Below, in pieces: positions 1 through 61,361 of a stretch of DNA of 61,361 bases (its first letter is position 1; the number at the start of each line of letters is the position of its first letter). Both the position numbers and the translations under genes were made by a program. The DNA is from a virus (taxonomy: Duplodnaviria; Caudoviricetes), in the IMG/VR virus record IMGVR_UViG_3300030333_005476, positions 1-61,361 of that record. One strand, 5' to 3'. The notes under the pieces are model-generated. The model saw nothing but the letters and a program-made list of their open reading frames with translations, did no database searches and was not told the origin of the DNA.

Positions 1-4
1 TTAA

Positions 5-163
5 ATGAAACTAACAAAGAACGAAGCCGAAAACCTAATCGACGCATTAAAAGAATGGAATGATGTCGTTGGCCCAAAAGAATTAGAAGATAATGAAGTG
101 GGCTTAAACGAAATGCGTTACCATAAACTCGCAAACAAAATCAAAAAAATGTTGGAGGACTAA
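5..163 (+). CDS. 52-aa hypothetical protein, paralog of 1782..1943 (not in ORF track)
   Basis: Manual translation MKLTKNEAENLIDALKEWNDVVGPKELEDNEVGLNEMRYHKLANKIKKMLED; a near-identical copy lies at 1782. Confidence 0.8.
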   Translation: MKLTKNEAENLIDALKEWNDVVGPKELEDNEVGLNEMRYHKLANKIKKMLED

Positions 164-166
164 AAA

Positions 167-388
167 ATGACCTTAAAAGAATACACAAAAAAAGTAAACA
201 CCTTACTCAAGGAAGAGTGTGACAGAATAAACAGCGACCCCGACACATTGTTTCGCGCAGTACATTACGACGTAACCGAATCGCACATGAAAATGTATTT
301 TGATTGGGGGTATTCGCCAGAACAAGCAATTAAACACATTAACGACGAAGTAGAAGAAGAGGCTCGTTGGGAAGCTCGCGTATCGTAA
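167..388 (+). CDS. Small hypothetical early protein
   Basis: ORF preceded by GGAGG Shine-Dalgarno and tightly packed after 5..163. Confidence 0.8.
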   Translation: MTLKEYTKKVNTLLKEECDRINSDPDTLFRAVHYDVTESHMKMYFDWGYSPEQAIKHINDEVEEEARWEARVS

Positions 389-404
389 AAAATTGGAGGA
401 CTAA

Positions 405-575
405 ATGACAAAAAAAGAAAAGAAACAAATAGAAGGCGTGCTAGCTTTCGCAATGATTGCAAACGGACGCGGTGCAGACCCGCGCGAAATGTTCGTGGCT
501 CTTGCGAATGACATCCATAGAATAAAATGTGGAGAAGAAGCAACAGAAATGACTAAACTCTGGAAAACAAATTAA
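405..575 (+). CDS. 56-aa hypothetical protein (not in ORF track)
   Basis: GGAGG upstream; MTKKEKKQIEGVLAFAMIANGRGADPREMF...KLWKTN fills the gap between neighbours. Confidence 0.75.
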   Translation: MTKKEKKQIEGVLAFAMIANGRGADPREMFVALANDIHRIKCGEEATEMTKLWKTN

Positions 576-576
576 T

Positions 577-771
577 ATGACTGTTCCTGAATTTTGTATT
601 GCTCAGAATGATAAAACTAGATGCACCATGCTTTGGTCAGATAACAAATGGACAGAGCTTCCCGAAAGCGATTACGAAATAGCGGCTTTAATCGCAAAGC
701 TATTGCGAACCTCTGCCGATCCTAATAAGGTCTTGGAAGATATTGTTAAACAAAACGACTGGGAGCCTTGA
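577..771 (+). CDS. Small hypothetical protein
   Basis: Starts 1 nt after the previous stop, on the same strand. Confidence 0.7.
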   Translation: MTVPEFCIAQNDKTRCTMLWSDNKWTELPESDYEIAALIAKLLRTSADPNKVLEDIVKQNDWEP

Positions 772-776
772 GGGCG

Positions 777-789
777 CCGGGCAGCCCGG
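777..789. repeat. Palindrome CCGGGC-A-GCCCGG, copy 1 of 3
   Basis: Exact 13-mer also at 2215 and 3156. Confidence 0.9.
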
Positions 790-807
790 AAGAAAAAGTT
801 ATCGCTG

Positions 808-840
808 GGACTGCGGATGTCCTACCCCCTGTGCTATACT
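808..840 (+). promoter_or_regulatory. Extended -10 promoter (TGTGC-TATACT) within a 33-nt element repeated at 3432-3464
   Basis: GGACTGCGGATGTCCTACCCCCTGTGCTATACT vs GGACTACGGATGTCCCACCTCCTGTGATAGACT (28/33 identical). Confidence 0.7.
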
Positions 841-846
841 GTACGC

Positions 847-1074
847 ATGAAAATTAAGATTGAGGCAATCAAGCCCCTAGCAAGCCAGAGAACGAAGAAT
901 CGCATTCGAGAGAATGGGCCTTGGTTTACCCTAGAGCGTAAGCATACAGACAAAGAATTCGGTATTGGCAAGAAGGCCGCTGGATTTGGCGTACAGAGTT
1001 GGCTGCTGCGTGGTAATGATTGGCTTGGCTGGTTGCCTATTAATGAGTTTAGAATTACAGAGAAAAGTGCTTGA
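847..1074 (+). CDS. Hypothetical early protein, probably leaderless (start MKIKIE at 847)
   Basis: In-frame ATG 6 nt after TATACT; the longer ORF start at 817 lies inside the promoter. Confidence 0.75.
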   Translation: MKIKIEAIKPLASQRTKNRIRENGPWFTLERKHTDKEFGIGKKAAGFGVQSWLLRGNDWLGWLPINEFRITEKSA

Positions 1075-1099
1075 CATTTGTTAAAGTAACTGCTATACT
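1071..1099 (+). promoter_or_regulatory. Sigma70-type promoter
   Basis: TTGACA-17-TATACT with TG extension. Confidence 0.85.
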
Positions 1100-1105
1100 A
1101 GTTTT

Positions 1106-1318
1106 ATGATGATTGAGAAAACGAACATAACATACATCCCATCCTTCGGTAACATTGCTGATTACGGGTGGTTGGAGATAGACGGAGAATGCGTGCGTGT
1201 GGTAGACATCCACAGTTGGGATGACTTTGGTCAGACGCAAGACACCTTTATCCTAGAGGATGGCAGAGAATACATCTCACAGGACGAGGGCGAAACATTC
1301 CAAGCGGCTGCATATTAG
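1106..1318 (+). CDS. Acidic hypothetical early protein
   Basis: ATG 6 nt after the -10 box. Confidence 0.75.
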   Translation: MMIEKTNITYIPSFGNIADYGWLEIDGECVRVVDIHSWDDFGQTQDTFILEDGREYISQDEGETFQAAAY

Positions 1319-1321
1319 AGC

Positions 1322-1350
1322 TTGACATTTAACAAAGAATTTGCTATACT
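1322..1350 (+). promoter_or_regulatory. Sigma70-type promoter
   Basis: TTGACA-17-TATACT with TG extension. Confidence 0.85.
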
Positions 1351-1359
1351 AAAAAAACC

Positions 1360-1710
1360 ATGAGAAACATTATCGAAGTAGAGGACGGCAAGATGGTACA
1401 CTCCAGCCGATTCGAGGTAGACCTACACATCATCACAAAGAACTTCTGGGAGTATTACTTGGAGAAGCCTGATTCTAATGGCATTGCCTTTGGCTATGTA
1501 ATGGGTGACTTTAACGAATGGGGTAGCGTAGACGTTAACGAGCTTATGCCCTACATTATAAGCACTACCTATAATCTCGATGAGGTTATGCCACCAGCGG
1601 GATACCACTGGGAGGACGAATTACAAGACGTACAGCTTGACACGGTAAGCGTAGCCAGTGAGACCCACTCGCCGTTATCGTCGGGAAGCGAATACTCCAC
1701 CACGGAGTAA
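1360..1710 (+). CDS. Hypothetical protein, DUF2958-like
   Basis: Motif AFGYVMG...EWGSVDVNEL resembles the DUF2958 pattern (recognised by eye). Confidence 0.6.
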   Translation: MRNIIEVEDGKMVHSSRFEVDLHIITKNFWEYYLEKPDSNGIAFGYVMGDFNEWGSVDVNELMPYIISTTYNLDEVMPPAGYHWEDELQDVQLDTVSVASETHSPLSSGSEYSTTE

Positions 1711-1718
1711 GTACGTCT

Positions 1719-1756
1719 ATCCTGCGGGGGGTTTGTCGTTTTCTCCCTCGCAGGAT
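1719..1756. other. Strong GC-rich intergenic hairpin
   Basis: ATCCTGCGGGGGG (1719-1731) pairs with TCCCTCGCAGGAT (1744-1756). Confidence 0.7.
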
Positions 1757-1781
1757 TAACTTTAATTGGAAGGATTAAAAA

Positions 1782-1943
1782 ATGTATAAACTAGACAAAG
1801 ACGAAGCGGCAAACCTACTTGACGCCCTAGAAGAATGGAATGATACCGTTGGCCCTAAAGAACTAGAAGATGATGAGGTGGGCTTAAATGAGATGCGTTA
1901 CCATAAACTCGCAAACAATATCAAGAAAATGTTGGAGGATTAA
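1782..1943 (+). CDS. 53-aa hypothetical protein, paralog of 5..163 (not in ORF track)
   Basis: MYKLDKDEAANLLDALEEWNDTVGPKELEDDEVGLNEMRYHKLANNIKKMLED; AAGGA upstream. Confidence 0.8.
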   Translation: MYKLDKDEAANLLDALEEWNDTVGPKELEDDEVGLNEMRYHKLANNIKKMLED

Positions 1944-2204
1944 ATGACAATTAAACAAGAAGCAAGACTATTACTTAACAATGAGATTAAAGTAATTGAT
2001 AGCCGTAGTGGATTCTATGGCCAAACTGGAATCGTCAAGCAGATTATGCATGATGGTCGCACATTAGATATTAAGTTATCCAATGGTAAGTTTGTGTTTC
2101 TTGATGTTACCTTTGTCAGTGAGATTAATGAGCGCACACACTACGCAAAGGGAGAGCCTGACCTTGGGCCTGTTGCCAATAGCGTGATACAAGACCACAA
2201 GTAA
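1944..2204 (+). CDS. Small KOW/SH3-like protein
   Basis: IKVIDSRSGFYGQTGIVKQI is a KOW-like motif; GGAGG upstream. Confidence 0.65.
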   Translation: MTIKQEARLLLNNEIKVIDSRSGFYGQTGIVKQIMHDGRTLDIKLSNGKFVFLDVTFVSEINERTHYAKGEPDLGPVANSVIQDHK

Positions 2205-2214
2205 GGCCTACGGG

Positions 2215-2227
2215 CCGGGCAGCCCGG
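2215..2227. repeat. Palindrome CCGGGC-A-GCCCGG, copy 2 of 3
   Basis: Shares the 20-nt GCCGGGCAGCCCGGAAGAAA with copy 1. Confidence 0.9.
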
Positions 2228-2291
2228 AAGAAAGCTCATTCTGTTGCCACGTTGAGTTAACGCCGAGTCTTACTCAGGGCAGGAGCCGAGA

Positions 2292-2480
2292 CTAGTCCTC
2301 TCGGTAGTACCCGCCGAGCCAATACTCGGCGTCATACTCCATGAGTTGCTCCTCACGGTAACGGCGGTCTTTCCCGTCCTCACAGGCGACCAACCATTTA
2401 CCGTTGCGGGGAGAGGCAACCACTTGCCCAACCCTCGCATCGGAGGTCTCGACTTCCATGCCTAATGCGATGGTAGTCAT
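2292..2480 (-). CDS. Small SH3-like hypothetical protein
   Basis: Pattern GMEV...VGQVV...WLV.CEDG..RRY.E.QL. Confidence 0.65.
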   Translation of the reverse strand: MTTIALGMEVETSDARVGQVVASPRNGKWLVACEDGKDRRYREEQLMEYDAEYWLGGYYRED

Positions 2481-2570
2481 TTCTTCTGTCGTGTCTATTG
2501 TAGGCTATCGTATCCACACATAGCAGCACATAGACAGACGCAGAAGATTATTAAAGGTAGGATTTCCATA

Positions 2571-2888
2571 TTAGTTTATTATAATTAGGGTTAATGTAAT
2601 TGCGATAACAGCACCACAAAGGATAAAGAGACTATTAAATGCTTTTTCTATCTTAAAAGATTCCGATGGTGTTGGCTTAAACTGTTTGGCTATCATAGTG
2701 ATAGACTGCTTGGCTTGTGGAGCTTGCACTTTCTTTTGCTCTTGCACCCAACGCCATGCACCCTTGAGCAGCCACTCGTTGCCGTCTACGCCACGATGCT
2801 TTGAGGTGGTGTGTCCGTCCCATATCCATTGACCATTTGCGCCTTGGGGAGTGTGCGGCATTGGCTCGGTATTGTTTATCGTTTCCAT
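2571..2888 (-). CDS. Hypothetical protein with C-terminal transmembrane helix
   Basis: Hydrophobic C-terminus; own promoter at 2898-2926. Confidence 0.7.
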   Translation of the reverse strand: METINNTEPMPHTPQGANGQWIWDGHTTSKHRGVDGNEWLLKGAWRWVQEQKKVQAPQAKQSITMIAKQFKPTPSESFKIEKAFNSLFILCGAVIAITLTLIIIN

Positions 2889-2897
2889 CTGCGGTAT

Positions 2898-2926
2898 ATT
2901 ATGGACTAAAGAGGGTTAATTGTCAA
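2898..2926 (-). promoter_or_regulatory. Sigma70-type promoter
   Basis: Minus strand TTGACA-17-CATAAT. Confidence 0.75.
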
Positions 2927-3098
2927 GCACTAATTTAAGCATAGATTTAGGCATTGCCATCATATACACTGACCCCAAGGGTGACGTGTGCGCCACACGC
3001 ACAAAGCCATTGACGGGCCTTCTAGGGTGTAGGTCTTTGATTACCACAGCCCGCCAGTTGGGGTTGTCTCGGTGCTTAACTAGGTCGTTTTCTCTCAT
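2916..3098 (-). CDS. Small SH3-like hypothetical protein (start MRENDL)
   Basis: In-frame ATG 11 nt downstream of the promoter at 3110-3138. Confidence 0.7.
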   Translation of the reverse strand: MRENDLVKHRDNPNWRAVVIKDLHPRRPVNGFVRVAHTSPLGSVYMMAMPKSMLKLVLDN

Positions 3099-3109
3099 GT
3101 TCTGGATAC

Positions 3110-3138
3110 AGTATACCACACAATTGCCCACCTGTCAA
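3110..3138 (-). promoter_or_regulatory. Sigma70-type promoter
   Basis: Minus strand TTGACA-17-TATACT with TGTGG extension. Confidence 0.85.
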
Positions 3139-3152
3139 GCCCTCAGGTAAGG

Positions 3153-3171
3153 TTGCCGGGCAGCCCGGCAA
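3153..3171. repeat. Palindrome copy 3 of 3, extended to TTGCCGGGC-A-GCCCGGCAA
   Basis: Perfect 19-bp palindrome between divergent promoters. Confidence 0.9.
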
Positions 3172-3185
3172 GTAACGATTAACCC

Positions 3186-3214
3186 TTGACAAACGAGCGA
3201 TCTTGTGGCATACT
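3186..3214 (+). promoter_or_regulatory. Sigma70-type promoter
   Basis: TTGACA-17-CATACT with TGTGG extension. Confidence 0.8.
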
Positions 3215-3225
3215 ATATATAGAAA

Positions 3226-3432
3226 GTGAGAGACAAACAGATGACAAACCTACCACCACTACCAGAAGTCACTTGGGAAGTAACCTTTGAGAACGACAGC
3301 ACCGTGTTTATTGCCGCACGGGATAAGGCACACGCTCGCCGTATCATCGAGAACAACGGCCTATGGCGCAGGACGCCAGAGTGCGAGCCAGTAAAGCACA
3401 CCATAAAAAAGATTGAGTTAGCAACTCGGTAG
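3226..3432 (+). CDS. Small hypothetical early protein
   Basis: ORF directly after a promoter; the start could be the ATG at 3241. Confidence 0.7.
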   Translation: MRDKQMTNLPPLPEVTWEVTFENDSTVFIAARDKAHARRIIENNGLWRRTPECEPVKHTIKKIELATR

Positions 3433-3475
3433 GACTACGGATGTCCCACCTCCTGTGATAGACTATAAGCATATT

Positions 3476-3739
3476 ATGAGAAACGACAAAGCAACCTACA
3501 CACTCTGGAACGGCAGTCAAATGATTGCCACCTACCCACACACCCGCGAGGGTTACGACGCAGCCTTCGCCCGTGCCTTCGACCTCGGCGCTGGTGCTGC
3601 TATCTACTCAAGCCGTGATGACCTTGTGTGGTCAGCTAGCGACGACGAAAAAGAGTCGGTTACCGATGACTTTGCTGAGATGGACGCCATTTATGACGAG
3701 TCCGGCGATTACGACATAAACGAATTATTTTATAACTAG
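3476..3739 (+). CDS. Hypothetical protein with acidic tail (start MRNDK)
   Basis: In-frame ATG 11 nt after the TAGACT of the repeated promoter element 3432-3464. Confidence 0.7.
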   Translation: MRNDKATYTLWNGSQMIATYPHTREGYDAAFARAFDLGAGAAIYSSRDDLVWSASDDEKESVTDDFAEMDAIYDESGDYDINELFYN

Positions 3740-3848
3740 TTTTTTTGTTAGACCTCAACCCCTAGAGCTATTATTATGGAATTATTACCTTTGTTTATCG
3801 TGTTTGTTTGTCTCAGTACGATTGCGCTGATCACGGAGTAGGGAACGA

Positions 3849-3914
3849 CCCCCCATTCCCCACCCCATTGCAAAAAAATGAGGTAAATCACGCTGGGGAA
3901 AAGGGGGGGGGAGG
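3849..3914. other. C-run/G-run inverted element at the early/middle boundary
   Basis: CCCCCCATTCCCCA ... TGGGGAAAAGGGGGGGGG in a non-coding gap. Confidence 0.6.
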
Positions 3915-3968
3915 TATATATCATTCTCCCCGAGCAAATAAATAACCATAATTATAAATTAATATAAA

Positions 3969-4196
3969 GTGATATACCAACATAAAATACAAAGCTTAAC
4001 GAGAGTAGAATTGGGCGTGCTGCTATATATATGTAATGAGTTATTTACGACTAACGTGGAGATCGACGAGCATACAATAACAGCATATAAAGAAAAAGCC
4101 CTTGAAGCGAAGCTTCGCGCAGCGAAAGAAAGAGTTAAACCTGAATATCTTGAATTCTATAGGATAATATGCAACAAATTAGACATTGACGTATAA
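3969..4196 (+). CDS. Hypothetical protein
   Basis: GTG-start ORF filling the gap. Confidence 0.6.
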   Translation: MIYQHKIQSLTRVELGVLLYICNELFTTNVEIDEHTITAYKEKALEAKLRAAKERVKPEYLEFYRIICNKLDIDV

Positions 4197-4214
4197 GCAA
4201 GAAACTGTTAGACT
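4186..4214 (+). promoter_or_regulatory. Sigma70-type promoter for 4221 (leaderless)
   Basis: TTGACG-17-TAGACT, with ATG 6 nt later. Confidence 0.7.
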
Positions 4215-4220
4215 TACAAG

Positions 4221-4667
4221 ATGAAGAAAATCATTGCTTGTTTATTGCTGTGTTCGTTTCAGTTACCCGCCGATCAGGCGCTTACAGAAGAAGAAAGAAT
4301 CGTTGCTTTAACTTTACTCGGAGAGGCCCGTGGTGAAAAAGAAATCGGCATGTTTGCCGTGGGGTGTGTTATCCAGAAAAGAGTCTTAGAACGCAACCTG
4401 ACGCCAAAGCAGGTATGTCTAGAACGCAAGCAGTTCGATGTTTGGACGGGCAAAAAAGAAAGAGACTTAATGTATCTATGGAAGGCCGACCCAAAGATGG
4501 TTGCGTATGCAAGAAGGCTGGCTAGGTACATCTGTAGTAAAACACATAGATTAGCTGACGCCACAAACGGGGCTAACCATTTTTGTCATGTTAATTCTTA
4601 TCCTTATTGGATAAAAGGAAAAAAACCAACTAAAATAATTGGAAGGCATAAATTTTTTAAGCTTTAA
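4221..4667 (+). CDS. SleB/Hydrolase_2-family cell wall hydrolase with signal peptide
   Basis: ALTLLGEARGE...AVGCVI..R...C....QF...GANHF...IGRHKFF. Confidence 0.85.
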   Translation: MKKIIACLLLCSFQLPADQALTEEERIVALTLLGEARGEKEIGMFAVGCVIQKRVLERNLTPKQVCLERKQFDVWTGKKERDLMYLWKADPKMVAYARRLARYICSKTHRLADATNGANHFCHVNSYPYWIKGKKPTKIIGRHKFFKL

Positions 4668-4669
4668 TC

Positions 4670-4861
4670 ATGAGTGTAAGGAATAAATTTTACGAGGTGC
4701 AAGAACAGTGGAACAATTTGCACTGGAATTCATTAAGATTCTTTAGGAAAGAAGCTGACGCCAAAGAATACGTGTCTGTATACGAGTCTAGAGGTCATAG
4801 ATACCCCGCTAGAGTAGTAGAACATGAATTTAGCAACATAAAAGACTTTAAGAGCGAGTAA
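4670..4861 (+). CDS. Small hypothetical protein
   Basis: Starts 2 nt after the previous stop. Confidence 0.65.
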   Translation: MSVRNKFYEVQEQWNNLHWNSLRFFRKEADAKEYVSVYESRGHRYPARVVEHEFSNIKDFKSE

Positions 4862-5354
4862 TTTTTAAAACGCTGACAACTTTGGTGCTAGAAAAGAAAT
4901 TTTTGATATATTCTTTTGAGTGAGTCGGATACGTTACCCAATGCCACTCCTTAAACGGATTACTACCTTTGATAAGCACTATTGCTACATCACCCTCCTT
5001 TAGAGAATCAAAGCTAACCTCTTCTAAGTTATAACCTCTTTTGTTTAAATATTTTTTTAACTCGCAAGGAAAAGTAATCTCTAATGCTCTGTAATTAAAT
5101 GACGCTAATAATAACCTACTACCATTGCCTGTTGATTGAATGTTTTTACTAATAGATTCGCGGCTGACTAATTTTTTCTCTATTTGTAGAATTGCGTCTT
5201 GAATAGAGTCAGGACCACACGAGTGGTAATGACGGATGTAGAATCCTTCTTCTTTTTTGAATTTTTCTTTGTGGAATATCCCACAACTTGAATTTAAGAA
5301 TATAAAACAAATAGCCAGCACCCAAGCTAACCATTTCGTAGGTTTAGGTTTCAT
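4848..5354 (-). CDS. C39-like papain-fold peptidase, putative lipoprotein
   Basis: Signal ending NSSC; SCGP catalytic Cys motif; HWV catalytic His. Confidence 0.65.
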   Translation of the reverse strand: MKPKPTKWLAWVLAICFIFLNSSCGIFHKEKFKKEEGFYIRHYHSCGPDSIQDAILQIEKKLVSRESISKNIQSTGNGSRLLLASFNYRALEITFPCELKKYLNKRGYNLEEVSFDSLKEGDVAIVLIKGSNPFKEWHWVTYPTHSKEYIKNFFSSTKVVSVLKITRS

Positions 5355-5394
5355 TATTGGAAATTACACTTATTTGTGTGTAATATGTTTTAAC

Positions 5395-6180
5395 ATGCCT
5401 AGAGAAAAAGGAACCCGCAACGGGAAGTTGAAAATTCGGGGAGGCAAAGAAGTAGTAGAAGAGGTGACAGATTATTCACCAAAAAGATATATTGCTCCCA
5501 ATCCCATCAAAACTCAAATCAAATTAAACCAATTACCTTGGACAGAAAAACAAAAAGAATTTTTTAAGATAGCATTACACCCTTCCACTAAAGTAGTGTT
5601 TGTTAACGGCCCAGCAGGAACATCGAAAACCTTACTGTCTGTTTACTGCGCGTTACAGATGCTCAACATGAAAACAATCAACAACATTCTTTACTTGCGG
5701 TCAGCAGTAGAGAGCAGCGCAAACTCACTAGGCTTTTTGCCGGGTAGCGCAGAAGAGAAACTTAAGTTTTATAATTTACCATTTTTGGATAAATTAGATG
5801 AACTTTTGACTACAGTCAAGCCTGAGAAGCTTGTTGAGCAGGATAGAGTTTCTATGTTCCCTGTTAATTTTGCTAGAGGTATGAATTGGCAAGCGAAAGC
5901 TGTCATTCTAGACGAAGCGCAAAATAGTACGGCTAAAGAAATCATTACTGTTCTTACCCGCTTGGGTGAGGGGAGTAAGGCATTCGTTTTGTCGGACCCA
6001 ATGCAAACAGACCTAAAAAATCCAAATCATATCGGAGGGTGTCAATCTCTTATTAGCTCTATGTTTTCTGACGATGAATACTTAGATCATGGAGTGTATT
6101 ATTTCGAATTTGACGAAGAGGATATCATGCGCTCGGAACTTGTAAAGTTCCTAGTCAGGAAGTTTCGAGATATCGAATAA
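5395..6180 (+). CDS. phoH: PhoH-family ATPase (start MPREKG)
   Basis: GPAGTSKT, LGFLPG, FARG, ILDEAQN, LTRLGEGSK, DPMQTD, DIMRS. Confidence 0.92.
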   Translation: MPREKGTRNGKLKIRGGKEVVEEVTDYSPKRYIAPNPIKTQIKLNQLPWTEKQKEFFKIALHPSTKVVFVNGPAGTSKTLLSVYCALQMLNMKTINNILYLRSAVESSANSLGFLPGSAEEKLKFYNLPFLDKLDELLTTVKPEKLVEQDRVSMFPVNFARGMNWQAKAVILDEAQNSTAKEIITVLTRLGEGSKAFVLSDPMQTDLKNPNHIGGCQSLISSMFSDDEYLDHGVYYFEFDEEDIMRSELVKFLVRKFRDIE

Positions 6181-6207
6181 TTATCTTTAATTATTTTTAA
6201 TTATAAA

Positions 6208-6238
6208 CAAAAAATACGAACAGTGTTAAGCTGTTCGT
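6208..6238 (-). terminator. Probable intrinsic terminator between convergent genes
   Basis: ACGAACAGT/GCTGTTCGT stem with an A-run on the left (U-tract on the minus strand). Confidence 0.6.
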
Positions 6239-6241
6239 TCC

Positions 6242-6547
6242 CTACTGGTTCTTATCTTTATCTTCCCTTTTCCAGCCTTCCCTAGAGAGACATCTGGCGA
6301 CAGTATTCCCGAATTTGGTTATAGTCTCTTCGGACTTATCCCAAAAGAAGGCGTGGGCAATTTCATGTACTATTGTATTTAAGACCTCTTTATCCGATTG
6401 GTCTGGATTGATAAAAATCTTAGGTGTATCTTCTGAGGGATCGTAACATATCCCTTCAGCCTTATAGCATTTGTGAGGTTTTTTAAGCAAAAGCTCGTAT
6501 CTAACCCGTTTATCGGTCCTAAACACGAAAGGCTTACTATTTTTCAT
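6242..6547 (-). CDS. Small HEXXH zinc metallopeptidase-like protein
   Basis: IFINP...LNTIVHEIAHA...E. Confidence 0.75.
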   Translation of the reverse strand: MKNSKPFVFRTDKRVRYELLLKKPHKCYKAEGICYDPSEDTPKIFINPDQSDKEVLNTIVHEIAHAFFWDKSEETITKFGNTVARCLSREGWKREDKDKNQ

Positions 6548-6603
6548 GTGTATCTATAATTACATTAAATTTTGACAACCTTTTACAAAAAATTATAATA
6601 ATT

Positions 6604-6966
6604 ATGAAAATGTATTGCTCTGAATGTGGAACACCACATGAATATGTAGGAAAAAAGCCCAATTTTTGCACAAATTGCGGATTCTCTTTCGCTGGGATGG
6701 AAAAGCCAAGCACGGCTAGAGTAGAAGAGGTAGAAGAGGACCAAGATAATATTGAAGAAATTCCAAATATTAGCGGTCTCGAAGTTGAGATAGAGCCCTA
6801 TCAGAATAACTCTATAAAATTAGGTGAAGCTGTAGATTATAACCAAACTCAAGCCTCACAGCCCACGGCGCGAAACAAAGGTAAAAGGTTAACTAAGAAA
6901 GCTGAAAAGGAATTTCTAAATAATTGGCAAAAGGAGGCGGGTACATCCCGAAAGCGAAATGAATAG
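6604..6966 (+). CDS. Zinc-ribbon protein
   Basis: YCSECG...FCTNCG; promoter TTGACA(6572)-16-TATAAT(6594) directly upstream. Confidence 0.8.
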   Translation: MKMYCSECGTPHEYVGKKPNFCTNCGFSFAGMEKPSTARVEEVEEDQDNIEEIPNISGLEVEIEPYQNNSIKLGEAVDYNQTQASQPTARNKGKRLTKKAEKEFLNNWQKEAGTSRKRNE

Positions 6967-6968
6967 TA

Positions 6969-7655
6969 ATGCCAAGAAAAAAGAAGCTCAAATTCGAAGA
7001 GTGTATCGACAGTATTGACCACGAAATAAGCAAAAGAAGAAACAAATGGAATCTAACAGCTTTGGCTTGGATGGATTTCGATGATGTGGCTCAAATCTTA
7101 AGAATACACATTCATAAAAAATGGCACTTGTACGAACAGGGCAAGCCGTTAGCGCCCTGGGTTAATAGGATCATATCCAATCAAATTAAAAACCTAATAA
7201 GAAACAACTATGGTAATTTTACTAGACCCTGTTTAAGATGTGCCGCAGCAGAAGGAGACACCCTTTGTTCTATATACGAAAAACAATGCAATACTTGCCC
7301 TTTATACGCTCAGTGGGAAAAAACCAAGAAAAGAGCCCATGATGCCAAGCTTCCCCTATCCTTAGAAAATCACACCAAAGAAATCCACTCTATACCCTCC
7401 GATCACTGCGATATAGAAGAGGCCGCTGGAAAATTGCATAAAAAAATGAAAAAAATATTAAAACCTAATGAGTGGTTGGTTTATAATTACTTGTACATCG
7501 AAAACCTGAAAGAAGAAGATGTAGCTAAAAAGATGGGCTATAAAACCTCAGAAAAAAATAGGCAACCGGGGTACAAACAAATCAAGAACATTAAGAAGAA
7601 CATTGTATCCAAAGTAAAAAACTTGCTTAAAAACGACGAAATTGATATATTTTAA
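6969..7655 (+). CDS. Phage sigma70-family (ECF-like) sigma factor with Cys-rich insert
   Basis: Region 2-like DFDDVAQ...W..Y....LAPWVNRIISNQIKNLIRN; region 4-like HTH EEDVAKKMGY; insert CLRC...C...CNTC. Confidence 0.75.
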   Translation: MPRKKKLKFEECIDSIDHEISKRRNKWNLTALAWMDFDDVAQILRIHIHKKWHLYEQGKPLAPWVNRIISNQIKNLIRNNYGNFTRPCLRCAAAEGDTLCSIYEKQCNTCPLYAQWEKTKKRAHDAKLPLSLENHTKEIHSIPSDHCDIEEAAGKLHKKMKKILKPNEWLVYNYLYIENLKEEDVAKKMGYKTSEKNRQPGYKQIKNIKKNIVSKVKNLLKNDEIDIF

Positions 7656-7657
7656 TT

Positions 7658-8752
7658 ATGGATGAATTATCTCTAGAGCAAAGGCACATGAATGCCTTGC
7701 AACTCTGGCAGGAGAGAGGAGAAGAAAATCCCCCTTCCCTAGCGGAGCTTATTGCCGTAGCCTACCCCGACAGAGACAACATCGACGGCAGAACAAAAGA
7801 AGCAAGAGAACTCAAGGCGTATCTGGCCGAGCATGGCGTGTCAGCAGATGGAGCTCATGTTTACCACGCTAAAGTTATAGAGCTTTCTGACTCGGATAAA
7901 GAATTTATACAAAACAACGCATCTTTAATGAGTTCTGTACACCTAGGCCAAACTTTATACCAAGACAACACCTTAACAAACCTACATGCAGAAGTTAGAG
8001 CTATTAACGAATACATAAAGACTTTAGATGTTAGTGTGACCGTGGCTCAGGATACTGGCGACATACCCGACACAAACGAATACGTACCCCCAAAATCATT
8101 TGACAAAACTGTGCTCCGGGCCAACCAATACATATCACCCAAAATTGAAAAGAAAAAAATAAGCCCCAAAATTAGAAGAGGTATAGAAGCCTTGATGGGT
8201 TATCTTAATACTTATAGATTTGTGCATCAAGTACAAACTTATACCACCACTACAGACAGAACTTTATTTGAGAGTTCTTTTATTCGATACACATATGACA
8301 AAGCTGATTTAACACAAGAAGAAGTTGATCAGTATATTGTTTTAGCCACGGAGGTTGTTATCGGCTCCACCATTCAAGCTAGGTCGGAGAGACTGCAACA
8401 GCTATTGGACGTATCAGCAGAAGATACAGAGGGCCGTAGAGTTGCGATGGGGCTAGTTAACGCTATCAGCGCAGCGCAGACGGAGTATAACCAATGCGTT
8501 GGCCGACAGCACAAACTGCTTAGTGATCTAAAAGAAAAGAGATCAGACAAACTCAAGAACCAAATCAAAGCAAACGCTAGTATTATTAATCTAGTAGAAA
8601 TGTGGAAAGAAGAGGAGTCTAGGAAAAAACTAATTAAACTGGCAGAACTTAGAAAGAAAGCGGTTAAGGATGAGATTCAAAAGCTCTCCTCAATGGATGA
8701 GGTCAAGGCTAGGATAATGGGCCTGGGGGAAGACGAGGTGCTGAATGGTTAA
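7658..8752 (+). CDS. Helical/coiled-coil protein upstream of the packaging genes (possible small-terminase function)
   Basis: Long ORF; the function is suggested by position only. Confidence 0.6.
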   Translation: MDELSLEQRHMNALQLWQERGEENPPSLAELIAVAYPDRDNIDGRTKEARELKAYLAEHGVSADGAHVYHAKVIELSDSDKEFIQNNASLMSSVHLGQTLYQDNTLTNLHAEVRAINEYIKTLDVSVTVAQDTGDIPDTNEYVPPKSFDKTVLRANQYISPKIEKKKISPKIRRGIEALMGYLNTYRFVHQVQTYTTTTDRTLFESSFIRYTYDKADLTQEEVDQYIVLATEVVIGSTIQARSERLQQLLDVSAEDTEGRRVAMGLVNAISAAQTEYNQCVGRQHKLLSDLKEKRSDKLKNQIKANASIINLVEMWKEEESRKKLIKLAELRKKAVKDEIQKLSSMDEVKARIMGLGEDEVLNG

Positions 8753-9680
8753 ATGCGCCGTATGTGGAAAAGAGTTTGAAACCGATAGGCAACTCCACGC
8801 CCATCTAAAAGCTCACAAGCTAAGGGTTGCCGAATATTACCAAACCTATTATGCCCGTTATGATAAACATGATGGGTCTATAATCAAATTTAAAAACAAA
8901 GACCAATATTTAAGTTCTGATTTTAATTCACGAATCACCCTTAAAAAATGGCTTAAAGAAGCAACCGAACAAGATGCCAAACAATACTGCACAGAGCTTT
9001 TAGCTAATCGTAAAGAAAAGAAAGATTTAACATATGCACCTACTCAGGTAGAACTTAGAACTATATTAAGTCCCCCAGTACATTACTATAACGATCTATT
9101 TGGTAGCTACTATGAACTGTGTCAGTCATTAGGTTATAAGAATAGATTCCATAACCCTACAAAAATTATATATGGAAAAATTGATGATGATCCAAATCAT
9201 AAAATATACATAGACACCAGAGAAAAACTGCCCCTTAAATTCAAGGGACTAGAAACAGAGGTTAAAACTTTAAAGTTTGGAGACTATGCTTTAAACAATA
9301 AAGAGATGACTTGTAATTGCTATATAGAAAGAAAAGGTATAGGAGATTTCATAGGCACTCTTAGTGGTGGTTATGACAGATTCACGCGAGAGATTGAAAG
9401 GGCTGCGGAAGCCGAGGCCCAACTGATCGTGCTTGTAGAAGAAAGCCTCAGCAATTGCATGGGATTCAATTACCTTCCTCATGTATACAAAAAAACTAAA
9501 GTGACTCCAGATTATATATTCCACAATGTTAGGAAGTTGATTCAAACTTATCCACATATACAATTTTTATTTGTCAAGGGCCGGGTCGAAGCCTCAGAAA
9601 CAATAAAGAAAATATTTGCATGCGACTGCGCCTATAAAAAAATTGATTTACAATTAGCCTACGACACTAAAACGCTATAA
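8745..9680 (+). CDS. C2H2 zinc finger fused to an ERCC4/XPF-type nuclease
   Basis: CAVC...HLKAH; IDTRE...GDY...IERK..DF...RF.RE. Confidence 0.85.
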   Translation: MVKCAVCGKEFETDRQLHAHLKAHKLRVAEYYQTYYARYDKHDGSIIKFKNKDQYLSSDFNSRITLKKWLKEATEQDAKQYCTELLANRKEKKDLTYAPTQVELRTILSPPVHYYNDLFGSYYELCQSLGYKNRFHNPTKIIYGKIDDDPNHKIYIDTREKLPLKFKGLETEVKTLKFGDYALNNKEMTCNCYIERKGIGDFIGTLSGGYDRFTREIERAAEAEAQLIVLVEESLSNCMGFNYLPHVYKKTKVTPDYIFHNVRKLIQTYPHIQFLFVKGRVEASETIKKIFACDCAYKKIDLQLAYDTKTL

Positions 9681-11500
9681 TGTGGTACTGTCCCCAAAAA
9701 TACGACAAAGAGTTCCCCAACCTGAACAAAGAGTTCCTAGGGATAAAGGGGGAGCTTCATGATAAAGAGGCTAAAATATCTTTGGCTAGATTTTTAAGAG
9801 CCAACCTAGGGTTTACTACTGAACTTATTTCTGGACTAAAGCTTGCTCCATTTCAAGAGATAACTTTAAAAGGCATGCTTAATAGAAATTTTTCTATGTG
9901 TGTGTGGGGTCGTGGTTGTGGTAAAACCTTTATCGCTTCTGTTTTCTGTTTCCTACAGTGCTTGTTTGAACCTGGAACTAAAATACTCATTGCTGGCCCG
10001 ACCTTTCGTACTGCGCGGTTTATTTTTAACCATCTAGAGAAATTAGTGGAATCTAAAGAGGCCGAGTTATTAGCTCAATGCTTTGGGGCCAAAGCCAAGC
10101 GCAACGATCAATTTGAATGGTTAATTAACGGAGGCTCTATTACCGCTATCCCTCTTAATGGAGAAAAGATTCGTGGTTTCCGTGCCAACGTATTGGTGCT
10201 TGATGAGTACCTGCTTTTGCCTGAAGATATTATCACAACAGTATTGATGCCCTTCTTGGTTGCCCCTCAAAACATGAAAGAGCGCTTGCAGATAAGGGAG
10301 ATGGAAGACAAGCTTATACAAGACGGCCACTTAAAGGAGGAGGACAGATTTGTTTTCGAAAATACCTCCAAAATGATCGCGCTGTCTTCAGCTAGCTACA
10401 CCTTTGAAAATCTTTACCGTCAATACAAAGAGTGGATGGAAAAAATTTACAGCAAAGACGACGGTGACGCTACTTACTTTATTTCTCAAATGGGATACGA
10501 ATCTTTACCTACGGAAATGATCGACCCAACTATTATTGAGGAGGCCCAAAGCGGTGGGCAAAGTCATTCTAGTTTTCAGCGTGAGTATTGCGCTCAGTTT
10601 ACTGATGGCAGCGACTCTTACTTCAGCGCAAAGAAGATGCATCAATGTACTGTGCCTGACGGAGAGTTTCCTACTCTAAAAATAAAAGGCGACAAAGGAA
10701 AAAAATATATATTAGGTATTGACCCATCTTTTTCTAATAGTCCAACTTCTGACTTTTTTGCTATGGCTGTAATGGAATTGGATGAAGAGAATACATACTC
10801 CTCTACGTTAGTGCATAATTACGCTGTGGCTGGCGCAGACTTAAAAGATCATATAGCTTACATGGATTACGTTACTGACGCATTTGATTTAGAAATGATA
10901 ATCATTGATAATGCTGGATTTCAATTCATAGACTCCTGCAACGAAAACTCCGCCTTTCACAAAAAGCAAATTAAATTCTTCGATTTTGACTCGGACAAAG
11001 AAGGGGTTGACTACGAAAAGATGTTGCGAAAATCTAGAAGAGCTTACAACAAACAAAATGGAGCTAAATGTTTTAAGCAGGTGTTTACCACCAATTTCAT
11101 CAGAAACGCAAACGAATATCTTCAGGCGTGCATCGACCATAAGAAGCTTTGGTTTGCTTCGAGAATATCCCCTGCCCCCGACGCTTTCAATACAGCGGTC
11201 AATCAAAAAGTAAAGATGAGATTCAAAAACGGTGAAACTATACTTGACTTAATCGAAGAACAGGATAACCTTATATATCAGACCAAGAAGCAATGCACCC
11301 TGGTTGAGGTTAAGAGCACTGCAAAGGGAGTTCAGACATTTGACCTTCCCCAGCACTTAAAACGCGACACAACGCAAAATAGAGCCAGAAAAGATAACTA
11401 CACGACATTAATGTTGGGAAATTGGGCTGTTAAGTGTTATTATGATTTGATAGCGGTGAATGATGACTCTGGAGAAACATTTATGCCCAAAATGCTTTAA
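9680..11500 (+). CDS. terL: Terminase large subunit
   Basis: Walker A GRGCGKT, IRGFRA, Walker B VLVLDE, FQREYCAQF, RNase H-fold LGIDP, C-terminal KDNY. Confidence 0.93.
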   Translation: MWYCPQKYDKEFPNLNKEFLGIKGELHDKEAKISLARFLRANLGFTTELISGLKLAPFQEITLKGMLNRNFSMCVWGRGCGKTFIASVFCFLQCLFEPGTKILIAGPTFRTARFIFNHLEKLVESKEAELLAQCFGAKAKRNDQFEWLINGGSITAIPLNGEKIRGFRANVLVLDEYLLLPEDIITTVLMPFLVAPQNMKERLQIREMEDKLIQDGHLKEEDRFVFENTSKMIALSSASYTFENLYRQYKEWMEKIYSKDDGDATYFISQMGYESLPTEMIDPTIIEEAQSGGQSHSSFQREYCAQFTDGSDSYFSAKKMHQCTVPDGEFPTLKIKGDKGKKYILGIDPSFSNSPTSDFFAMAVMELDEENTYSSTLVHNYAVAGADLKDHIAYMDYVTDAFDLEMIIIDNAGFQFIDSCNENSAFHKKQIKFFDFDSDKEGVDYEKMLRKSRRAYNKQNGAKCFKQVFTTNFIRNANEYLQACIDHKKLWFASRISPAPDAFNTAVNQKVKMRFKNGETILDLIEEQDNLIYQTKKQCTLVEVKSTAKGVQTFDLPQHLKRDTTQNRARKDNYTTLMLGNWAVKCYYDLIAVNDDSGETFMPKML

Positions 11501-11532
11501 TAAGCGTGTAATTTAAACTGAATTTTATTGTT

Positions 11533-13557
11533 ATGGCAGGTACAAGGAAAAAAACTAAAGAGGTAGAGGAGTGTGTCCCCCTGATGACAACGGCGGGGGA
11601 GATAAAAGCTTCGACAGCTTCCACGAGTAATAGGACTCGTAGGAATAGAGCTTCCACGATCTCTAGGACTGATAAATACAAAAACATTGACGACGGTCTA
11701 ATCCCATACAAATACTCTTCTGGCGGGGTAAACAACAAATCAAACGTAGATGTAAGAGACGTTGTTATCTTGTGTCAAAAAGCTTATTATAATTTTTCGT
11801 CTTTTCGAAATGTGATCGATTTGATGACTGAGTTCTCTGTGGGAGACATTTACTTTACTGGCGGTAATAAAAAATCCAGAGACTTTTTCGAGGCGTTTTT
11901 TAAGAAGATCAATTTATCATCTTTAACGGATAGATTCTTCAGGGAGTATTATCGCTCTGGTAACGTGTTCCTGTATAGATTTGACGCAAGCACATCAGGT
12001 TCGGATGCTCTTAAAATCACTCAAACATATGGAGCGAAAAAGAAAAGGAGCATGAAGCTCCCAGCCAGATACATAATTTTGAATCCAGCCGATATTCAAA
12101 TGGGTGGCACCGCATCATTCCACGCTGGAACTTATTATAAGATACTATCTAATTACGAGCTGGAAAGATTAAGAAACCCAAGAACAGAAGAAGACAAGCA
12201 GCTTCTATCTGGGTTGTCTCCTGAAGTTAGAAAGCTTATCAAAACTAAAAAGGCCTCCACGGTCTTGATGGAGATAGATAAAGAAAAAATCAACGCGGTT
12301 TTTTATAAGAAGCAAGACTATGAGCCATTCGCTGTTCCTATGGGCTTCCCAGTTCTAGAAGATATCAACTGGAAGGCCGAGCTAAAGAAAATGGACATGG
12401 CAATCACACGCACCATGCAGCAAGCCATACTCTTGGTTACTATGGGTGCAAAACCTGACGATGGTGGAGTAAATTACAAACAGCTACAGGCCATGCAGCA
12501 GTTGTTTGAGAATGAGTCTGTAGGCAGAGTTCTTATTGCTGATTATACTACTCAGGCCGAGTTTGTGGTTCCAAAGATTGCAGACCTTTTGGACCCCAAG
12601 AAATACGAAGTAGTTGATAGAGATATCCAGTTGGGTTTGAATAACATTCTGGTGGGCGAAAGTAAATACGCAAATCAAAACGCTAAAGTAGATTTGTTTA
12701 TCTCTAGATTGAATCAGGGTAGAAAAATATTCTTAAATGACTTCTTAATCCCTGAAATAAAAAGGATCGCTAAAGAAGTAGGCTTTAAAAGTTACCCAAC
12801 ACCACAATTCCAAAAGATGTCCCTCAAAGACAACACTAATTTGTTGAGAATTTATGGAAGACTTATTGAAGTCGGAGTCTTAACTGCTGAAGAAGGTATT
12901 GAAGCTATCGAAACAGGAAGATTACCTAAACCTTCTAATTCCGTAGACTCTCAAAAAGAATTTAAGAAACATAAAGAAGAGGGTCTTTACGAACCCATTA
13001 TGGGTGGACCACACACCCAAGGTGTTTTAGCTGACAAACAAATAGATAGTCAGCACGAAATTCAAAAACTGAGCTTAAAGTCTCAGGAAAAACAGTCCCG
13101 CGAAAAAGCTAAAGAAGCTGCCAAGAATCCACCTAACCTGCCTGGTGGACAAAAGGATGCGGGACCCCCTGCTGGCCGACCTGAAGGTACACCCCAAGAC
13201 CAGAGCAATAAGTCTCCTATTGGAGACGGTGAACAGTCAAGGTACGCCAGCTTTAGTTTATCTAAGGTAACAGAAAACATGACCGCTGCTAACAAGGTAT
13301 TTAAAGCAGTTGAGTCTGAGCTAAGGAAAGTTCACAAGATTAAAAGAATGAGCGCTCAGCAAAAGAAGATCGCTGAAGAAGTGGCCTGTTTAATTATTGC
13401 GAACGAGGAAGTAGGAAACTGGGAAAAGAGTGTTAACAAATACGTCAAAAAGCCTGTTGACCATAACCCAGAAAGAATAAAGGAAATAAGGGAAATTGCT
13501 GTCGAGCATCAAGTTGACGATTATCTAGCTAGTATACTTTACGCCAGCAAAAAATAG
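11533..13557 (+). CDS. Portal protein
   Basis: Follows terL; size and helical pattern (YYRSGNVFLYR, PFAVP) fit a portal. Confidence 0.8.
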   Translation: MAGTRKKTKEVEECVPLMTTAGEIKASTASTSNRTRRNRASTISRTDKYKNIDDGLIPYKYSSGGVNNKSNVDVRDVVILCQKAYYNFSSFRNVIDLMTEFSVGDIYFTGGNKKSRDFFEAFFKKINLSSLTDRFFREYYRSGNVFLYRFDASTSGSDALKITQTYGAKKKRSMKLPARYIILNPADIQMGGTASFHAGTYYKILSNYELERLRNPRTEEDKQLLSGLSPEVRKLIKTKKASTVLMEIDKEKINAVFYKKQDYEPFAVPMGFPVLEDINWKAELKKMDMAITRTMQQAILLVTMGAKPDDGGVNYKQLQAMQQLFENESVGRVLIADYTTQAEFVVPKIADLLDPKKYEVVDRDIQLGLNNILVGESKYANQNAKVDLFISRLNQGRKIFLNDFLIPEIKRIAKEVGFKSYPTPQFQKMSLKDNTNLLRIYGRLIEVGVLTAEEGIEAIETGRLPKPSNSVDSQKEFKKHKEEGLYEPIMGGPHTQGVLADKQIDSQHEIQKLSLKSQEKQSREKAKEAAKNPPNLPGGQKDAGPPAGRPEGTPQDQSNKSPIGDGEQSRYASFSLSKVTENMTAANKVFKAVESELRKVHKIKRMSAQQKKIAEEVACLIIANEEVGNWEKSVNKYVKKPVDHNPERIKEIREIAVEHQVDDYLASILYASKK

Positions 13558-13569
13558 GGTTATATATGT

Positions 13570-15354
13570 ATGAGTACCCAAGACGCCTCGCAACAAAAAA
13601 ACAGGGTAGTATACAATGTTCAAGACCTGTTCTTCGGACTGCGTAGCGGAGAAATTAATTCTCCTTACGTTACTGGCTCCAACGGAGAAGAAGTAGAAAT
13701 CCTCAAAAGGATTCATAAAGTACAAAGTGTTTCCTATGATTTTCAAGTCCAACGCCAAGACATAGGCGTTTTAGGCAAATCTAACTTCGACGAAAACATA
13801 GTAACCAATCCACCCGATATTAATGTAACAGTAACCCACTCATTGGAGGGCCTAAACAATGAGCAGAAAATGGGCTTTAACGTTTTAACTATCGGTTCTT
13901 CAACGGCGGCTAATAAAGAGTTTTCTTTTCCTTTTATGGATGGAAAAATTAAGCAGCAGAATATTTATTTAGCGGTCAATCAAGACAGTTCCGACATTAG
14001 GGAGACCCAAAGACCTGCCGTCCAAATATCCAACTTGATCGGCTCGGGTAGGTTTAGAGAGTTGTCTCACGAGGGCACGCAAAACATGGGGCTGATTGTC
14101 TTCCAAAATTGTTACGCTTCAAATTACTCAATGGACGTAACCTTGGGTAGCTTTCCGAAAGCGGACGTCTCGTTTTTGTCAGACAACGTGATCTATTTAA
14201 ACTCTGCGTCTGGGCAGTACGTGCCTTGGCTGGACACTAAAACAGCTACATCATACAATAAGAAAAATAATATAGGCGGCGATACTGAGTTTATTGTTCC
14301 GGGTAACTTCACCAGAGAGAACCCGCATTTTAATCCTAATTATACATTTAAACCCTCCGACGCGCAATTTACAATATCCACTAGAACTTCGCCTCAAGAT
14401 ACTTTGCAGAAGTGGGATTTTGAAAACGACACCCTGTTGACAAGCCACGTAGGAACCCAATCTATAGACTCATCAAACTCCTACATAGGAACCAAGTCGT
14501 TAAAAATTGAGACTCAGGCATCCGCTCAAGACGGTGCTAGGGGTAGCGTAAAAACAACTCTCCCATCAATGGAAATTAATAAGGCTTACGTATTTACTAT
14601 GTACGTCAAAACGGATAGCACTAGCGATATAGACGTTACTATCTCGGCTAAAAATGCTGATGGCTCCACTAATGAGTTCAACACGCATGAGACTGTAAAA
14701 TTTAATGATGGATGGACGAAGATAAAGAAAACATTTACGCTGACTTCTTATAAAGATACTTTATTTATCTCTACTACGGCTGCAAACGTAAACCTATGGA
14801 TTGACGAATTAGTTTTGGCCAGAGAGCCAGAGAATCCGCCTCTTAAATTTCATACCGATTTGATGCAATCATTTCAGCTTAACATACCTTTGAATAGGCA
14901 AAATATTTCATGCATGGGTCATAAGTATTATGCAGATAGATCACTTAGTTTACCCGTTAAAACTACTTACTCTATTAATATGTTGTCTCAGGATTTAGAG
15001 TTTCCTGTAACCGTAGAAGGAGAGGATAGGCGCGGCAACTTCCTAGACAACCTAAGGAAAGATGAGGAGTACGATGTATTTTTAACATTTATAGACAGTG
15101 GAGCAAGAGAGGGCATGAAGTTCAGAATACTAGGCAGCAAATTCGAAGGGGTTAGTTATGGACTAGACGTTGACGCACCAAAGACCACGACAATTAACTT
15201 TAGCATGTCAAATGATTATGATTATAATCGGAGTGTAATATCAGCAGAGGGCCGAGGCCTATTTATCCTTGACTTCTTGGTGAATGACTCCTTAATACCT
15301 TTAACAGATGATGACGGCAATACTTTTGCTGATCAGTATCCATTTAACTTTTAA
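13570..15354 (+). CDS. Tail-tube-like paralog with inserted carbohydrate-binding-like domain
   Basis: Shares NRV.Y, VQ...Y.F...RQD....G, NE...GF and G.FP motifs with 55031..56212; insert WDFEND...GTKSLKI...GWTKI...WIDEL is CBM4/9-like. Confidence 0.7.
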   Translation: MSTQDASQQKNRVVYNVQDLFFGLRSGEINSPYVTGSNGEEVEILKRIHKVQSVSYDFQVQRQDIGVLGKSNFDENIVTNPPDINVTVTHSLEGLNNEQKMGFNVLTIGSSTAANKEFSFPFMDGKIKQQNIYLAVNQDSSDIRETQRPAVQISNLIGSGRFRELSHEGTQNMGLIVFQNCYASNYSMDVTLGSFPKADVSFLSDNVIYLNSASGQYVPWLDTKTATSYNKKNNIGGDTEFIVPGNFTRENPHFNPNYTFKPSDAQFTISTRTSPQDTLQKWDFENDTLLTSHVGTQSIDSSNSYIGTKSLKIETQASAQDGARGSVKTTLPSMEINKAYVFTMYVKTDSTSDIDVTISAKNADGSTNEFNTHETVKFNDGWTKIKKTFTLTSYKDTLFISTTAANVNLWIDELVLAREPENPPLKFHTDLMQSFQLNIPLNRQNISCMGHKYYADRSLSLPVKTTYSINMLSQDLEFPVTVEGEDRRGNFLDNLRKDEEYDVFLTFIDSGAREGMKFRILGSKFEGVSYGLDVDAPKTTTINFSMSNDYDYNRSVISAEGRGLFILDFLVNDSLIPLTDDDGNTFADQYPFNF

Positions 15355-15356
15355 CT

Positions 15357-18300
15357 ATGGCTATTAAAATTAGAAACGTAGAAAATTTGACGCTCGGTAA
15401 ACCCGATACTGGAGCGGCTAATAGTAATGTAGCTATAGGTATAGAGGCCGTGGATACCACGGAGTTTGAGCTTGCAATATCAAGACCTATTCAAGAGCAA
15501 AAATTTCAATTCGCTATCAACAACGAAGGCGTGGCTGATGGAACTAATTACGGCGGCATCGCGTTTACTCAGGGGGCTTCTGCTGAAACCATCATGGCTT
15601 CGATCAAAGTGGACTATACTGATACTGATAATTATCCCAATTTAGTATTTGGCACTAGGAGTACAAGTGACGCTTTAACTATACTAGATGATGGAAGCGT
15701 CAGCACTAATGGCCGTCTTGACGTTAACCATGAGACGGTAAAGCTGTATAATAGCGCAAACACTAACAATACTTATTTCTTTGCCGAAAATACTGGCGCT
15801 GGTAACGCTGGCTTAAAATTAAAAAACAGTCAAGGCGAATTTACCATTATTGCTAATGATAGACTGAGGTTTATAAGTGATGATAGCCCGACTACTGAAG
15901 TGCTGTCTCTTCACCCAAATGGAAATGTTGGCATAGGCACGGGGTCAAGTACGGCTGACGATATTCTACACGTTAATAAATCGGGTGGCGCAGTGCTTAG
16001 ATTAACCGATAGCGCTGCAAGTTCTGACGGAGACAAGATTGCTTCAATCCAAGCTGCGGTTGGTACTGGAACGTTTTTTGCGGGAATTAACTTTTATAGG
16101 CACGATGCGAATGATGGAGAAATTAGACTAAGACAAAAAGTGGCGAACACAAATACCGATGTGATGACATTGGTTGATGGGAAAGTTGGCATAGGCACGG
16201 GGTCGAATACGCCGCAGCAAACATTAGATGTTCGAGGCAACGCAAATTTCGAAGCAACAAACGCAAACATTACAATCAATGCAACCTCATCTTATCCGTT
16301 TATCAACTTTGAGGAGAACGGTACGATTAGATTCCAGCAAGCGTATGATGTTGCAAATGATTTAGCGTATTTTGTATGTAATCAAAGTAATTCGGAAATG
16401 TGGTTTGGCGTTAATAACGCTGAAGTAATGAGACTAAGTGATGGCAAAGTTGGCATAGGCACGGGGTCAAACGCGCCCTTAGACAAGCTTAACGTCTGGG
16501 GAGACCAAATCAGCGTTAGCCAAAACATAGTTTCGAGCTCTACATATGACTGGTTGGCTTTACGAAGCAATAGAACCATTGATGATTACGGAGGTCTTAA
16601 CGCGGAATATGCAAAATTGTATTTTAAGAGTATAACAGGTAGTCATTATTCTGGTTCTTTACATTTTTCAATAAAACAAGGAATTAATTCTTCTGCCGCG
16701 ATGACAGACGTAATGTCTCTGTGGCACAACGGAAAAGTTGGCATAGGCACGGGGGCAAATACGCCAAACGAAATATTACATGTAATGGCCGCTGGGTCGG
16801 GTTCATCGGGATATAATAGTGCTGTGGAAAGAGGTATACTAATTACTGATAATTTGGGGCCACGACTTGTTTTCGAAGACATTGGCGAAGGCGTTGGCGA
16901 TAAGGTTATCTCTTTGAGAAATGAAGACCAATGTTTGAAAATTGCCTCGATGTCGGATTCTGGAAGCGCTTATGATGTTGATAATATACTGGTAGTTCAC
17001 AGGGATGGAAATGTTGGCATAGGCACGGGGTCAAGCGCGCTGACAGAAGAATTAGAAGTTGACGGAACAGTTAAAGCTACATTATTCAAAGGCCAATTTC
17101 AAGGCGGCGGTGGCGCTGGTGGTGGAGGTCGAGCGATATTCAACGCTCAAGACAATATAGAAAACGGCAATTTAGAAATCTTTACGAACGGCAATACAGA
17201 AAACGGTGGTGATGCCGTTACGTTTGTTACCGATAATAATACCTCTTCTCCTTACGGTAAAGTAGCTAGAGTAGACAGCCTATACGAAAAACAAGCTGTT
17301 GATTTTATTCCGGTTCAGCCGGGCGTTGCTTTAGAAGGCGAAATTTGGTATAGCATTCCATCCAACGATAACGGCGCGCAAGGAAGTATATTTTTTGGAA
17401 TATCTCGATACGATAAAGATAAAAAACTTATATCTGGAAACGTTGGTCTTAGTTATTTTGCTAGTCAAACTCAAGTCAAAGATAGTAATTGGCATAAAGT
17501 CAGCGGCAACATAACTCTACCCACTTCTCATACCCCTTACAACGGTTCTGACGGGGGGCCTGTTAGATACATCAAACCCTACGTCATAGTTAACTATAGC
17601 GGAGGCACTCAAGCTGTAAGCTTTGGCGGTATGTATATCGCCAGAAGAAAAGCCATTACGATTGGGGCAACTCAAACTCTGGGAAGCGAAACTCCGGGTC
17701 AATTAATAGCAGAAACAAATAGCTTTACTAGAAGCTCTGACCTTTTCACGTTCAACGGGAAGATTTCTCAACACCTCCACGAACAGCAAACAGGAGCGGG
17801 AGAATGTAACTGTTGGACGCTTAAAGATATAGACCCATTGATAACATATGATAGTAATAATAATCCTACTTCTGGATTTAACATTACCCCAGAGACTTCA
17901 AACCATGACGTTGCAATCATTGGCAGCGAAAACCAAACTCCAGTTCTTAAAATAAACAAAGAAGGTTTAATTGTTGGCTTTGGAGTTAGAAATACAGTCG
18001 GCACAGGTTCCTCTGGAGGAGTAACCGCCGCTAAGCTAGTTACAAGCGGTGAGCTTTATACGAACGCTACGTTTGGTAGTCAAGTAGAAGACAATATTAC
18101 TCCAGTAAATGGTAAAATTACTTTAAACTTATTCCTTAAAGACTCTGCTTTTGCCTCGGCTGACCATAATCATAATGCCAGTTACGGCGGAAGTCTTGCG
18201 GTAGGCTCTGGAGCAAACGCAAACAAGATTGGGCTTCTCGCCGCAGATGGCACCACCACCTTGGGAAGTTACATTACCGTTCCTTACGCGACCACGGCTG

Positions 18301-19649
18301 GCTCCGCAAATGGAGGAGCAGCAGACACTTTATCAACAATAGACTCTGAAGTAGATGCAGATCATTACTTAACTTTCGTTAACAGCAATAACTCTAGTGC
18401 AACTTACGAATCATTTTATACAGATGGTGGCATAAAGTACAACCCGAACAAAAATAAACTAACCGTTGACAAAATAAAATGCGATACAAATTTAGCCACA
18501 GCAGCTAACACAACAACTACCGCTTTAAAACATATAATTGGTAAGGTAGATGGGGGCACCGTTCATTATGACTTTACTGATGGTCAGGTTAAAACTTTCT
18601 TGGGCCTTGGAAGCATGGCTTATGAAGCTACTGGGAACTACTATACTAAAACCGCCGCAAACACCGCTTTCGCCGCTGCTTCTCATAATCACGATAGCAG
18701 GTATTATACAGAAACAGAAATAGACACTAAAATCTCCACGCTTAATACTTCCATAGGCGGCAAACAAGCTACAATCACTGGCGGAGCAACGACGATCACG
18801 GGAAGCAACCTCACAGCAAGCAGAGCTTTAGTTTCTAACTCTAGCGGCAAGGTTGCGGTTAGCGACGTGACATCAACAGAGCTGGGATATTTAGATGGAG
18901 TTACATCGGCGGTACAAACGCAATTAAACTCTTTAGGCGCTAGCATTTCAACCAACGCAACGAATATCTCCAGCAACGATACAGATATCAGTAATTTATC
19001 AACCAACAAACAAGACGCTTTAGGCAATACGTCGTCTGTGTCAATAAGTGATTTAACAGCCGTCAAGACGCTTACTTGGCCCCCAGCATGTTGCCCGCCC
19101 GACCCACAACACACAATGAATGACGTTGGGATTAAGGCTTTCAGCATAGCGCCTTATGGAACACTTAGTCGACCTTCGTTTAGGCAAATGCCAAGCACCT
19201 TTAGAACCGTTGATGGCTCTGTGCTTGGCCTTCACAATAGTAATGCTTTAGGATATACCGTAGCGTGGCATTGGGCTTATATTAATAATATACAAACCGT
19301 TTTGCCTGTTCTGGAAATGTCCGATAGGAGAGAGAAAGAAAATATAGAGCCAATACATTTAGGTTTAGACTTTGTTAATAAATTAAATCCTGTTTCTTAT
19401 CATTTAAAAAGCGCCGAGACTCCCAGAAAACAACTGGGTTTGATAGCTGATGAAGTCGTAGAGGCTTTGGATGAATACGGAGAAGGAATAGATAAAGAGT
19501 CCATAGTTTACGAAATACCAAAAGGCTCTCCAAATTCCCGCATGGCGGTAGGTTATACAGATTTGATAGCCCCACTTATTAAATCGGTGCAAGAGCTTTC
19601 AGCCAAGGTGGAAAGCTTGCAAAGCAGAATAGAGGAGCTGGAAAAATAA
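15357..19649 (+). CDS. Tail fibre with G(N/K)VGIGT repeats and a C-terminal S74 intramolecular chaperone
   Basis: Five VGIGTG repeats; SDRREKENI...GLIADEV...LIKSVQEL coiled coil. Confidence 0.9.
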   Translation: MAIKIRNVENLTLGKPDTGAANSNVAIGIEAVDTTEFELAISRPIQEQKFQFAINNEGVADGTNYGGIAFTQGASAETIMASIKVDYTDTDNYPNLVFGTRSTSDALTILDDGSVSTNGRLDVNHETVKLYNSANTNNTYFFAENTGAGNAGLKLKNSQGEFTIIANDRLRFISDDSPTTEVLSLHPNGNVGIGTGSSTADDILHVNKSGGAVLRLTDSAASSDGDKIASIQAAVGTGTFFAGINFYRHDANDGEIRLRQKVANTNTDVMTLVDGKVGIGTGSNTPQQTLDVRGNANFEATNANITINATSSYPFINFEENGTIRFQQAYDVANDLAYFVCNQSNSEMWFGVNNAEVMRLSDGKVGIGTGSNAPLDKLNVWGDQISVSQNIVSSSTYDWLALRSNRTIDDYGGLNAEYAKLYFKSITGSHYSGSLHFSIKQGINSSAAMTDVMSLWHNGKVGIGTGANTPNEILHVMAAGSGSSGYNSAVERGILITDNLGPRLVFEDIGEGVGDKVISLRNEDQCLKIASMSDSGSAYDVDNILVVHRDGNVGIGTGSSALTEELEVDGTVKATLFKGQFQGGGGAGGGGRAIFNAQDNIENGNLEIFTNGNTENGGDAVTFVTDNNTSSPYGKVARVDSLYEKQAVDFIPVQPGVALEGEIWYSIPSNDNGAQGSIFFGISRYDKDKKLISGNVGLSYFASQTQVKDSNWHKVSGNITLPTSHTPYNGSDGGPVRYIKPYVIVNYSGGTQAVSFGGMYIARRKAITIGATQTLGSETPGQLIAETNSFTRSSDLFTFNGKISQHLHEQQTGAGECNCWTLKDIDPLITYDSNNNPTSGFNITPETSNHDVAIIGSENQTPVLKINKEGLIVGFGVRNTVGTGSSGGVTAAKLVTSGELYTNATFGSQVEDNITPVNGKITLNLFLKDSAFASADHNHNASYGGSLAVGSGANANKIGLLAADGTTTLGSYITVPYATTAGSANGGAADTLSTIDSEVDADHYLTFVNSNNSSATYESFYTDGGIKYNPNKNKLTVDKIKCDTNLATAANTTTTALKHIIGKVDGGTVHYDFTDGQVKTFLGLGSMAYEATGNYYTKTAANTAFAAASHNHDSRYYTETEIDTKISTLNTSIGGKQATITGGATTITGSNLTASRALVSNSSGKVAVSDVTSTELGYLDGVTSAVQTQLNSLGASISTNATNISSNDTDISNLSTNKQDALGNTSSVSISDLTAVKTLTWPPACCPPDPQHTMNDVGIKAFSIAPYGTLSRPSFRQMPSTFRTVDGSVLGLHNSNALGYTVAWHWAYINNIQTVLPVLEMSDRREKENIEPIHLGLDFVNKLNPVSYHLKSAETPRKQLGLIADEVVEALDEYGEGIDKESIVYEIPKGSPNSRMAVGYTDLIAPLIKSVQELSAKVESLQSRIEELEK
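15927..17030 (+). repeat. Five identical 18-nt repeats GTTGGCATAGGCACGGGG
   Basis: Copies at 15927, 16185, 16449, 16737 and 17013. Confidence 0.9.
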
Positions 19650-19684
19650 TTTGCATTTTCAATTATTTGTGGTATAATTAGTAT

Positions 19685-19873
19685 ATGAGCGAAGAGAATA
19701 CAAACACCGAGCAGACCACTGAACAAAACGAAGTTCCTAAGGAGCTAACCACAGAGCAATCTTTGAACTTGCTTGTCAACCTCGCCCGACAGAGCAAGCT
19801 CTCTTATGACGAACACGCAATTGTTGATAGGGCTGTTCGGAACCTATCTGAAGCGTTAAATCTCAAGACGTAG
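19685..19873 (+). CDS. Small hypothetical protein, leaderless
   Basis: TGTGG-TATAAT (19673-19678), with ATG 6 nt later. Confidence 0.75.
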   Translation: MSEENTNTEQTTEQNEVPKELTTEQSLNLLVNLARQSKLSYDEHAIVDRAVRNLSEALNLKT

Positions 19874-19901
19874 AGTCGGCAGATTTAGGTCATAAGAACC
19901 T

Positions 19902-19937
19902 AAACGTCCCGTTTATTCTATAGACGGGGCGTTTTTT
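19902..19937 (+). terminator. Intrinsic terminator
   Basis: AAACGTCCCGTTTA/TAGACGGGGCGTTT stem followed by a T-run. Confidence 0.85.
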
Positions 19938-19964
19938 GTGTGTAACCCAAAATAGAGGAACCTT

Positions 19965-20294
19965 ATGAAAATTATCGAAAACTCTTGGAATTGGGTAAAA
20001 AACCACGTCGAAGCAATTAATTTCGGAGTGGTTCTTTTTGTTTTGGGATTCGTAGTTTGGCTCAGCGTCCACATAGTCAGCGTAGAATCTCAACTCAGAA
20101 AAGAGAATCAGTTCTTAAGAGAAAATCTAATAAGAATGGAGCAGAACCTTGGTGGAGCAGTCAGACACATAAACGAGCAAGAGACAGTAATCAGAAATCA
20201 AGGCGCTGTAATACAAAACCAGCAAGAAGGCATAAGAAAGCTAATTGAAAGAATAAACAACCTAACCGCGCTGTTAAATGGTAATTATACATAA
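19965..20294 (+). CDS. Membrane-anchored coiled-coil protein
   Basis: N-terminal transmembrane helix, then a heptad pattern; GAGG upstream. Confidence 0.75.
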   Translation: MKIIENSWNWVKNHVEAINFGVVLFVLGFVVWLSVHIVSVESQLRKENQFLRENLIRMEQNLGGAVRHINEQETVIRNQGAVIQNQQEGIRKLIERINNLTALLNGNYT

Positions 20295-20341
20295 TTTTTT
20301 ATAATTATATTGAATTGCGTGTAAAATAAATAAGCCTAACA

Positions 20342-20854
20342 ATGAAGGAGATCGAATACGAATTTGAGCAAACAAACAATGTCACTCAGAGCGAGGAGAT
20401 TGTATTCGTACCAGAGCGTCGCAAAGACGGCTCTGAAGAAAAGGCTATAGAGTTCTCTAAAAAGGTGTTGGCCTTCCTAGAGGAAGAAGTCAAAAACTTC
20501 AATTCAAAAAACGACAAAAGAATAAAACTATCCCAAGCTAGAAAAATGTACTGCTTGGGCGCTAGGCTCCAATCCGAAAATAAAGAGCATACAATTAACG
20601 AATGGGGACTAGCTAGAGTTAACTTATTTTTGAGAATTATCGCGGGGAATATCGAAGAACTAAATTTGGATATAAGCAAAAAAACCTCTTACAATAAATT
20701 GATGGATATTACAGACCATCTTATACCTTCTACGGATGACTTGCGCAAAGCCAAGCAAGATTCAATAGACCATGATTTGGACTATCACTACGAAGATATA
20801 GAGGAGCTATACATAGAGGAACCTAGTGGTTCTTATTATATAGATTATAGTTAA
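20342..20854 (+). CDS. Hypothetical protein
   Basis: ORF preceded by the GTGTAA motif at 20319. Confidence 0.7.
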   Translation: MKEIEYEFEQTNNVTQSEEIVFVPERRKDGSEEKAIEFSKKVLAFLEEEVKNFNSKNDKRIKLSQARKMYCLGARLQSENKEHTINEWGLARVNLFLRIIAGNIEELNLDISKKTSYNKLMDITDHLIPSTDDLRKAKQDSIDHDLDYHYEDIEELYIEEPSGSYYIDYS

Positions 20855-20867
20855 AAATTTTTGCATT

Positions 20868-21800
20868 ATGAAAAACATCATCGCATCACTCGTACTGGGC
20901 TTCGCCTTGCTGACTAGCTCTCATGCAGCCGAAGCAGATAACAAAACAGCAGAACATCTTCAAACCGTTTCTGTAACCATTAGATCGGAGGGACAATTTT
21001 CTAACGGAGAAGGTTCTGGAGTGATCTTCACCAGAAAAAATTCAAAAGGTGAATTGGTTAATTTTGTATGGACCGCAGCGCATGTTATCGACAACCTCAG
21101 AAAAGAAAGACAAGTGTTAGTTAATGGAGCCAAGAAAACTATCGTTGAATTTAAAGACCCGATGATTGTTAAAGAGATTCGACAGAACGGGCGCACCGTT
21201 GGCCGCTTGCAAATGGACGCAGAAGTTTTAAAGTATAGTGACGCCGATGATGGTCACGATCTAGCGCTACTTAGAGTCCGTAAAACAAATTTTGTAACCG
21301 ATACGGTTACCTTTTATCTCGACGATAAAATCCCAGGCCTAGGCACGGACCTTCTGCATGTTGGTTCTCTCCTAGGTCAAATGGGTGCAAATTCCATGAC
21401 TGATGGTATCTACTCTCAGCATGGAAGACTTATTAAAAGTTTAAACAAGTTTGTATTCGATCAAACAACTGTCACTGCTTTTCCAGGAAGTTCTGGCGGC
21501 GGTGTTTATCTTAAAGACGACGCAAGATACATCGGCATGTTGGTGCGAGGGGCTGGAGAAGGATTCAACCTAATCGTCCCAGTTCGTAGAATGAAAGATT
21601 ATTGCGAGAAGCATAAGATCATGTGGGCGTTAGACCCGAAAGTTAAAATGCCTTCAGAAGATGAGATTGCGAAGCAGCCTATCGAACATGAGCCAAAAAA
21701 AGAGAAGCTAGACACCACGGCTGACGAAGCTGAAGCCAAGAAGATGTTTCCGTTCATGCTTAGGGTGACCCCGAAGCACAAACTATTAATCCTAAAATAA
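20868..21800 (+). CDS. Secreted trypsin-like serine protease
   Basis: Signal peptide; GSGV, TAAHV, DLALL and PGSSGGG catalytic triad motifs. Confidence 0.9.
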   Translation: MKNIIASLVLGFALLTSSHAAEADNKTAEHLQTVSVTIRSEGQFSNGEGSGVIFTRKNSKGELVNFVWTAAHVIDNLRKERQVLVNGAKKTIVEFKDPMIVKEIRQNGRTVGRLQMDAEVLKYSDADDGHDLALLRVRKTNFVTDTVTFYLDDKIPGLGTDLLHVGSLLGQMGANSMTDGIYSQHGRLIKSLNKFVFDQTTVTAFPGSSGGGVYLKDDARYIGMLVRGAGEGFNLIVPVRRMKDYCEKHKIMWALDPKVKMPSEDEIAKQPIEHEPKKEKLDTTADEAEAKKMFPFMLRVTPKHKLLILK

Positions 21801-21804
21801 AATT

Positions 21805-21948
21805 ATGAAAAAACTATTACTATTAGCCGCCTCCTTACTGTTTATCGGTTGCAACTGGGGATCAGACACTTGTAACTCTTGCTCTTGCGATGGTGCTTGT
21901 TGTGACTCAGGTCAATGCGATGCTCAGTGCGGTTGCGCTTGCGGTTGA
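21805..21948 (+). CDS. 47-aa Cys-rich, metallothionein-like lipoprotein (not in ORF track); may extend to 21963 by UGA recoding
   Basis: MKKLLLLAASLLFIG-CNWGSDTCNSCSCDGACCDSGQCDAQCGCACG*; lipobox-like FIGC plus 9 further Cys. Confidence 0.75.
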   Translation: MKKLLLLAASLLFIGCNWGSDTCNSCSCDGACCDSGQCDAQCGCACG

Positions 21949-22036
21949 ACTAAAAAAGAATAACATGGGCGTGCCCCATGTATTAAAATAGCCTATTTTT
22001 TGCTTTTGTGTGTAAATAATTGCATAGGTTATAGCT

Positions 22037-22234
22037 ATGCTTTTACGATGGCTTAAAAAAATTTTTACAAAAGGAAATATTATGGAAGATGATATCAAAC
22101 ACCAAGATTTAGAGAATCTAGATGATAATCTAGAAGTTGAAGATACTGAAGAAACCGTAGAGGAAGTCGTCGAAGAGGCTCCCAAGAGCGGTGAAATGGT
22201 ATTCAGAAAAGGTAAATGGCGTAGAGTTAATTAG
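22037..22234 (+). CDS. Small acidic hypothetical protein (start may be 22082)
   Basis: Follows GTGTAA at 22010; AAGGA precedes the second ATG. Confidence 0.65.
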   Translation: MLLRWLKKIFTKGNIMEDDIKHQDLENLDDNLEVEDTEETVEEVVEEAPKSGEMVFRKGKWRRVN

Positions 22235-22245
22235 GGGAAATTGTC

Positions 22246-22566
22246 ATGGGAAGACCCAAATATAACTCATTTCCAGAGACAGGTTGGCCAGCCCCTTGCT
22301 TAGTAGCTTATAATACTGCTGGCGGGGCCATGATTTCTGCACCAGGCACAGGTAAACACATTCATGTTATAGGCGTTGTATCAAACAACACCGTAGGCCT
22401 TAGAGCGGGCGGCTCGTCTGGCGCAGTTATAATGACTCTTCCGGGTGACGCCGATGGTTTAAGATTTCCGGGAGCAGTAGACATGGGGGAGAATCAGTCT
22501 TTATTTGCTGACTCCAGCGATGATGTTACTGTGTTTTACTATATCCACGATTCAGCCATTAATTAA
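22246..22566 (+). CDS. Small beta-rich protein, possibly virion-associated
   Basis: Gly-rich beta pattern; lies in the head gene cluster. Confidence 0.65.
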   Translation: MGRPKYNSFPETGWPAPCLVAYNTAGGAMISAPGTGKHIHVIGVVSNNTVGLRAGGSSGAVIMTLPGDADGLRFPGAVDMGENQSLFADSSDDVTVFYYIHDSAIN

Positions 22567-22568
22567 TC

Positions 22569-24068
22569 ATGAAATATACAACCATTTTCAGCTCAACAAT
22601 CAAGCCGCTAGTTTCCGAGGAAAAGGACAAGTATTTGGCTATGGCCAGCTTGCTCGAGGTTTCCGATTTTGTTCCAGAACTAGACACGGACACTAATATT
22701 GATCTGCTTCCCATAGCTTTTAACGCTTGTGTTGCTAATAGAGTCAATAAAAACGGCGACGTTATTGATACCGCCACGGCTTTAGAAATTTATAAAAACT
22801 TTATCAATAAACCCATTAACATTGAACATAATAGGCAAAAAGTCATCGGAACTATTCTTTCTGCTGGTTTTAGCGAGTTTGGCACAGACAAGCCACTGAC
22901 TGCGGAAGAGATCAAAGATACCGATAAGCCTTTCAATATTACTTTGGGTGGCGTTGTTTGGAGAATCGTTAATTCTGAGTTATCTGAATTGATCGAAGAG
23001 TCTAATGATCCTACTAGTGAGAACTATCAAGGTATTTCTGCTAGTTGGGAATTAGGTTTTTCTGATTATGATTTAGTTATTTTAGAAGAATACGAGAAAA
23101 ACATCGAGAATGGTAAGACAATTAGTTCTTCAGTGGAAAAAGACGAACTTAAACAGTATTTAAGGAGTCATGGAGGCACTGGATTACTAGACAATGGTAA
23201 ACGCATATACCGAAAGGTTGTGGAGCAAGTAGTTCCGCTCGGAATAGGCCTTACCGAGACTCCTGCGGCTGACGTCAAAGGGGTAGCAATAGACAAGGAA
23301 GAGGATAATGAGCAATATGCTTCTGAATCGCAAGAAACAGAGCCAGAGTGCCCAGAAACTACTTCTCAATCTAGCGAAAACAATGTAAATAATAAAAAAG
23401 ACGTAGTTATGAAAATCACAAGCTTGAAAGACATCAATAACGATACGTTGAAAACGTTGGAGGCTTCTGCTGTCCACGATTTTATCCAGGAAGAATTGAA
23501 GAAAGCATCTGAAGAGTTTGCAGCTGAAAAAGAAGAGAAGGAAACTGCTCTTAAAGCCGCCAACGAAAAAATCGATGATCTCTCTGCTAACTACGATAAA
23601 GTCAAGGATGAGCTTCAAAGCGTTAGCGAAAATCTCAAAACCCTAGAGGATGAGAATGCAGCTAAAGCGGCCGAAGAATTGTTCAATCAACGTATGGCAT
23701 CCTTTGACGAAAAATACGAACTCACCGATGAAGATCGCAAGGTAATTGCTTCCGACATCAAGGAGCTCGACGAAGAAGCCTACTCCGCATATACGGAGAA
23801 AATGGCTGTTCTTCTTAGCGCGAAAGACAAAGAGGCTATTGCCGCTGCTGCCGCCGCCGCTAAAGAAGAGGCCGAAGCTTCTAAAGAAGAGACTACCGAA
23901 GAGGCAGTTGCTTCCGAAGAGGAAACAAACGAAGAAGTAGTAGAAGAAGCTCTAGACAACGCTGAAGTAGAGGCCGACGCAGTCGCCACCACTACTGAGC
24001 CAGAAGAGCAAACTCTTTACGAAAAATATAAAAACGCTTTTAGCGTAGACAATTTTAATATCAATTAA
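22569..24068 (+). CDS. Prohead protease fused to an acidic coiled-coil scaffold
   Basis: NKNGD, KPINIEH, ISASWEL, GIGLTETPAA, then an E/K/A-rich helical tail; lies upstream of the capsid gene. Confidence 0.85.
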   Translation: MKYTTIFSSTIKPLVSEEKDKYLAMASLLEVSDFVPELDTDTNIDLLPIAFNACVANRVNKNGDVIDTATALEIYKNFINKPINIEHNRQKVIGTILSAGFSEFGTDKPLTAEEIKDTDKPFNITLGGVVWRIVNSELSELIEESNDPTSENYQGISASWELGFSDYDLVILEEYEKNIENGKTISSSVEKDELKQYLRSHGGTGLLDNGKRIYRKVVEQVVPLGIGLTETPAADVKGVAIDKEEDNEQYASESQETEPECPETTSQSSENNVNNKKDVVMKITSLKDINNDTLKTLEASAVHDFIQEELKKASEEFAAEKEEKETALKAANEKIDDLSANYDKVKDELQSVSENLKTLEDENAAKAAEELFNQRMASFDEKYELTDEDRKVIASDIKELDEEAYSAYTEKMAVLLSAKDKEAIAAAAAAAKEEAEASKEETTEEAVASEEETNEEVVEEALDNAEVEADAVATTTEPEEQTLYEKYKNAFSVDNFNIN

Positions 24069-24086
24069 ATAAATTAGGAGAAAATT

Positions 24087-24644
24087 ATGTCAGACTTAAG
24101 AACATTCAGACAATATGATGAACATGACGTGATTAACCTATTTGCTTGGAGCGGGACTACCAGTACGGCTGGTGTGCTTTTGCAAGCGGGTAAGTTGGTT
24201 AAAGTCAATACTGGCTTTTCCGCTGGCAATGAGCCCGTCGACTTAGATGCCGACGCAGGAAATGCATATGGAAACACCCTATCGGAGTCGTGGAAGCTTA
24301 CCGCTAACGTAGCTCTTACCGGAGAAGGCGATGCCCCTCTCGGTATGGCCCTCGTTGCTGTACGTGACTTGGACGAGAATGGAGAGAAACTTCTCTACAA
24401 TCCTCGCAAGGCTGCTGAAATGGGAGTGGTAATTCCGGGGCAATCGGTTCCGATTCTATCTCGTGGATTAGTAATGGTTAAGAGCGATCACGCTACTTGG
24501 GCACCCGCCGCTGGCGGAGCAGTTTATGCTGGCCTGAATGGTGAGCTTACTTCAAGTAACGCTAACAGTGTTATTGAAATCGGTACAGCTCTTGGAACAA
24601 AAGACAGCAATGGCTATGCCCTTGTTAAACTAGAAATGGGTTAA
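24087..24644 (+). CDS. Capsid decoration/cement protein
   Basis: Between scaffold and major capsid; beta-tulip-like Gly-rich pattern; AGGAG RBS. Confidence 0.75.
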   Translation: MSDLRTFRQYDEHDVINLFAWSGTTSTAGVLLQAGKLVKVNTGFSAGNEPVDLDADAGNAYGNTLSESWKLTANVALTGEGDAPLGMALVAVRDLDENGEKLLYNPRKAAEMGVVIPGQSVPILSRGLVMVKSDHATWAPAAGGAVYAGLNGELTSSNANSVIEIGTALGTKDSNGYALVKLEMG

Positions 24645-24663
24645 TCCATAGGAGAAATTAAAT

Positions 24664-25776
24664 ATGAAACTTAAATTAAAAAATACAGAAGAGCAAGTGG
24701 AACTGATCCGCGCAATGGGCTCTAGAGACGGCCAGGTTTCGGCCGAAGCGTCTCAGGCCTTCGCCGCCTTTATCGGTCCCGTGGTGCAAAAAGTATTACT
24801 TCACGCTGGAAGTTCTGGCGTACTATATTCCGATCTGGAATATGATGAAGATGACAACCCGAGCATTCCTCTAGACCTTTGGTATGACCAAGGCGTTGAC
24901 CATGTTCAAGTATGGTCTCAAAATATCGCTGGTGGTCTTCCCACCTCAGAGGTCACTGGTCTTGCCGAAATGAAAATTGCGACTTATCGCCTTGACAGCG
25001 CTGTTAGCTGGTTGAAGCGTTATGCTCGTAAGGCTCGTTTGGACATCATTTCAAAGGCCATCGAAAGAATGTCTAATGAGGTGCTCATCAAGCAAGAGCG
25101 TAACGCTTGGGCCGTATTGCTCAAAGCGCTCGCTGAAGCAAGCACAAACAGCAACAAACACGTTATTGCTGCTGGTAACGCTAACGAGTTCATTCCTCAT
25201 GATCTCAACAGACTGATGACTCACATCAAACGCATCAACACCGACTTCCAAGGTGGTACTCCTGACGGCTTGACCGCCAAAGGGCTGACCGACTTGTTCA
25301 TGAGTCCTGAGATGATGCAGCAGGTGAGAGCATTTGCTTACCACGCTGTTAACGCACAGCAAGGTAGTGCTAATATCGGCACTGGCCCAATCACGCTTCC
25401 TGATAACGTTCGTAACGATATTTGGAACTCTGGCGGCATGGCTTCGCTTTACGGCGTAACTCTCCATGAGTTGCTGGAGCTTGGCACTGGTAAGAAGTAC
25501 AACACTCTGTTCGGCACCTTCACCGCCGCTAACAGCATTCTGGGTCCGAGCGGATCAAACTTCGCTCAGGCTACTGAAGAGCTTATGCTTGGTGTAGACC
25601 TCTCCAGAGAGTCTCTCGTACGTCCTGTTGCTCGTGAGCATGAGAGCGGTGGAACATTCACTGTTCTTCCCGACGACCAGTTCGTTGCTCGTGCTGAGAA
25701 GCAAGGCTTCTACGGCTATCTCGAAGAGGGCCGTGTTTGCTTGGATTCCCGCGCTTTGGTCGGTATCACCGTCTAA
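24664..25776 (+). CDS. Major capsid protein (HK97 fold expected)
   Basis: 370 aa, position, strong AGGAG RBS, biased codons, followed by a terminator. Confidence 0.85.
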   Translation: MKLKLKNTEEQVELIRAMGSRDGQVSAEASQAFAAFIGPVVQKVLLHAGSSGVLYSDLEYDEDDNPSIPLDLWYDQGVDHVQVWSQNIAGGLPTSEVTGLAEMKIATYRLDSAVSWLKRYARKARLDIISKAIERMSNEVLIKQERNAWAVLLKALAEASTNSNKHVIAAGNANEFIPHDLNRLMTHIKRINTDFQGGTPDGLTAKGLTDLFMSPEMMQQVRAFAYHAVNAQQGSANIGTGPITLPDNVRNDIWNSGGMASLYGVTLHELLELGTGKKYNTLFGTFTAANSILGPSGSNFAQATEELMLGVDLSRESLVRPVAREHESGGTFTVLPDDQFVARAEKQGFYGYLEEGRVCLDSRALVGITV

Positions 25777-25803
25777 TTGCAGGAATAGCAAATTATTCAC
25801 TAC

Positions 25804-25830
25804 AGCCCCCTCCTTTGGAGGGGGTTTTTT
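25804..25830 (+). terminator. Intrinsic terminator
   Basis: AGCCCCCTCC-TTT-GGAGGGGGTT followed by a T-run. Confidence 0.9.
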
Positions 25831-25879
25831 AGTATCTTTACGTGTAAACACATAATATATAGGTACAAGGTATCAGCAT

Positions 25880-28093
25880 ATGGCAAAAGGACACAAATAC
25901 ATGAGGAGAGAGACTCACGACCAATACTCTCTTCGCAGGGGTGACATGCTCCCTATTACGGAAGATGGCGGTATCCCCGTATATATATCAAAAGATGGCA
26001 AAGTTCATGCCAAAGGTTTCGTAGACACTAATGATAATTTTGAATTTTATTCCCAAAATAATCAATTTAAAGTATTAACAGAAGACCCTGTACAAAATTA
26101 CTCAAACGAACACATTTTTACCAAAACTGACAATAAAATATTCAGCACAGAATCTTACGAAGTTTTAGCTGGAGCTTTTCAAAACATCTACTTTCCGTTA
26201 GCTCCTTACAGCAATGAAGAGCCTCCCGCTCATCACAAAAAATATAATTTACTAAATAAAAAAACTAAAACGAGCATTAAATCGTTTACTACTTCTTACT
26301 CTAATCCAGTAGCTTTTCAGTTTAAGTTTACTGGGGATGGAAACGTACATTCGGAGCCCTTGGTTCAGTCGGCTTGGTATGGACCTTTTAATCAAGACGT
26401 ATACATTGATTCTGATTTAATGGTTACTAGCGTCAATGACCTCATAATAATTAAAAGCGGCCAGCTCAATAAGCAGCCTATGACGCCCACCATAAACAAC
26501 GTGCAAAAAGTAAATTTTACTTCGGGTGCATCTGGACACGTTTATATAGAAACTCCTTCTTCGCCTGATCACGTTTATGACGCGACTCTAAATCAAAATT
26601 TCGATACAAAGTTTTTTAAATTCAAGAATAAAGACAACGTCAATAGGGTTCAGGAAACGTCTCCTGCGCCCAGAGCTTCTGGAGCAATAGGCATATTAAA
26701 AAATGGGGTATTTGTTAATTCGCCTAGAGATTCTGTTAGCTTTAGTGGGTTAAATGTTTGGCACTTTGACTCTGTATACGAAGGCGATTTGGACGATTGC
26801 AATGGGCAAATAGAGCCAGATAATTTGATGGATAATTATAACTGTTATAATTACAAAGCTTTGCCCAAGTGCCTTTGCGATATTCACGATGATCAAAACC
26901 ACTCTCCGCTTTTAGGGTTTGCCAAAGATGGCTTTCCGATTTATGGTCCTTACGGTTACTCTGAATCCTTTAATCCATCGAGTCAAATTAAAAGGCTTGA
27001 TACTAGCTATAGATTAAAGCAGTCCGCGTCCAGATTGCAAGGCCCAGATTTTTCTAATTATGCGTCAGGCACTTTCGTGCAAGATTATGAATACGTTTCT
27101 AATCTAGGTGATCTAGATGACCATAATGGAAGAAGCTGCGTGACTCCGGAGTTTCCAAACGGGACGTATGCTTATTTTACAACTATGACCAGCGGTTACC
27201 AACCGGCTTATCCATATGTTATTGGAGATACTTATTACGGAAAAGTCAGTGGGGATCAAGGGTACAACGGAAGCGTAACTGAATCGCCGTTATACTATAG
27301 GGGTTATTATTCTAATAGAAGCGATATGCTTAACCTGTATACTGACCCGCAAATAAACGTATGGAATGTATATGGAGATACAAATCTATTGAGCGCGGGG
27401 CTAAGAAGCGAAAAGATAATATTTGTTTCACCGCACGTAATCATGCAGGACACGGGGGTATTCCTGTACACTGGAAAAGAGCAGTATTATAAAACGGTAA
27501 ATGGAGCTCAACAACCCGCCACTTATTCTGGCAACCTAAGGATGGCTACGGGCAATGGGGACTTCTTGGTTAGAAAAGAATCTTACAGTTATCCAACATC
27601 CATGAATTGTAAACTGATGGAAAATAACCCTTTATCTGGCGGGATGAATTTCCTTTACGAAGATGTTGACACTGATACCAGTTTAATGTCTAACTCGCCC
27701 TCCACCGTTACTGGAACACATTTTTATTCTCAATACGCAACGCACAAAAAAGTAAAAAATAAAGTTTACTCAGGCGTATGGAAAGGGGTCATTCCCGCTG
27801 GAACACCTTTTAAAGTAGAGAACTGGGCGTTCAATGGGGAGATGATGGGATACGATGGAAAATTAAAAGTGAGGCCAGTCGACCCTCACCCCCTTACAAG
27901 CGGAAACATTATAACTTTGTACGCAAAAGTAACGGGTATAGGAGAAACGTATGACGAAGCGTATTCAGATGCTATGGCAATTTCAAGAGACGAAATTAAT
28001 AAAAAGTTAAATACATTATTGGTTAATAGTGGAGTTAAAAATAAAAACTCAAGGATGAGAGCTTGGGAAAATCTTAAGGAGATTTCAAAATGA
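25880..28093 (+). CDS. YHYH-domain virion protein (variant motif)
   Basis: GAIGI..NGV, HSPLLGFAKDGFPIYGPYG, GDLDDHNGR..VTPEFPNGTYAYF, YPYVIG. Confidence 0.85.
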   Translation: MAKGHKYMRRETHDQYSLRRGDMLPITEDGGIPVYISKDGKVHAKGFVDTNDNFEFYSQNNQFKVLTEDPVQNYSNEHIFTKTDNKIFSTESYEVLAGAFQNIYFPLAPYSNEEPPAHHKKYNLLNKKTKTSIKSFTTSYSNPVAFQFKFTGDGNVHSEPLVQSAWYGPFNQDVYIDSDLMVTSVNDLIIIKSGQLNKQPMTPTINNVQKVNFTSGASGHVYIETPSSPDHVYDATLNQNFDTKFFKFKNKDNVNRVQETSPAPRASGAIGILKNGVFVNSPRDSVSFSGLNVWHFDSVYEGDLDDCNGQIEPDNLMDNYNCYNYKALPKCLCDIHDDQNHSPLLGFAKDGFPIYGPYGYSESFNPSSQIKRLDTSYRLKQSASRLQGPDFSNYASGTFVQDYEYVSNLGDLDDHNGRSCVTPEFPNGTYAYFTTMTSGYQPAYPYVIGDTYYGKVSGDQGYNGSVTESPLYYRGYYSNRSDMLNLYTDPQINVWNVYGDTNLLSAGLRSEKIIFVSPHVIMQDTGVFLYTGKEQYYKTVNGAQQPATYSGNLRMATGNGDFLVRKESYSYPTSMNCKLMENNPLSGGMNFLYEDVDTDTSLMSNSPSTVTGTHFYSQYATHKKVKNKVYSGVWKGVIPAGTPFKVENWAFNGEMMGYDGKLKVRPVDPHPLTSGNIITLYAKVTGIGETYDEAYSDAMAISRDEINKKLNTLLVNSGVKNKNSRMRAWENLKEISK

Positions 28094-28635
28094 TAAACAA
28101 GTATCATACTTATAGAAATTATTACAAATACAAAGCTTACGTATATAATGTACCCAATTCTTTTAATAGGTTGGGCATGGACGTGTACCCAAGGTACTTC
28201 GTTAGGCCTGTGACTTTATTGGAGGTTATGGCCTATTCCCGCTCCCCTAAAAGCGTCGACGATGGGTTCGATAAGGATATCGAGTCCGGTCTGTACCTTA
28301 AAAATAGATTGGAAATTAACGACACAATCCCCTACGAAGAAATAGAAATTCAATTTGAATTTATAAAAACTAACCCACCTTTTTGGTTCTCTAGTCAAGA
28401 GACTTATGCCGAATTTGCTCAGACAAATATGAATAGAACTTTACAAGCAGAATATGAAAATATGTATGTTTCAGCCGCCTCGAAAATCGTGGTGGTTGAT
28501 GCAGGAACAAACTCAGAAATACCAGTCGATCACAGTTATAAAGAAGTAACGCAATGGACAACAAGAGAATTCAGAAAGCCAGTAGCTCAGGCATGGCCAA
28601 TAGAAAAAGGTGTAATCATATCTAAGGTGAATTAA
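28090..28635 (+). CDS. Hypothetical protein
   Basis: ATGA overlap with the previous gene. Confidence 0.7.
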   Translation: MINKYHTYRNYYKYKAYVYNVPNSFNRLGMDVYPRYFVRPVTLLEVMAYSRSPKSVDDGFDKDIESGLYLKNRLEINDTIPYEEIEIQFEFIKTNPPFWFSSQETYAEFAQTNMNRTLQAEYENMYVSAASKIVVVDAGTNSEIPVDHSYKEVTQWTTREFRKPVAQAWPIEKGVIISKVN

Positions 28636-31600
28636 ATGGCAGGAATCGTAATACAATCAATGGGGCCTTTAACCGCCGCCCAATTAAATGAAAGACCTCA
28701 GGGTAAGGCCTTTCAGGCCAGCGCCCAAGGCTCGGGCCAAGTCATAAAAGATTATCACCTCTTGGACCCTGATAGCGTATGGTGGAGAACTGTTCACCCA
28801 GATGAAGGGGTTGTCATTTTTGGTCCAGAGATAATTAATGGAAAATTTGATTTAACTTCTGAGACTGTGTTACAACGCAGTAGACTTGCTGGAAATAACC
28901 TTAAAATTTCCCCAGCGGAAGCAAAGGCAGTTTTTGGGCTACTAATCGATCCGGATAATCCCAATGAAAAATTACATGAGAGCATCATGGGTGCCAGCAA
29001 GTTTAAACATAGCTCTTTTGTAGAAAAGTGGAGAGGCGTTGCCGCCACGGAAATCGCCAACCCCTTTAAGCAAAGATTTGATTATTCTTCCATGCAGAGA
29101 TTTCTTGGTCACGCAGTCAAGTATTACGCCGCTGCAAGCACTTTAAATTATTTAAAAGAGGCCGAAAACGCTAGGGCAGAAGCTATACAACAATGGGAGA
29201 CCGCCAACAGCGCATATTTAAGTAGCGGTGAGGGCGCAAGAAATACCGCTTGGGTAACTGAGTATAACGCTCAATTTCTCACTCAAGGCACCACAACATA
29301 TCAAGAGCTCATACCAGGTTGCCCCTACCCTTGGTGGAGCGGATGTTATCGAGACGTCACCGTCGCAAACGGAATGTATGGCTCCGCTTTGTCGGACCCG
29401 TGGCAAACTACAACTGACCCCGATTCATTAACAAGTCTTCAGAATCTTATTTCTAGAACTTTGTGGGAAAACGAACCCAGAGTAATAGCTCAGCTTGGGG
29501 AGTTTGATCCTAATTCTAACTTTAGAATGATCGCTTGGGATGAGGGTTTGAATAATTACGCTAGTTATTTAAACGAGCAGGGTGGAGCGGCAAACTGGCA
29601 GAGCTTGAGCTCCGCCAACAGCTTTTGGGACGTAGGAAACTTTAGAAATGAACAACTAAATCCTGGAGCCAGACCTGAAAACTTATCATTTGCAACATCA
29701 AAAAAATTCTTAAAAGGATTTTTAATAATGGGCGCATGCCTAGCGGGCATAGGCGTACTCGCTAGGGTATGGGGTAAAATAAGAGAAGATGCCAATAGCA
29801 CTTTTAATGCAAACGGCTTTGAGTCGAGCGAGTCGTGGAGTCATCATACCAGTAGAGTTTTAGCGCATACCATAGGTCAATCTACATTGACTACTTGGAT
29901 TAAAAACTTGATTCAAGATCATGACCCTACTCAATTTGCTTTAAACGCGTATCAGGGCGGCAAAGACGTTGTCGAAAAATGCAAAAATATTATACAAAGC
30001 CTGTTGACCTCTGGGCGACGTGACGTTGGCGGAGACTTTATAACGAGTGATTATAGATTAATTGATTCGACATATGAGTACACCCTTGGCGGACAAGGCG
30101 CGCTTCTAGCCACTACTAATACAATAGGTGTTAATGTTACATTAACGAACTCAAAAGTCCTTGTCTTAAAAGCTAGCAAGGTTGAAGACGTGGTGAAAGA
30201 ATATTTCAAGGATTTACCTGTCACAGCGCAGAACTGGCGACAAAAAGTAAACGCTAAGATGCACGAACAATTTTACTCTAGCGCCAAACGTGATGCAATT
30301 CTTTCTCTTGCTGAAGTGGGCGTTCCTGGCACTGGAGCCTTCAAAATTGTAATTCAAGATGGTGGAAACGGTTATCCTTATGGAAGGGAGAGGCTAGGGG
30401 TAAATGAGCACGGTTATTATATTTTCACTTTTGATCCCGCCACCAATAGGGTATTGATAACAGGCGTTTCTGATCTCAAGTACGGCTTGGCGGTGAAGCC
30501 AGACTTTCTTGACGAACGGCAATTTTTAACTGGTAGATTTTATAAGATATCTCATGGCGTACTTTTGGAAAACTTTAAAGAGCTTAGATCAAGCTTGAGT
30601 CAAATATCTAATATCATCAAAACCAAGAAAAGCACCGCTTCTAAACTCAATGCAAAATTAGTGGCACAACAACAACAGAATGCCAAGAGTATTTATTGGA
30701 ACACGCCGGTTGAATTACCTCATAATTATAAAACCGCAAACCAGTTTAAACACTTAAACTTAAAAACATATTTAGATAGCGACGGAAACCTTTCCCATAT
30801 CCCAAGCAACAACAAACCACACCAAGTTTGGGGAGTTGAACTCATTGAAGTTACTAAACAAAACGAAAAGACTCAAGCGTGGGAGGAGCACAAAAATAAA
30901 GAGGGTCAATTCGAAATTCCAGACGGGCAAGTACCACTAAAACAAGTGGCAGAATTTAACAATGGAACCACTTACGCTACAGCCCCTAATGTTGAAGACG
31001 TGGCTTGGGTTGGGTATCTAAACGGAGGGAGTCGCCATTTCAATTCACCACGTAACCCAGCCTTTAATATACTTCCGAATTCACCAACAAATGAAGCTCA
31101 GAAAGGTATAGCCAAAGAAGTTTTATTCGAAAAAACTATTGTACGAGGACGAGACAGAGGCACATACAGAGCTAAAATAAAGTTTTGGGGTTGGGGGAGT
31201 ATATTTGTTGCCCCTGCGGACGCTGCGGCCGGTGTTGCGGATTCTTTGCTTTACGAAAATAGACTAAGTGATCATTATAAGCTGGCTCATTTTTACGACA
31301 CTATATGCAAAAAGCTAGATGCAGAAATATACAAAGCTTGTTCGGTTATAAATAGAAAATTTCAAAACCATACTGGCGGCTCAAAATTTGGTACGCTTAT
31401 ACCAACGTTTTCGGCTGCAATAAATAATTACGGAATGCTTCAGCGCGCCTTTGTTGATACTCGAGGGTGGGACCTTAATAACGCAAAGAAAGAGGAAGGC
31501 GATCACCAAGACGGGGGAGAAAACCTTAAGGGCCACGGAGATTTTACCGCTAATCATTTTCACGCAACCAACACCAAAACATTCAAGCTTAACATGGGAG

Positions 31601-34600
31601 CGGTGGGTGATTTTAACGGTGGATGCAAAGTCCTAAGCGTTGGCGTAGGCCGAACCACGTTGGCTGACTGGGACAAAAATAATAACGTCCATGCGAAAGC
31701 CAAGACAAAGCCTGCGAATCCTCAAGCAGTAAAACCTAAAGATTTAGACGGTAACGCTTACGCCTCGAATACCCAAATACAGTATGACGAAATTAAGTTC
31801 GAATCCATGACTTGGGACGGAGATGGCACAATTCACAACGACAAAGACTCTAAGGATTTTACCTTGGCCTTACATACTGAATTCGGCATAACCATACAGG
31901 GCCATGTATTTGTGAAAAATGTTCACGTTAGAAGAGTGGTGGGCGGCGAATTTTACAGCGCAGATCACCTTACTAACGAAGAGAAAAGTGTTTGGGGATT
32001 GGACCCGAAGCAAGCACAAAAATTTGATGGAAGATTTTTCATTTGCGAGCCCTATATAACGGTAGACTTCGCAGAGTGGGAAGCGGTAAAGGGAAGTGTT
32101 TCGAGCGGCGGTGCAACCGACGCGGAGCCAGAAAACTCTCAAGCTGAAGATGATCCGGCCCCCGAAACTAGGACCGCACAAGCGTTAGAGCGTGCGGTTC
32201 AAATCGAAATGCAGCAATTTAATGCAGCAAACAATATCGAGTGGGCTTCTATGTTTAATAGTCAATGGTCCAAGCTGGAACGCATCGCTTATAAAACCTC
32301 TAGGAATCACAACTTCATAACTCCATACCCTTGGAGTCGAGCAAAGCTAACAAATATTTTCTCGCACAACGTTGACCCAGATGATGGCGCAGTTAATGCA
32401 CCTGGCAAACCTGCAACTATATTAAAACAAATATATAATATAGTTATTCAGATGCCGAAGGCGGACCCAAACGCTAAGCCGGGCACCACTGACCCCAGAA
32501 AAATTGGTGAGAGTGAGCTTAAGGCTCTTAAGTCACTAACTTATTACGTACCCACTTTTAGTAGATGCGGCAAAAACAAAAACAACATTTCTTTAAAAGA
32601 GACTTTCTTCAGCAACCAAACCTCTTACAACTTGTTTACCGCTAGCCAAAAAGTAGACGAAGCTCTTTGCGGTAAATATTCCTGTGGGGCAGTCCACGCT
32701 TATACCAGAGTTCCACCAATAGGTCTCTCTAGAGCCGCTGGCGTGAGCGACTCTAACATGAAACGAGTCGATAGCCGAGGAAACGTACTAAAAGATGCTA
32801 ATGGTAATGATATAACTTATACCGATTACAAGATTGATGGCCCCAAAGATGACCCACTGCCAATCTGTGGTAATGCGACTATCACCTTTAGATTTTTCCC
32901 AACGCAAAACACGCAAGTAAGAAGCAATCTTTATAACGAGTCCGTTAGTAGTGCTTTTCTTGGCCAAACGGGCTTTAACATAAGTGATTCTTGTTTGCCT
33001 TTGTATGAGGTTTCGGATACTAATGGAAAGGTCACTTCGGTAAAAGACGCTGATGGTAATGTGATCTTTACGGTGCCAAGTAAAAATTGGCTGGCTGAAA
33101 TTCCTGTACGATCACCCGGATTCTTCGCTAAGCTGGTTGGCAAGACAGAAGCCGACTACACACCTGCTACGGCAGATGTAACTTTACCTGAAATCTGGGG
33201 CAACTGGAGCAACGCTCAATTCAACCGGAAAGCGAGTGGTGGAAAAGAATCTTGGACATCAGGTTGGGTTCAAGGGGCTCTGAATCATGACAACTTTGTT
33301 TCTAGTATATTTAAAATAATCGTTGAGCTTTTTGTGGGCGACGTGTCTCCCAATTTGGCTATATTCCACCTTAGAAAAGCCTCCGCTAAAACACGCGTTT
33401 GGGATTACAAAAACGTAGGAACCGTTTTGGGCTACACATATGATCTACGGAAAGCTTACGAATATCACCGCATGATGCAAGATGGTTGGGCTCCTTATGC
33501 TCATGAATACGCGGGCGAAGACGCGATATCCACCAAAAACCCGTTTAAAAAAGGCGAAAGAAACACATATAACGGCAATAGTATTGCCGTATATCATCTT
33601 GCTCACGTTGGAAAAATCTTACAAGGTTTTTATAACGACCTTGCCTTGAGTAAAGAAACTTGGACGTCAAGCAACACAAAAGCGGCGCCTATTGATCCAT
33701 TTAACGAGAGCACACTAACAAACAACATTCACCCTTCTAGAAAACAGTTTGTTTCGCATGTTTTTGGTACACTTAAATATGACAACAAAGACCTCAGTCT
33801 TGGCTTTCGTATGAAAGGTTACCATGGTAGCCCACTTGAAATAACGGAAAATTCTTTTGAATCGTATAACCAACCGGAAAAAACGCTCACCGTAACTAGG
33901 ACTCTTTCTGGTCTGTGTTATCCCGTGGTAAACGATTACGGCTACAAGTGGGAGAGGCTCCTTTTAATGGAGGACTCTGATAAGTATTACGATAAGAAGG
34001 CGATTAATCCGTTTGAAAATTTCCAGCCTAGGTCGCAACAAAGACAAAGCAACGGCGCAAAATTAGGGCACTCCGTATTCGCTACTAGCGATAACACTGT
34101 ACCCCTTGGCTGGAGAGAGATTATTGACGGGATTGACGAAAAACACAATGGGACTATTTTTGCTCAGACTTATACCAATACCGCTCAACTATCAGAGCAT
34201 TACGGCTGGAACAAGACGATAAAAGATTATAAAAAAGAAATTTTAGGAAACCCTAACGCTACTGACGCAGAGATTGAAAAAGCTTGGAACGGAGATGCTG
34301 ACGCTATGGTTGAGTCCAACTTTCCAATCAGAGAATCTCAAGAAATAACTGGCCCTGATGAAAACGACGTGGTGCAGGAGGTGCAGTTGTATACTGAATC
34401 TCAAGGCACGCAGGGCGTAGGATATAACCCTTGGGCTGGTTTTGACATGTCAACCAATACGTCAGATTACGCGGCGGGAGAATTCATAGACAGCAGCCTA
34501 GACAACATTAATAATCAAGAAATTAGGCCTCCCCTTGATGAGACTTTCCCAAGTAAAAACGAATGGAATGATTTAGCCAAAGCAATGGACGAAAAAATAA

Positions 34601-37600
34601 AGGGAATGGCACAAATATTCCCTAGGATTTATATCACTGATTATAAATTCGGATATCAAGCGCAAGAGAATACTGACGGATCACTTATTTCTATACCGAT
34701 TAACGCAGACGAAAATGGAGTGGCTAAAAACACCAATATAATTGATCTTAAAAACTTTATTAAAGAATATATTAAAGCGGACAAGTTAGATCAAAATGGT
34801 AATCCATCATGGAAGTCTGACTCTTGGAGCGCTTGGGATAAGGCTTACAAAAACGCTATCGAAGGAAACTGGGGGCTGGAAGGTACTGGCTCATCAAAAA
34901 CCGCTGCAATGGCAGACCTTAGCGGCCAAGCTCTTTTATACTCTGAAATGGTGAATAAATTTCACTATTTAGATTGGGATGATGCCGCTGTGAACGGGCA
35001 CACCACTGAAATTAAAAACGCTGTGCCTATGGATGCTTGGGGGGATATCAGCACTGATGATCAAAAAGCCAAAATTACTCATACTGTAGGCTGGGGTCAC
35101 ACCGAGGAAGAGGCAGAAAATAATGCTCGTTTTGCTTTAGAAACCGAACTCATAAACAAACTTTTCACCAAGGCCGTTCCAAACAGTTGCATGCTTAACT
35201 ACGATGTTACGGATAAAACTACTTGGAAGGTGCAAAGCAACAATCCTTTAGATTCATTTAATCTTAATTGGAAGAGAAAGAGTAGCATAACAACAACCAT
35301 AACCGACAACCCAGAAACTCCTTTTTGTCAAGCGGGAATCCCCGCTGATGCAGATGATCATAAAGGTTGCGCTTGGATTCCTAGAAAATATGAAATTATA
35401 AACCCTGATACTTCAAGTTATACCAACTCACAAAATGTAAGCTTCGGGCCTATTTCAGACAATACAAAGAATAATCAAGATAAGTTTACATCTTTAAAAT
35501 CAAGATACCACGCAGGGAACAAACCGGATGGTAGGGACATGGGCGAAGTGTACAAAGTAACTGACGGATGTCTTCAACCGAAAATAGTGAGTTGGAATAG
35601 ACCTTTCAACGAGCTTTATGGTTTTTGGTGCGGCTCAGACGTTAGTGAAAATGGTAAAAACGCAGCTAAGGCTGACGCTTTAAGTCAATTGGCTTACGTT
35701 TATCATAACGTAATACAGTATGGATCGCCACAGTCGCCACCCCCTAACCCCTCTAGTTTTGCTGGAGGAAAAATTCTCAATGAGCCCTCAGCTAACGTAA
35801 ATATGGGTTGTCAATGCAAATTCCCAGACCAAGACGCCTTGGAGAACTCAAGCCAAGCCTTTGATCCTGCGAGCAACAAATGGAAAGTAGACAACAATAA
35901 CTACAGCGATCTGAAAAATCCATATCAAGTAAAACATTTAAGCTTTACGGACTACATAGAAGACAGTGTTGGTTATATTGCACAGCACGGAGGACAAGGA
36001 ACCGCTGGATATAGAACAGTTACTAACAATCCAACCATCTACACAGTAGAAAAAGGATTTTGCAGTATAGACGGATACAATAATCAAGCGGACTGTACGA
36101 GCAACGGTGGTACGTGGACCTCTAAAACTAGAGTGTCAGCAAAAGGAAGCACTTCGCAAGAGGCTTCAGATAGAGTGAACGGCTTGTTGAACATGTATAA
36201 GAGTAGTGATAATCCAGCTTATGGTATTTATTTCGGCGCATCTACAAACAATATACTTAGTCACAGCAATTGTACAGAGTGCAATGGAACATTATCAACT
36301 GTCGAATCAGATTATCAAAACTTGAATTTCATAGCTTGGACTCATGGGGACTTCAGTGATCATTTGTACAACATGGATTCTTTTTCGTATAATGGTGACG
36401 CAGGGGGCAGCACCGATCCATCCGATTGGAACGGCTGGGGCAACACATCTAATATTGACTATTGCATGATGCAGAATGCTTACGACAGCCCACCCACAGC
36501 CAACGGCAACGGCTACACTGGAGAATACGGACAGCATGGTCGCGGTTATCTTCACAATGATACAGTTAGAGCTGATTGGACTAGATGGGCGCAAAGCGGA
36601 AAAATAAATATCCCAGTTGCTTCAGCGGGATCAACAGACACTACCCTGCAAGACTTGTACGAATGTATTCAAGAGCAAGCATTTGAAAAATACATAGGAA
36701 ATGACACTACTTTCACCAATGGGCTCAAAGACGTTCCGCCAGGTAATGATGTGCTCTTTTCCAACATGGGTGATTTTGGTAGTCAGTGGTATGACAGCAG
36801 TCACTCAAGTTATTTAGACCTAATTTCGGATGGCACCTACACCTCAACCGCTGATGGCACGGTCTTTGTTGATAGCGACACGATAGGCGTTAATGTAGGC
36901 GCAGACGCTACCGCAACAAATCATTACAGTAATTGGGATATACCATACGGCAACCCGCCGAACGCAGGAAACGCTCAAAACGTTAACCAAAGCACTTGCG
37001 GGTGCGAGCAAACTACTTTGTGCAGTCATGCGGACGCGATGACTGCGGGATGGGACATACCAGGAGGAACTAGTGCGCCAAATTCTACATACCAATGCTA
37101 CGGAAGAGTCGTTACTAAAAATTATACAGACGGCAACAATAACATCATACCGATCTCTTTGTACGAACAAGTAATCTCTGGCAAGGCTACAAATCCGGAT
37201 GGCGACACAAGATGTGGAATTATATCTCAATCATATTGGGGCACACTTACTCATAAAGACTATGACGGAACCAATAGTTACACCGCTAAAATGGTGTTGA
37301 ATGATTCTTGCGAAACTTACGCGTTTGAGATTTCTGGGCTGTGCCCAAGTGTGGATTCAAACATACATAAAGTTGAAGTCTCAGGAACTTTGAGTTGCGG
37401 GTTGACTCAGCACAAGTATAAGGCTGGACTTTTAAGGAATAAATATAAAGGATACCTTTTTGCTAGCGGGTTAACTCCTTGGGTTACTGGTACAGCAGAC
37501 TGGACAAATGGAGGAATAACAGTTTATAAGAACCCCACCACCAAGCGAGTCGCAACAAGATTCCACGAACAAGAATATGTAGTAAACTACGGCACCGACG

Positions 37601-39405
37601 CTAAAGCCATAGATATCGATTATTCAAAAGCTCAAAAAACTCCAAATAATGCTGGAGCCGTTAGTAACAGTGCTCCAATAAATAGGAATAGAGGAGTTTT
37701 GATTTCTTCGGTTCCTAGCGCTAATACTGCGGGCCACAACCATTTGAGCACCGCTACCGCATGGGCATTAAAGCTGGGCACTTATACACAAAATTGGGCA
37801 AAGGTCAAATACAACGCTAGAACGCCGAAGGGGAAAGGTCCTGAATGTCGCGGGTGGGATGCGGATGGTAATTGTATAGAAATTGATCCAACATGGAAAC
37901 CAGGTTTTGATACCAACGAAAATGGTTACGGAGACCTAGTGTTTATGGGCGGATGGGATTTAATTAACCCCGCTTGGGGTAACGCAACAACAAACGAGGC
38001 TGACCAGTATTTAAGCAACACCCAAGGCGAGAGCGTTATAATTTATGACCCCAGCCGCGCGGTTGGCTTCGGTAAGAAATTTCGAAGACAAGGTGGGTCG
38101 AAAGGTAAAACGGTAATAAACGACACTGCCAGCACCGCAGTTAAAAATGCTTACGTTTTAAAGGTGAATAACAAAACTTATGGCGGAAATTCTGCGGCCA
38201 AACAGGGCGTGATCCACGCGGTATTTTATACCCAAGAATCTTATGAGAAGTACATACAAAATATTCACGTAACTAAAAACGTGCAGGTTTTAGATTATGG
38301 ATCAACAACAGCCGCTTCTGAAACTAGCTGGATAAATATTCCATCTATAAAAGGAGTGAAGGCCGCGTCCGGAGCTAAATCCAAAACTTTTGTTGGCGTT
38401 CAATACGCTATTCTGAAAACAGACACAGCCGCTTGCGAGCACTGCTTGTCTACTGAATTATCCGAAGTGCCTGACAGCAGGACCCACGATTATTTTAAAG
38501 ATAAAATGTACTTTGGCGAGCAATTTTTTATAGGCCAGAAAGTTAAATGGGATATATATAAAGGAAATTACGTTTTCAAGGTTCCTCTAAAATTGACAGG
38601 CAATGACGTGAAAAGCCCTCTAGATGGTTCTAACGTAAGGTTGGAGGATTGGGAAGAGGCTGTTACTCCTCAAGAAGCGGCTTTTGATGAAGACCTATCT
38701 AGGGAACATTATTTATTAACCACGAATTCCCTTAACAGTTGGCAACCACCAGCTCTTTCGTGCGGTGGATATTCTAAGCTAGATAAAATAGTAGACTTCT
38801 CAACTTGGACAAATAGATCGTGGTCACAGATTCCTAAGGGTGGAATAATCGAATGGAACGATGGAAATATGCCAGATGGAGTTATGTATAAGGGTCCGGA
38901 CGCTAGCTCTAATACGATTGTCGGGGAATCGAGCAGCTCAGTTGGCAACGACGTATTAGTTGGCGAGACCATCACTGAGTTTGATGTTAACCCTCAAAAC
39001 TACTCAACGGTGATTGGGAAAGAAAAATACTATTTCCGAGTTGGTAAAATGGTTCAGGTGTACAGCATATCTACCCCCACTAAATACTTAATAGGAGAAA
39101 TAAAACAGTTTGCCATGAATGGTAATTTAGCACGAATAGATATTAAAGTTACCGAAGTGAGCGCCACCTTCGATGACCCCGCCGACAAACAAGTACAATT
39201 AATAGCGCACCCATATAACATGCTTTTTGATGGTGGGGCTTACGATGTACTATCCGAGAGGTTCCCGAACAAGGGTAAAGCTATAACCAACGTAACTGAG
39301 CGTAGAAATGTTGGAACAAAGTCCAAAGATTTAGACTTAAGCAAGGGAGCGTATGACGTCGAGGGCGCTGACAATAGCTACACAAGTAATACTTGGGGCT
39401 CATAA
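28636..39405 (+). CDS. Giant 3589-aa protein, probably virion-associated, function unknown
   Basis: Uninterrupted 10.8-kb ORF; GTGTAA at 28610; AAGG upstream. Confidence 0.85.
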   Translation: MAGIVIQSMGPLTAAQLNERPQGKAFQASAQGSGQVIKDYHLLDPDSVWWRTVHPDEGVVIFGPEIINGKFDLTSETVLQRSRLAGNNLKISPAEAKAVFGLLIDPDNPNEKLHESIMGASKFKHSSFVEKWRGVAATEIANPFKQRFDYSSMQRFLGHAVKYYAAASTLNYLKEAENARAEAIQQWETANSAYLSSGEGARNTAWVTEYNAQFLTQGTTTYQELIPGCPYPWWSGCYRDVTVANGMYGSALSDPWQTTTDPDSLTSLQNLISRTLWENEPRVIAQLGEFDPNSNFRMIAWDEGLNNYASYLNEQGGAANWQSLSSANSFWDVGNFRNEQLNPGARPENLSFATSKKFLKGFLIMGACLAGIGVLARVWGKIREDANSTFNANGFESSESWSHHTSRVLAHTIGQSTLTTWIKNLIQDHDPTQFALNAYQGGKDVVEKCKNIIQSLLTSGRRDVGGDFITSDYRLIDSTYEYTLGGQGALLATTNTIGVNVTLTNSKVLVLKASKVEDVVKEYFKDLPVTAQNWRQKVNAKMHEQFYSSAKRDAILSLAEVGVPGTGAFKIVIQDGGNGYPYGRERLGVNEHGYYIFTFDPATNRVLITGVSDLKYGLAVKPDFLDERQFLTGRFYKISHGVLLENFKELRSSLSQISNIIKTKKSTASKLNAKLVAQQQQNAKSIYWNTPVELPHNYKTANQFKHLNLKTYLDSDGNLSHIPSNNKPHQVWGVELIEVTKQNEKTQAWEEHKNKEGQFEIPDGQVPLKQVAEFNNGTTYATAPNVEDVAWVGYLNGGSRHFNSPRNPAFNILPNSPTNEAQKGIAKEVLFEKTIVRGRDRGTYRAKIKFWGWGSIFVAPADAAAGVADSLLYENRLSDHYKLAHFYDTICKKLDAEIYKACSVINRKFQNHTGGSKFGTLIPTFSAAINNYGMLQRAFVDTRGWDLNNAKKEEGDHQDGGENLKGHGDFTANHFHATNTKTFKLNMGAVGDFNGGCKVLSVGVGRTTLADWDKNNNVHAKAKTKPANPQAVKPKDLDGNAYASNTQIQYDEIKFESMTWDGDGTIHNDKDSKDFTLALHTEFGITIQGHVFVKNVHVRRVVGGEFYSADHLTNEEKSVWGLDPKQAQKFDGRFFICEPYITVDFAEWEAVKGSVSSGGATDAEPENSQAEDDPAPETRTAQALERAVQIEMQQFNAANNIEWASMFNSQWSKLERIAYKTSRNHNFITPYPWSRAKLTNIFSHNVDPDDGAVNAPGKPATILKQIYNIVIQMPKADPNAKPGTTDPRKIGESELKALKSLTYYVPTFSRCGKNKNNISLKETFFSNQTSYNLFTASQKVDEALCGKYSCGAVHAYTRVPPIGLSRAAGVSDSNMKRVDSRGNVLKDANGNDITYTDYKIDGPKDDPLPICGNATITFRFFPTQNTQVRSNLYNESVSSAFLGQTGFNISDSCLPLYEVSDTNGKVTSVKDADGNVIFTVPSKNWLAEIPVRSPGFFAKLVGKTEADYTPATADVTLPEIWGNWSNAQFNRKASGGKESWTSGWVQGALNHDNFVSSIFKIIVELFVGDVSPNLAIFHLRKASAKTRVWDYKNVGTVLGYTYDLRKAYEYHRMMQDGWAPYAHEYAGEDAISTKNPFKKGERNTYNGNSIAVYHLAHVGKILQGFYNDLALSKETWTSSNTKAAPIDPFNESTLTNNIHPSRKQFVSHVFGTLKYDNKDLSLGFRMKGYHGSPLEITENSFESYNQPEKTLTVTRTLSGLCYPVVNDYGYKWERLLLMEDSDKYYDKKAINPFENFQPRSQQRQSNGAKLGHSVFATSDNTVPLGWREIIDGIDEKHNGTIFAQTYTNTAQLSEHYGWNKTIKDYKKEILGNPNATDAEIEKAWNGDADAMVESNFPIRESQEITGPDENDVVQEVQLYTESQGTQGVGYNPWAGFDMSTNTSDYAAGEFIDSSLDNINNQEIRPPLDETFPSKNEWNDLAKAMDEKIKGMAQIFPRIYITDYKFGYQAQENTDGSLISIPINADENGVAKNTNIIDLKNFIKEYIKADKLDQNGNPSWKSDSWSAWDKAYKNAIEGNWGLEGTGSSKTAAMADLSGQALLYSEMVNKFHYLDWDDAAVNGHTTEIKNAVPMDAWGDISTDDQKAKITHTVGWGHTEEEAENNARFALETELINKLFTKAVPNSCMLNYDVTDKTTWKVQSNNPLDSFNLNWKRKSSITTTITDNPETPFCQAGIPADADDHKGCAWIPRKYEIINPDTSSYTNSQNVSFGPISDNTKNNQDKFTSLKSRYHAGNKPDGRDMGEVYKVTDGCLQPKIVSWNRPFNELYGFWCGSDVSENGKNAAKADALSQLAYVYHNVIQYGSPQSPPPNPSSFAGGKILNEPSANVNMGCQCKFPDQDALENSSQAFDPASNKWKVDNNNYSDLKNPYQVKHLSFTDYIEDSVGYIAQHGGQGTAGYRTVTNNPTIYTVEKGFCSIDGYNNQADCTSNGGTWTSKTRVSAKGSTSQEASDRVNGLLNMYKSSDNPAYGIYFGASTNNILSHSNCTECNGTLSTVESDYQNLNFIAWTHGDFSDHLYNMDSFSYNGDAGGSTDPSDWNGWGNTSNIDYCMMQNAYDSPPTANGNGYTGEYGQHGRGYLHNDTVRADWTRWAQSGKINIPVASAGSTDTTLQDLYECIQEQAFEKYIGNDTTFTNGLKDVPPGNDVLFSNMGDFGSQWYDSSHSSYLDLISDGTYTSTADGTVFVDSDTIGVNVGADATATNHYSNWDIPYGNPPNAGNAQNVNQSTCGCEQTTLCSHADAMTAGWDIPGGTSAPNSTYQCYGRVVTKNYTDGNNNIIPISLYEQVISGKATNPDGDTRCGIISQSYWGTLTHKDYDGTNSYTAKMVLNDSCETYAFEISGLCPSVDSNIHKVEVSGTLSCGLTQHKYKAGLLRNKYKGYLFASGLTPWVTGTADWTNGGITVYKNPTTKRVATRFHEQEYVVNYGTDAKAIDIDYSKAQKTPNNAGAVSNSAPINRNRGVLISSVPSANTAGHNHLSTATAWALKLGTYTQNWAKVKYNARTPKGKGPECRGWDADGNCIEIDPTWKPGFDTNENGYGDLVFMGGWDLINPAWGNATTNEADQYLSNTQGESVIIYDPSRAVGFGKKFRRQGGSKGKTVINDTASTAVKNAYVLKVNNKTYGGNSAAKQGVIHAVFYTQESYEKYIQNIHVTKNVQVLDYGSTTAASETSWINIPSIKGVKAASGAKSKTFVGVQYAILKTDTAACEHCLSTELSEVPDSRTHDYFKDKMYFGEQFFIGQKVKWDIYKGNYVFKVPLKLTGNDVKSPLDGSNVRLEDWEEAVTPQEAAFDEDLSREHYLLTTNSLNSWQPPALSCGGYSKLDKIVDFSTWTNRSWSQIPKGGIIEWNDGNMPDGVMYKGPDASSNTIVGESSSSVGNDVLVGETITEFDVNPQNYSTVIGKEKYYFRVGKMVQVYSISTPTKYLIGEIKQFAMNGNLARIDIKVTEVSATFDDPADKQVQLIAHPYNMLFDGGAYDVLSERFPNKGKAITNVTERRNVGTKSKDLDLSKGAYDVEGADNSYTSNTWGS

Positions 39406-39436
39406 ATTTAGAATTTTAAAGAAAAAAAAAGTATAA

Positions 39437-39736
39437 TAATTGACCATATTGGGTGAATTCGGGGAAACTCTCTTTTGAGACAATCCCGAGCCAAGCCAGA
39501 GTGGACTGAGTTTCTCTGGAAGGTGTAGAGACTAGAGGGTGAGTTCCAACGATAACCCCTCCACGAGCGCCCAACGCCGAAAGGTGAAGATATAGTCCGA
39601 ACTATATGGCGACATATAGAAGCTGTAATTAAAAAAACAGTGATAACATAATTGGATTAGTGGGAAGTCGGCTCAGTGTTAGCGCCGCCCCGAGCCAAGG
39701 GTTGGCTCGCTAATAGACTGTCCCGCTGTCGGTTAA
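39437..39736 (+). ncRNA. Group I intron ribozyme, ORF-less and intergenic, apparently circularly permuted
   Basis: P3 TTGGGTG(39449)/CGCCCAA(39568); P4 TTCGGGG(39458)/TCCCGAG(39484); P5 TCTC/GAGA; P6a CCAGAG/CTCTGG; P7 GAGACTA(39528)/TAGTCC(39593); J8/7 AAGATA; P8 CGCC-GAAA-GGTG; P9 CTATATG-GCGA-CATATAG; P9.0 GA/TT before omega-G 39654. Confidence 0.9.
39655..39734 (+). ncRNA. Predicted 80-nt structured exon, released as a circular RNA
   Basis: Bounded by the predicted 3' splice site (39654/39655) and 5' splice site (39734/39735); stems TAGTGGGA/TCCCGCTG, AGTC/GACT, TGTTAG/CTAATA, CGAGCCAA/TTGGCTCG. Confidence 0.7.
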
Positions 39737-39754
39737 CCAAAAAGGAATAAGGAA

Positions 39755-40138
39755 ATGCCAGCTAAGAAGAAAACAACTAAAAAGGCTTCTGCACGTAAGG
39801 GTAAGAGGGTTGACTCTCTTTCTCAAGCCCACGGCAAAGAAGAGAAATATGAGCCAACCACTTTAGATCAAATTTGGGGTGATACAGGAATGTCCAAGTA
39901 TAAAACCTTGGATGTAGAAGAATACGAGGAGCAAATCAAAGAGTATTCCAAGTCCGAGCTTCAAGCTCACGCCGTAAAAGTAGGTTTAATTCCAGTAGAC
40001 AACCCCACGCAGTTAAGAAAAAGACTGATGACCGAGTTTAGGAAGCACGCGTCTGTGTATAAAGCGCCAATTCACGCGAAAAAAGACGAAACTCCCATCT
40101 CTCCAGAAGTACGTAAAATATTAAATGAGGGAAAATAA
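39755..40138 (+). CDS. Basic protein with a small helical domain (Rho-N/SAP/HeH-like)
   Basis: Lys-rich N-terminus; YSKSELQAHAVKVGL.....QLRKRL helix-extension-helix pattern. Confidence 0.7.
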   Translation: MPAKKKTTKKASARKGKRVDSLSQAHGKEEKYEPTTLDQIWGDTGMSKYKTLDVEEYEEQIKEYSKSELQAHAVKVGLIPVDNPTQLRKRLMTEFRKHASVYKAPIHAKKDETPISPEVRKILNEGK

Positions 40139-40180
40139 TTGCTTCTATATCTATGATTTGTGTAATGTTAGATATAGTAT

Positions 40181-40519
40181 ATGGCTGCTCATTATGATTT
40201 AAATATTACTCAAGGGAACTCCTTTCATATAAGGCTTGCTGTCGTTTCGCCTACAGGCACGCCTTTTGATTTGACTAATTGGAATTTGAGGGGCTTTGCT
40301 AAATTAAAGTATTCAGAAAGCAATATTCTTATAGACTTGCAGCCCACCAAAGCATCCCCACAGACTCAAGGGCTTGTTGATATATCTATACCAGCCAGCT
40401 TTACCAAAACGCTCCCTATTACAGAGGGCGTTTTTGATATAGAAATGTATGATGATTCTGGTTTCGTAGACAAACCAATCAAAGGCTATGTAAGAATTTA
40501 TCCGGAGGTTACATCTTAA
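40181..40519 (+). CDS. Small beta-sandwich tail/fibre attachment protein
   Basis: YDLNITQG..F...DLTNW...FDIEM...GYVRIYPEVT pattern common before phage fibre genes. Confidence 0.7.
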   Translation: MAAHYDLNITQGNSFHIRLAVVSPTGTPFDLTNWNLRGFAKLKYSESNILIDLQPTKASPQTQGLVDISIPASFTKTLPITEGVFDIEMYDDSGFVDKPIKGYVRIYPEVTS

Positions 40520-43500
40520 ATGTCGCACACAGTACAAGTCATTACGTCAGGGAAAAGTCTTCAGGCTGTTCCTGTTTATCCAGGTAGCAATGTTCCCGTA
40601 GTAATTCAGGGCACAGTTGGGCCATCAGGAGCGAGAGGCGGCGCTGGGCCTTCGGGCGCTACCGGGCCTGCTGGACCTCAGGGCATACAGGGAATTGTTG
40701 GTCCGTCTGGACCAGTCGGGCCAGTTGGTCCCAGTGGACCGCAGAGCCCAATCACTGGACATTTAATCCCCGATGCGAGTGGCGTATACGATTTAGGCTC
40801 CCAAGGAAAACATTTTAGGTCTTTGTACCTTCACGGGCAAACTATTCATAGTTATGACCCTGCTGCTGGAGGATACAACTCTGTAAAAATAGAGGACGGA
40901 TCAATTTCTGTAACCAAACCAGGACAAATAGTAGAGGAGTGTGCCAGCACCACTTGGTCACAATCAAGCACTTACTCTATAAACGATACGGTCTGTGCTC
41001 AGGTTCCGGGAACCACTGAGTATCAATGCTACGAATGCCAACCCAATTTAACTTCGCTGCCAGACGTAAGCGGCCTTTGCTGCTTGAATAATAATTGTGT
41101 TGTAACCACTCAGGCCAACTGCTGCGCTTCTGGAAGCAGTCTATTTTATCCGAATGTGTATGATTGCAACGCAATGAATATTTGTGATGCGAATGGTAAT
41201 GGTAGCGATCCTTGCCAAGACTCATTTGGAACTGGCGTATCTGCAAACTGCACAGGTGTTCCAGGAAATGACCCGACTTGGCAATATTGCAGCGCCCCAC
41301 CAACGGTTGTAAATACTGATACATGTCCGTGCGCGGATTGGGGGAGGCTTTATAAATTTGGGGGATATGTTACTGATGATAAAAGCCTAGGAGAAGGAAC
41401 GTTTGCTTTTTGGAGAAACCCGTACAACAACGGAACCTCTATGGAAACTGTTGAAAGAGTTCTTTGGAATGACAACGACGCAAAAGGCGAATCAACCATA
41501 TACTTTAAGGATGACGCTCAAAACAAGCGATATGCTTGGCCCCTTGATGAAGACTGGATGGGACGAGACGGTCTTGAGAAAATGCAGAATTATGGGCTGG
41601 GTGGAACATTCGGAGTTTTTAGAAAAGATAAGCCGAATGAATACGTAAAAATTCAATTGAGAAAGCCGACAGTCAACATTGGCGGGCTGAAGGAATCAAC
41701 ATGGGCAAGATTTATTAACGCCTTAAAGAATGGTCAAGCGCTTAATCAAACCTACAGCTTTGTACCTACTGGCGCGAAGTTTTTAGGAGCAAATTGGGAA
41801 AATTTTAATTACGGTTGTGAAGAAGCTTCTGTACCGTATTGTCTTCTTCCAAACGGTAGCACAAGCCCCCTGTTGAAAGAGGCCTGTGAGGATGCTGGGG
41901 GAACATATAAAGAAAGCGAGCCCTTACCGATTACTAAGTCTTGGGGCCAATCTCAATTGAATGGTCCTGATTATTCTTCATACAAATATAATACCAAAAA
42001 TGGGCTCGGAGGATTTAATGGGCCAGATTGGAGCAATACGAGCATAAGAAGTGCTTTAACAGCGCAGCAAATGATGGACGAAGTAACTTCAGCTTTTAAT
42101 CAATGGGCAGATTTATTCAATGATGTTTATAAAGACGTTAAAGACTTTAGCGTGTCCTTTACTAATTTAGGTTTAGAAAACCCAGCTAATTGGGTTGGCA
42201 ATGTAAACGGTATAGAAAACCCAGCTCAATACATTGATGATGTTCGTGAAAAACCAAAAAAACCTCAAGCACTAGAAAATCTCGGTGGCTTCAGGATGGC
42301 GGAAGAGCCCACAGAAGCCTTTAAAGATTTATCGTGGAACAGTAATAATACCGCAGGGTGGCCAGGAGGTTTTAGATTTTCGTTAGTTGATTTTAATATT
42401 AAAAATGAAAACACGCTTGCATCGATGAAGCCTTTGGCTGATGTATTTAGTGATAGTCACAATAAGCCAAGTTCAGATATTATGATTAACGCCAACGTTT
42501 GTTGGAGATTGGATTCTCAAACCGCAAATTATAATTTAATTATAGATACTACATCTGAAAATAAATTTTTTGTACCTACCTTTTCGGGTTACGAAAAGGA
42601 TGCTTGCGATACTGCCAAGCTTACAAAAGAAGGTTGGAATCTCAGAGATTTAGGCGCTTTCCCAAACGCTATTGGCTGCGGCTGGATTGCCCGCAATGAC
42701 TCACCCACAATTGCGGTACAAGTTAAACTCCAGGGCACAGGAGAGCGAACAGTAGTAGTGGCAAAGAAAGGTTGGGCAGATGGTTTTATATCTCTCTATC
42801 CGAAGTTTGGCAATACTAAAAGCTTACAACACGTTATCATGCATGAGATAGGACACTCTCTCGCCTTCAATCACGAAAAAGATGGCTGGCATATGGAGGG
42901 TTTGGGAAATGTAGAAGGAGATAAGAAGCTCCTGTTCTCGGGACCGAAAAAACCCTTCTCTTTAGATCGTCCAGCATCCGTTCAGGACGCCGCAGTTCAA
43001 GCCGCGCAACCCCACAAAACAGAGAACCATCTTTCTTCATTACGAGGGGTTCATAGAACCCATTGGAAAGAAGCGTTTGTGATAATGTCCTCATCGGGTC
43101 CCATAGAGAATTTAAGAGAACTTTTCCCAAATGGGGAAGCTAAAAACTGCGCGCTTCATAGAGAGTATGCAGAAGCATTGGGGTTAATTCATCTAGCGAA
43201 ACACAATCCTTTGGGATACAGAAAGGCTACTATCTTACAAATTACTGAAAACACTTTAAGTCAGCCGTTAAAAATCGGAGAAGAGGTGTGGATATGTTAT
43301 GAGCCTGATATGACTGAAAAGATGGGCGCGCCGCAGCATTTGAATACAAAGGAGAACATAAGAATCTACGAAGAAGAGAGCTTCGGGTGGAATAAACCCA
43401 AACCCATGCAGGAAGGGGAAATAGACGCACTAATACGAGGAATCAACGAAGGGAAGTACGATAACATCGGCCCTTGGGACCCGAATAAAAATTACATCGA

Positions 43501-43531
43501 CGGAAAAGAGCTAGAAAAGGAGGATCATTAA
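40520..43531 (+). CDS. Fibre protein: collagen repeat, Cys-rich region and metzincin (M10-like) domain
   Basis: Gly-X-Y run; many Cys; AFNQW...HEIGHSLAFNH. Confidence 0.8.
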   Translation: MSHTVQVITSGKSLQAVPVYPGSNVPVVIQGTVGPSGARGGAGPSGATGPAGPQGIQGIVGPSGPVGPVGPSGPQSPITGHLIPDASGVYDLGSQGKHFRSLYLHGQTIHSYDPAAGGYNSVKIEDGSISVTKPGQIVEECASTTWSQSSTYSINDTVCAQVPGTTEYQCYECQPNLTSLPDVSGLCCLNNNCVVTTQANCCASGSSLFYPNVYDCNAMNICDANGNGSDPCQDSFGTGVSANCTGVPGNDPTWQYCSAPPTVVNTDTCPCADWGRLYKFGGYVTDDKSLGEGTFAFWRNPYNNGTSMETVERVLWNDNDAKGESTIYFKDDAQNKRYAWPLDEDWMGRDGLEKMQNYGLGGTFGVFRKDKPNEYVKIQLRKPTVNIGGLKESTWARFINALKNGQALNQTYSFVPTGAKFLGANWENFNYGCEEASVPYCLLPNGSTSPLLKEACEDAGGTYKESEPLPITKSWGQSQLNGPDYSSYKYNTKNGLGGFNGPDWSNTSIRSALTAQQMMDEVTSAFNQWADLFNDVYKDVKDFSVSFTNLGLENPANWVGNVNGIENPAQYIDDVREKPKKPQALENLGGFRMAEEPTEAFKDLSWNSNNTAGWPGGFRFSLVDFNIKNENTLASMKPLADVFSDSHNKPSSDIMINANVCWRLDSQTANYNLIIDTTSENKFFVPTFSGYEKDACDTAKLTKEGWNLRDLGAFPNAIGCGWIARNDSPTIAVQVKLQGTGERTVVVAKKGWADGFISLYPKFGNTKSLQHVIMHEIGHSLAFNHEKDGWHMEGLGNVEGDKKLLFSGPKKPFSLDRPASVQDAAVQAAQPHKTENHLSSLRGVHRTHWKEAFVIMSSSGPIENLRELFPNGEAKNCALHREYAEALGLIHLAKHNPLGYRKATILQITENTLSQPLKIGEEVWICYEPDMTEKMGAPQHLNTKENIRIYEEESFGWNKPKPMQEGEIDALIRGINEGKYDNIGPWDPNKNYIDGKELEKEDH

Positions 43532-46500
43532 ATGAAAACGCATAACGCTGGCGAAACAAGTATTCCAATGGTTTTATTTACTGGGGCTAGTGGTCTCTTT
43601 ACTTTAGAAAACAATTATGAACATGGCTATCGAGACGCTAGTGTCGTTGTACACCACGGAGTTAAATATCAAGCCTTAAAATACTCAAGCGGCATCGAAC
43701 CGGGCGTTAGCCCTCATTGGCAAAACTACTGGAAAGAAGTGGGCGTTTCTGGCGCTGGTTCTAAAGTAGCCGTCCAAGACGAAGGCTCATTTATTACATA
43801 TGTTGCTACTGGTTTAAATTTCGTGGGCTCTGGCGTAACAGCTACAAACAATAATAATTTAGTTACAATTAATATTCCGGGTGGACCCTCAGGCGCAAGA
43901 GGTGCCGTGGGGCCAGAAGGACACTTTGGTGGAGATGCTCAATTATTTAATTACTATACAGGCAAAGATGATGCTGGTGTAGACAATTCGTTAACAGGTA
44001 AAGACGGCTTTCTTTCGATCTATGGACCAAGAGGAAAAGACGAGAGAATATTTTTTGATTATTTAGATGGTACTGCTGGTAATGTTAATGTTTCTGGCTG
44101 GGGAACATGCATGACATACCCAGGAAATATTAAAATATACAAACTCAATGAGCCGCATAATTATCAAACTCATAAATTAACTTCATTTACTAGCACCAAT
44201 TTTGGTTCTCCTTGGCCCGCGCTAGTCTCTGGTTGTAAACACGGTGGTACGGTTACTTTTAAATACAGCTTTATAAAACTCGGAACCCGTACGGCAGATG
44301 GTAATTATCCGGGAGCTTACACGGCATACGATTTCCCCAACACTCACACTGGAGATGTGGGCGCTGCATTTAATGATTGGAAAGAAGCGTTTGAGGAAAT
44401 TTACCCTAACCTCACTTTAAATTTTCAAAACATGGGTCACGAGACTGGTACGGCAGTGGGTTCCGATCAGTATATAGATGACAACTTTAACACCGGCCAA
44501 TACGATTATGCAATACCCCATCCTAACGAAACCAACATTGGTGACATAAGAATTGCTATACATCAAATAGATGGCACAGCAAATACTTTAGCTCATAGTT
44601 ATCAGCCGGGAGGCGTGCTGGGTGTTACAGGAAATAAGGGTGGCGATATTCACTTTGACTACTGGGAAAACTGGAGAGTTGACAGTGACTCTACAAATGC
44701 CAGCACGCACTACAGTATTAAACGCGTTGCTGCTCATGAAATTGGCCACGCTTTAGGCTTGGGTAATGATACAGACAGCTCAGCAGTAATGTATGATACT
44801 ATCGCCGTTGGTGATACGTATGATACAAAATTCCCCTCAGGCATAAAAGCCTCTGTAAAAGATTTAGAGAACATTGAAAATATTTACGGAAACACTTGGG
44901 GCTATCACAAGAAAAGCACGGAAAAAATTTGCGACTATTCTAACTGGTCTGATGGAGACAAAGTAGTTATTAACTGGGCTCCTGGTAGTAACGAGCGGGG
45001 TCCTGCTGGTCCCGCCGGTCCTGCGGGTGCAACCGGACCCCAGGGAAGCACTGGGGCTACTGGAGCTACCGGGCCTCAAGGCCCAGCGGGTTCTAGCGGA
45101 ATGACCTCGTTTACTTTAGCTGGAGACAGCGGAAGCAGCGAGACCGTGGGAGACGGAAACACCTTGACTGTTGCTGGTGGAAACGCGGTAGATACAGCGA
45201 TCAGCGCCACTGACACGGTTACCATTAATCACGCGGATACATCTTCTCAAGCTTCTGTAAACAACACTGGTAGAACATATATCCAAGATGTTACAGTGGA
45301 CACTTACGGACACGTCACAGGTTTAACCTCTGCAACAGAAACCGTAACTGATACCACTTATTCTGCTGGTACATTAATGGATTTAGCTACTACAACATTT
45401 AATGTTGATCTATCTGAAGCTGCCGAAGCTCAACTTGGGACTGGTGACTATTTGATATTCCTAGATGGAGGAGCCACTGGAACCGCTGCTAAAGAATCCT
45501 TGGATGACTTTGCTGATTTACTTGCTGGAGATGGCCTAACGGCAACCACCTCAGTCATCGCTGTTAATGTAGACGATTCGACCCTTGAGATAAGCGGGGA
45601 TCAAGTAAGGGTAAAAGACAACGGAATCACAGGAGCCAAAATCGCCCTAGGTTCTGATGCTCAGGGCGACATAATGTATTATAGCGGCACAGATTGGGTT
45701 AGGCTTGCCGCTGGTACATCAGGACATTTCTTGAAAACCCAAGGGGCAGGAGCCAATCCAGTATGGGCAGCGGCTTCGGGAGGAGGAACCGCTAGCGACT
45801 CCTTTAAGACTATTGATGTAAATGATTCTGATTCAGGATTTACTTGGGGAAGCAATGATGTAATTGCGGACTCGAGCACGGACACTTTAAAGCTCATCGC
45901 TGGTACAAATATAACTTTAGAAAGTGATGCTACTAATGATGCAATTCGTATTACTGCCGCTGGCGGCGGAGGAAGTGGAGACATCACGGGAGTTACGATC
46001 ACCACGGACACTGGCGCGGGAAGTAAAGCGGAAGACACTAGTGGTTCAGCAGACTTCAGCATCCTAGGCGGAACTGGAGCAAGCGTGACGAACTCTGGAG
46101 CTACAATTACCATCACTTCAGAGGATGGTGAGATAGACCACGACGCCCTAAGTAATTTCGTTGCCAACGAACATATCGATTGGACTACCGATCAAGGATC
46201 AACGAATATCCATTCCGGAAATTATACAAACACGACTTACGTAAGCTCTGATTTTGACCACGATCAACTCACCAATTTCGTTGCCAACGAACATATCGAT
46301 TGGACCGCTTCTAGCGCGGGAACAATTCACGCCAGTAACTATACTGATACAAATACTACTTATTCTATATCTTGCGTAGACGGTGATAACTCTGATGAAG
46401 AAAAGATTAGATTGACCGACTCTAGCTCTGGCACTGATGATATAGTTCTTGAGGCGGGAACAGGATTAAGTATTGCTAGAAGTGGAGATAAAATTACATT

Positions 46501-49348
46501 TACTAACACAGTAAGTGATTCAAACCTTACTACAGAAGAAGTCCAAGATATTGCGGGAGCTTTGGTCGCTACTGGCGGAACCAAAACAGGCATCACTATT
46601 ACCTATGATGATACTAATGGAGATATGGATTTCGTCGTTGACCACGACGCAGCAAGTAATTTCGTGGCAAACGAACACATTGACCATACGTCTGTAACTC
46701 TTACCGCTGGAGATGGATTAACTGGCGGTGGAGACATCAGCGCAAATAGAACTTTTGCTGTTAGCGTGGATGATAGCACAATCGAAATAAACAGTGATTC
46801 CTTACGCGTTAAAGATAACGGTATCACAGGCGCAAAAATCGCTCTTGGCTCTGACGCCCAAGGCGATGTCATGTACTATAACGGCACAAATTGGGCAAGG
46901 CTAGCCGCTGGAACCAACGGGCACTTCTTAAAGACTCAAGGCTCGGGCGCAGACCCAGTTTGGGCTTCAGCTTCCACGAGTGGCATGTCCAACTTCGTAT
47001 TGGAAGATGGAGACGGAACAGAAGTCACTATTAACGACGGTAAAGAAGTTAAGTTCGTTGAGGGTAACGGAATTGACATCAATTGGACTGACAGCAGCAC
47101 TGGTGATGATAGTGACCCATATGATTTAACATTTACCGTAGATCATGATGCGGCTACTAATTTTGTAGCCAACGAACACGTTGACCATAGCGGCGTAACC
47201 CTTACCGCTGGAGACGGCCTGACAGGCGGTGGAGATATTACCGCAAGTAGAAGTTTCGCTGTCAGCGTTGATGATAGTACAATAGAAATTAACAGCGACT
47301 CCTTGCGTGTTAAAGACTCTGGGATAACATTAGCTAAGATGGCCAATCTTGCCGACATGAAAGTGCTCGGTAACGTATCTGGAGGTGCCGCTGCTCCTGC
47401 GGCGGTAAGCATCCTAGACGAAGATGCTATGGGCTCTAATAGCGCTACCTCACTAGCCACGCAACAATCTATCAAGGCTTATGTTGACTCCCAAGTTCAA
47501 CCAACCCTAACCACAGAGCAAGTTCAGGACATTGTCGGCGGCATGGTAGACGATACAGAAACAGGCATTTCCGTAACCTATGATGATACAAACGGTAATT
47601 TAGAATTTGTTGTTGACCATGATGCCGCTAATAATTTCGTGGCTAACGAGCACGTTGACCATACCTCCGTAACCCTTACCGCTGGAGACGGCCTGACAGG
47701 CGGTGGAGATATTAGCGCCAACAGAACGTTTGCGGTTAGCGTAGACGATAGCACAATCGAAATCAACAGTGACTCTTTAAGGCTAAAAGATTCTGGAACT
47801 ACATTGGCCAAGATGGCTAACCTTGCCGATATGAAAGTAATCGGTAATGTTTCAGGCGGTGCTGCAACCCCTGCCGCCGTAAGCATCCTTGACGAAGACA
47901 ATATGGCTTCCGATAGTGCTACGTCGTTAGCTACTCAGCAGTCTATTAAGGCCTATGTTGATTCTCAAGTTCAGCCGACTCTGACTACGGAGCAAGTTCA
48001 AGACATTGTCGGCGGAATGGTAGACGATACAGAGACAGGAATTTCCGTAACTTACGATGACACAAATGGCAACCTAGAGTTCGTGGTAGACCATGATGCA
48101 GCCAATAACTTCGTGGCTAACGAGCATGTTGATCACTCAGGCGTCACTTTAACTGCGGGCACTGGCTTGAGTGGTGGAGGAGACATTACCGCGAGCAGAA
48201 CATTTGCCATTGACGCAGCGCAAACAGGTATAACTTCTCTTCTGGCTACTGACATTAAGATTGGTGAGGATGACCAAACTAAAATTGATTTTGGAACAGT
48301 TAACGAAATACACCTTTACGCCGACAACACTAAGAGAGTAACGATAGACTCTACTGGTTTAACCGTCAACAGTGGCAGCTTGGAAACAGCGACCATTGAT
48401 TATACTGATGGCGACAATGCAATTACTATTGCTGATGGAGGTGGATGTACCTTCCCGCAAGAAGTTACCTTTAGTTCTGGATTTGACGTAGGCTCAGACG
48501 CAGAGGGTGACATACTATACCACAACGGCACTACTTACGTAAGACTTGCCAAGGGTTCTGATAACCACGTACTCACCATGAATGGTAACGTACCAAATTG
48601 GGAAGCGGCTTCAGGTGGAGGTAGCTCAGTTTCTTTCGGTTCTGACAATCAGATACCTTACATGAATTCTGGCGGTGATGATTTCGAATATTCTGCTAAT
48701 TTTACGTGGGGTCATAGCTCCAATCTGTTGAAGGTAGATGGAGATATCGAAATGGCTGAGAAGCTCTTTCATAAGGATGATTCTAATACCTTTCTCCACT
48801 TTGTTGGCGGCGACGATTTTCGTATTGTCGCTGGCGGTAAGGAGTATTTATCAATAGACGCTAGCTCCGCTAATGAGGTTTGTATCAATGAGCAAGGCGA
48901 ATCTTTTGATTTTAGGGTTGAAGGTGACACCAACGCTAACTTGCTCTTTGTTGATGGTAGCGCTGACAAGGTTGGCATAGGCCTTAATGACCCAGACGAA
49001 GCTCTAGAGGTGGCTGGCAGCATTCACATACAAGGAAATATACGTTCTGATGTTCATGATTATGGAACGTCTGGTGATTTTGACCCAGATTTCGATGAAG
49101 ACGCGTTACAGAAGGTAACTTTGAGCGGGGGCACCATTAACGCTTCGGCAAATAGAGCTGCTGGAAAATCGATTGTGATTAAAATCGCCGCTGGCGGAAG
49201 CGCAAGAACTTTCACTTGGAATAGTAGCTGGGTATTCATCGGTGAAAAACCAACCAGCATCGCCGCAAATAAAATAGCCTTACTAAGTATGACCTGTTTT
49301 GGCACGGCTGAAACCGATGTTGTTTGCAGCTACGCAGTTCAAGATTAA
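43532..49348 (+). CDS. Long tail fibre with matrixin-like domain, collagen segment and internal repeats
   Basis: GDIRI...TLAHSY.PG...GGDIHFD..E.W...VAAHEIGHALGLG...AVMY; Gly-X-Y run; six NFVANEH repeats; KVGIG. Confidence 0.88.
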   Translation: MKTHNAGETSIPMVLFTGASGLFTLENNYEHGYRDASVVVHHGVKYQALKYSSGIEPGVSPHWQNYWKEVGVSGAGSKVAVQDEGSFITYVATGLNFVGSGVTATNNNNLVTINIPGGPSGARGAVGPEGHFGGDAQLFNYYTGKDDAGVDNSLTGKDGFLSIYGPRGKDERIFFDYLDGTAGNVNVSGWGTCMTYPGNIKIYKLNEPHNYQTHKLTSFTSTNFGSPWPALVSGCKHGGTVTFKYSFIKLGTRTADGNYPGAYTAYDFPNTHTGDVGAAFNDWKEAFEEIYPNLTLNFQNMGHETGTAVGSDQYIDDNFNTGQYDYAIPHPNETNIGDIRIAIHQIDGTANTLAHSYQPGGVLGVTGNKGGDIHFDYWENWRVDSDSTNASTHYSIKRVAAHEIGHALGLGNDTDSSAVMYDTIAVGDTYDTKFPSGIKASVKDLENIENIYGNTWGYHKKSTEKICDYSNWSDGDKVVINWAPGSNERGPAGPAGPAGATGPQGSTGATGATGPQGPAGSSGMTSFTLAGDSGSSETVGDGNTLTVAGGNAVDTAISATDTVTINHADTSSQASVNNTGRTYIQDVTVDTYGHVTGLTSATETVTDTTYSAGTLMDLATTTFNVDLSEAAEAQLGTGDYLIFLDGGATGTAAKESLDDFADLLAGDGLTATTSVIAVNVDDSTLEISGDQVRVKDNGITGAKIALGSDAQGDIMYYSGTDWVRLAAGTSGHFLKTQGAGANPVWAAASGGGTASDSFKTIDVNDSDSGFTWGSNDVIADSSTDTLKLIAGTNITLESDATNDAIRITAAGGGGSGDITGVTITTDTGAGSKAEDTSGSADFSILGGTGASVTNSGATITITSEDGEIDHDALSNFVANEHIDWTTDQGSTNIHSGNYTNTTYVSSDFDHDQLTNFVANEHIDWTASSAGTIHASNYTDTNTTYSISCVDGDNSDEEKIRLTDSSSGTDDIVLEAGTGLSIARSGDKITFTNTVSDSNLTTEEVQDIAGALVATGGTKTGITITYDDTNGDMDFVVDHDAASNFVANEHIDHTSVTLTAGDGLTGGGDISANRTFAVSVDDSTIEINSDSLRVKDNGITGAKIALGSDAQGDVMYYNGTNWARLAAGTNGHFLKTQGSGADPVWASASTSGMSNFVLEDGDGTEVTINDGKEVKFVEGNGIDINWTDSSTGDDSDPYDLTFTVDHDAATNFVANEHVDHSGVTLTAGDGLTGGGDITASRSFAVSVDDSTIEINSDSLRVKDSGITLAKMANLADMKVLGNVSGGAAAPAAVSILDEDAMGSNSATSLATQQSIKAYVDSQVQPTLTTEQVQDIVGGMVDDTETGISVTYDDTNGNLEFVVDHDAANNFVANEHVDHTSVTLTAGDGLTGGGDISANRTFAVSVDDSTIEINSDSLRLKDSGTTLAKMANLADMKVIGNVSGGAATPAAVSILDEDNMASDSATSLATQQSIKAYVDSQVQPTLTTEQVQDIVGGMVDDTETGISVTYDDTNGNLEFVVDHDAANNFVANEHVDHSGVTLTAGTGLSGGGDITASRTFAIDAAQTGITSLLATDIKIGEDDQTKIDFGTVNEIHLYADNTKRVTIDSTGLTVNSGSLETATIDYTDGDNAITIADGGGCTFPQEVTFSSGFDVGSDAEGDILYHNGTTYVRLAKGSDNHVLTMNGNVPNWEAASGGGSSVSFGSDNQIPYMNSGGDDFEYSANFTWGHSSNLLKVDGDIEMAEKLFHKDDSNTFLHFVGGDDFRIVAGGKEYLSIDASSANEVCINEQGESFDFRVEGDTNANLLFVDGSADKVGIGLNDPDEALEVAGSIHIQGNIRSDVHDYGTSGDFDPDFDEDALQKVTLSGGTINASANRAAGKSIVIKIAAGGSARTFTWNSSWVFIGEKPTSIAANKIALLSMTCFGTAETDVVCSYAVQD
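47141..48088 (+). repeat. Tandem 474-nt (158-aa) duplication inside the fibre gene
   Basis: Units begin DHDAA at 47141 and 47615; a partial third unit begins at 48089. Confidence 0.85.
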
Positions 49349-49350
49349 TC

Positions 49351-50085
49351 ATGTCTATTCATGTCCACAAAACTGGTTTAGTCAAAACATTAGGTCAGCA
49401 ATCTGATGGTATTGTTACTAGTAATTTAATTGGTAATTTTGACCCATCCTCAGACGTTGAAACCGCTTATTGGGGTAATCAAGTCGCTGAAGGAAAGAGC
49501 TTAAGGAGGTTTAACAGTATTACTCATAATAATTCTGCTCCTCACAATTTTCAATTTGACGGAACTGACGATTATCTTGGTGCCGCTTCAAGTGGGTATG
49601 GAGGAGAGCCCTTTACGATCAACATAGCTAACGCATATACTTTAGGCTGTTGGTGGAAACATAAATCTGGAGGGCATAATAATGTATTTAGATTGGGAAA
49701 CTACACTAGTGGTGGACTCATGCTTTTTATTAGAAGTGGGAGCGGAGTAGAATTATATGTAAATAATCAAGGAACTAGTAATGTCGCTCTACCCAAAGGT
49801 AACGATAAATGGTATTATCTTTCAGTGGTTCACGATGGAAGCAACAACTATACTGTTTTTATAGATGGAAGTTATGCGATATCTTTAACCAAAACTGGAG
49901 CAACAGGAACTCAAAACCTAGAGATTGGCAGATTTGACGATAGTAATTTTTCAGTAAGTGCGAGTAAGGTGAGCCACGTACATGTTCATAGCGTCGCCCT
50001 AAAAAACTCCCAAATCAGACAAAACATGTTAGCTTCACATGACATAAACGACGCTAGAATATACGGAGCAACTTACGCAGCATGA
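49351..50085 (+). CDS. LamG/concanavalin A-like lectin protein (start MSIHVH)
   Basis: FQFDGTDDY, WYYLSVVHDG...VFIDG, LEIGR, AL..SQIRQN. Confidence 0.8.
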   Translation: MSIHVHKTGLVKTLGQQSDGIVTSNLIGNFDPSSDVETAYWGNQVAEGKSLRRFNSITHNNSAPHNFQFDGTDDYLGAASSGYGGEPFTINIANAYTLGCWWKHKSGGHNNVFRLGNYTSGGLMLFIRSGSGVELYVNNQGTSNVALPKGNDKWYYLSVVHDGSNNYTVFIDGSYAISLTKTGATGTQNLEIGRFDDSNFSVSASKVSHVHVHSVALKNSQIRQNMLASHDINDARIYGATYAA

Positions 50086-50321
50086 ATTATATTATTGTTC
50101 CATTTGAATTTTTAGAATACGTTGATTTTTCAAAAGTAAAACAAACGAACCCAGAAAGCTTACGTTACTCTATAGATAAAAAAAAATTCTTACTTAAATA
50201 CGAAGGGGAACAGCCCCAATTCGTATTTAATATAACCCAAGACGCTATTGGCTTACGAGAATATAATCACGAAGAAATACTCGAGATTTTAAAGGGGTCA
50301 GAATGGATAACCCAAGACTAA
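50082..50321 (+). CDS. Small tail-associated hypothetical protein
   Basis: ATGA overlap; VDFS.V.QT...LRYS.D....LKYEGEQP...EIL...EW. Confidence 0.7.
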   Translation: MNYIIVPFEFLEYVDFSKVKQTNPESLRYSIDKKKFLLKYEGEQPQFVFNITQDAIGLREYNHEEILEILKGSEWITQD

Positions 50322-52024
50322 AAATAAACAATCAAGAAGTTGGTTTGAGAGATTTAGGGGACGGTCTATTCGAGCCTAAAAACTCTCACGTACTGCAAGA
50401 GGTTATACATGACAATTTTAAACCCAACTCAAAAACTAATTTTTATAAAATCAATGAGCCCACTAAGGATGAAATAGAAGGCTTTCACGAGATACAATCC
50501 TTTTGCTTTACCACTTCTATCAATAGAATATCTGAAGCTAAGATATTATTAAAAAGCTTAAGAGAGCATCACTCTCAGCCCATTTACATTCATTGTGATT
50601 GGCTTTCTCAATTAGTGATTGAAAGACTAGGGTATAAAGATTTAATTATAAAACCTTTTATAAACGAAAAGTATTTAAAAAACATCGTAAAAGAACACAC
50701 TAAAGACAAGTATGACATTTTAGAAAAAGTTCACCATTGCCGTTCTGATTATATTTTTGCAAAGTTAAAGTGTCTTAAAGGGGCGATGATGTCGTTTGAG
50801 AACACGCTATTCTTAGATACAGATGTAATTGTATTAAATAATCTGCAAGAAAATTTTACTACGAAGATTTGTCTGTCTCCAGCTCACTTCCCTCAGAGTA
50901 TTGAACACTTCGGTTTTGAGTATGGGTTTTATAATGCGGGTTATGTTTTTTGTGCAGACCGAGGCTTCCCTAATTTTTGGATAAATAGATTCCTAGAAGA
51001 CTCGATTTTCTACGAACAAGAGTGTATGAATAGATTTTCTAAGCATTACGATATTCAAACTTTTGATAGCTCTCACAACTATGGTTTTTGGAGAGCACAA
51101 AACCAACCCGAAAACCCAAAGAGCTTGCACGTTCATATAACTGACGAAATAAAAAAAGAAACAAAAGGAGAAACAGAGCGTCAACTTTTCAATAGTTTTA
51201 GAAAAAAATGTTTAGGTATAATTGAGAAGAAAAATCCAGAGCTTTGCTTTTACATAAACAGACTAAGGGATTATAAAAAATACGCGTTTGCACACATGGC
51301 AAAATGCGGAGGGACATATGTGAAAACATATTTAAATACCGTTATTCTTAACCCATGCAAAGAGCATATCCCAGAAGGTAAAAACAAAGACAATCCTCAC
51401 CTAGAATTTCGCAAAGATCAAGTTTCAAAAGTGATAGATGAAGTAGACAAAACAGACCTTACTGAAAATCAATGGATAAGATTTCATCAAAATAGTGTGG
51501 ACTCCGAAGTCATAGAAAAACTTAATAATTTCGGTTGGGAAACTTTCACATTCTTGAGAGACCCTAGGGATATAATTTGCTCTTTATATTTTTTCTCCAG
51601 CAGAAAAATAAAAGCAAGCGAAGAAGATGGTGGTATTAATTTTTTAGCAATGGCGCCTTGGTCTGGTATAGCAGGACATCAAAAACCAGAGATGTGGGAC
51701 CTTGATAAAGTTGACGTACGTAAGGTTTCTTTGAATGATTTTGTCATAGAATTAATTACCAATGAAAAGTTACATATTTTCTGGCAGATTCCAGAATACA
51801 TCAACTCTATTAAGCATGTAAATAAAATGAGCCACGAAAACCTCGGTAGGTTCATCAATGAGGTCATTGACCCTGAGCATATTTATAGCCCTATGCCCAT
51901 AGGAGAAAACCCTTCAAGCAACCAAGGGTTTGAACACTATGTTGGTACTGGAGAAATATCAAAAGAAGCCGTAGGTCTAATCGAAGAATGTCAAAAAATT
52001 AAAGACTACAATGAGTGGTTGTGA
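50303..52024 (+). CDS. GT-A glycosyltransferase fused to a sulfotransferase domain
   Basis: LFLDTDV, YNAGYV, YEQ (GT-A); HMAKCGGT and FLRDP...SLY (PAPS-binding motifs). Confidence 0.8.
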   Translation: MDNPRLKINNQEVGLRDLGDGLFEPKNSHVLQEVIHDNFKPNSKTNFYKINEPTKDEIEGFHEIQSFCFTTSINRISEAKILLKSLREHHSQPIYIHCDWLSQLVIERLGYKDLIIKPFINEKYLKNIVKEHTKDKYDILEKVHHCRSDYIFAKLKCLKGAMMSFENTLFLDTDVIVLNNLQENFTTKICLSPAHFPQSIEHFGFEYGFYNAGYVFCADRGFPNFWINRFLEDSIFYEQECMNRFSKHYDIQTFDSSHNYGFWRAQNQPENPKSLHVHITDEIKKETKGETERQLFNSFRKKCLGIIEKKNPELCFYINRLRDYKKYAFAHMAKCGGTYVKTYLNTVILNPCKEHIPEGKNKDNPHLEFRKDQVSKVIDEVDKTDLTENQWIRFHQNSVDSEVIEKLNNFGWETFTFLRDPRDIICSLYFFSSRKIKASEEDGGINFLAMAPWSGIAGHQKPEMWDLDKVDVRKVSLNDFVIELITNEKLHIFWQIPEYINSIKHVNKMSHENLGRFINEVIDPEHIYSPMPIGENPSSNQGFEHYVGTGEISKEAVGLIEECQKIKDYNEWL

Positions 52025-52589
52025 ACAACAGGAAGCAAAACAAAAAATGAATCTTACAGAAGAAAACCTTAAAAAGATTAAATTCAACATACTTTCGGAA
52101 TTTAACTCCGACTGTTGGATAGCTGGGGGAGCCATAACAGACTTCTTACTGGGTAGAAAGATTAGAGATATAGACATCTTTTTTCCATCAGAGAAAGATA
52201 TGGGCAAAGCTAAAAATAAGGTGCTTTCTATGGGTGGAAAGCTATCTTACGAATACACGCAAGGCTTCAATATGAAATACAAAGGCTGTTTCTATGATTT
52301 GGGCTATCTAGGCTCTTCCCCCAAAGAGACTATAGATAAATTTGATTATACTGTATGCTGTATTTCAGTGGACAAAAACAAGAAATTTTTGTATCATGAT
52401 GAGTATTTCGATCATTTGGATAAAATGGAGCTGCATTACTTGGGTAATCACCCCAATAAATTCTATTTAAATAAGGCTAAAAGGATGCTTAGATATCTAG
52501 ACAAAGGGTTCTCTATAAGCCAAGAGCAAACAGAAAAATGGTTAAATATGCTTATTAAAGATCATAAGACTAAAAGGCGACATAATTAG
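52011..52589 (+). CDS. Nucleotidyltransferase (head domain of the tRNA-NT/poly(A) polymerase type)
   Basis: IAGGAITD...RDIDIFF...FDYTVC...R..RY..KGF. Confidence 0.85.
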   Translation: MSGCEQQEAKQKMNLTEENLKKIKFNILSEFNSDCWIAGGAITDFLLGRKIRDIDIFFPSEKDMGKAKNKVLSMGGKLSYEYTQGFNMKYKGCFYDLGYLGSSPKETIDKFDYTVCCISVDKNKKFLYHDEYFDHLDKMELHYLGNHPNKFYLNKAKRMLRYLDKGFSISQEQTEKWLNMLIKDHKTKRRHN

Positions 52590-52605
52590 TGTAAATTAAA
52601 CTGGT

Positions 52606-53091
52606 ATGAAGATTGTTGATATAGCCGATGAAATTTTTCGTGAATTAGACCAGCCAACGGATGTGTCTATTCCGCAGATCGCCTTTTGGATCAGAGTCAA
52701 TGTGGGCTCTCTAAACAACCTGATTCATACCGAATATACGATTGACACCACCACATTAGAGATCAGCCCAGACCCAGGCATACAAGAGAAATCGATCCTG
52801 AAAAGGCTGTACAACGTGCATTATTATAACCTTAAACTTCGCAGCACTTTGGGAGCCGTATCTTTGGACACAATTGTTGAGGTCGGCTCCGATGGGTCTT
52901 ACGTTAAAAAAGCAAATAAAAACGAGACAAGCAAGATATACGTGTCAGTTAAAAAGCAAGAGCAAGAAGAATTAAACAGAGAAATCGCAAGCTATAAAAC
53001 AGGAAAATCTACCCCAATTCAAATCGCTGGCGATGATACGATTGGGGAAAACTACTTTAAAGATGAGGACGACGTAAGGTCGAATAAGTAA
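52606..53091 (+). CDS. Putative head-tail adaptor
   Basis: First gene of the neck cluster, helical, follows GTGTAA; the call is positional. Confidence 0.6.
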   Translation: MKIVDIADEIFRELDQPTDVSIPQIAFWIRVNVGSLNNLIHTEYTIDTTTLEISPDPGIQEKSILKRLYNVHYYNLKLRSTLGAVSLDTIVEVGSDGSYVKKANKNETSKIYVSVKKQEQEELNREIASYKTGKSTPIQIAGDDTIGENYFKDEDDVRSNK

Positions 53092-53092
53092 G

Positions 53093-53527
53093 ATGCCTAG
53101 CTTAATATCAGATATAGAAAAAAGAGATTTGGGGCTAGTGTTTAAAGACATCTTTGACACCTTTAAAAGAAGCATAACAGTCCACAAGGAACCAGTTAAG
53201 GTCGTTGGCAATCCGGGCAACATGCCTTACGCTGGATACGGAGAAGACTCTGAAGAAGACAATGTAACTTACGTTCCTCAAAATAAAACTTTTGACGCTG
53301 TTATATCATACAACAATCACCAAACAGAAATTAATACCCAAGTCGGTGTATATGAGGCTGGCCAAGTCAAAATCAAGGTCGAAAAGGAAGCCGCCGATTA
53401 CATCAAGACAGGCAAAACAGAGAGAATAGAAGTCGATGGAAAATCATTTAACAAAGTAACAAATGACAAAGTTCAAGACTTTTTGGGTATTCAATATTAT
53501 GTGTTTTATTTAGAGGCGACCTCCTAA
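53093..53527 (+). CDS. Putative head-closure protein
   Basis: Beta-rich, RIEVDGKSF; the call is positional. Confidence 0.6.
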   Translation: MPSLISDIEKRDLGLVFKDIFDTFKRSITVHKEPVKVVGNPGNMPYAGYGEDSEEDNVTYVPQNKTFDAVISYNNHQTEINTQVGVYEAGQVKIKVEKEAADYIKTGKTERIEVDGKSFNKVTNDKVQDFLGIQYYVFYLEATS

Positions 53528-54117
53528 TGCCTAAATTTAACCAGCGAGCATTCTTAAAAGAAGTCAATAAATCTCTTAACTCAAAAGAGATGAAAAATGA
53601 GGCTTATAAAATAGTACAAAACAAAGTCGAGGAGGCTGATAGGAAAATGATTCAGAATTTCGAATCTCACCCAGTAACTAGAGAGCTAGACGCTGGCCCT
53701 GACTCGGGCAACTTAAGCGGCACACTGGGCGGTTACGGAAATTTATTTAGCTTTATAGGCTTCGAAAGAGGCAGCAATCCAACTGATATAGTTAGAAATT
53801 TTTTAAGAAGCGGCACCAGAGTCCACAGAAACCCTAGGGTCGTTTCTAATCCTAATTTTGTTGAAATGACTTTTAAAATAAAATCTGTAAACGTAGACCA
53901 GCTTGAATCAATGACGCCATCTCCTTGGGAGGGTAGAAGTTGGTTGAGAAGTCTAGAAAGAGGAATGAGCGGATTGGGGTATTACATATTTGAAAAATCA
54001 GATAAAAGCAGGTCTGGAAGCGCCTATCAATCCAGTAATAAAATAAGATCATTTGTATTTAAGCCTATAAAATACATGAGCAGTATAATGGAGAAATTTA
54101 ATAAAGACTTAGTATGA
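53527..54117 (+). CDS. Putative neck/tail-completion protein
   Basis: Position between head-closure and tail-terminator candidates. Confidence 0.55.
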   Translation: MPKFNQRAFLKEVNKSLNSKEMKNEAYKIVQNKVEEADRKMIQNFESHPVTRELDAGPDSGNLSGTLGGYGNLFSFIGFERGSNPTDIVRNFLRSGTRVHRNPRVVSNPNFVEMTFKIKSVNVDQLESMTPSPWEGRSWLRSLERGMSGLGYYIFEKSDKSRSGSAYQSSNKIRSFVFKPIKYMSSIMEKFNKDLV

Positions 54118-54968
54118 AAGCACAATTTGATAACGTAGTAATGTCTAGTTTTTACCTTTGGTTTGATCACACCTTGTTGACAAAAGGTGAGGCTTTCACT
54201 AATTTCTCCTCCGCTTTTTACGACGCAAACAGTAGATTCCAAGGGTATTATACCTATGGAGCCCCGTTTAAACAGTTAGTGTCCGACACCTCTGTAGCTG
54301 GGGCAAACGTATTAAACTCCCTCACTTTGAATGGCGCGGCAATCACTAGGGGCCAAAATAATTTCGCGGCGATAAATTACGAAAAAGGGCACGTATATTT
54401 TACTAGCCCCGTAACTACCCCCAATATTTCTATGTTTGGCGACTACGCCGTAAAAGACTTTAATATATACGTCACCAACGATTTGGAGGAAAAACTGCTA
54501 TTCGAGACTCAATATAAACTCAGAAATAAAACCGACGCCACCGCAGACTCTATAGCAGACAGCACGAAAACGTACCCAGCCGTATTCCTTAAGAATAACG
54601 GTAGCAGAAACGAGCCTTTTGAATTTGGTGGCGGAGATATGACTAACATAGACATAAGAGCTATCGTACTTTCTGACTCCCAATTCAAGCTGGACGCTAT
54701 CGCCTCTATATTTAGGGATCGAGCTAAAACGCCAGTACATTTGATACCCGAACTGGAGATGCCCTTTAATAGCTTGGGCGATTATGTCAACGTCACAGCT
54801 CCTTACAACTATTCCAATTTAATTCAAGGAAAATCATTTATTTTCCTAGAAAACGTGTTTATTAGCAAAATTAGTGGATTATCTTTTGCTCAAAAATCCA
54901 ATCAAAACCCAGAGGTATTTAGTATGATTGTTGACTTCGAGCTGAACACACTAAGGTATCCTAGATAA
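54114..54968 (+). CDS. Putative tail terminator protein
   Basis: Immediately before the tail tube; YPAVFL motif. Confidence 0.55.
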   Translation: MKAQFDNVVMSSFYLWFDHTLLTKGEAFTNFSSAFYDANSRFQGYYTYGAPFKQLVSDTSVAGANVLNSLTLNGAAITRGQNNFAAINYEKGHVYFTSPVTTPNISMFGDYAVKDFNIYVTNDLEEKLLFETQYKLRNKTDATADSIADSTKTYPAVFLKNNGSRNEPFEFGGGDMTNIDIRAIVLSDSQFKLDAIASIFRDRAKTPVHLIPELEMPFNSLGDYVNVTAPYNYSNLIQGKSFIFLENVFISKISGLSFAQKSNQNPEVFSMIVDFELNTLRYPR

Positions 54969-55030
54969 TCGAAACCAGTTCCCAATAAGAATAAAAATAT
55001 GTAATTTACAGTAAATAAAGGATTTATACA

Positions 55031-56212
55031 ATGGCCAGAAATAGAGTTATTTATCAAAGTGAAGCGCTTTACGCCAGTCCAACCGATTCATCTACAGGCA
55101 GTTGCCGCATGGATCACGGTTTTACGAATGCCGCGAATAAGCCCAAACAAGTACAAAGAGTTCAAAACGCTAACTACAGCTTCTCCATTGAACGACAAGA
55201 CGTAAACCAATTCGGTGAGCTAGCAGCTATTGACCGAATCATTCTTACTTCTCCAACCGTTTCTTTGGACTTTCAATACCTTGTAGCCAACATGGTTAAC
55301 GAGAATAATCTCGGTTTCCACGTTTCCGGTTCGGGTACTTGGAAATCCTGTATCTCAGGTATCTTGAACAAAACAACCGATGAGAAGTGCTACTACATCA
55401 GAACCGTTGCTGAAGGTGCTGACGCAGGTGGTGATACCCCCGTTGATCATGATGACGCAGGTCAGAACGTAATCGGCTTGGGTAACTCCTACATTACGTC
55501 TTATACCGCTGAAGGTTCCGTTGGTAACTTCCCAACCGTATCGATCAACGTGGAAGCGTTGAACATGAAGGTTTATGGAGGCAGTAACCCATGTAGTGGT
55601 GAGTATATTCCAGCGATTGTATCCTCGACGGGTGCCGCTGTTGATGCTTCTACTGGTGGAGCTCACAAATTCATTCTGCCTGACGCAGCTAGGCACAGTG
55701 AGAGTGGAGCAACTACATCTGTTCTAAGACCGGGTGACGTTACTGTTGAAATCTTCAGCGCTGGCTCGACCACGGTTTACGATAACGACGGTGGTGCCAA
55801 CATTGGCCACGACCAAGGAGATGCCAGAGCCAAACTGCAAAGCTACAACGTGAGCTTTGATTTGAGCCGTACTCCCCTCGAGCAGCTAGGTAGTAAATTC
55901 GCGTTCTCTCGTGAAATTGACTTCCCAGTTACCATTACCGCTTCTCTTGAGGCTATGGTTGCTGACCTAGTGGCTGGTAACCTTGCTTCGATCATTACCA
56001 CTGATGGAGAACTTGACATCTACATCAAGATTAAAGACCCAGCAAGTGCAACTATCAACGCCGCTTATCACATTAAGAAGGCTAAGTTGGACAGCCAAGA
56101 GTTCTCTAGCGGAATTGGAGACAACAAGAGTGTTACTCTTAACTTCTCAGCTCAGGTCGGTGGACCGGGTCAGAATACCGTTGGCTTCTTTATGTCAGGC
56201 GTAACCTCCTAA
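55031..56212 (+). CDS. Major tail tube protein
   Basis: Own late motif, strong codon bias and terminator; lies between neck and chaperone/tape-measure genes. Confidence 0.8.
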   Translation: MARNRVIYQSEALYASPTDSSTGSCRMDHGFTNAANKPKQVQRVQNANYSFSIERQDVNQFGELAAIDRIILTSPTVSLDFQYLVANMVNENNLGFHVSGSGTWKSCISGILNKTTDEKCYYIRTVAEGADAGGDTPVDHDDAGQNVIGLGNSYITSYTAEGSVGNFPTVSINVEALNMKVYGGSNPCSGEYIPAIVSSTGAAVDASTGGAHKFILPDAARHSESGATTSVLRPGDVTVEIFSAGSTTVYDNDGGANIGHDQGDARAKLQSYNVSFDLSRTPLEQLGSKFAFSREIDFPVTITASLEAMVADLVAGNLASIITTDGELDIYIKIKDPASATINAAYHIKKAKLDSQEFSSGIGDNKSVTLNFSAQVGGPGQNTVGFFMSGVTS

Positions 56213-56236
56213 TATAAAGGAAAAAGTTATAAATCT

Positions 56237-56265
56237 AGCCCCCCAGTTTTGGGGGGCTTTTTTTT
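56237..56265 (+). terminator. Intrinsic terminator
   Basis: AGCCCCCCA-GTTT-TGGGGGGCT followed by a T-run. Confidence 0.92.
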
Positions 56266-56319
56266 GTTAAAAACGCATTTTTTGTGTAAAATATATTAAG
56301 GAAAAAGGAACACTTCTTT

Positions 56320-56544
56320 ATGGAAGAAGACAAGGTAAAAGGCTTCGTTAAGTTTCAGGTTCGTAGGAAAATTACGAATTTATACAAGAACTTTCTCTTT
56401 ATTTTAGAAGACCTCAAAGATAAAAAGTATTATAACTCGGAAGAAGAGTACCAAAAAACTAGGAAACGGGTGCTTGATTTGGGTAATGATCTAATTAGAG
56501 ATATAGAAGAAACCCTTGATAATGTTGACGTAAAACTAAAATAA
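56320..56544 (+). CDS. Small hypothetical protein
   Basis: Follows GTGTAA at 56284. Confidence 0.7.
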   Translation: MEEDKVKGFVKFQVRRKITNLYKNFLFILEDLKDKKYYNSEEEYQKTRKRVLDLGNDLIRDIEETLDNVDVKLK

Positions 56545-56547
56545 ATT

Positions 56548-57405
56548 ATGAAGAAACTATTTGAATTCAAATTGGACAGGGAAATAAAGGAAATTGTTAG
56601 CGAGAGCTCAAAAAACGATAAAGGCGAAACCGTCACCACTGAAAAAGAGGTGGTTAAAGAGATTAAGCAAAAAGTTCTTTTGAGAAAACCCACTCGCTCT
56701 CTATTTGATGACGCGGAGCTATTTTATGGCGTCAAGCTTTCCGAGGGTATCAAAGCTGGCCTTTTGACTCGAGCCCTTCTAGCTAAACGTTTTTCAAACG
56801 ATGGAGGAGTTCTTAGCGAAGACGATAAAGATAGATACGCCGAATTGTACCTCAAGCTTTACGAGGTGCAATTAGACGCCGAAAGACTTTCTTCTACCCC
56901 AGAGAAAAAACGCAGCAAATCAGACCAAGAAAAGCTAGACAATTTACTAGAGGATTCTGCCGATCTTAGAAGGCAGCTTACGGATTTTGAAATGGCTCAG
57001 TCCTCTCTATTCGAACAAACCGCAGAGAACAGAGCGAGAAACAAAACTATTTTGTGGTGGGTTTTGCATTTATCTCACCTAGAAGATGACGATGGAAATA
57101 TAACCCCTGTTTTTGAAGGCAAAGATTTCGAAGGTAGATTGGATTCTTATGACGCAGTCGAGGCTTCTGAAGATGAATTCGACGAAATGCTTTTGCAAAA
57201 ATTAATTTATTACGTTAGCTTTTGGTATGTTGGTCGAGTAACCTCTCAGGAAGAATTCGAAAAACTATTGGAGGATTCTGGTGAGACTCTCGATAAAGAG
57301 CCAGAAAAAACCCCAGAAGAACCAGCTAAAGAACCAGCTAAAGAAGAAGTTAAAGAAGAGGTCAAAGAAGATAAATCCAAAGAAAAGAAAGAGGAGGCCA
57401 AATAA
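56548..57405 (+). CDS. Putative tail assembly chaperone
   Basis: Acidic helical protein between the tube and tape-measure genes. Confidence 0.6.
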   Translation: MKKLFEFKLDREIKEIVSESSKNDKGETVTTEKEVVKEIKQKVLLRKPTRSLFDDAELFYGVKLSEGIKAGLLTRALLAKRFSNDGGVLSEDDKDRYAELYLKLYEVQLDAERLSSTPEKKRSKSDQEKLDNLLEDSADLRRQLTDFEMAQSSLFEQTAENRARNKTILWWVLHLSHLEDDDGNITPVFEGKDFEGRLDSYDAVEASEDEFDEMLLQKLIYYVSFWYVGRVTSQEEFEKLLEDSGETLDKEPEKTPEEPAKEPAKEEVKEEVKEDKSKEKKEEAK

Positions 57406-57425
57406 AATCCTAACTATCTTTTCGT

Positions 57426-57449
57426 GGCCCCTTTACTGGGGCTTTTTTT
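57426..57449 (+). terminator. Intrinsic terminator (short stem)
   Basis: GGCCCC-TTTACT-GGGGCT followed by a T-run. Confidence 0.75.
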
Positions 57450-57455
57450 ATTAAA

Positions 57456-58466
57456 ATGAATAACGACGTCCCAAAAGAAAAACTTCGATCTGTTTACGCT
57501 GACGTGGTTCGTGGTTATTCCGTGACTCACCACATAAAGCATGGAGCTATATATGTTAAGCATTTATCAATGTGGGACACAGAAGAGTTGGATATAGAAA
57601 GAGAAAAATATTTAAACCAAGCCGAACATCAAGGACTCCCAGACTTAAAAGAGAAAATAAAAATGTTGGAAGTCGATGGTTTATGGGGAGAAAAAAAAGA
57701 AGCTGAAATAGCAGAGCAAGAGTCATTCCTGATCAGGATGGAGCAAACTAGAAAAAAACTCCTATTAAAATCAGAAAGAGCTAGGATGACTGAAGATATA
57801 GAGAGGGAGAAAACGAAGCTAGAGGCATTAAAAATGGAGAAATCGCAGCTCGTCGGACTAACAAGCGAGCTGTTTGCTGACAAAAAAGTTAATGAGTATT
57901 ATATTTATTTAGCTTTACACAAGGATAAAGAGCTTAAAGAGCCGCTGCTGTCTCTAGAGCAATTTGATGAACTAAGTGATAACGAACTATCTAATTTGGT
58001 TGTATGCTATAATGGGATAGCTGAAATGTTTAAAGAAAGAAATATGAAAAGAGTGGCTATTAGTGGCTTTTTTCTTAATAATTATTATTTATGTAAAGAC
58101 AACCCTTTTATTTACTACGGTAAACCCTTGGTTGATTTAACCTATCATCAATCTGATTTATTCTCTTACGGTAGGTATTTTAAGCATTTGCTTCAAGAAA
58201 TGAAAAACGATCCTCCACCCGACATCATGGAAGACCCAGATAAACTATTAGAGCATTACGAGCTCCAAAAGCAGCGAGAGCAGCTTGACGACGGCAGAGA
58301 TAGAACTGGAGAAGCGTCAACTATCGTAGGGGCAACCAAAGAGGATTTAGAGGCTTTAGGTATGAATGCCACTGACACGCCAGGAACCGTTAATTTAAAC
58401 GAAGAATTGAAGAAAAGCGGCGGAAATATGTCTATGGAAGACATGATAAAATTGCACGGGGTATAA
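57456..58466 (+). CDS. Putative second tail assembly chaperone
   Basis: Directly before the tape measure; YGKPLVDLTYHQ pattern. Confidence 0.6.
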   Translation: MNNDVPKEKLRSVYADVVRGYSVTHHIKHGAIYVKHLSMWDTEELDIEREKYLNQAEHQGLPDLKEKIKMLEVDGLWGEKKEAEIAEQESFLIRMEQTRKKLLLKSERARMTEDIEREKTKLEALKMEKSQLVGLTSELFADKKVNEYYIYLALHKDKELKEPLLSLEQFDELSDNELSNLVVCYNGIAEMFKERNMKRVAISGFFLNNYYLCKDNPFIYYGKPLVDLTYHQSDLFSYGRYFKHLLQEMKNDPPPDIMEDPDKLLEHYELQKQREQLDDGRDRTGEASTIVGATKEDLEALGMNATDTPGTVNLNEELKKSGGNMSMEDMIKLHGV

Positions 58467-58502
58467 GCAAAATCCGTGTAATTACTGTAGGAACAAGGAT
58501 TT

Positions 58503-61361
58503 ATGTCGGTTATACCTACAGCAGAAGTAAGAGTAAAAACAACGACGGACAGGGCTTCGCTTCGCAGAACAGAGGCGGAGATAACCAAGTCTCTTCAAAG
58601 GGTCGAACAGCTCGCGTCAAAAGGCGGGTTATTGTCAAAGGCCTACACTCAACCTCTGGGTAAAATTACTGGTGCTGTTGGCGAATTCGAAAAATCCCTA
58701 GAGGCTTCTAACGCTCGTGTTATCGCTTTCGGTGCTTCTGCTGGCATCATCTACAACGTAAGCAGAGCTATTGAGTCTATGACTCGTTCCGCCATTGACT
58801 TAGAGCATAAGCTCGCTGAAGTAAACGTAATCTTAAATGCAAGCACCTCTGGTCTCAAGCGTTTCGGAGATTCTCTTTTTGACATAGCTAAAAATACCGG
58901 CCAAACATTTAATGATGTATCTGACGCTGCTCTAGAATTCGCTAGACAGGGTTTAGCAATGGAAGAGACTTTGAAAAGAACTTCTGACGCGATGGTTCTT
59001 GTTCGTTTGGCTGGCCTAGATGTTCAGTCGTCCGTGGAGGCTGTAACCGCGACCATTAACAGTTTTAACTCAACTATCATATCTTCTACGGAACTGGTAA
59101 ACAAACTCGCCAACGTTGACGCCGCTTTTGCTGTGAGTTCTGCTGATCTAGCTAAAGCCATCAGTCGTGTGGGCAGTTCCGCTCAAGATGCTGGCGTAGG
59201 TTTGGACGAGTTGATAGCGATGACTACTACCGCCCAACAAGTTACCGCTCGTGGTGGCGCTGTTATTGGTAACTCGTTAAAAACCATTTTCACTAGAATA
59301 CAAAGACCCGCCGTTATAAGTAACCTTGAAGCGTTTGGTGTTGCCGTAAGAGATGCTCAAGGTGCTACCTTACCAGCCATACAAGTTCTTAAGAATTTTG
59401 CAGACCAATATCAAAACATGGGAGCTCAGCAAAGAGCTGTCGCCGCTGAAATGGTTGGTGGCGTATTCCAAGTTAACGTCTTAAAAGCCGCTATTGGAGA
59501 TTTAGGAAAACAGTTTTCTATATACGATAGAGCTCTTGGTACATCCATCTCTTCCACTGACGAAGCTTTGCAAAGAAACGCCGCATTGAACAAAAGCCTT
59601 AAAACTTTAACCAATGAAACAATGGTTAATCTTTTAAAGGTTGGCGCTCAAGTAGGTGAAATTACTATAGCTCCTACCCTCAGGAACGCATTGCAAAGCG
59701 TAAATAAAACCCTAGAGGATATGCAAGAAAACGCTGATGCTGAAAAGCTTGGCTCTAAAATGGGCAAAGGAGTTTTGGATGGCATTGGTAATATTCTTAA
59801 AGGACCGGGCATGGTGGTTCTCGGGGCTCTTGTTGGTAAATTATTTTACAGTTTCTCTAAGTTCTCTTCTGACGCAATCAGAACTTTCGCAGGATGGAAT
59901 GAAGGCGCTCAAAAGCAAGCGGAGATGCAACAGCTTATACAAAACATTCTTTTAAAGAATCCTGATCTAATCAACGCTGCCGCCTCGAGTGAGCAAAACA
60001 TGCTTGCTATAGAAAACAAAATTTTAGAAGTAATTAGAGGCAGAAACATTGCGCTATCTCAATCCGCCGAACTTTCTGCGAAAATGGCTAGAAACCTCAA
60101 CGCTGCGGATTTACAAAGTTTGAACTTGGCTCTCTCAAGCGGAGGCAGAACAGAAGGTTCTTGGAGGCCTCTGGAGGCGAGTAGGGGTTTTGTGCCTAAC
60201 TTTGTTAGTGGCTCTGACGCTCAAAAAGAAAGAGCTGGCGCTATAAGCGGTGGTTATATGCCGGGAAGCGTAAGGCAAATGAAAGTCCAAGGTGTGGGTA
60301 AAGTAGTTTACAACACTGCGGAAACAGTTAAGAAGTTTAATGGCATGTCTCAACCCGCTATCATGCCACCACAGCAAAGTGATGCAGGAAAAACTTACAA
60401 AAATAAATTCGAAGACAAACACGGATTCAATCCTTATGCTTATGGCGGGTTCATACCCAACTTCAGCAAGATAACAGACCTTGCCGCTGTAAACAAATAC
60501 GGATCAAAAGAAGCTTGGAAAAATTTATCCCAAAGTGCAAAGGATTCAGCGGTAGCAGAATACTTACAGCAGTCCATCAACTTCTTGAAAAAAGATGGGA
60601 CTAGCATAACCTCTTGGAGAAAGGCTCAAAAACTTCCTGTAGCTCAAGGTGCTCCAACAAACTGGGTTAAGGGTTATGCAGGAGGAACGGGAGCCCTAAG
60701 TTTTGATCCAAAAATTTTCCCCAAGTCGCACTCGAAAGCTAGAGCATTCGCTACCCTACTTAAAGATCACCAAGAAAATAACAGACTAAAAAACGTTAAA
60801 GAAGGAAACACCTTTGAGGACGACTTGATGACGTATTTTCAAATAGGTGTCGGCACCAAGGGTGCTAGAAATATTCCTTTTGATTTTGTTGGCGCTTCCA
60901 CCATACCTAATGATCCCCGCTCGCAACAGCTTAAAAAAGCTATTGCAATGAATCCTAAAACTGACATAGGTGACGCCCACGTTGGCGCGGGACATTCTGA
61001 AGGTCTATGGATTTCTAAATTTTTGAGATACAACGCCATGCAAGCTGGGGATTCTAGATATGCAGCGTCAATAGCTGAATCATTTTATCCTTCAGACCCT
61101 AAAACTGGAAAATGGGACGGCGTCAGAAGCGGCTTAAAAGAAATGGATGTCGCAAAACAAACGGGCGATGGCAAGATGTATACTGATGTTTTGGGTCAAG
61201 GAGCGGACGGAAAAGTTCAGGGCTCATCCACTCTTTGGGGCGTCGCTAGGAATCACTGGGCAGACTTTAAAACCGAGCTGTTGAAAAGAACAACCGCCAA
61301 TCAAATCATGCACGACAAAAAGCAGTTTACTTTGGATTGGATGCATGATGATATTAACAAA
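58503..61361 (+). CDS. Tail tape measure protein (runs off the window end; absent from ORF track)
   Basis: MSVIPTAEVRV...; Ala-rich helical core with AALEFARQG, DLAKAISRVG, IGNSLKTIFTR; follows GTGTAA at 58476. Confidence 0.9.
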   Translation, partial: MSVIPTAEVRVKTTTDRASLRRTEAEITKSLQRVEQLASKGGLLSKAYTQPLGKITGAVGEFEKSLEASNARVIAFGASAGIIYNVSRAIESMTRSAIDLEHKLAEVNVILNASTSGLKRFGDSLFDIAKNTGQTFNDVSDAALEFARQGLAMEETLKRTSDAMVLVRLAGLDVQSSVEAVTATINSFNSTIISSTELVNKLANVDAAFAVSSADLAKAISRVGSSAQDAGVGLDELIAMTTTAQQVTARGGAVIGNSLKTIFTRIQRPAVISNLEAFGVAVRDAQGATLPAIQVLKNFADQYQNMGAQQRAVAAEMVGGVFQVNVLKAAIGDLGKQFSIYDRALGTSISSTDEALQRNAALNKSLKTLTNETMVNLLKVGAQVGEITIAPTLRNALQSVNKTLEDMQENADAEKLGSKMGKGVLDGIGNILKGPGMVVLGALVGKLFYSFSKFSSDAIRTFAGWNEGAQKQAEMQQLIQNILLKNPDLINAAASSEQNMLAIENKILEVIRGRNIALSQSAELSAKMARNLNAADLQSLNLALSSGGRTEGSWRPLEASRGFVPNFVSGSDAQKERAGAISGGYMPGSVRQMKVQGVGKVVYNTAETVKKFNGMSQPAIMPPQQSDAGKTYKNKFEDKHGFNPYAYGGFIPNFSKITDLAAVNKYGSKEAWKNLSQSAKDSAVAEYLQQSINFLKKDGTSITSWRKAQKLPVAQGAPTNWVKGYAGGTGALSFDPKIFPKSHSKARAFATLLKDHQENNRLKNVKEGNTFEDDLMTYFQIGVGTKGARNIPFDFVGASTIPNDPRSQQLKKAIAMNPKTDIGDAHVGAGHSEGLWISKFLRYNAMQAGDSRYAASIAESFYPSDPKTGKWDGVRSGLKEMDVAKQTGDGKMYTDVLGQGADGKVQGSSTLWGVARNHWADFKTELLKRTTANQIMHDKKQFTLDWMHDDINK

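Follow-up and report, generated by a model that had tools for sequence, protein, structure and literature searches.

The window, by which we mean the whole stretch of DNA analysed here, comprises the 61,361 bases of the phage record IMGVR_UViG_3300030333_005476, whose completeness is estimated at 40% and whose genes include a terminase and virion-type genes. On the + strand, an ORF of 3589 aa (28636-39405) ends with a TAA stop at 39405, and a gene for a lysine-rich protein of 127 aa lies at 39755-40138. A group I ribozyme core starts with helix P3 at 39449, leaving a gap of 43 nt of AT-rich DNA behind the upstream ORF, which is not its host gene. No + strand ORF of 40 aa or more is present inside 39406-39754. 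These findings bear out the preliminary description of this DNA, which had placed a complete group I core without host gene or ORF between two intact genes, about 43 nt of AT-rich sequence after the upstream stop. ARAGORN found no tRNA in the window, and a tRNA or tRNA-like host for the ribozyme was therefore dropped. Very large ORFs (3589, 1003, and 1938 aa) occupy 28636-39405 and 40520-49348; the 1003-aa ORF contains collagen-like repeats and a weak matrixin-like match, both under the Pfam cut-offs.

The downstream 127-aa protein belongs to no family in Pfam or PHROGs and has no tblastn match among GenBank phages. The terminase gave only matches of about 25% identity to GenBank phages. From these two results, no cultured relative was found. 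At the DNA level there were no close relatives among GenBank phages; the matches were short and fell on conventional intron cores in Bacillus, Clostridium, Staphylococcus, and other phages. A protein atlas returned viral "hypothetical protein" clusters only.

The catalytic core (39449-39640, P3 to P9.1) was checked helix by helix and base by base. Rfam model RF00028 (group I) matches 39378-39619 on the + strand with 79.2 bits (E = 1.7e-18; gathering score 50), and it was the sole match of a whole-window Rfam scan at gathering score, which detected no riboswitch. The helices are P3 (39449-55 with 39568-74), P4 (39459-64 with 39484-89), P5 (39469-72 with 39477-80), P6a (39496-501 with 39514-19), P7 (39530-34 with 39593-97), P7.1 (39535-39 with 39557-61), P8 (39575-78 with 39583-86), P9 (39602-08 with 39613-19), and P9.1 (39623-26 with 39637-40), all on the + strand. 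The core motif AAGATATAGTCC is read at 39587-39598, and the loops of P8 (GAAA, 39579-39582) and P9 (GCGA, 39609-39612) are of the GNRA type, in agreement with the complete core described earlier. The G-binding helix P7 and the J8/7 segment of group I introns are both present, together with AAGATATAGTC. A P7.1 hairpin between P7 and the 3' strand of P3 is typical of IA-type phage introns. [quoted passage not shown] In the A-run of L9.1, RNA contigs from two runs of different studies have T instead of A at 39637, which may be a strain difference.

The final base of the ribozyme, omega-G, was assigned with the help of a conventional intron of the same subfamily. The intron of locus L092 splits a protein between ...LQNSG and EEAII...; its P1 pairs AGUGGU, with the splice site after the last U, with GCCACU, and its 3' end is GAUAACAAAACG. 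Its exons encode ...VSISGLEELQNSG followed by EEAIIDLLESR..., and locus L109 carries exactly that sequence uninterrupted. Thus, the 3' splice site of the L092 intron is fixed and serves as a control for the splice-site rule. The window shares with this intron the motif GATAACA(N)nTG (GAUAACA(N)nUG in the RNA), with the splice site directly after the G, which sets omega-G at 39654 and the 3' splice site between 39654 and 39655. Divergent copies have a single G at the omega-G position, and omega-G with its preceding U is kept in 22 of the 22 copies read.

Directly before the core lies the guide, or internal guide sequence (IGS), TAATTGACC (39437-39445), identified by pairing and covariation. Its bases 39442-39445 pair with the last 4 nt of the segment that follows omega-G, and 39440-39441 pair with 2 nt beyond, so that TTGACC (39440-39445) faces GGTTAA (39731-39736) in P1. 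This pairing includes G39442.U39734 and places the predicted cut, the 5' splice site, between 39734 and 39735; the 127-aa gene starts 20 nt farther on. The cut lies 80 nt past omega-G (39734 minus 39654), as had been proposed. Only 4 bp of P1 are on the exon side. In P10, guide bases 39438-39441, plus 39437 in the window copy, pair with the first nucleotides after omega-G. All 9 positions of the guide therefore pair with the would-be ligated junction (a 5-bp P10 and a 6-bp P1 site). The claim of full-length pairing of this 9-mer holds for the window copy, but 8 of the 9 positions are kept in the family and the fifth P10 pair is found in only 3 of 14 copies. The splice sites stand in reversed order, omega-G at 39654 before the cut at 39734, and this order is identical in 22 copies. 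As in ribozyme-first ring makers, both ends of the segment between the two splice sites can pair with the guide, with a weaker P10 in some copies.

How often such pairing arises by chance was estimated from 5000 dinucleotide shuffles of the 100 nt 3' of omega-G. A P1-type 6-bp site occurred in 868 of them (17%), a 5-bp P10 in 62, and both in 34. The chance level from this window alone is moderate, and the signal in excess of chance comes from the relatives. A second GGTTGG able to pair with the guide lies in the apical loop of the spacer (39699-39705); its conservation does not extend to L003 or to other relatives.

A search for group I sequences in related phages, which the preliminary description had suggested, was productive. 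In total, 21 related copies on uncultured phage contigs share one layout with the window: guide, core, omega-G, folded spacer, and GGNU with the cut after its U, directly 5' of a gene. A 27-nt core pattern retrieved one IMG/VR contig with the same layout before a gene for a 50%-identical homolog of the 127-aa protein. A 21-nt degenerate P3-P4 pattern matched 28 stretches of IMG/VR with 30 copies, of which 18 read as permuted-type and 12 as conventional by two measures, the folding energy and the A+T content of the 44 nt before P3. Thirteen of the 18 permuted-type copies are near the window in sequence, and 5 form a divergent subgroup before other large genes. Metagenomes added three permuted-type copies (L140, L157, and L210) with a pattern that was too loose, since only these 3 of its 119 stretches contained a group I core. 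A scan of genome contigs gave 18 stretches, among which only L239, cut at the locus end, looks permuted-type. One 147-kb phage contig (L099 and L107; G001:C1:100437-112839) carries three permuted-type copies within 12 kb, each before a large gene (539-914 aa). PHROGs returned nothing for the five large genes behind divergent copies. An exact 20-nt spacer pattern had 0 matches in IMG/VR, and a first protein-pattern scan matched 44 stretches with 0 relatives among them.

All 14 aligned copies (alignment A2) precede a homolog of the 127-aa protein. Among 80 loci kept from 176 relatives, the ribozyme is directly upstream of the small-protein gene in 6. Ribozyme-less loci show a conserved gene of 370-378 aa, an intrinsic-terminator-like hairpin, a promoter-like box, and then the small gene. 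This spacing indicates that the ribozyme cassette sits between promoter and gene. The window copy of the conserved gene is at 24664-25776 (53% identical), and PHROGs gave no match for the 378-aa gene upstream of the small gene in relatives.

Conventional introns of the same subfamily were observed to interrupt phage protein genes at L087, L083/L098, L091, L092, L104, L105, and L109. L087 has two of them in one stretch, and in L091, L083, and L104 ORFs appear inside or after the intron. The P3-P4 motif also occurs in Saccharibacteria, Berkelbacteria, and Doudnabacteria MAGs (L235, L237, L240, L242, L244, and L245); these candidate-phyla-radiation copies stand behind strong local hairpins and are probably conventional introns.

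In the sister introns, a 5' exon strand, a loop, and the guide directly precede P3. In the permuted-type copies, the 44 nt before P3 fold weakly (0 to -7.7 kcal/mol) and are AT-rich (64-86% A+T), whereas the same segment in conventional copies folds with -7.5 to -16.2 kcal/mol at 41-70% A+T (the truncated L090 left out). The exon strand and loop of the sisters are missing at this place in the window, and the guide alone stands before P3. Exons on both sides of the intron, as a host gene would provide, were not found, there being no upstream partner for P1. These comparisons agree with the earlier statement that no nearby upstream exon can form P1, and they support the P1 loop as the likely break point of the permutation, as had been suggested.

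Compensatory changes in the 14-copy alignment bear on P1 and P10 directly. The six pairs of P1 are formed in 84 of 84 cells, and the G.U pair at the cut site is present in 14 of 14 copies; when the partner strand was slid by 1-3 columns, 0-57% of the cells were paired. Pair 16/350 is GC in 12 copies and AU in 2, and pair 14/352 is UA in 10, CG in 2, and UG in 2. The four pairs of P10 are 91% paired, with one mismatch each in L053, L085, and L096, and both 11/272 and 12/271 show AU in 8 copies and GC in 3. When mapped on a tree derived solely from core columns 19-268, pairs 16/350, 14/352, 11/272, and 12/271 need at least 1, 4, 6, and 5 changes, respectively. The GC forms of both P10 pairs appear in three separate lineages each, and the CG form of 14/352 has separate origins in L096 and L102.

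The divergent copies, read by eye, extend this pattern. P1 reads GUCC:GGAU in L084 and L107, GCCC:GGGU in L140 and L210, GACC:GGUU in L099, and GGCC:GGCU in L095. Since the middle pair is U-A in L084/L107 and C-G in L140/L210, it is found in all four Watson-Crick forms across the wider family. P10, also read by eye, extends to 8 bp in L095, and L084 has a 4-bp P10 of unrelated sequence; in 5 of the 8 divergent copies it has 1-3 bp. Among these 8 copies, P1 of L157 has only 3 bp, and one L099 copy needs a one-base register shift. Together, these comparisons support covariation of the guide in several independent lineages, in P1 with the downstream site and in P10 with the bases that follow omega-G. 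The preliminary description had named covariation of IGS and junction as a check, and both helices answer to it.

The segment between omega-G and the cut (39655-39734), hereafter the spacer, would be the exon of the permuted unit. It folds into a long hairpin, for which the 14 copies (75-80 nt) give a consensus of 21 pairs; compensatory changes are seen at 17 of these. When 39620-39770 was scanned against Rfam by E-value, no family was assigned, the 4 matches (E = 1.6-4.4) being far under their gathering scores. The first three bases of the spacer (GAY) pair with RUC directly before GGYU in 14 of 14 copies, and the third base also covaries with its RUC partner. Because this stem competes with P10 and covaries itself, part of the P10 signal is shared with it. 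The stem would keep the two splice sites next to each other, in the manner of the arms used in the engineered cis-splicing system (PMC11417360). The fourth P10 pair covaries as well (AU in 8, GC in 3), though it is unpaired in the spacer's own fold. In the wider family, spacer lengths of 16 nt (L140), 24 nt (L210), and well over 100 nt (L084, L107) occur, so the spacer is conserved within subgroups and not family-wide.

A conserved asymmetric internal loop was seen in the spacer hairpin, its two sides reading roughly GTGCAGNGTACTAA (5') and CCAGTAAAC (3'). It lies at 39670-39685 and 39712-39722 of the window and likewise in L053, L085, L088, L089, L096, L100, and L102; it could be a protein-binding or docking site. 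Rolling-circle translation of a ring made from the spacer was rejected, as 80 is not a multiple of 3 and the spacer contains TAG and TAA codons.

At the level of sequence, the permuted order of guide, complete IA-type core, omega-G, 80-nt hairpin, and P1 partner strand has been shown. The likely explanation, in our opinion, is a stand-alone, naturally permuted ("guide-first") group I ribozyme. Such a ribozyme should cut the message of the next gene free and would probably close the 80-nt folded RNA into a ring. By the standard group I mechanism, free guanosine or GTP would attack between 39734 and 39735 in the first step. The attacking G would then head the downstream RNA as its first base (G-AACCAAAAAGGAAUAAGGAAAUG...), and the message of the 127-aa gene would be released. 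In the second step, P10 would replace the intron side of P1, and U39734 would attack after omega-G and join G39655. The predicted products are an 80-nt ring (39655-39734) and a linear ribozyme of 218 nt; the ring would be a rod with one end closed by a GGUU loop (GGYU in the family). As a working view, we take the unit to mature a late message and, in doing so, to produce a small, stable RNA ring. The observation in the preliminary description is confirmed, and its interpretation as a natural back-splicing device is supported as far as sequence can test it.

Sequences before the guide were inspected for transcription signals. TATAAT at 39431-39436 (+ strand), directly before the guide, is a candidate -10 element, and TATAAT or TGTATAAT precedes the guide in most relatives. 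A sigma-70 scan at the window ribozyme gave no -35/-10 pair on the + strand and no full promoter or terminator. Transcription may start at the guide; with no full promoter before the guide and no terminator after the giant ORF, read-through is also possible. In L108, promoter-like sites end directly before the guide and directly before the small gene, and both L010 and L108 have terminator-like sites about 10 nt past the cut site. In these two loci, ribozyme and spacer look like a self-contained RNA gene.

Other motifs were noticed near the guide and the cut. About 10 copies have a GTTCTTTAAAA-like motif between the TGTAATAAT/TATAAT box and the guide; it is absent from the window. The motif was read 10-25 nt before the guide in L084, L095, L099, L107, L157, L140, L210, L027, and L010, and may represent an initial transcribed sequence or serve as a pairing partner. 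In L088 a GTGTATAAT box lies between the predicted cut and the ATG of the small gene, which suggests a separate promoter for that gene.

Six RNA sequencing runs from three studies cover part of the stretch, and contigs of four of them (X1, X2, X5, and X6) were aligned. One metatranscriptome contig (X5) covers 39735-39888; it begins exactly at the predicted cut, with one unaligned letter beyond, and is a weak hint in support of that cut. One RNA-library contig, which comes from a different study than the X5 contig, spans 39514 to 39801 uncut, across both splice sites, and may represent precursor or DNA carry-over. Two further RNA contigs stop at 39673 and 39660; five letters of the second do not align, and it may derive from a relative. 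The assembled contigs of the four runs contained no back-splice junction, but rare forms are lost in contig assembly and RNAs of 80 nt in standard library preparation, so contigs lacking the junction are no evidence of its absence.

The strongest competing explanation is that the element merely trims a leader: the first step, or hydrolysis, would occur between 39734 and 39735, omega-G and P10 would be leftovers, and no ring would be made. The position of the predicted cut, always 2-37 nt upstream of a start codon, suits this idea. In L100 (11163-11174) the small-gene ATG starts 3 nt past the site, and cutting would give a nearly leaderless message. The range of spacer lengths, from 16 nt to well over 100 nt, the weak P10 of several copies, and the competition between P10 and the closing stem of the spacer point the same way. 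However, a ribozyme that only cuts would not readily account for the retention of omega-G and its U in every copy read, for the covariation of the fourth P10 pair outside the spacer's own fold, or for the strongly conserved spacer hairpin of the 14-copy group. In L010 and L108, moreover, the terminator-like site separates cut and gene, so that the unit does not head the gene's message there. On balance, we consider a cut-only leader ribozyme unlikely.

An ordinary intron whose 5' exon lies farther upstream or on another transcript, acting in cis or in trans, for example to rewrite the end of the giant ORF, is very improbable. The Rfam alignment does put a nominal P1 hairpin at 39382-39403, within the end of that ORF, but this hairpin lacks a U.G pair where a splice site could lie. 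Upstream of the ribozyme, the DNA of relatives differs and is unrelated (other genes, terminators, promoter-like DNA), yet their guides still match the downstream site. After omega-G, all three frames stop within 18 codons. A decaying, inactive remnant in which the match of guide and downstream site is a structural accident might explain why host gene and homing endonuclease are lacking and why the window-only statistics are modest, but it is scarcely credible for 22 copies of one layout, up to 3 per phage contig, in which P7 is invariant (14 of 14 copies) and 56 pairs, P1 and P10 included, are 97.4% paired, 24 of them with compensatory change. Slid controls of the same 56 pairs were 33-40% paired, and this pattern clearly speaks for a ribozyme core under selection.

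Returning to the guide-first ribozyme, a wider role may be envisaged, though we advance it tentatively and with more doubt than confidence. Uncultured large phages may use promoter-driven permuted group I genes for GTP-dependent release of late messages and for production of a nuclease-resistant dumbbell ring that acts in trans. If so, the first step would create a new short 5' end and tie late gene expression to the guanosine nucleotide pool. The conserved internal loop of the ring would act in trans, for instance as a decoy or regulator during infection.

Among the known systems close to the window unit are the conventional ORF-less IA-type phage introns (L092, L109, L091, L083, L087, and others; RF00028), which belong to the same subfamily. 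They share its core motifs GGGTGAATTCGG, P7.1, and AAGATATAGTC, and the GATAACA..G before the 3' splice site. Unlike the window unit, they are inserted in protein genes, and their P1 is a local hairpin in which the 5' exon strand immediately precedes the guide.

Permuted group I introns are a main laboratory route to circular RNA. In the classical permuted intron-exon (PIE) constructs, reportedly made by Puttaraju and Been in 1992 from the T4 td or Anabaena intron, a single transcript carries the 3' splice site ahead of the 5' splice site and back-splicing gives a ring, as predicted for the window. PIE introns are split in an internal loop, and two half-introns flank the exon, whereas the window unit is opened in the P1 loop, and nothing but the 5' strand of P1 lies downstream. 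A c-di-GMP-controlled group I ribozyme is said to reside in a 5' leader of Clostridioides difficile (attributed to Lee et al., 2010). It resembles the window unit as a group I ribozyme in a gene leader whose reaction alters the 5' end of the message; it is reported to be an ordinary-order intron joined to a riboswitch, whereas Rfam finds no riboswitch in the window.

The preliminary description had offered no described natural example of a back-splicing group I intron. One is in print, the ND5-717 intron of corallimorpharian (mushroom-coral) mitochondria (PMC6545197; cited in PMC8637638). ND5-717 is a true protein-gene intron of 18-19 kb with genes in its P8 (PMC6545197), whereas the window holds a stand-alone unit of 218 nt that interrupts no gene. 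The literature matches on permuted group I ribozymes were confined to engineered PIE and ribozyme-first systems, CP group II, and the coral intron; none in the article texts searched concerned stand-alone units in phages. A natural stand-alone permuted group I unit is thus not in print in the literature searched.

CP group II ribozymes (PMC8637638) are like the window unit in being natural, stand-alone, permuted, and self-splicing with reversed splice sites, and they make small rings of 15-86 nt. They belong to another ribozyme class with branching chemistry and are found on bacterial chromosomes and plasmids, not in phage gene leaders. A natural family of the kind proposed here would be their group I counterpart. 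It would also suggest that small circular RNAs and messages cut by ribozymes have gone unrecognised in the late gene expression of phages.

In design, the window unit resembles engineered ribozyme-first systems. In the cis-splicing system of PMC11417360, P1 (u-G) forms between the guide and the 3' end of the cargo, and P10 between the guide and the cargo's 5' end, as in the window. Such ribozyme-first designs use arm-like pairing to hold the ends of the cargo close to each other and yield a ring and a linear ribozyme. A Tetrahymena-based ribozyme-first circularisation system (PMC10415121) is also engineered. These systems are laboratory designs with large coding cargos. The window unit, in contrast, is natural and phage-encoded and lies before a gene, with a non-coding hairpin cargo of 16-80+ nt. 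A natural family would supply compact (218 nt), diverse, pre-optimised scaffolds, and it would show that evolution had reached the ribozyme-first design that engineers published in 2023-2024.

Follow-up and report, generated by a model that had tools for sequence, protein, structure and literature searches.

A predicted ribozyme-first group I intron in an uncultured marine phage, and the conserved rod-shaped RNA that may serve as its exon

Introduction

What is a short, GC-rich and strongly folding RNA doing directly behind a group I ribozyme in a phage genome? The locus in question belongs to an uncultured marine phage, known from an IMG/VR record that holds a 61-kb fragment with an estimated completeness of approximately 40%. 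All 61,361 nucleotides of this fragment were analysed and are referred to here as the window. The order of genes at the locus is a 3589-aa structural gene (28636-39405), the ribozyme, and a 127-aa Lys-rich gene with its ATG at 39755, and the neighbourhood as a whole is a virion structural module. An initial annotation, made from the sequence of the window, had proposed that the 80 nt behind the ribozyme are the exon of a permuted intron, are released as a rod-like circle, and act in trans; the coordinates and the sequence that it gave for this segment are as first described. Here we examine how the segment is related to the ribozyme, whether its shape is conserved, and which of several roles best accounts for it.

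Results

The features of the locus are collected in Table 1. The upstream gene appears to end where its reading frame ends. Relatives of the last 401 residues of the 3589-aa protein are few (just 10 among 1.84 billion representatives, one of them 3926 aa long). The frame ends in ...SNTWGS before its stop codon, and a homolog, P0008, with 34% identity over the last 136 residues, ends in ...SDTWGS; this shared ...TWGS ending makes the gene's own stop look genuine. In 21 of 22 related units, the upstream frame stops 36-94 nt before the guide sequence of the ribozyme, and the tails of these frames are unrelated. As judged from the reading frames, the ribozyme interrupts no gene: the arrangement is not that of a canonical cis-splicing intron, since a conserved stop of its own closes the upstream frame and the downstream gene has its own ATG and ribosome-binding site.

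Table 1. Features of the ribozyme unit and its surroundings (positions in the window).
Feature	Position	Strand	Basis or remark
GTATAAT, possible -10-like or late-promoter-like motif (uncertain)	39431..39437	+	just 5' of the guide
Internal guide UU-GACC, predicted 3' strand of P1	39440..39445	+	pairs with GGUU^AA, 39731-39736 (caret: predicted cut)
Group I catalytic core, P3 to P9	39446..39619	+	RF00028
Ribozyme 3' tail: hairpin CUGU..ACAG, GAUAACAUAAUUGG, omega-G	39620..39655	+	similarity to relatives
79/80-nt rod: putative exon between the 3' and 5' splice sites, predicted circle	39655..39734	+	fold, covariation
GGUU, predicted 5' strand of P1, with the putative 5' splice (or cleavage) site behind U39734	39731..39734	+	guide match
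Short leader with AAGGAA ribosome-binding site	39735..39754	+	would be the 5' end of the downstream mRNA
Gene for Lys-rich 127-aa protein	39755..40138	+	conserved neighbour of the unit

Orthologs of the Lys-rich protein, with 44-65% identity, are encoded downstream of every rod-type unit. The protein was assigned to no PHROG family, its best Pfam match reached 13 bits against a cut-off of 27, and in the Atlas it fell only in viral clusters annotated as "hypothetical protein". Searches of viral contigs by way of the C-terminus of the 3589-aa protein, the Lys-rich protein alone, or P0008 yielded no relatives. Metagenomes with matching contigs were marine, seawater and estuary samples. Farther downstream, 40520-43531 encodes a tail-fibre-like protein of 1003 aa, in whose N-terminal part there is a collagen-like run of G-x-y. 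A DNA contig from another metagenome (X3) carries a copy of the ribozyme up to 39657 that is joined to 72 letters resembling the sequence at 40518; the joined sequence is similar to the start of the collagen-like fibre gene, and the contig may represent a relative with a different downstream gene. Upstream of the guide, relatives carry motifs like TGnTATAAT or GTGTA at a distance of 8-25 nt. In the window, the spacing of the GTATAAT motif would place the start of transcription inside the guide, and a consensus promoter scan of 39200-39900 detected no promoter-like site on the + strand.

The ribozyme was identified by Rfam family RF00028, which matched 39378-39619 with 79.2 bits (gathering score 50) and 39438-39619 alone with 66.6 bits; the A/U-rich stretch upstream, in which the alignment draws a canonical P1 and P2, adds 12.6 bits. 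RF00028 was the only Rfam family to reach its threshold, and ARAGORN found no tRNA or tmRNA genes in the window. The core is about 80-85% identical to those of six relatives on viral contigs, and these relatives, together with contigs of other metagenomes, share 80-85% identity with the window. In the 3' tail, GTAATTAAAAAA..GATAACA..TTGG is near-invariant among the relatives; the UUGG is invariant, and the predicted omega-G would be either G39654 or G39655. The score of 79 bits in RF00028, together with close relatives that are ordinary introns inside coding genes, suggests that the core would be competent.

Taken at face value, the Rfam alignment describes a canonical intron at the 3' end of the 3589-aa gene, with its 5' splice site after U39387 and its 3' splice site after G39619, and the rod would then be just a hairpin of a 3'-UTR or of the intergenic space, for example a terminator, a stabiliser or an RNase III site. 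The alignment does begin at 39378 and run over model positions 1-253, its upstream part raises the score, and CUU in the guide region drawn there is a possible partner of the AAG that follows G39619. However, the P1 so drawn, which falls within the final codons of the 3589-aa gene, has just three good pairs, and splicing at these sites would swap the conserved ...NTWGS and stop for KL and a stop. The stretch that is shared with relatives, moreover, has a sharp start at 39433-39439 and an end at 39655-39663, and does not follow the limits 39378-39619. From these limits of similarity the unit begins at UUGACC, abutting P3, and ends in ...GAUAACAUAAUUGG, 35 nt past the Rfam end. When RF00028 was applied to 16 related loci, 14 of them passed and all aligned as model positions 1-253 with upstream extents that vary, and the alignment is therefore uninformative on the real P1. 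A terminator scan of 39200-39900 detected no sites, the hairpin being followed by AACCAAAAAGG and so by no U-run, and the rod is never met without the ribozyme. A canonical intron at this place is, in our judgement, extremely improbable.

The guide that abuts P3 finds its complement behind the ribozyme rather than before it. In the window, U39440, U39441, G39442, A, C and C39445 can pair with G39731, G, U and U39734, followed by A39735 and A39736. Three scans of viral contigs and one of metagenomes supplied 28 distinct units. In all 28, the guide matches its own tetramer downstream of omega-G, and the guide/site types are GGCC/GGCU (n = 16), GACC/GGUU (n = 8, including the window) and GCCC/GGGU (n = 4). 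Within the upstream 80 nt, the cognate tetramer was found in just three of the 28 units, and three carry a tetramer of a non-cognate type downstream.

The P1 strands were aligned for the 22 units with exons of 74-79 nt; six units with exons of 18-56 nt (L217, L226, L227, L203, L238 and L249) were left out, as their 3' ends are unalignable. Every one of the 22 units has standard pairs at all six P1 positions and a G-U wobble at the cleavage site (G39442-U39734 in the window). At pair 8-332, 14 units have G-C and 8 have A-U; a second pair is U-A in 18, C-G in 2 and U-G in 2. Double changes number eight at one pair and two at another; the covariation counts, here and for the rod, take in related sequences, and the three guide types represent perhaps only two independent changes. 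Pairing was observed at 90.9%, compared with 5-53% in slid controls. The alignment supports a P1 in which the guide would pair with the downstream site, and in which that pairing is kept with compensating changes.

The relatives are built on one plan, namely the core, a variable stretch, a conserved GUCGGCU^AA and then the next gene, and the order of omega-G, rod or exon, and 5' site is kept in 28 of 28 units. In the window, the 3' splice site thus lies ahead of the 5' splice site, an order from which a circular exon would result. The comparison therefore bears out the proposal of a permuted exon whose basal stem unites the two splice sites, by way of the 28 guide matches and of the covariation of the rod described below. 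Such a permuted order, with the ends of the putative exon paired, is supported at this locus. A P10 helix between the start of the 3' exon and the stretch upstream of the guide was rejected as general support: in the window AUUA can form four pairs with UAAU at 39437-40, but in relatives the helix is, judged by eye, inconsistent.

The segment itself is unusual in the window. Its GC content is 0.60, against 0.417 for the window, 0.229 at 39620-39654 and 0.40 at 39735-39814, and a GC content of 0.60 or more was found in 0.9% of 6129 sampled segments of 80 nt. The initial annotation was therefore right to describe a GC-rich exon in the window, but the richness is not a conserved property, as related rods have a GC content of 0.42-0.54. 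The end-to-end fold that it drew was also recovered, with a minimum free energy (MFE) of -33.5 kcal/mol and a z score of -2.54, 3 of 200 shuffles being as stable, which is modest taken alone. The structure as first drawn has -29.1 kcal/mol. The two differ at the top of the rod, where the MFE structure has GCCG/UGGC and CCC/GGG around the loop GAGCCAA instead of CGAGCCAA-GGG-UUGGCUCG. All the pairings first listed are standard, and those of the lower rod are kept in relatives, but the apical hairpin is specific to the window: CGAGCCAA/UUGGCUCG is paired in 70.3% of cells, one of its pairs being unique to the window (1 of 8 sequences), whereas the MFE-type top is paired in 85.2% of cells (8 sequences). 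A 19-mer of the apical hairpin had no matches in viral contigs. Rfam was also checked for a known linear RNA class, and no family matched 39655-39734, even at E values of up to 10. The stop codons that had been cited against rolling-circle translation are present, but carry little weight in a segment of 80 nt.

While its sequence varies, the shape of the rod recurs. Among 12 GGCC-type relatives, the rod consists of three helices. The basal helix has 8 + 4 pairs and a bulge of one base, an asymmetric loop of 6 nt follows it, and the middle and apical helices have 4 and 9 pairs; 93.3% of cells are paired, and 17 of 25 pairs have changed on both sides. None of 500 shuffles was as good, and slid controls reached 30-40%. 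RNAalifold, run on 16 sequences, found the same rod helices independently. In the GACC subgroup to which the window belongs (8 distinct sequences), 84.6% of cells are paired and 10 of 26 pairs have changed on both sides; the lower rod is retained, 7 of its 12 basal pairs having changed in both strands. Between the window and L222, for example, UAGUGGGA/UCCCGCUG is replaced by UAGACGGA/UCCGUCUG, and AGUC/GACU by AGCU/AGCU. The length of the rod is 74-79 nt in all 22 rod-type units. A model of the 12 relatives (R1) misses the rods of the window, L222 and L110 at E <= 1, which indicates that the rod of the window is homologous in architecture, not in sequence; a search of metagenome contigs with alignment A1 found nothing. 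The loops are specific to subgroups, with GUGCAG.G and an apical AUGC in the 12 relatives, and a C(C/U)AAGGG apex in the subgroup of the window. Structural conservation among homologs, on which the proposal of a structured RNA depended, is therefore present, and the comparisons support a conserved rod shape whose predicted helices covary.

Other relations between rod and ribozyme were considered. The 11-mer CCCGAGCCAAG of the ribozyme (P4'/P6 strand, 39485-39495) recurs in the rod at 39689-39699, where its complement follows. This copy is partly kept in the subgroup of the window (CCGAGCUAAGGG) and absent from the GGCC subgroup; the repeat is possibly a misfolding or switch element. The rod was rejected as a degenerate copy of the intron, the best direct local alignment scoring 25 (reached by 1 of 300 shuffles) on an A-rich stretch outside the rod, and the best score of the reverse complement, 17, being matched by 114 of 300 shuffles; the two have in common just the 11-mer. 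Also rejected was a kissing contact between the apical AUGC and a GCAU in P9; the two are complementary in some members, but L134, L171 and L237 keep AUGC though P9 changes.

Two contigs from RNA libraries run through the predicted splice sites: X19 record 3 (39514-39801, 0 differences) is colinear over both, and X20 record 13 (39537-39761) is colinear over the 3' site. Such contigs may stem from DNA carry-over and are uninformative on transcript ends or levels. They cover 39452-39806 and 40233-40700, but not 38600-39450. A back-splice joint from 39734 to 39655 was found in none of the assembled contigs compared.

We compared the loci of the Lys-rich gene that carry the ribozyme with those that do not. 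The gene has 273 relatives in viral contigs, and the ribozyme is present at 7 of the best 80 of these loci. Model R1 matches 5 of the 7 ribozyme-bearing loci and none of the 73 ribozyme-less ones among the best 80 of the 273, suggesting that the rod comes and goes with the ribozyme and is not an independent RNA. The presence of the unit at only 7 of these best 80 loci also implies that it is dispensable for the Lys-rich gene. The 73 ribozyme-less loci (L261-L339) have a gene order unlike that of the window: the end of a capsid-like gene (...GFYG.LEEGRVC.DAR...) and a strong intrinsic terminator lie before the Lys-rich gene, and a GTGTAA- or TATAAT-like motif precedes its ATG. The unit occupies the place of the terminator and promoter of these relatives. 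At one further locus, L095:2575-2640, a terminator-like hairpin with a T-run comes after the predicted cut site, some 120 nt ahead of the Lys-rich gene.

Because the terminator and promoter-like motif of the ribozyme-less relatives sit in the same place, the unit may have an equivalent role in forming the 5' end of the mRNA, and for that role cleavage alone could be enough: a cut after U39734 would set the leader of the Lys-rich mRNA, while the rod, as a tether, would stay linear on the 3' end of the ribozyme. Such a reading is favoured by the nearness of the ATG, which lies 2-41 nt beyond the 5' splice site in 21 of 22 units, and by L211:11088-11175 and L042:8678-8765, in which the Lys-rich start codon comes 2-4 nt past the predicted 5' splice site and cleavage would leave an almost leaderless mRNA. 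It is also favoured by the exons of sister lineages, which measure 18 nt in L227, L238 and L249, 32 nt in L203, 44 nt in L217 and 56 nt in L226, and by a P10 that, judged by eye, is weak in many members. The short-exon lineages carry guide/site pairs of their own (GCCC/GGGU or GGCC/GGCU), and in L238 the ATG follows 2 nt after the cut site. Yet the unit has the same omega-G and surrounding sequence, GAUAACA..UUGG, as the canonical relatives, and the paired ends of the rod bring the 3'-OH of its last U next to omega-G. A simple tether would, moreover, need less constraint than a length of 74-79 nt across 22 units together with conserved loops. We therefore regard cleavage without ligation as possible but doubtful.

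The initial annotation had gone further in the opposite direction, proposing a trans-acting role for a stable ring, which might engage host defence or RNA-binding proteins as a decoy or sponge, or might take part in virion assembly. Loops that are conserved within subgroups while the stems covary would fit such a function, and so would the virion structural module in which the locus lies. On the other hand, the analysis yielded no sign of a target, a partner or expression, the loop motifs vary between subgroups, and the conserved loops could equally reflect tertiary contacts with the ribozyme. The unit is, moreover, absent at 73 of the best 80 Lys-rich loci, and the very short exons of sister lineages count against the proposal as well: with exons of 18-56 nt in the family, a functional ring cannot be its common feature. 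For the ring we thus consider a trans-acting role of any kind unlikely. It seems rather improbable that a stable, ribozyme-made ring would bind a phage or host factor (the Lys-rich protein, a host nuclease or a defence sensor) through its subgroup-conserved loops, and the decoy, sponge or virion-assembly RNA first proposed is very doubtful. The formation of mRNA 5' ends is the predicted common denominator of the family that we favour.

Discussion

The rod is probably the built-in exon, or linker, of a natural ribozyme-first group I intron that is permuted in L1 and lies in the leader of the Lys-rich gene, itself part of the structural module. In the mechanism that we propose from the pairing pattern, the guide UU-GACC at the 5' edge of the core (39440-45) would form P1 with GGUU^AA (39731-36) behind the core, and the rod, as a conserved helical connector, would hold the 3' splice site (omega-G 39654/55) beside the 5' site (U39734). 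In a first step, free guanosine or GTP would attack after U39734, freeing the downstream mRNA with a leader of 20 nt. In a second step, the 3'-OH of U39734 would attack after omega-G, which would free the ribozyme and close a ring of 79-80 nt whose cap is a GGUU loop. Both steps are ordinary group I chemistry. We hold cleavage after U39734 to be likely, and we lean, with more reserve, towards the formation of the ring in vivo.

How does this layout compare with known ones? PIE constructs, reportedly made from the Anabaena tRNA and T4 td introns by Puttaraju and Been in 1992 and by Ford and Ares in 1994, are alike in that permuted splice sites lead to a circular exon via two normal transesterifications. 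PIE splits the intron inside its core, so that the halves flank the exon, whereas the predicted phage unit has a contiguous core in which only the substrate strand of P1 has been moved (in L1). Closer are the engineered ribozyme-first systems for circular RNA. According to PMC10415121, a target placed downstream of a Tetrahymena ribozyme yields circles. Such systems resemble the phage unit in having an intact ribozyme upstream and the RNA to be circularised downstream, a guide that pairs with the 3' end of the cargo, and a 3' splice site that precedes the 5' splice site. The phage unit differs in being natural, and in that its cargo would be a non-coding hairpin of 79/80 nt; the basal stem of its rod would act as do the antisense or homology arms that are added to engineered systems, and the fragment downstream of it is a genuine mRNA.

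Canonical phage group I introns (RF00028; class B, for example L154, L173 and L144) share with the unit the core, the J8/7-P7 block and the GAUAACA..UUG tail. They lie inside coding genes and have P1 and P2 upstream of P3, and their match to the core profile starts at position 13-16, so that they lack the UUGGCC guide immediately before P3. Further canonical members of this family were seen inside capsid-like and other structural genes (L175, L123, L158, L168 and L177; class B), with up to three pattern matches in one locus.

Among natural systems, a permuted group I intron is represented by the mitochondrial ND5-717 of corals (Corallimorpharia), the natural case cited by Roth et al. 2021 (PMC8637638). 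As described by Chi et al. 2019 (PMC6545197), ND5-717 is a giant of 18-19 kb that is mitochondrial and joins coding exons; the phage unit, in contrast, is compact (approximately 215 nt), with a putative non-coding exon, and interrupts no gene. Permuted group II introns also occur in nature, as PMC8637638 (2021) reports. This permuted ribozyme of the bacterial world is similar to the phage unit in being self-splicing, in giving RNA circles of unknown function and in interrupting no ORF, but belongs to another ribozyme class with branching chemistry. Lariat-capping GIR1, also treated there (PMC8637638), is derived from a group I ribozyme, resides in a 5' leader and creates the 5' end of a downstream mRNA; it differs in its one-step branching and in a remodelled core without P1. 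The main texts of the papers searched gave no phage or bacterial example of a naturally permuted group I ribozyme, and the letters "permut" do not occur in the main text of the group I intron database paper. Comparison of the sequences with these systems supports the classification of the unit as a natural, phage-borne variant of the ribozyme-first group I layout.

If active, the unit would be a natural counterpart of the recently engineered ribozyme-first generators of circular RNA, and a compact one (approximately 215 nt of ribozyme and 80 nt of cargo) that is borne by phages and occurs in at least three guide-sequence lineages. The conserved geometry of the natural rods could guide the design of a minimal scaffold for circularisation. 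Were a trans-acting ring to prove true, it would be the first natural trans-acting circular RNA made by a group I ribozyme in a bacterial virus. One short transcript, with GTP and Mg2+, offers a testable system in which to ask whether viruses that infect bacteria have functional circular RNAs. For the group I ribozymes themselves, an active unit would add to intron removal and lariat capping a third outcome, in which the 5' end of an mRNA is matured and a small ring is shed.
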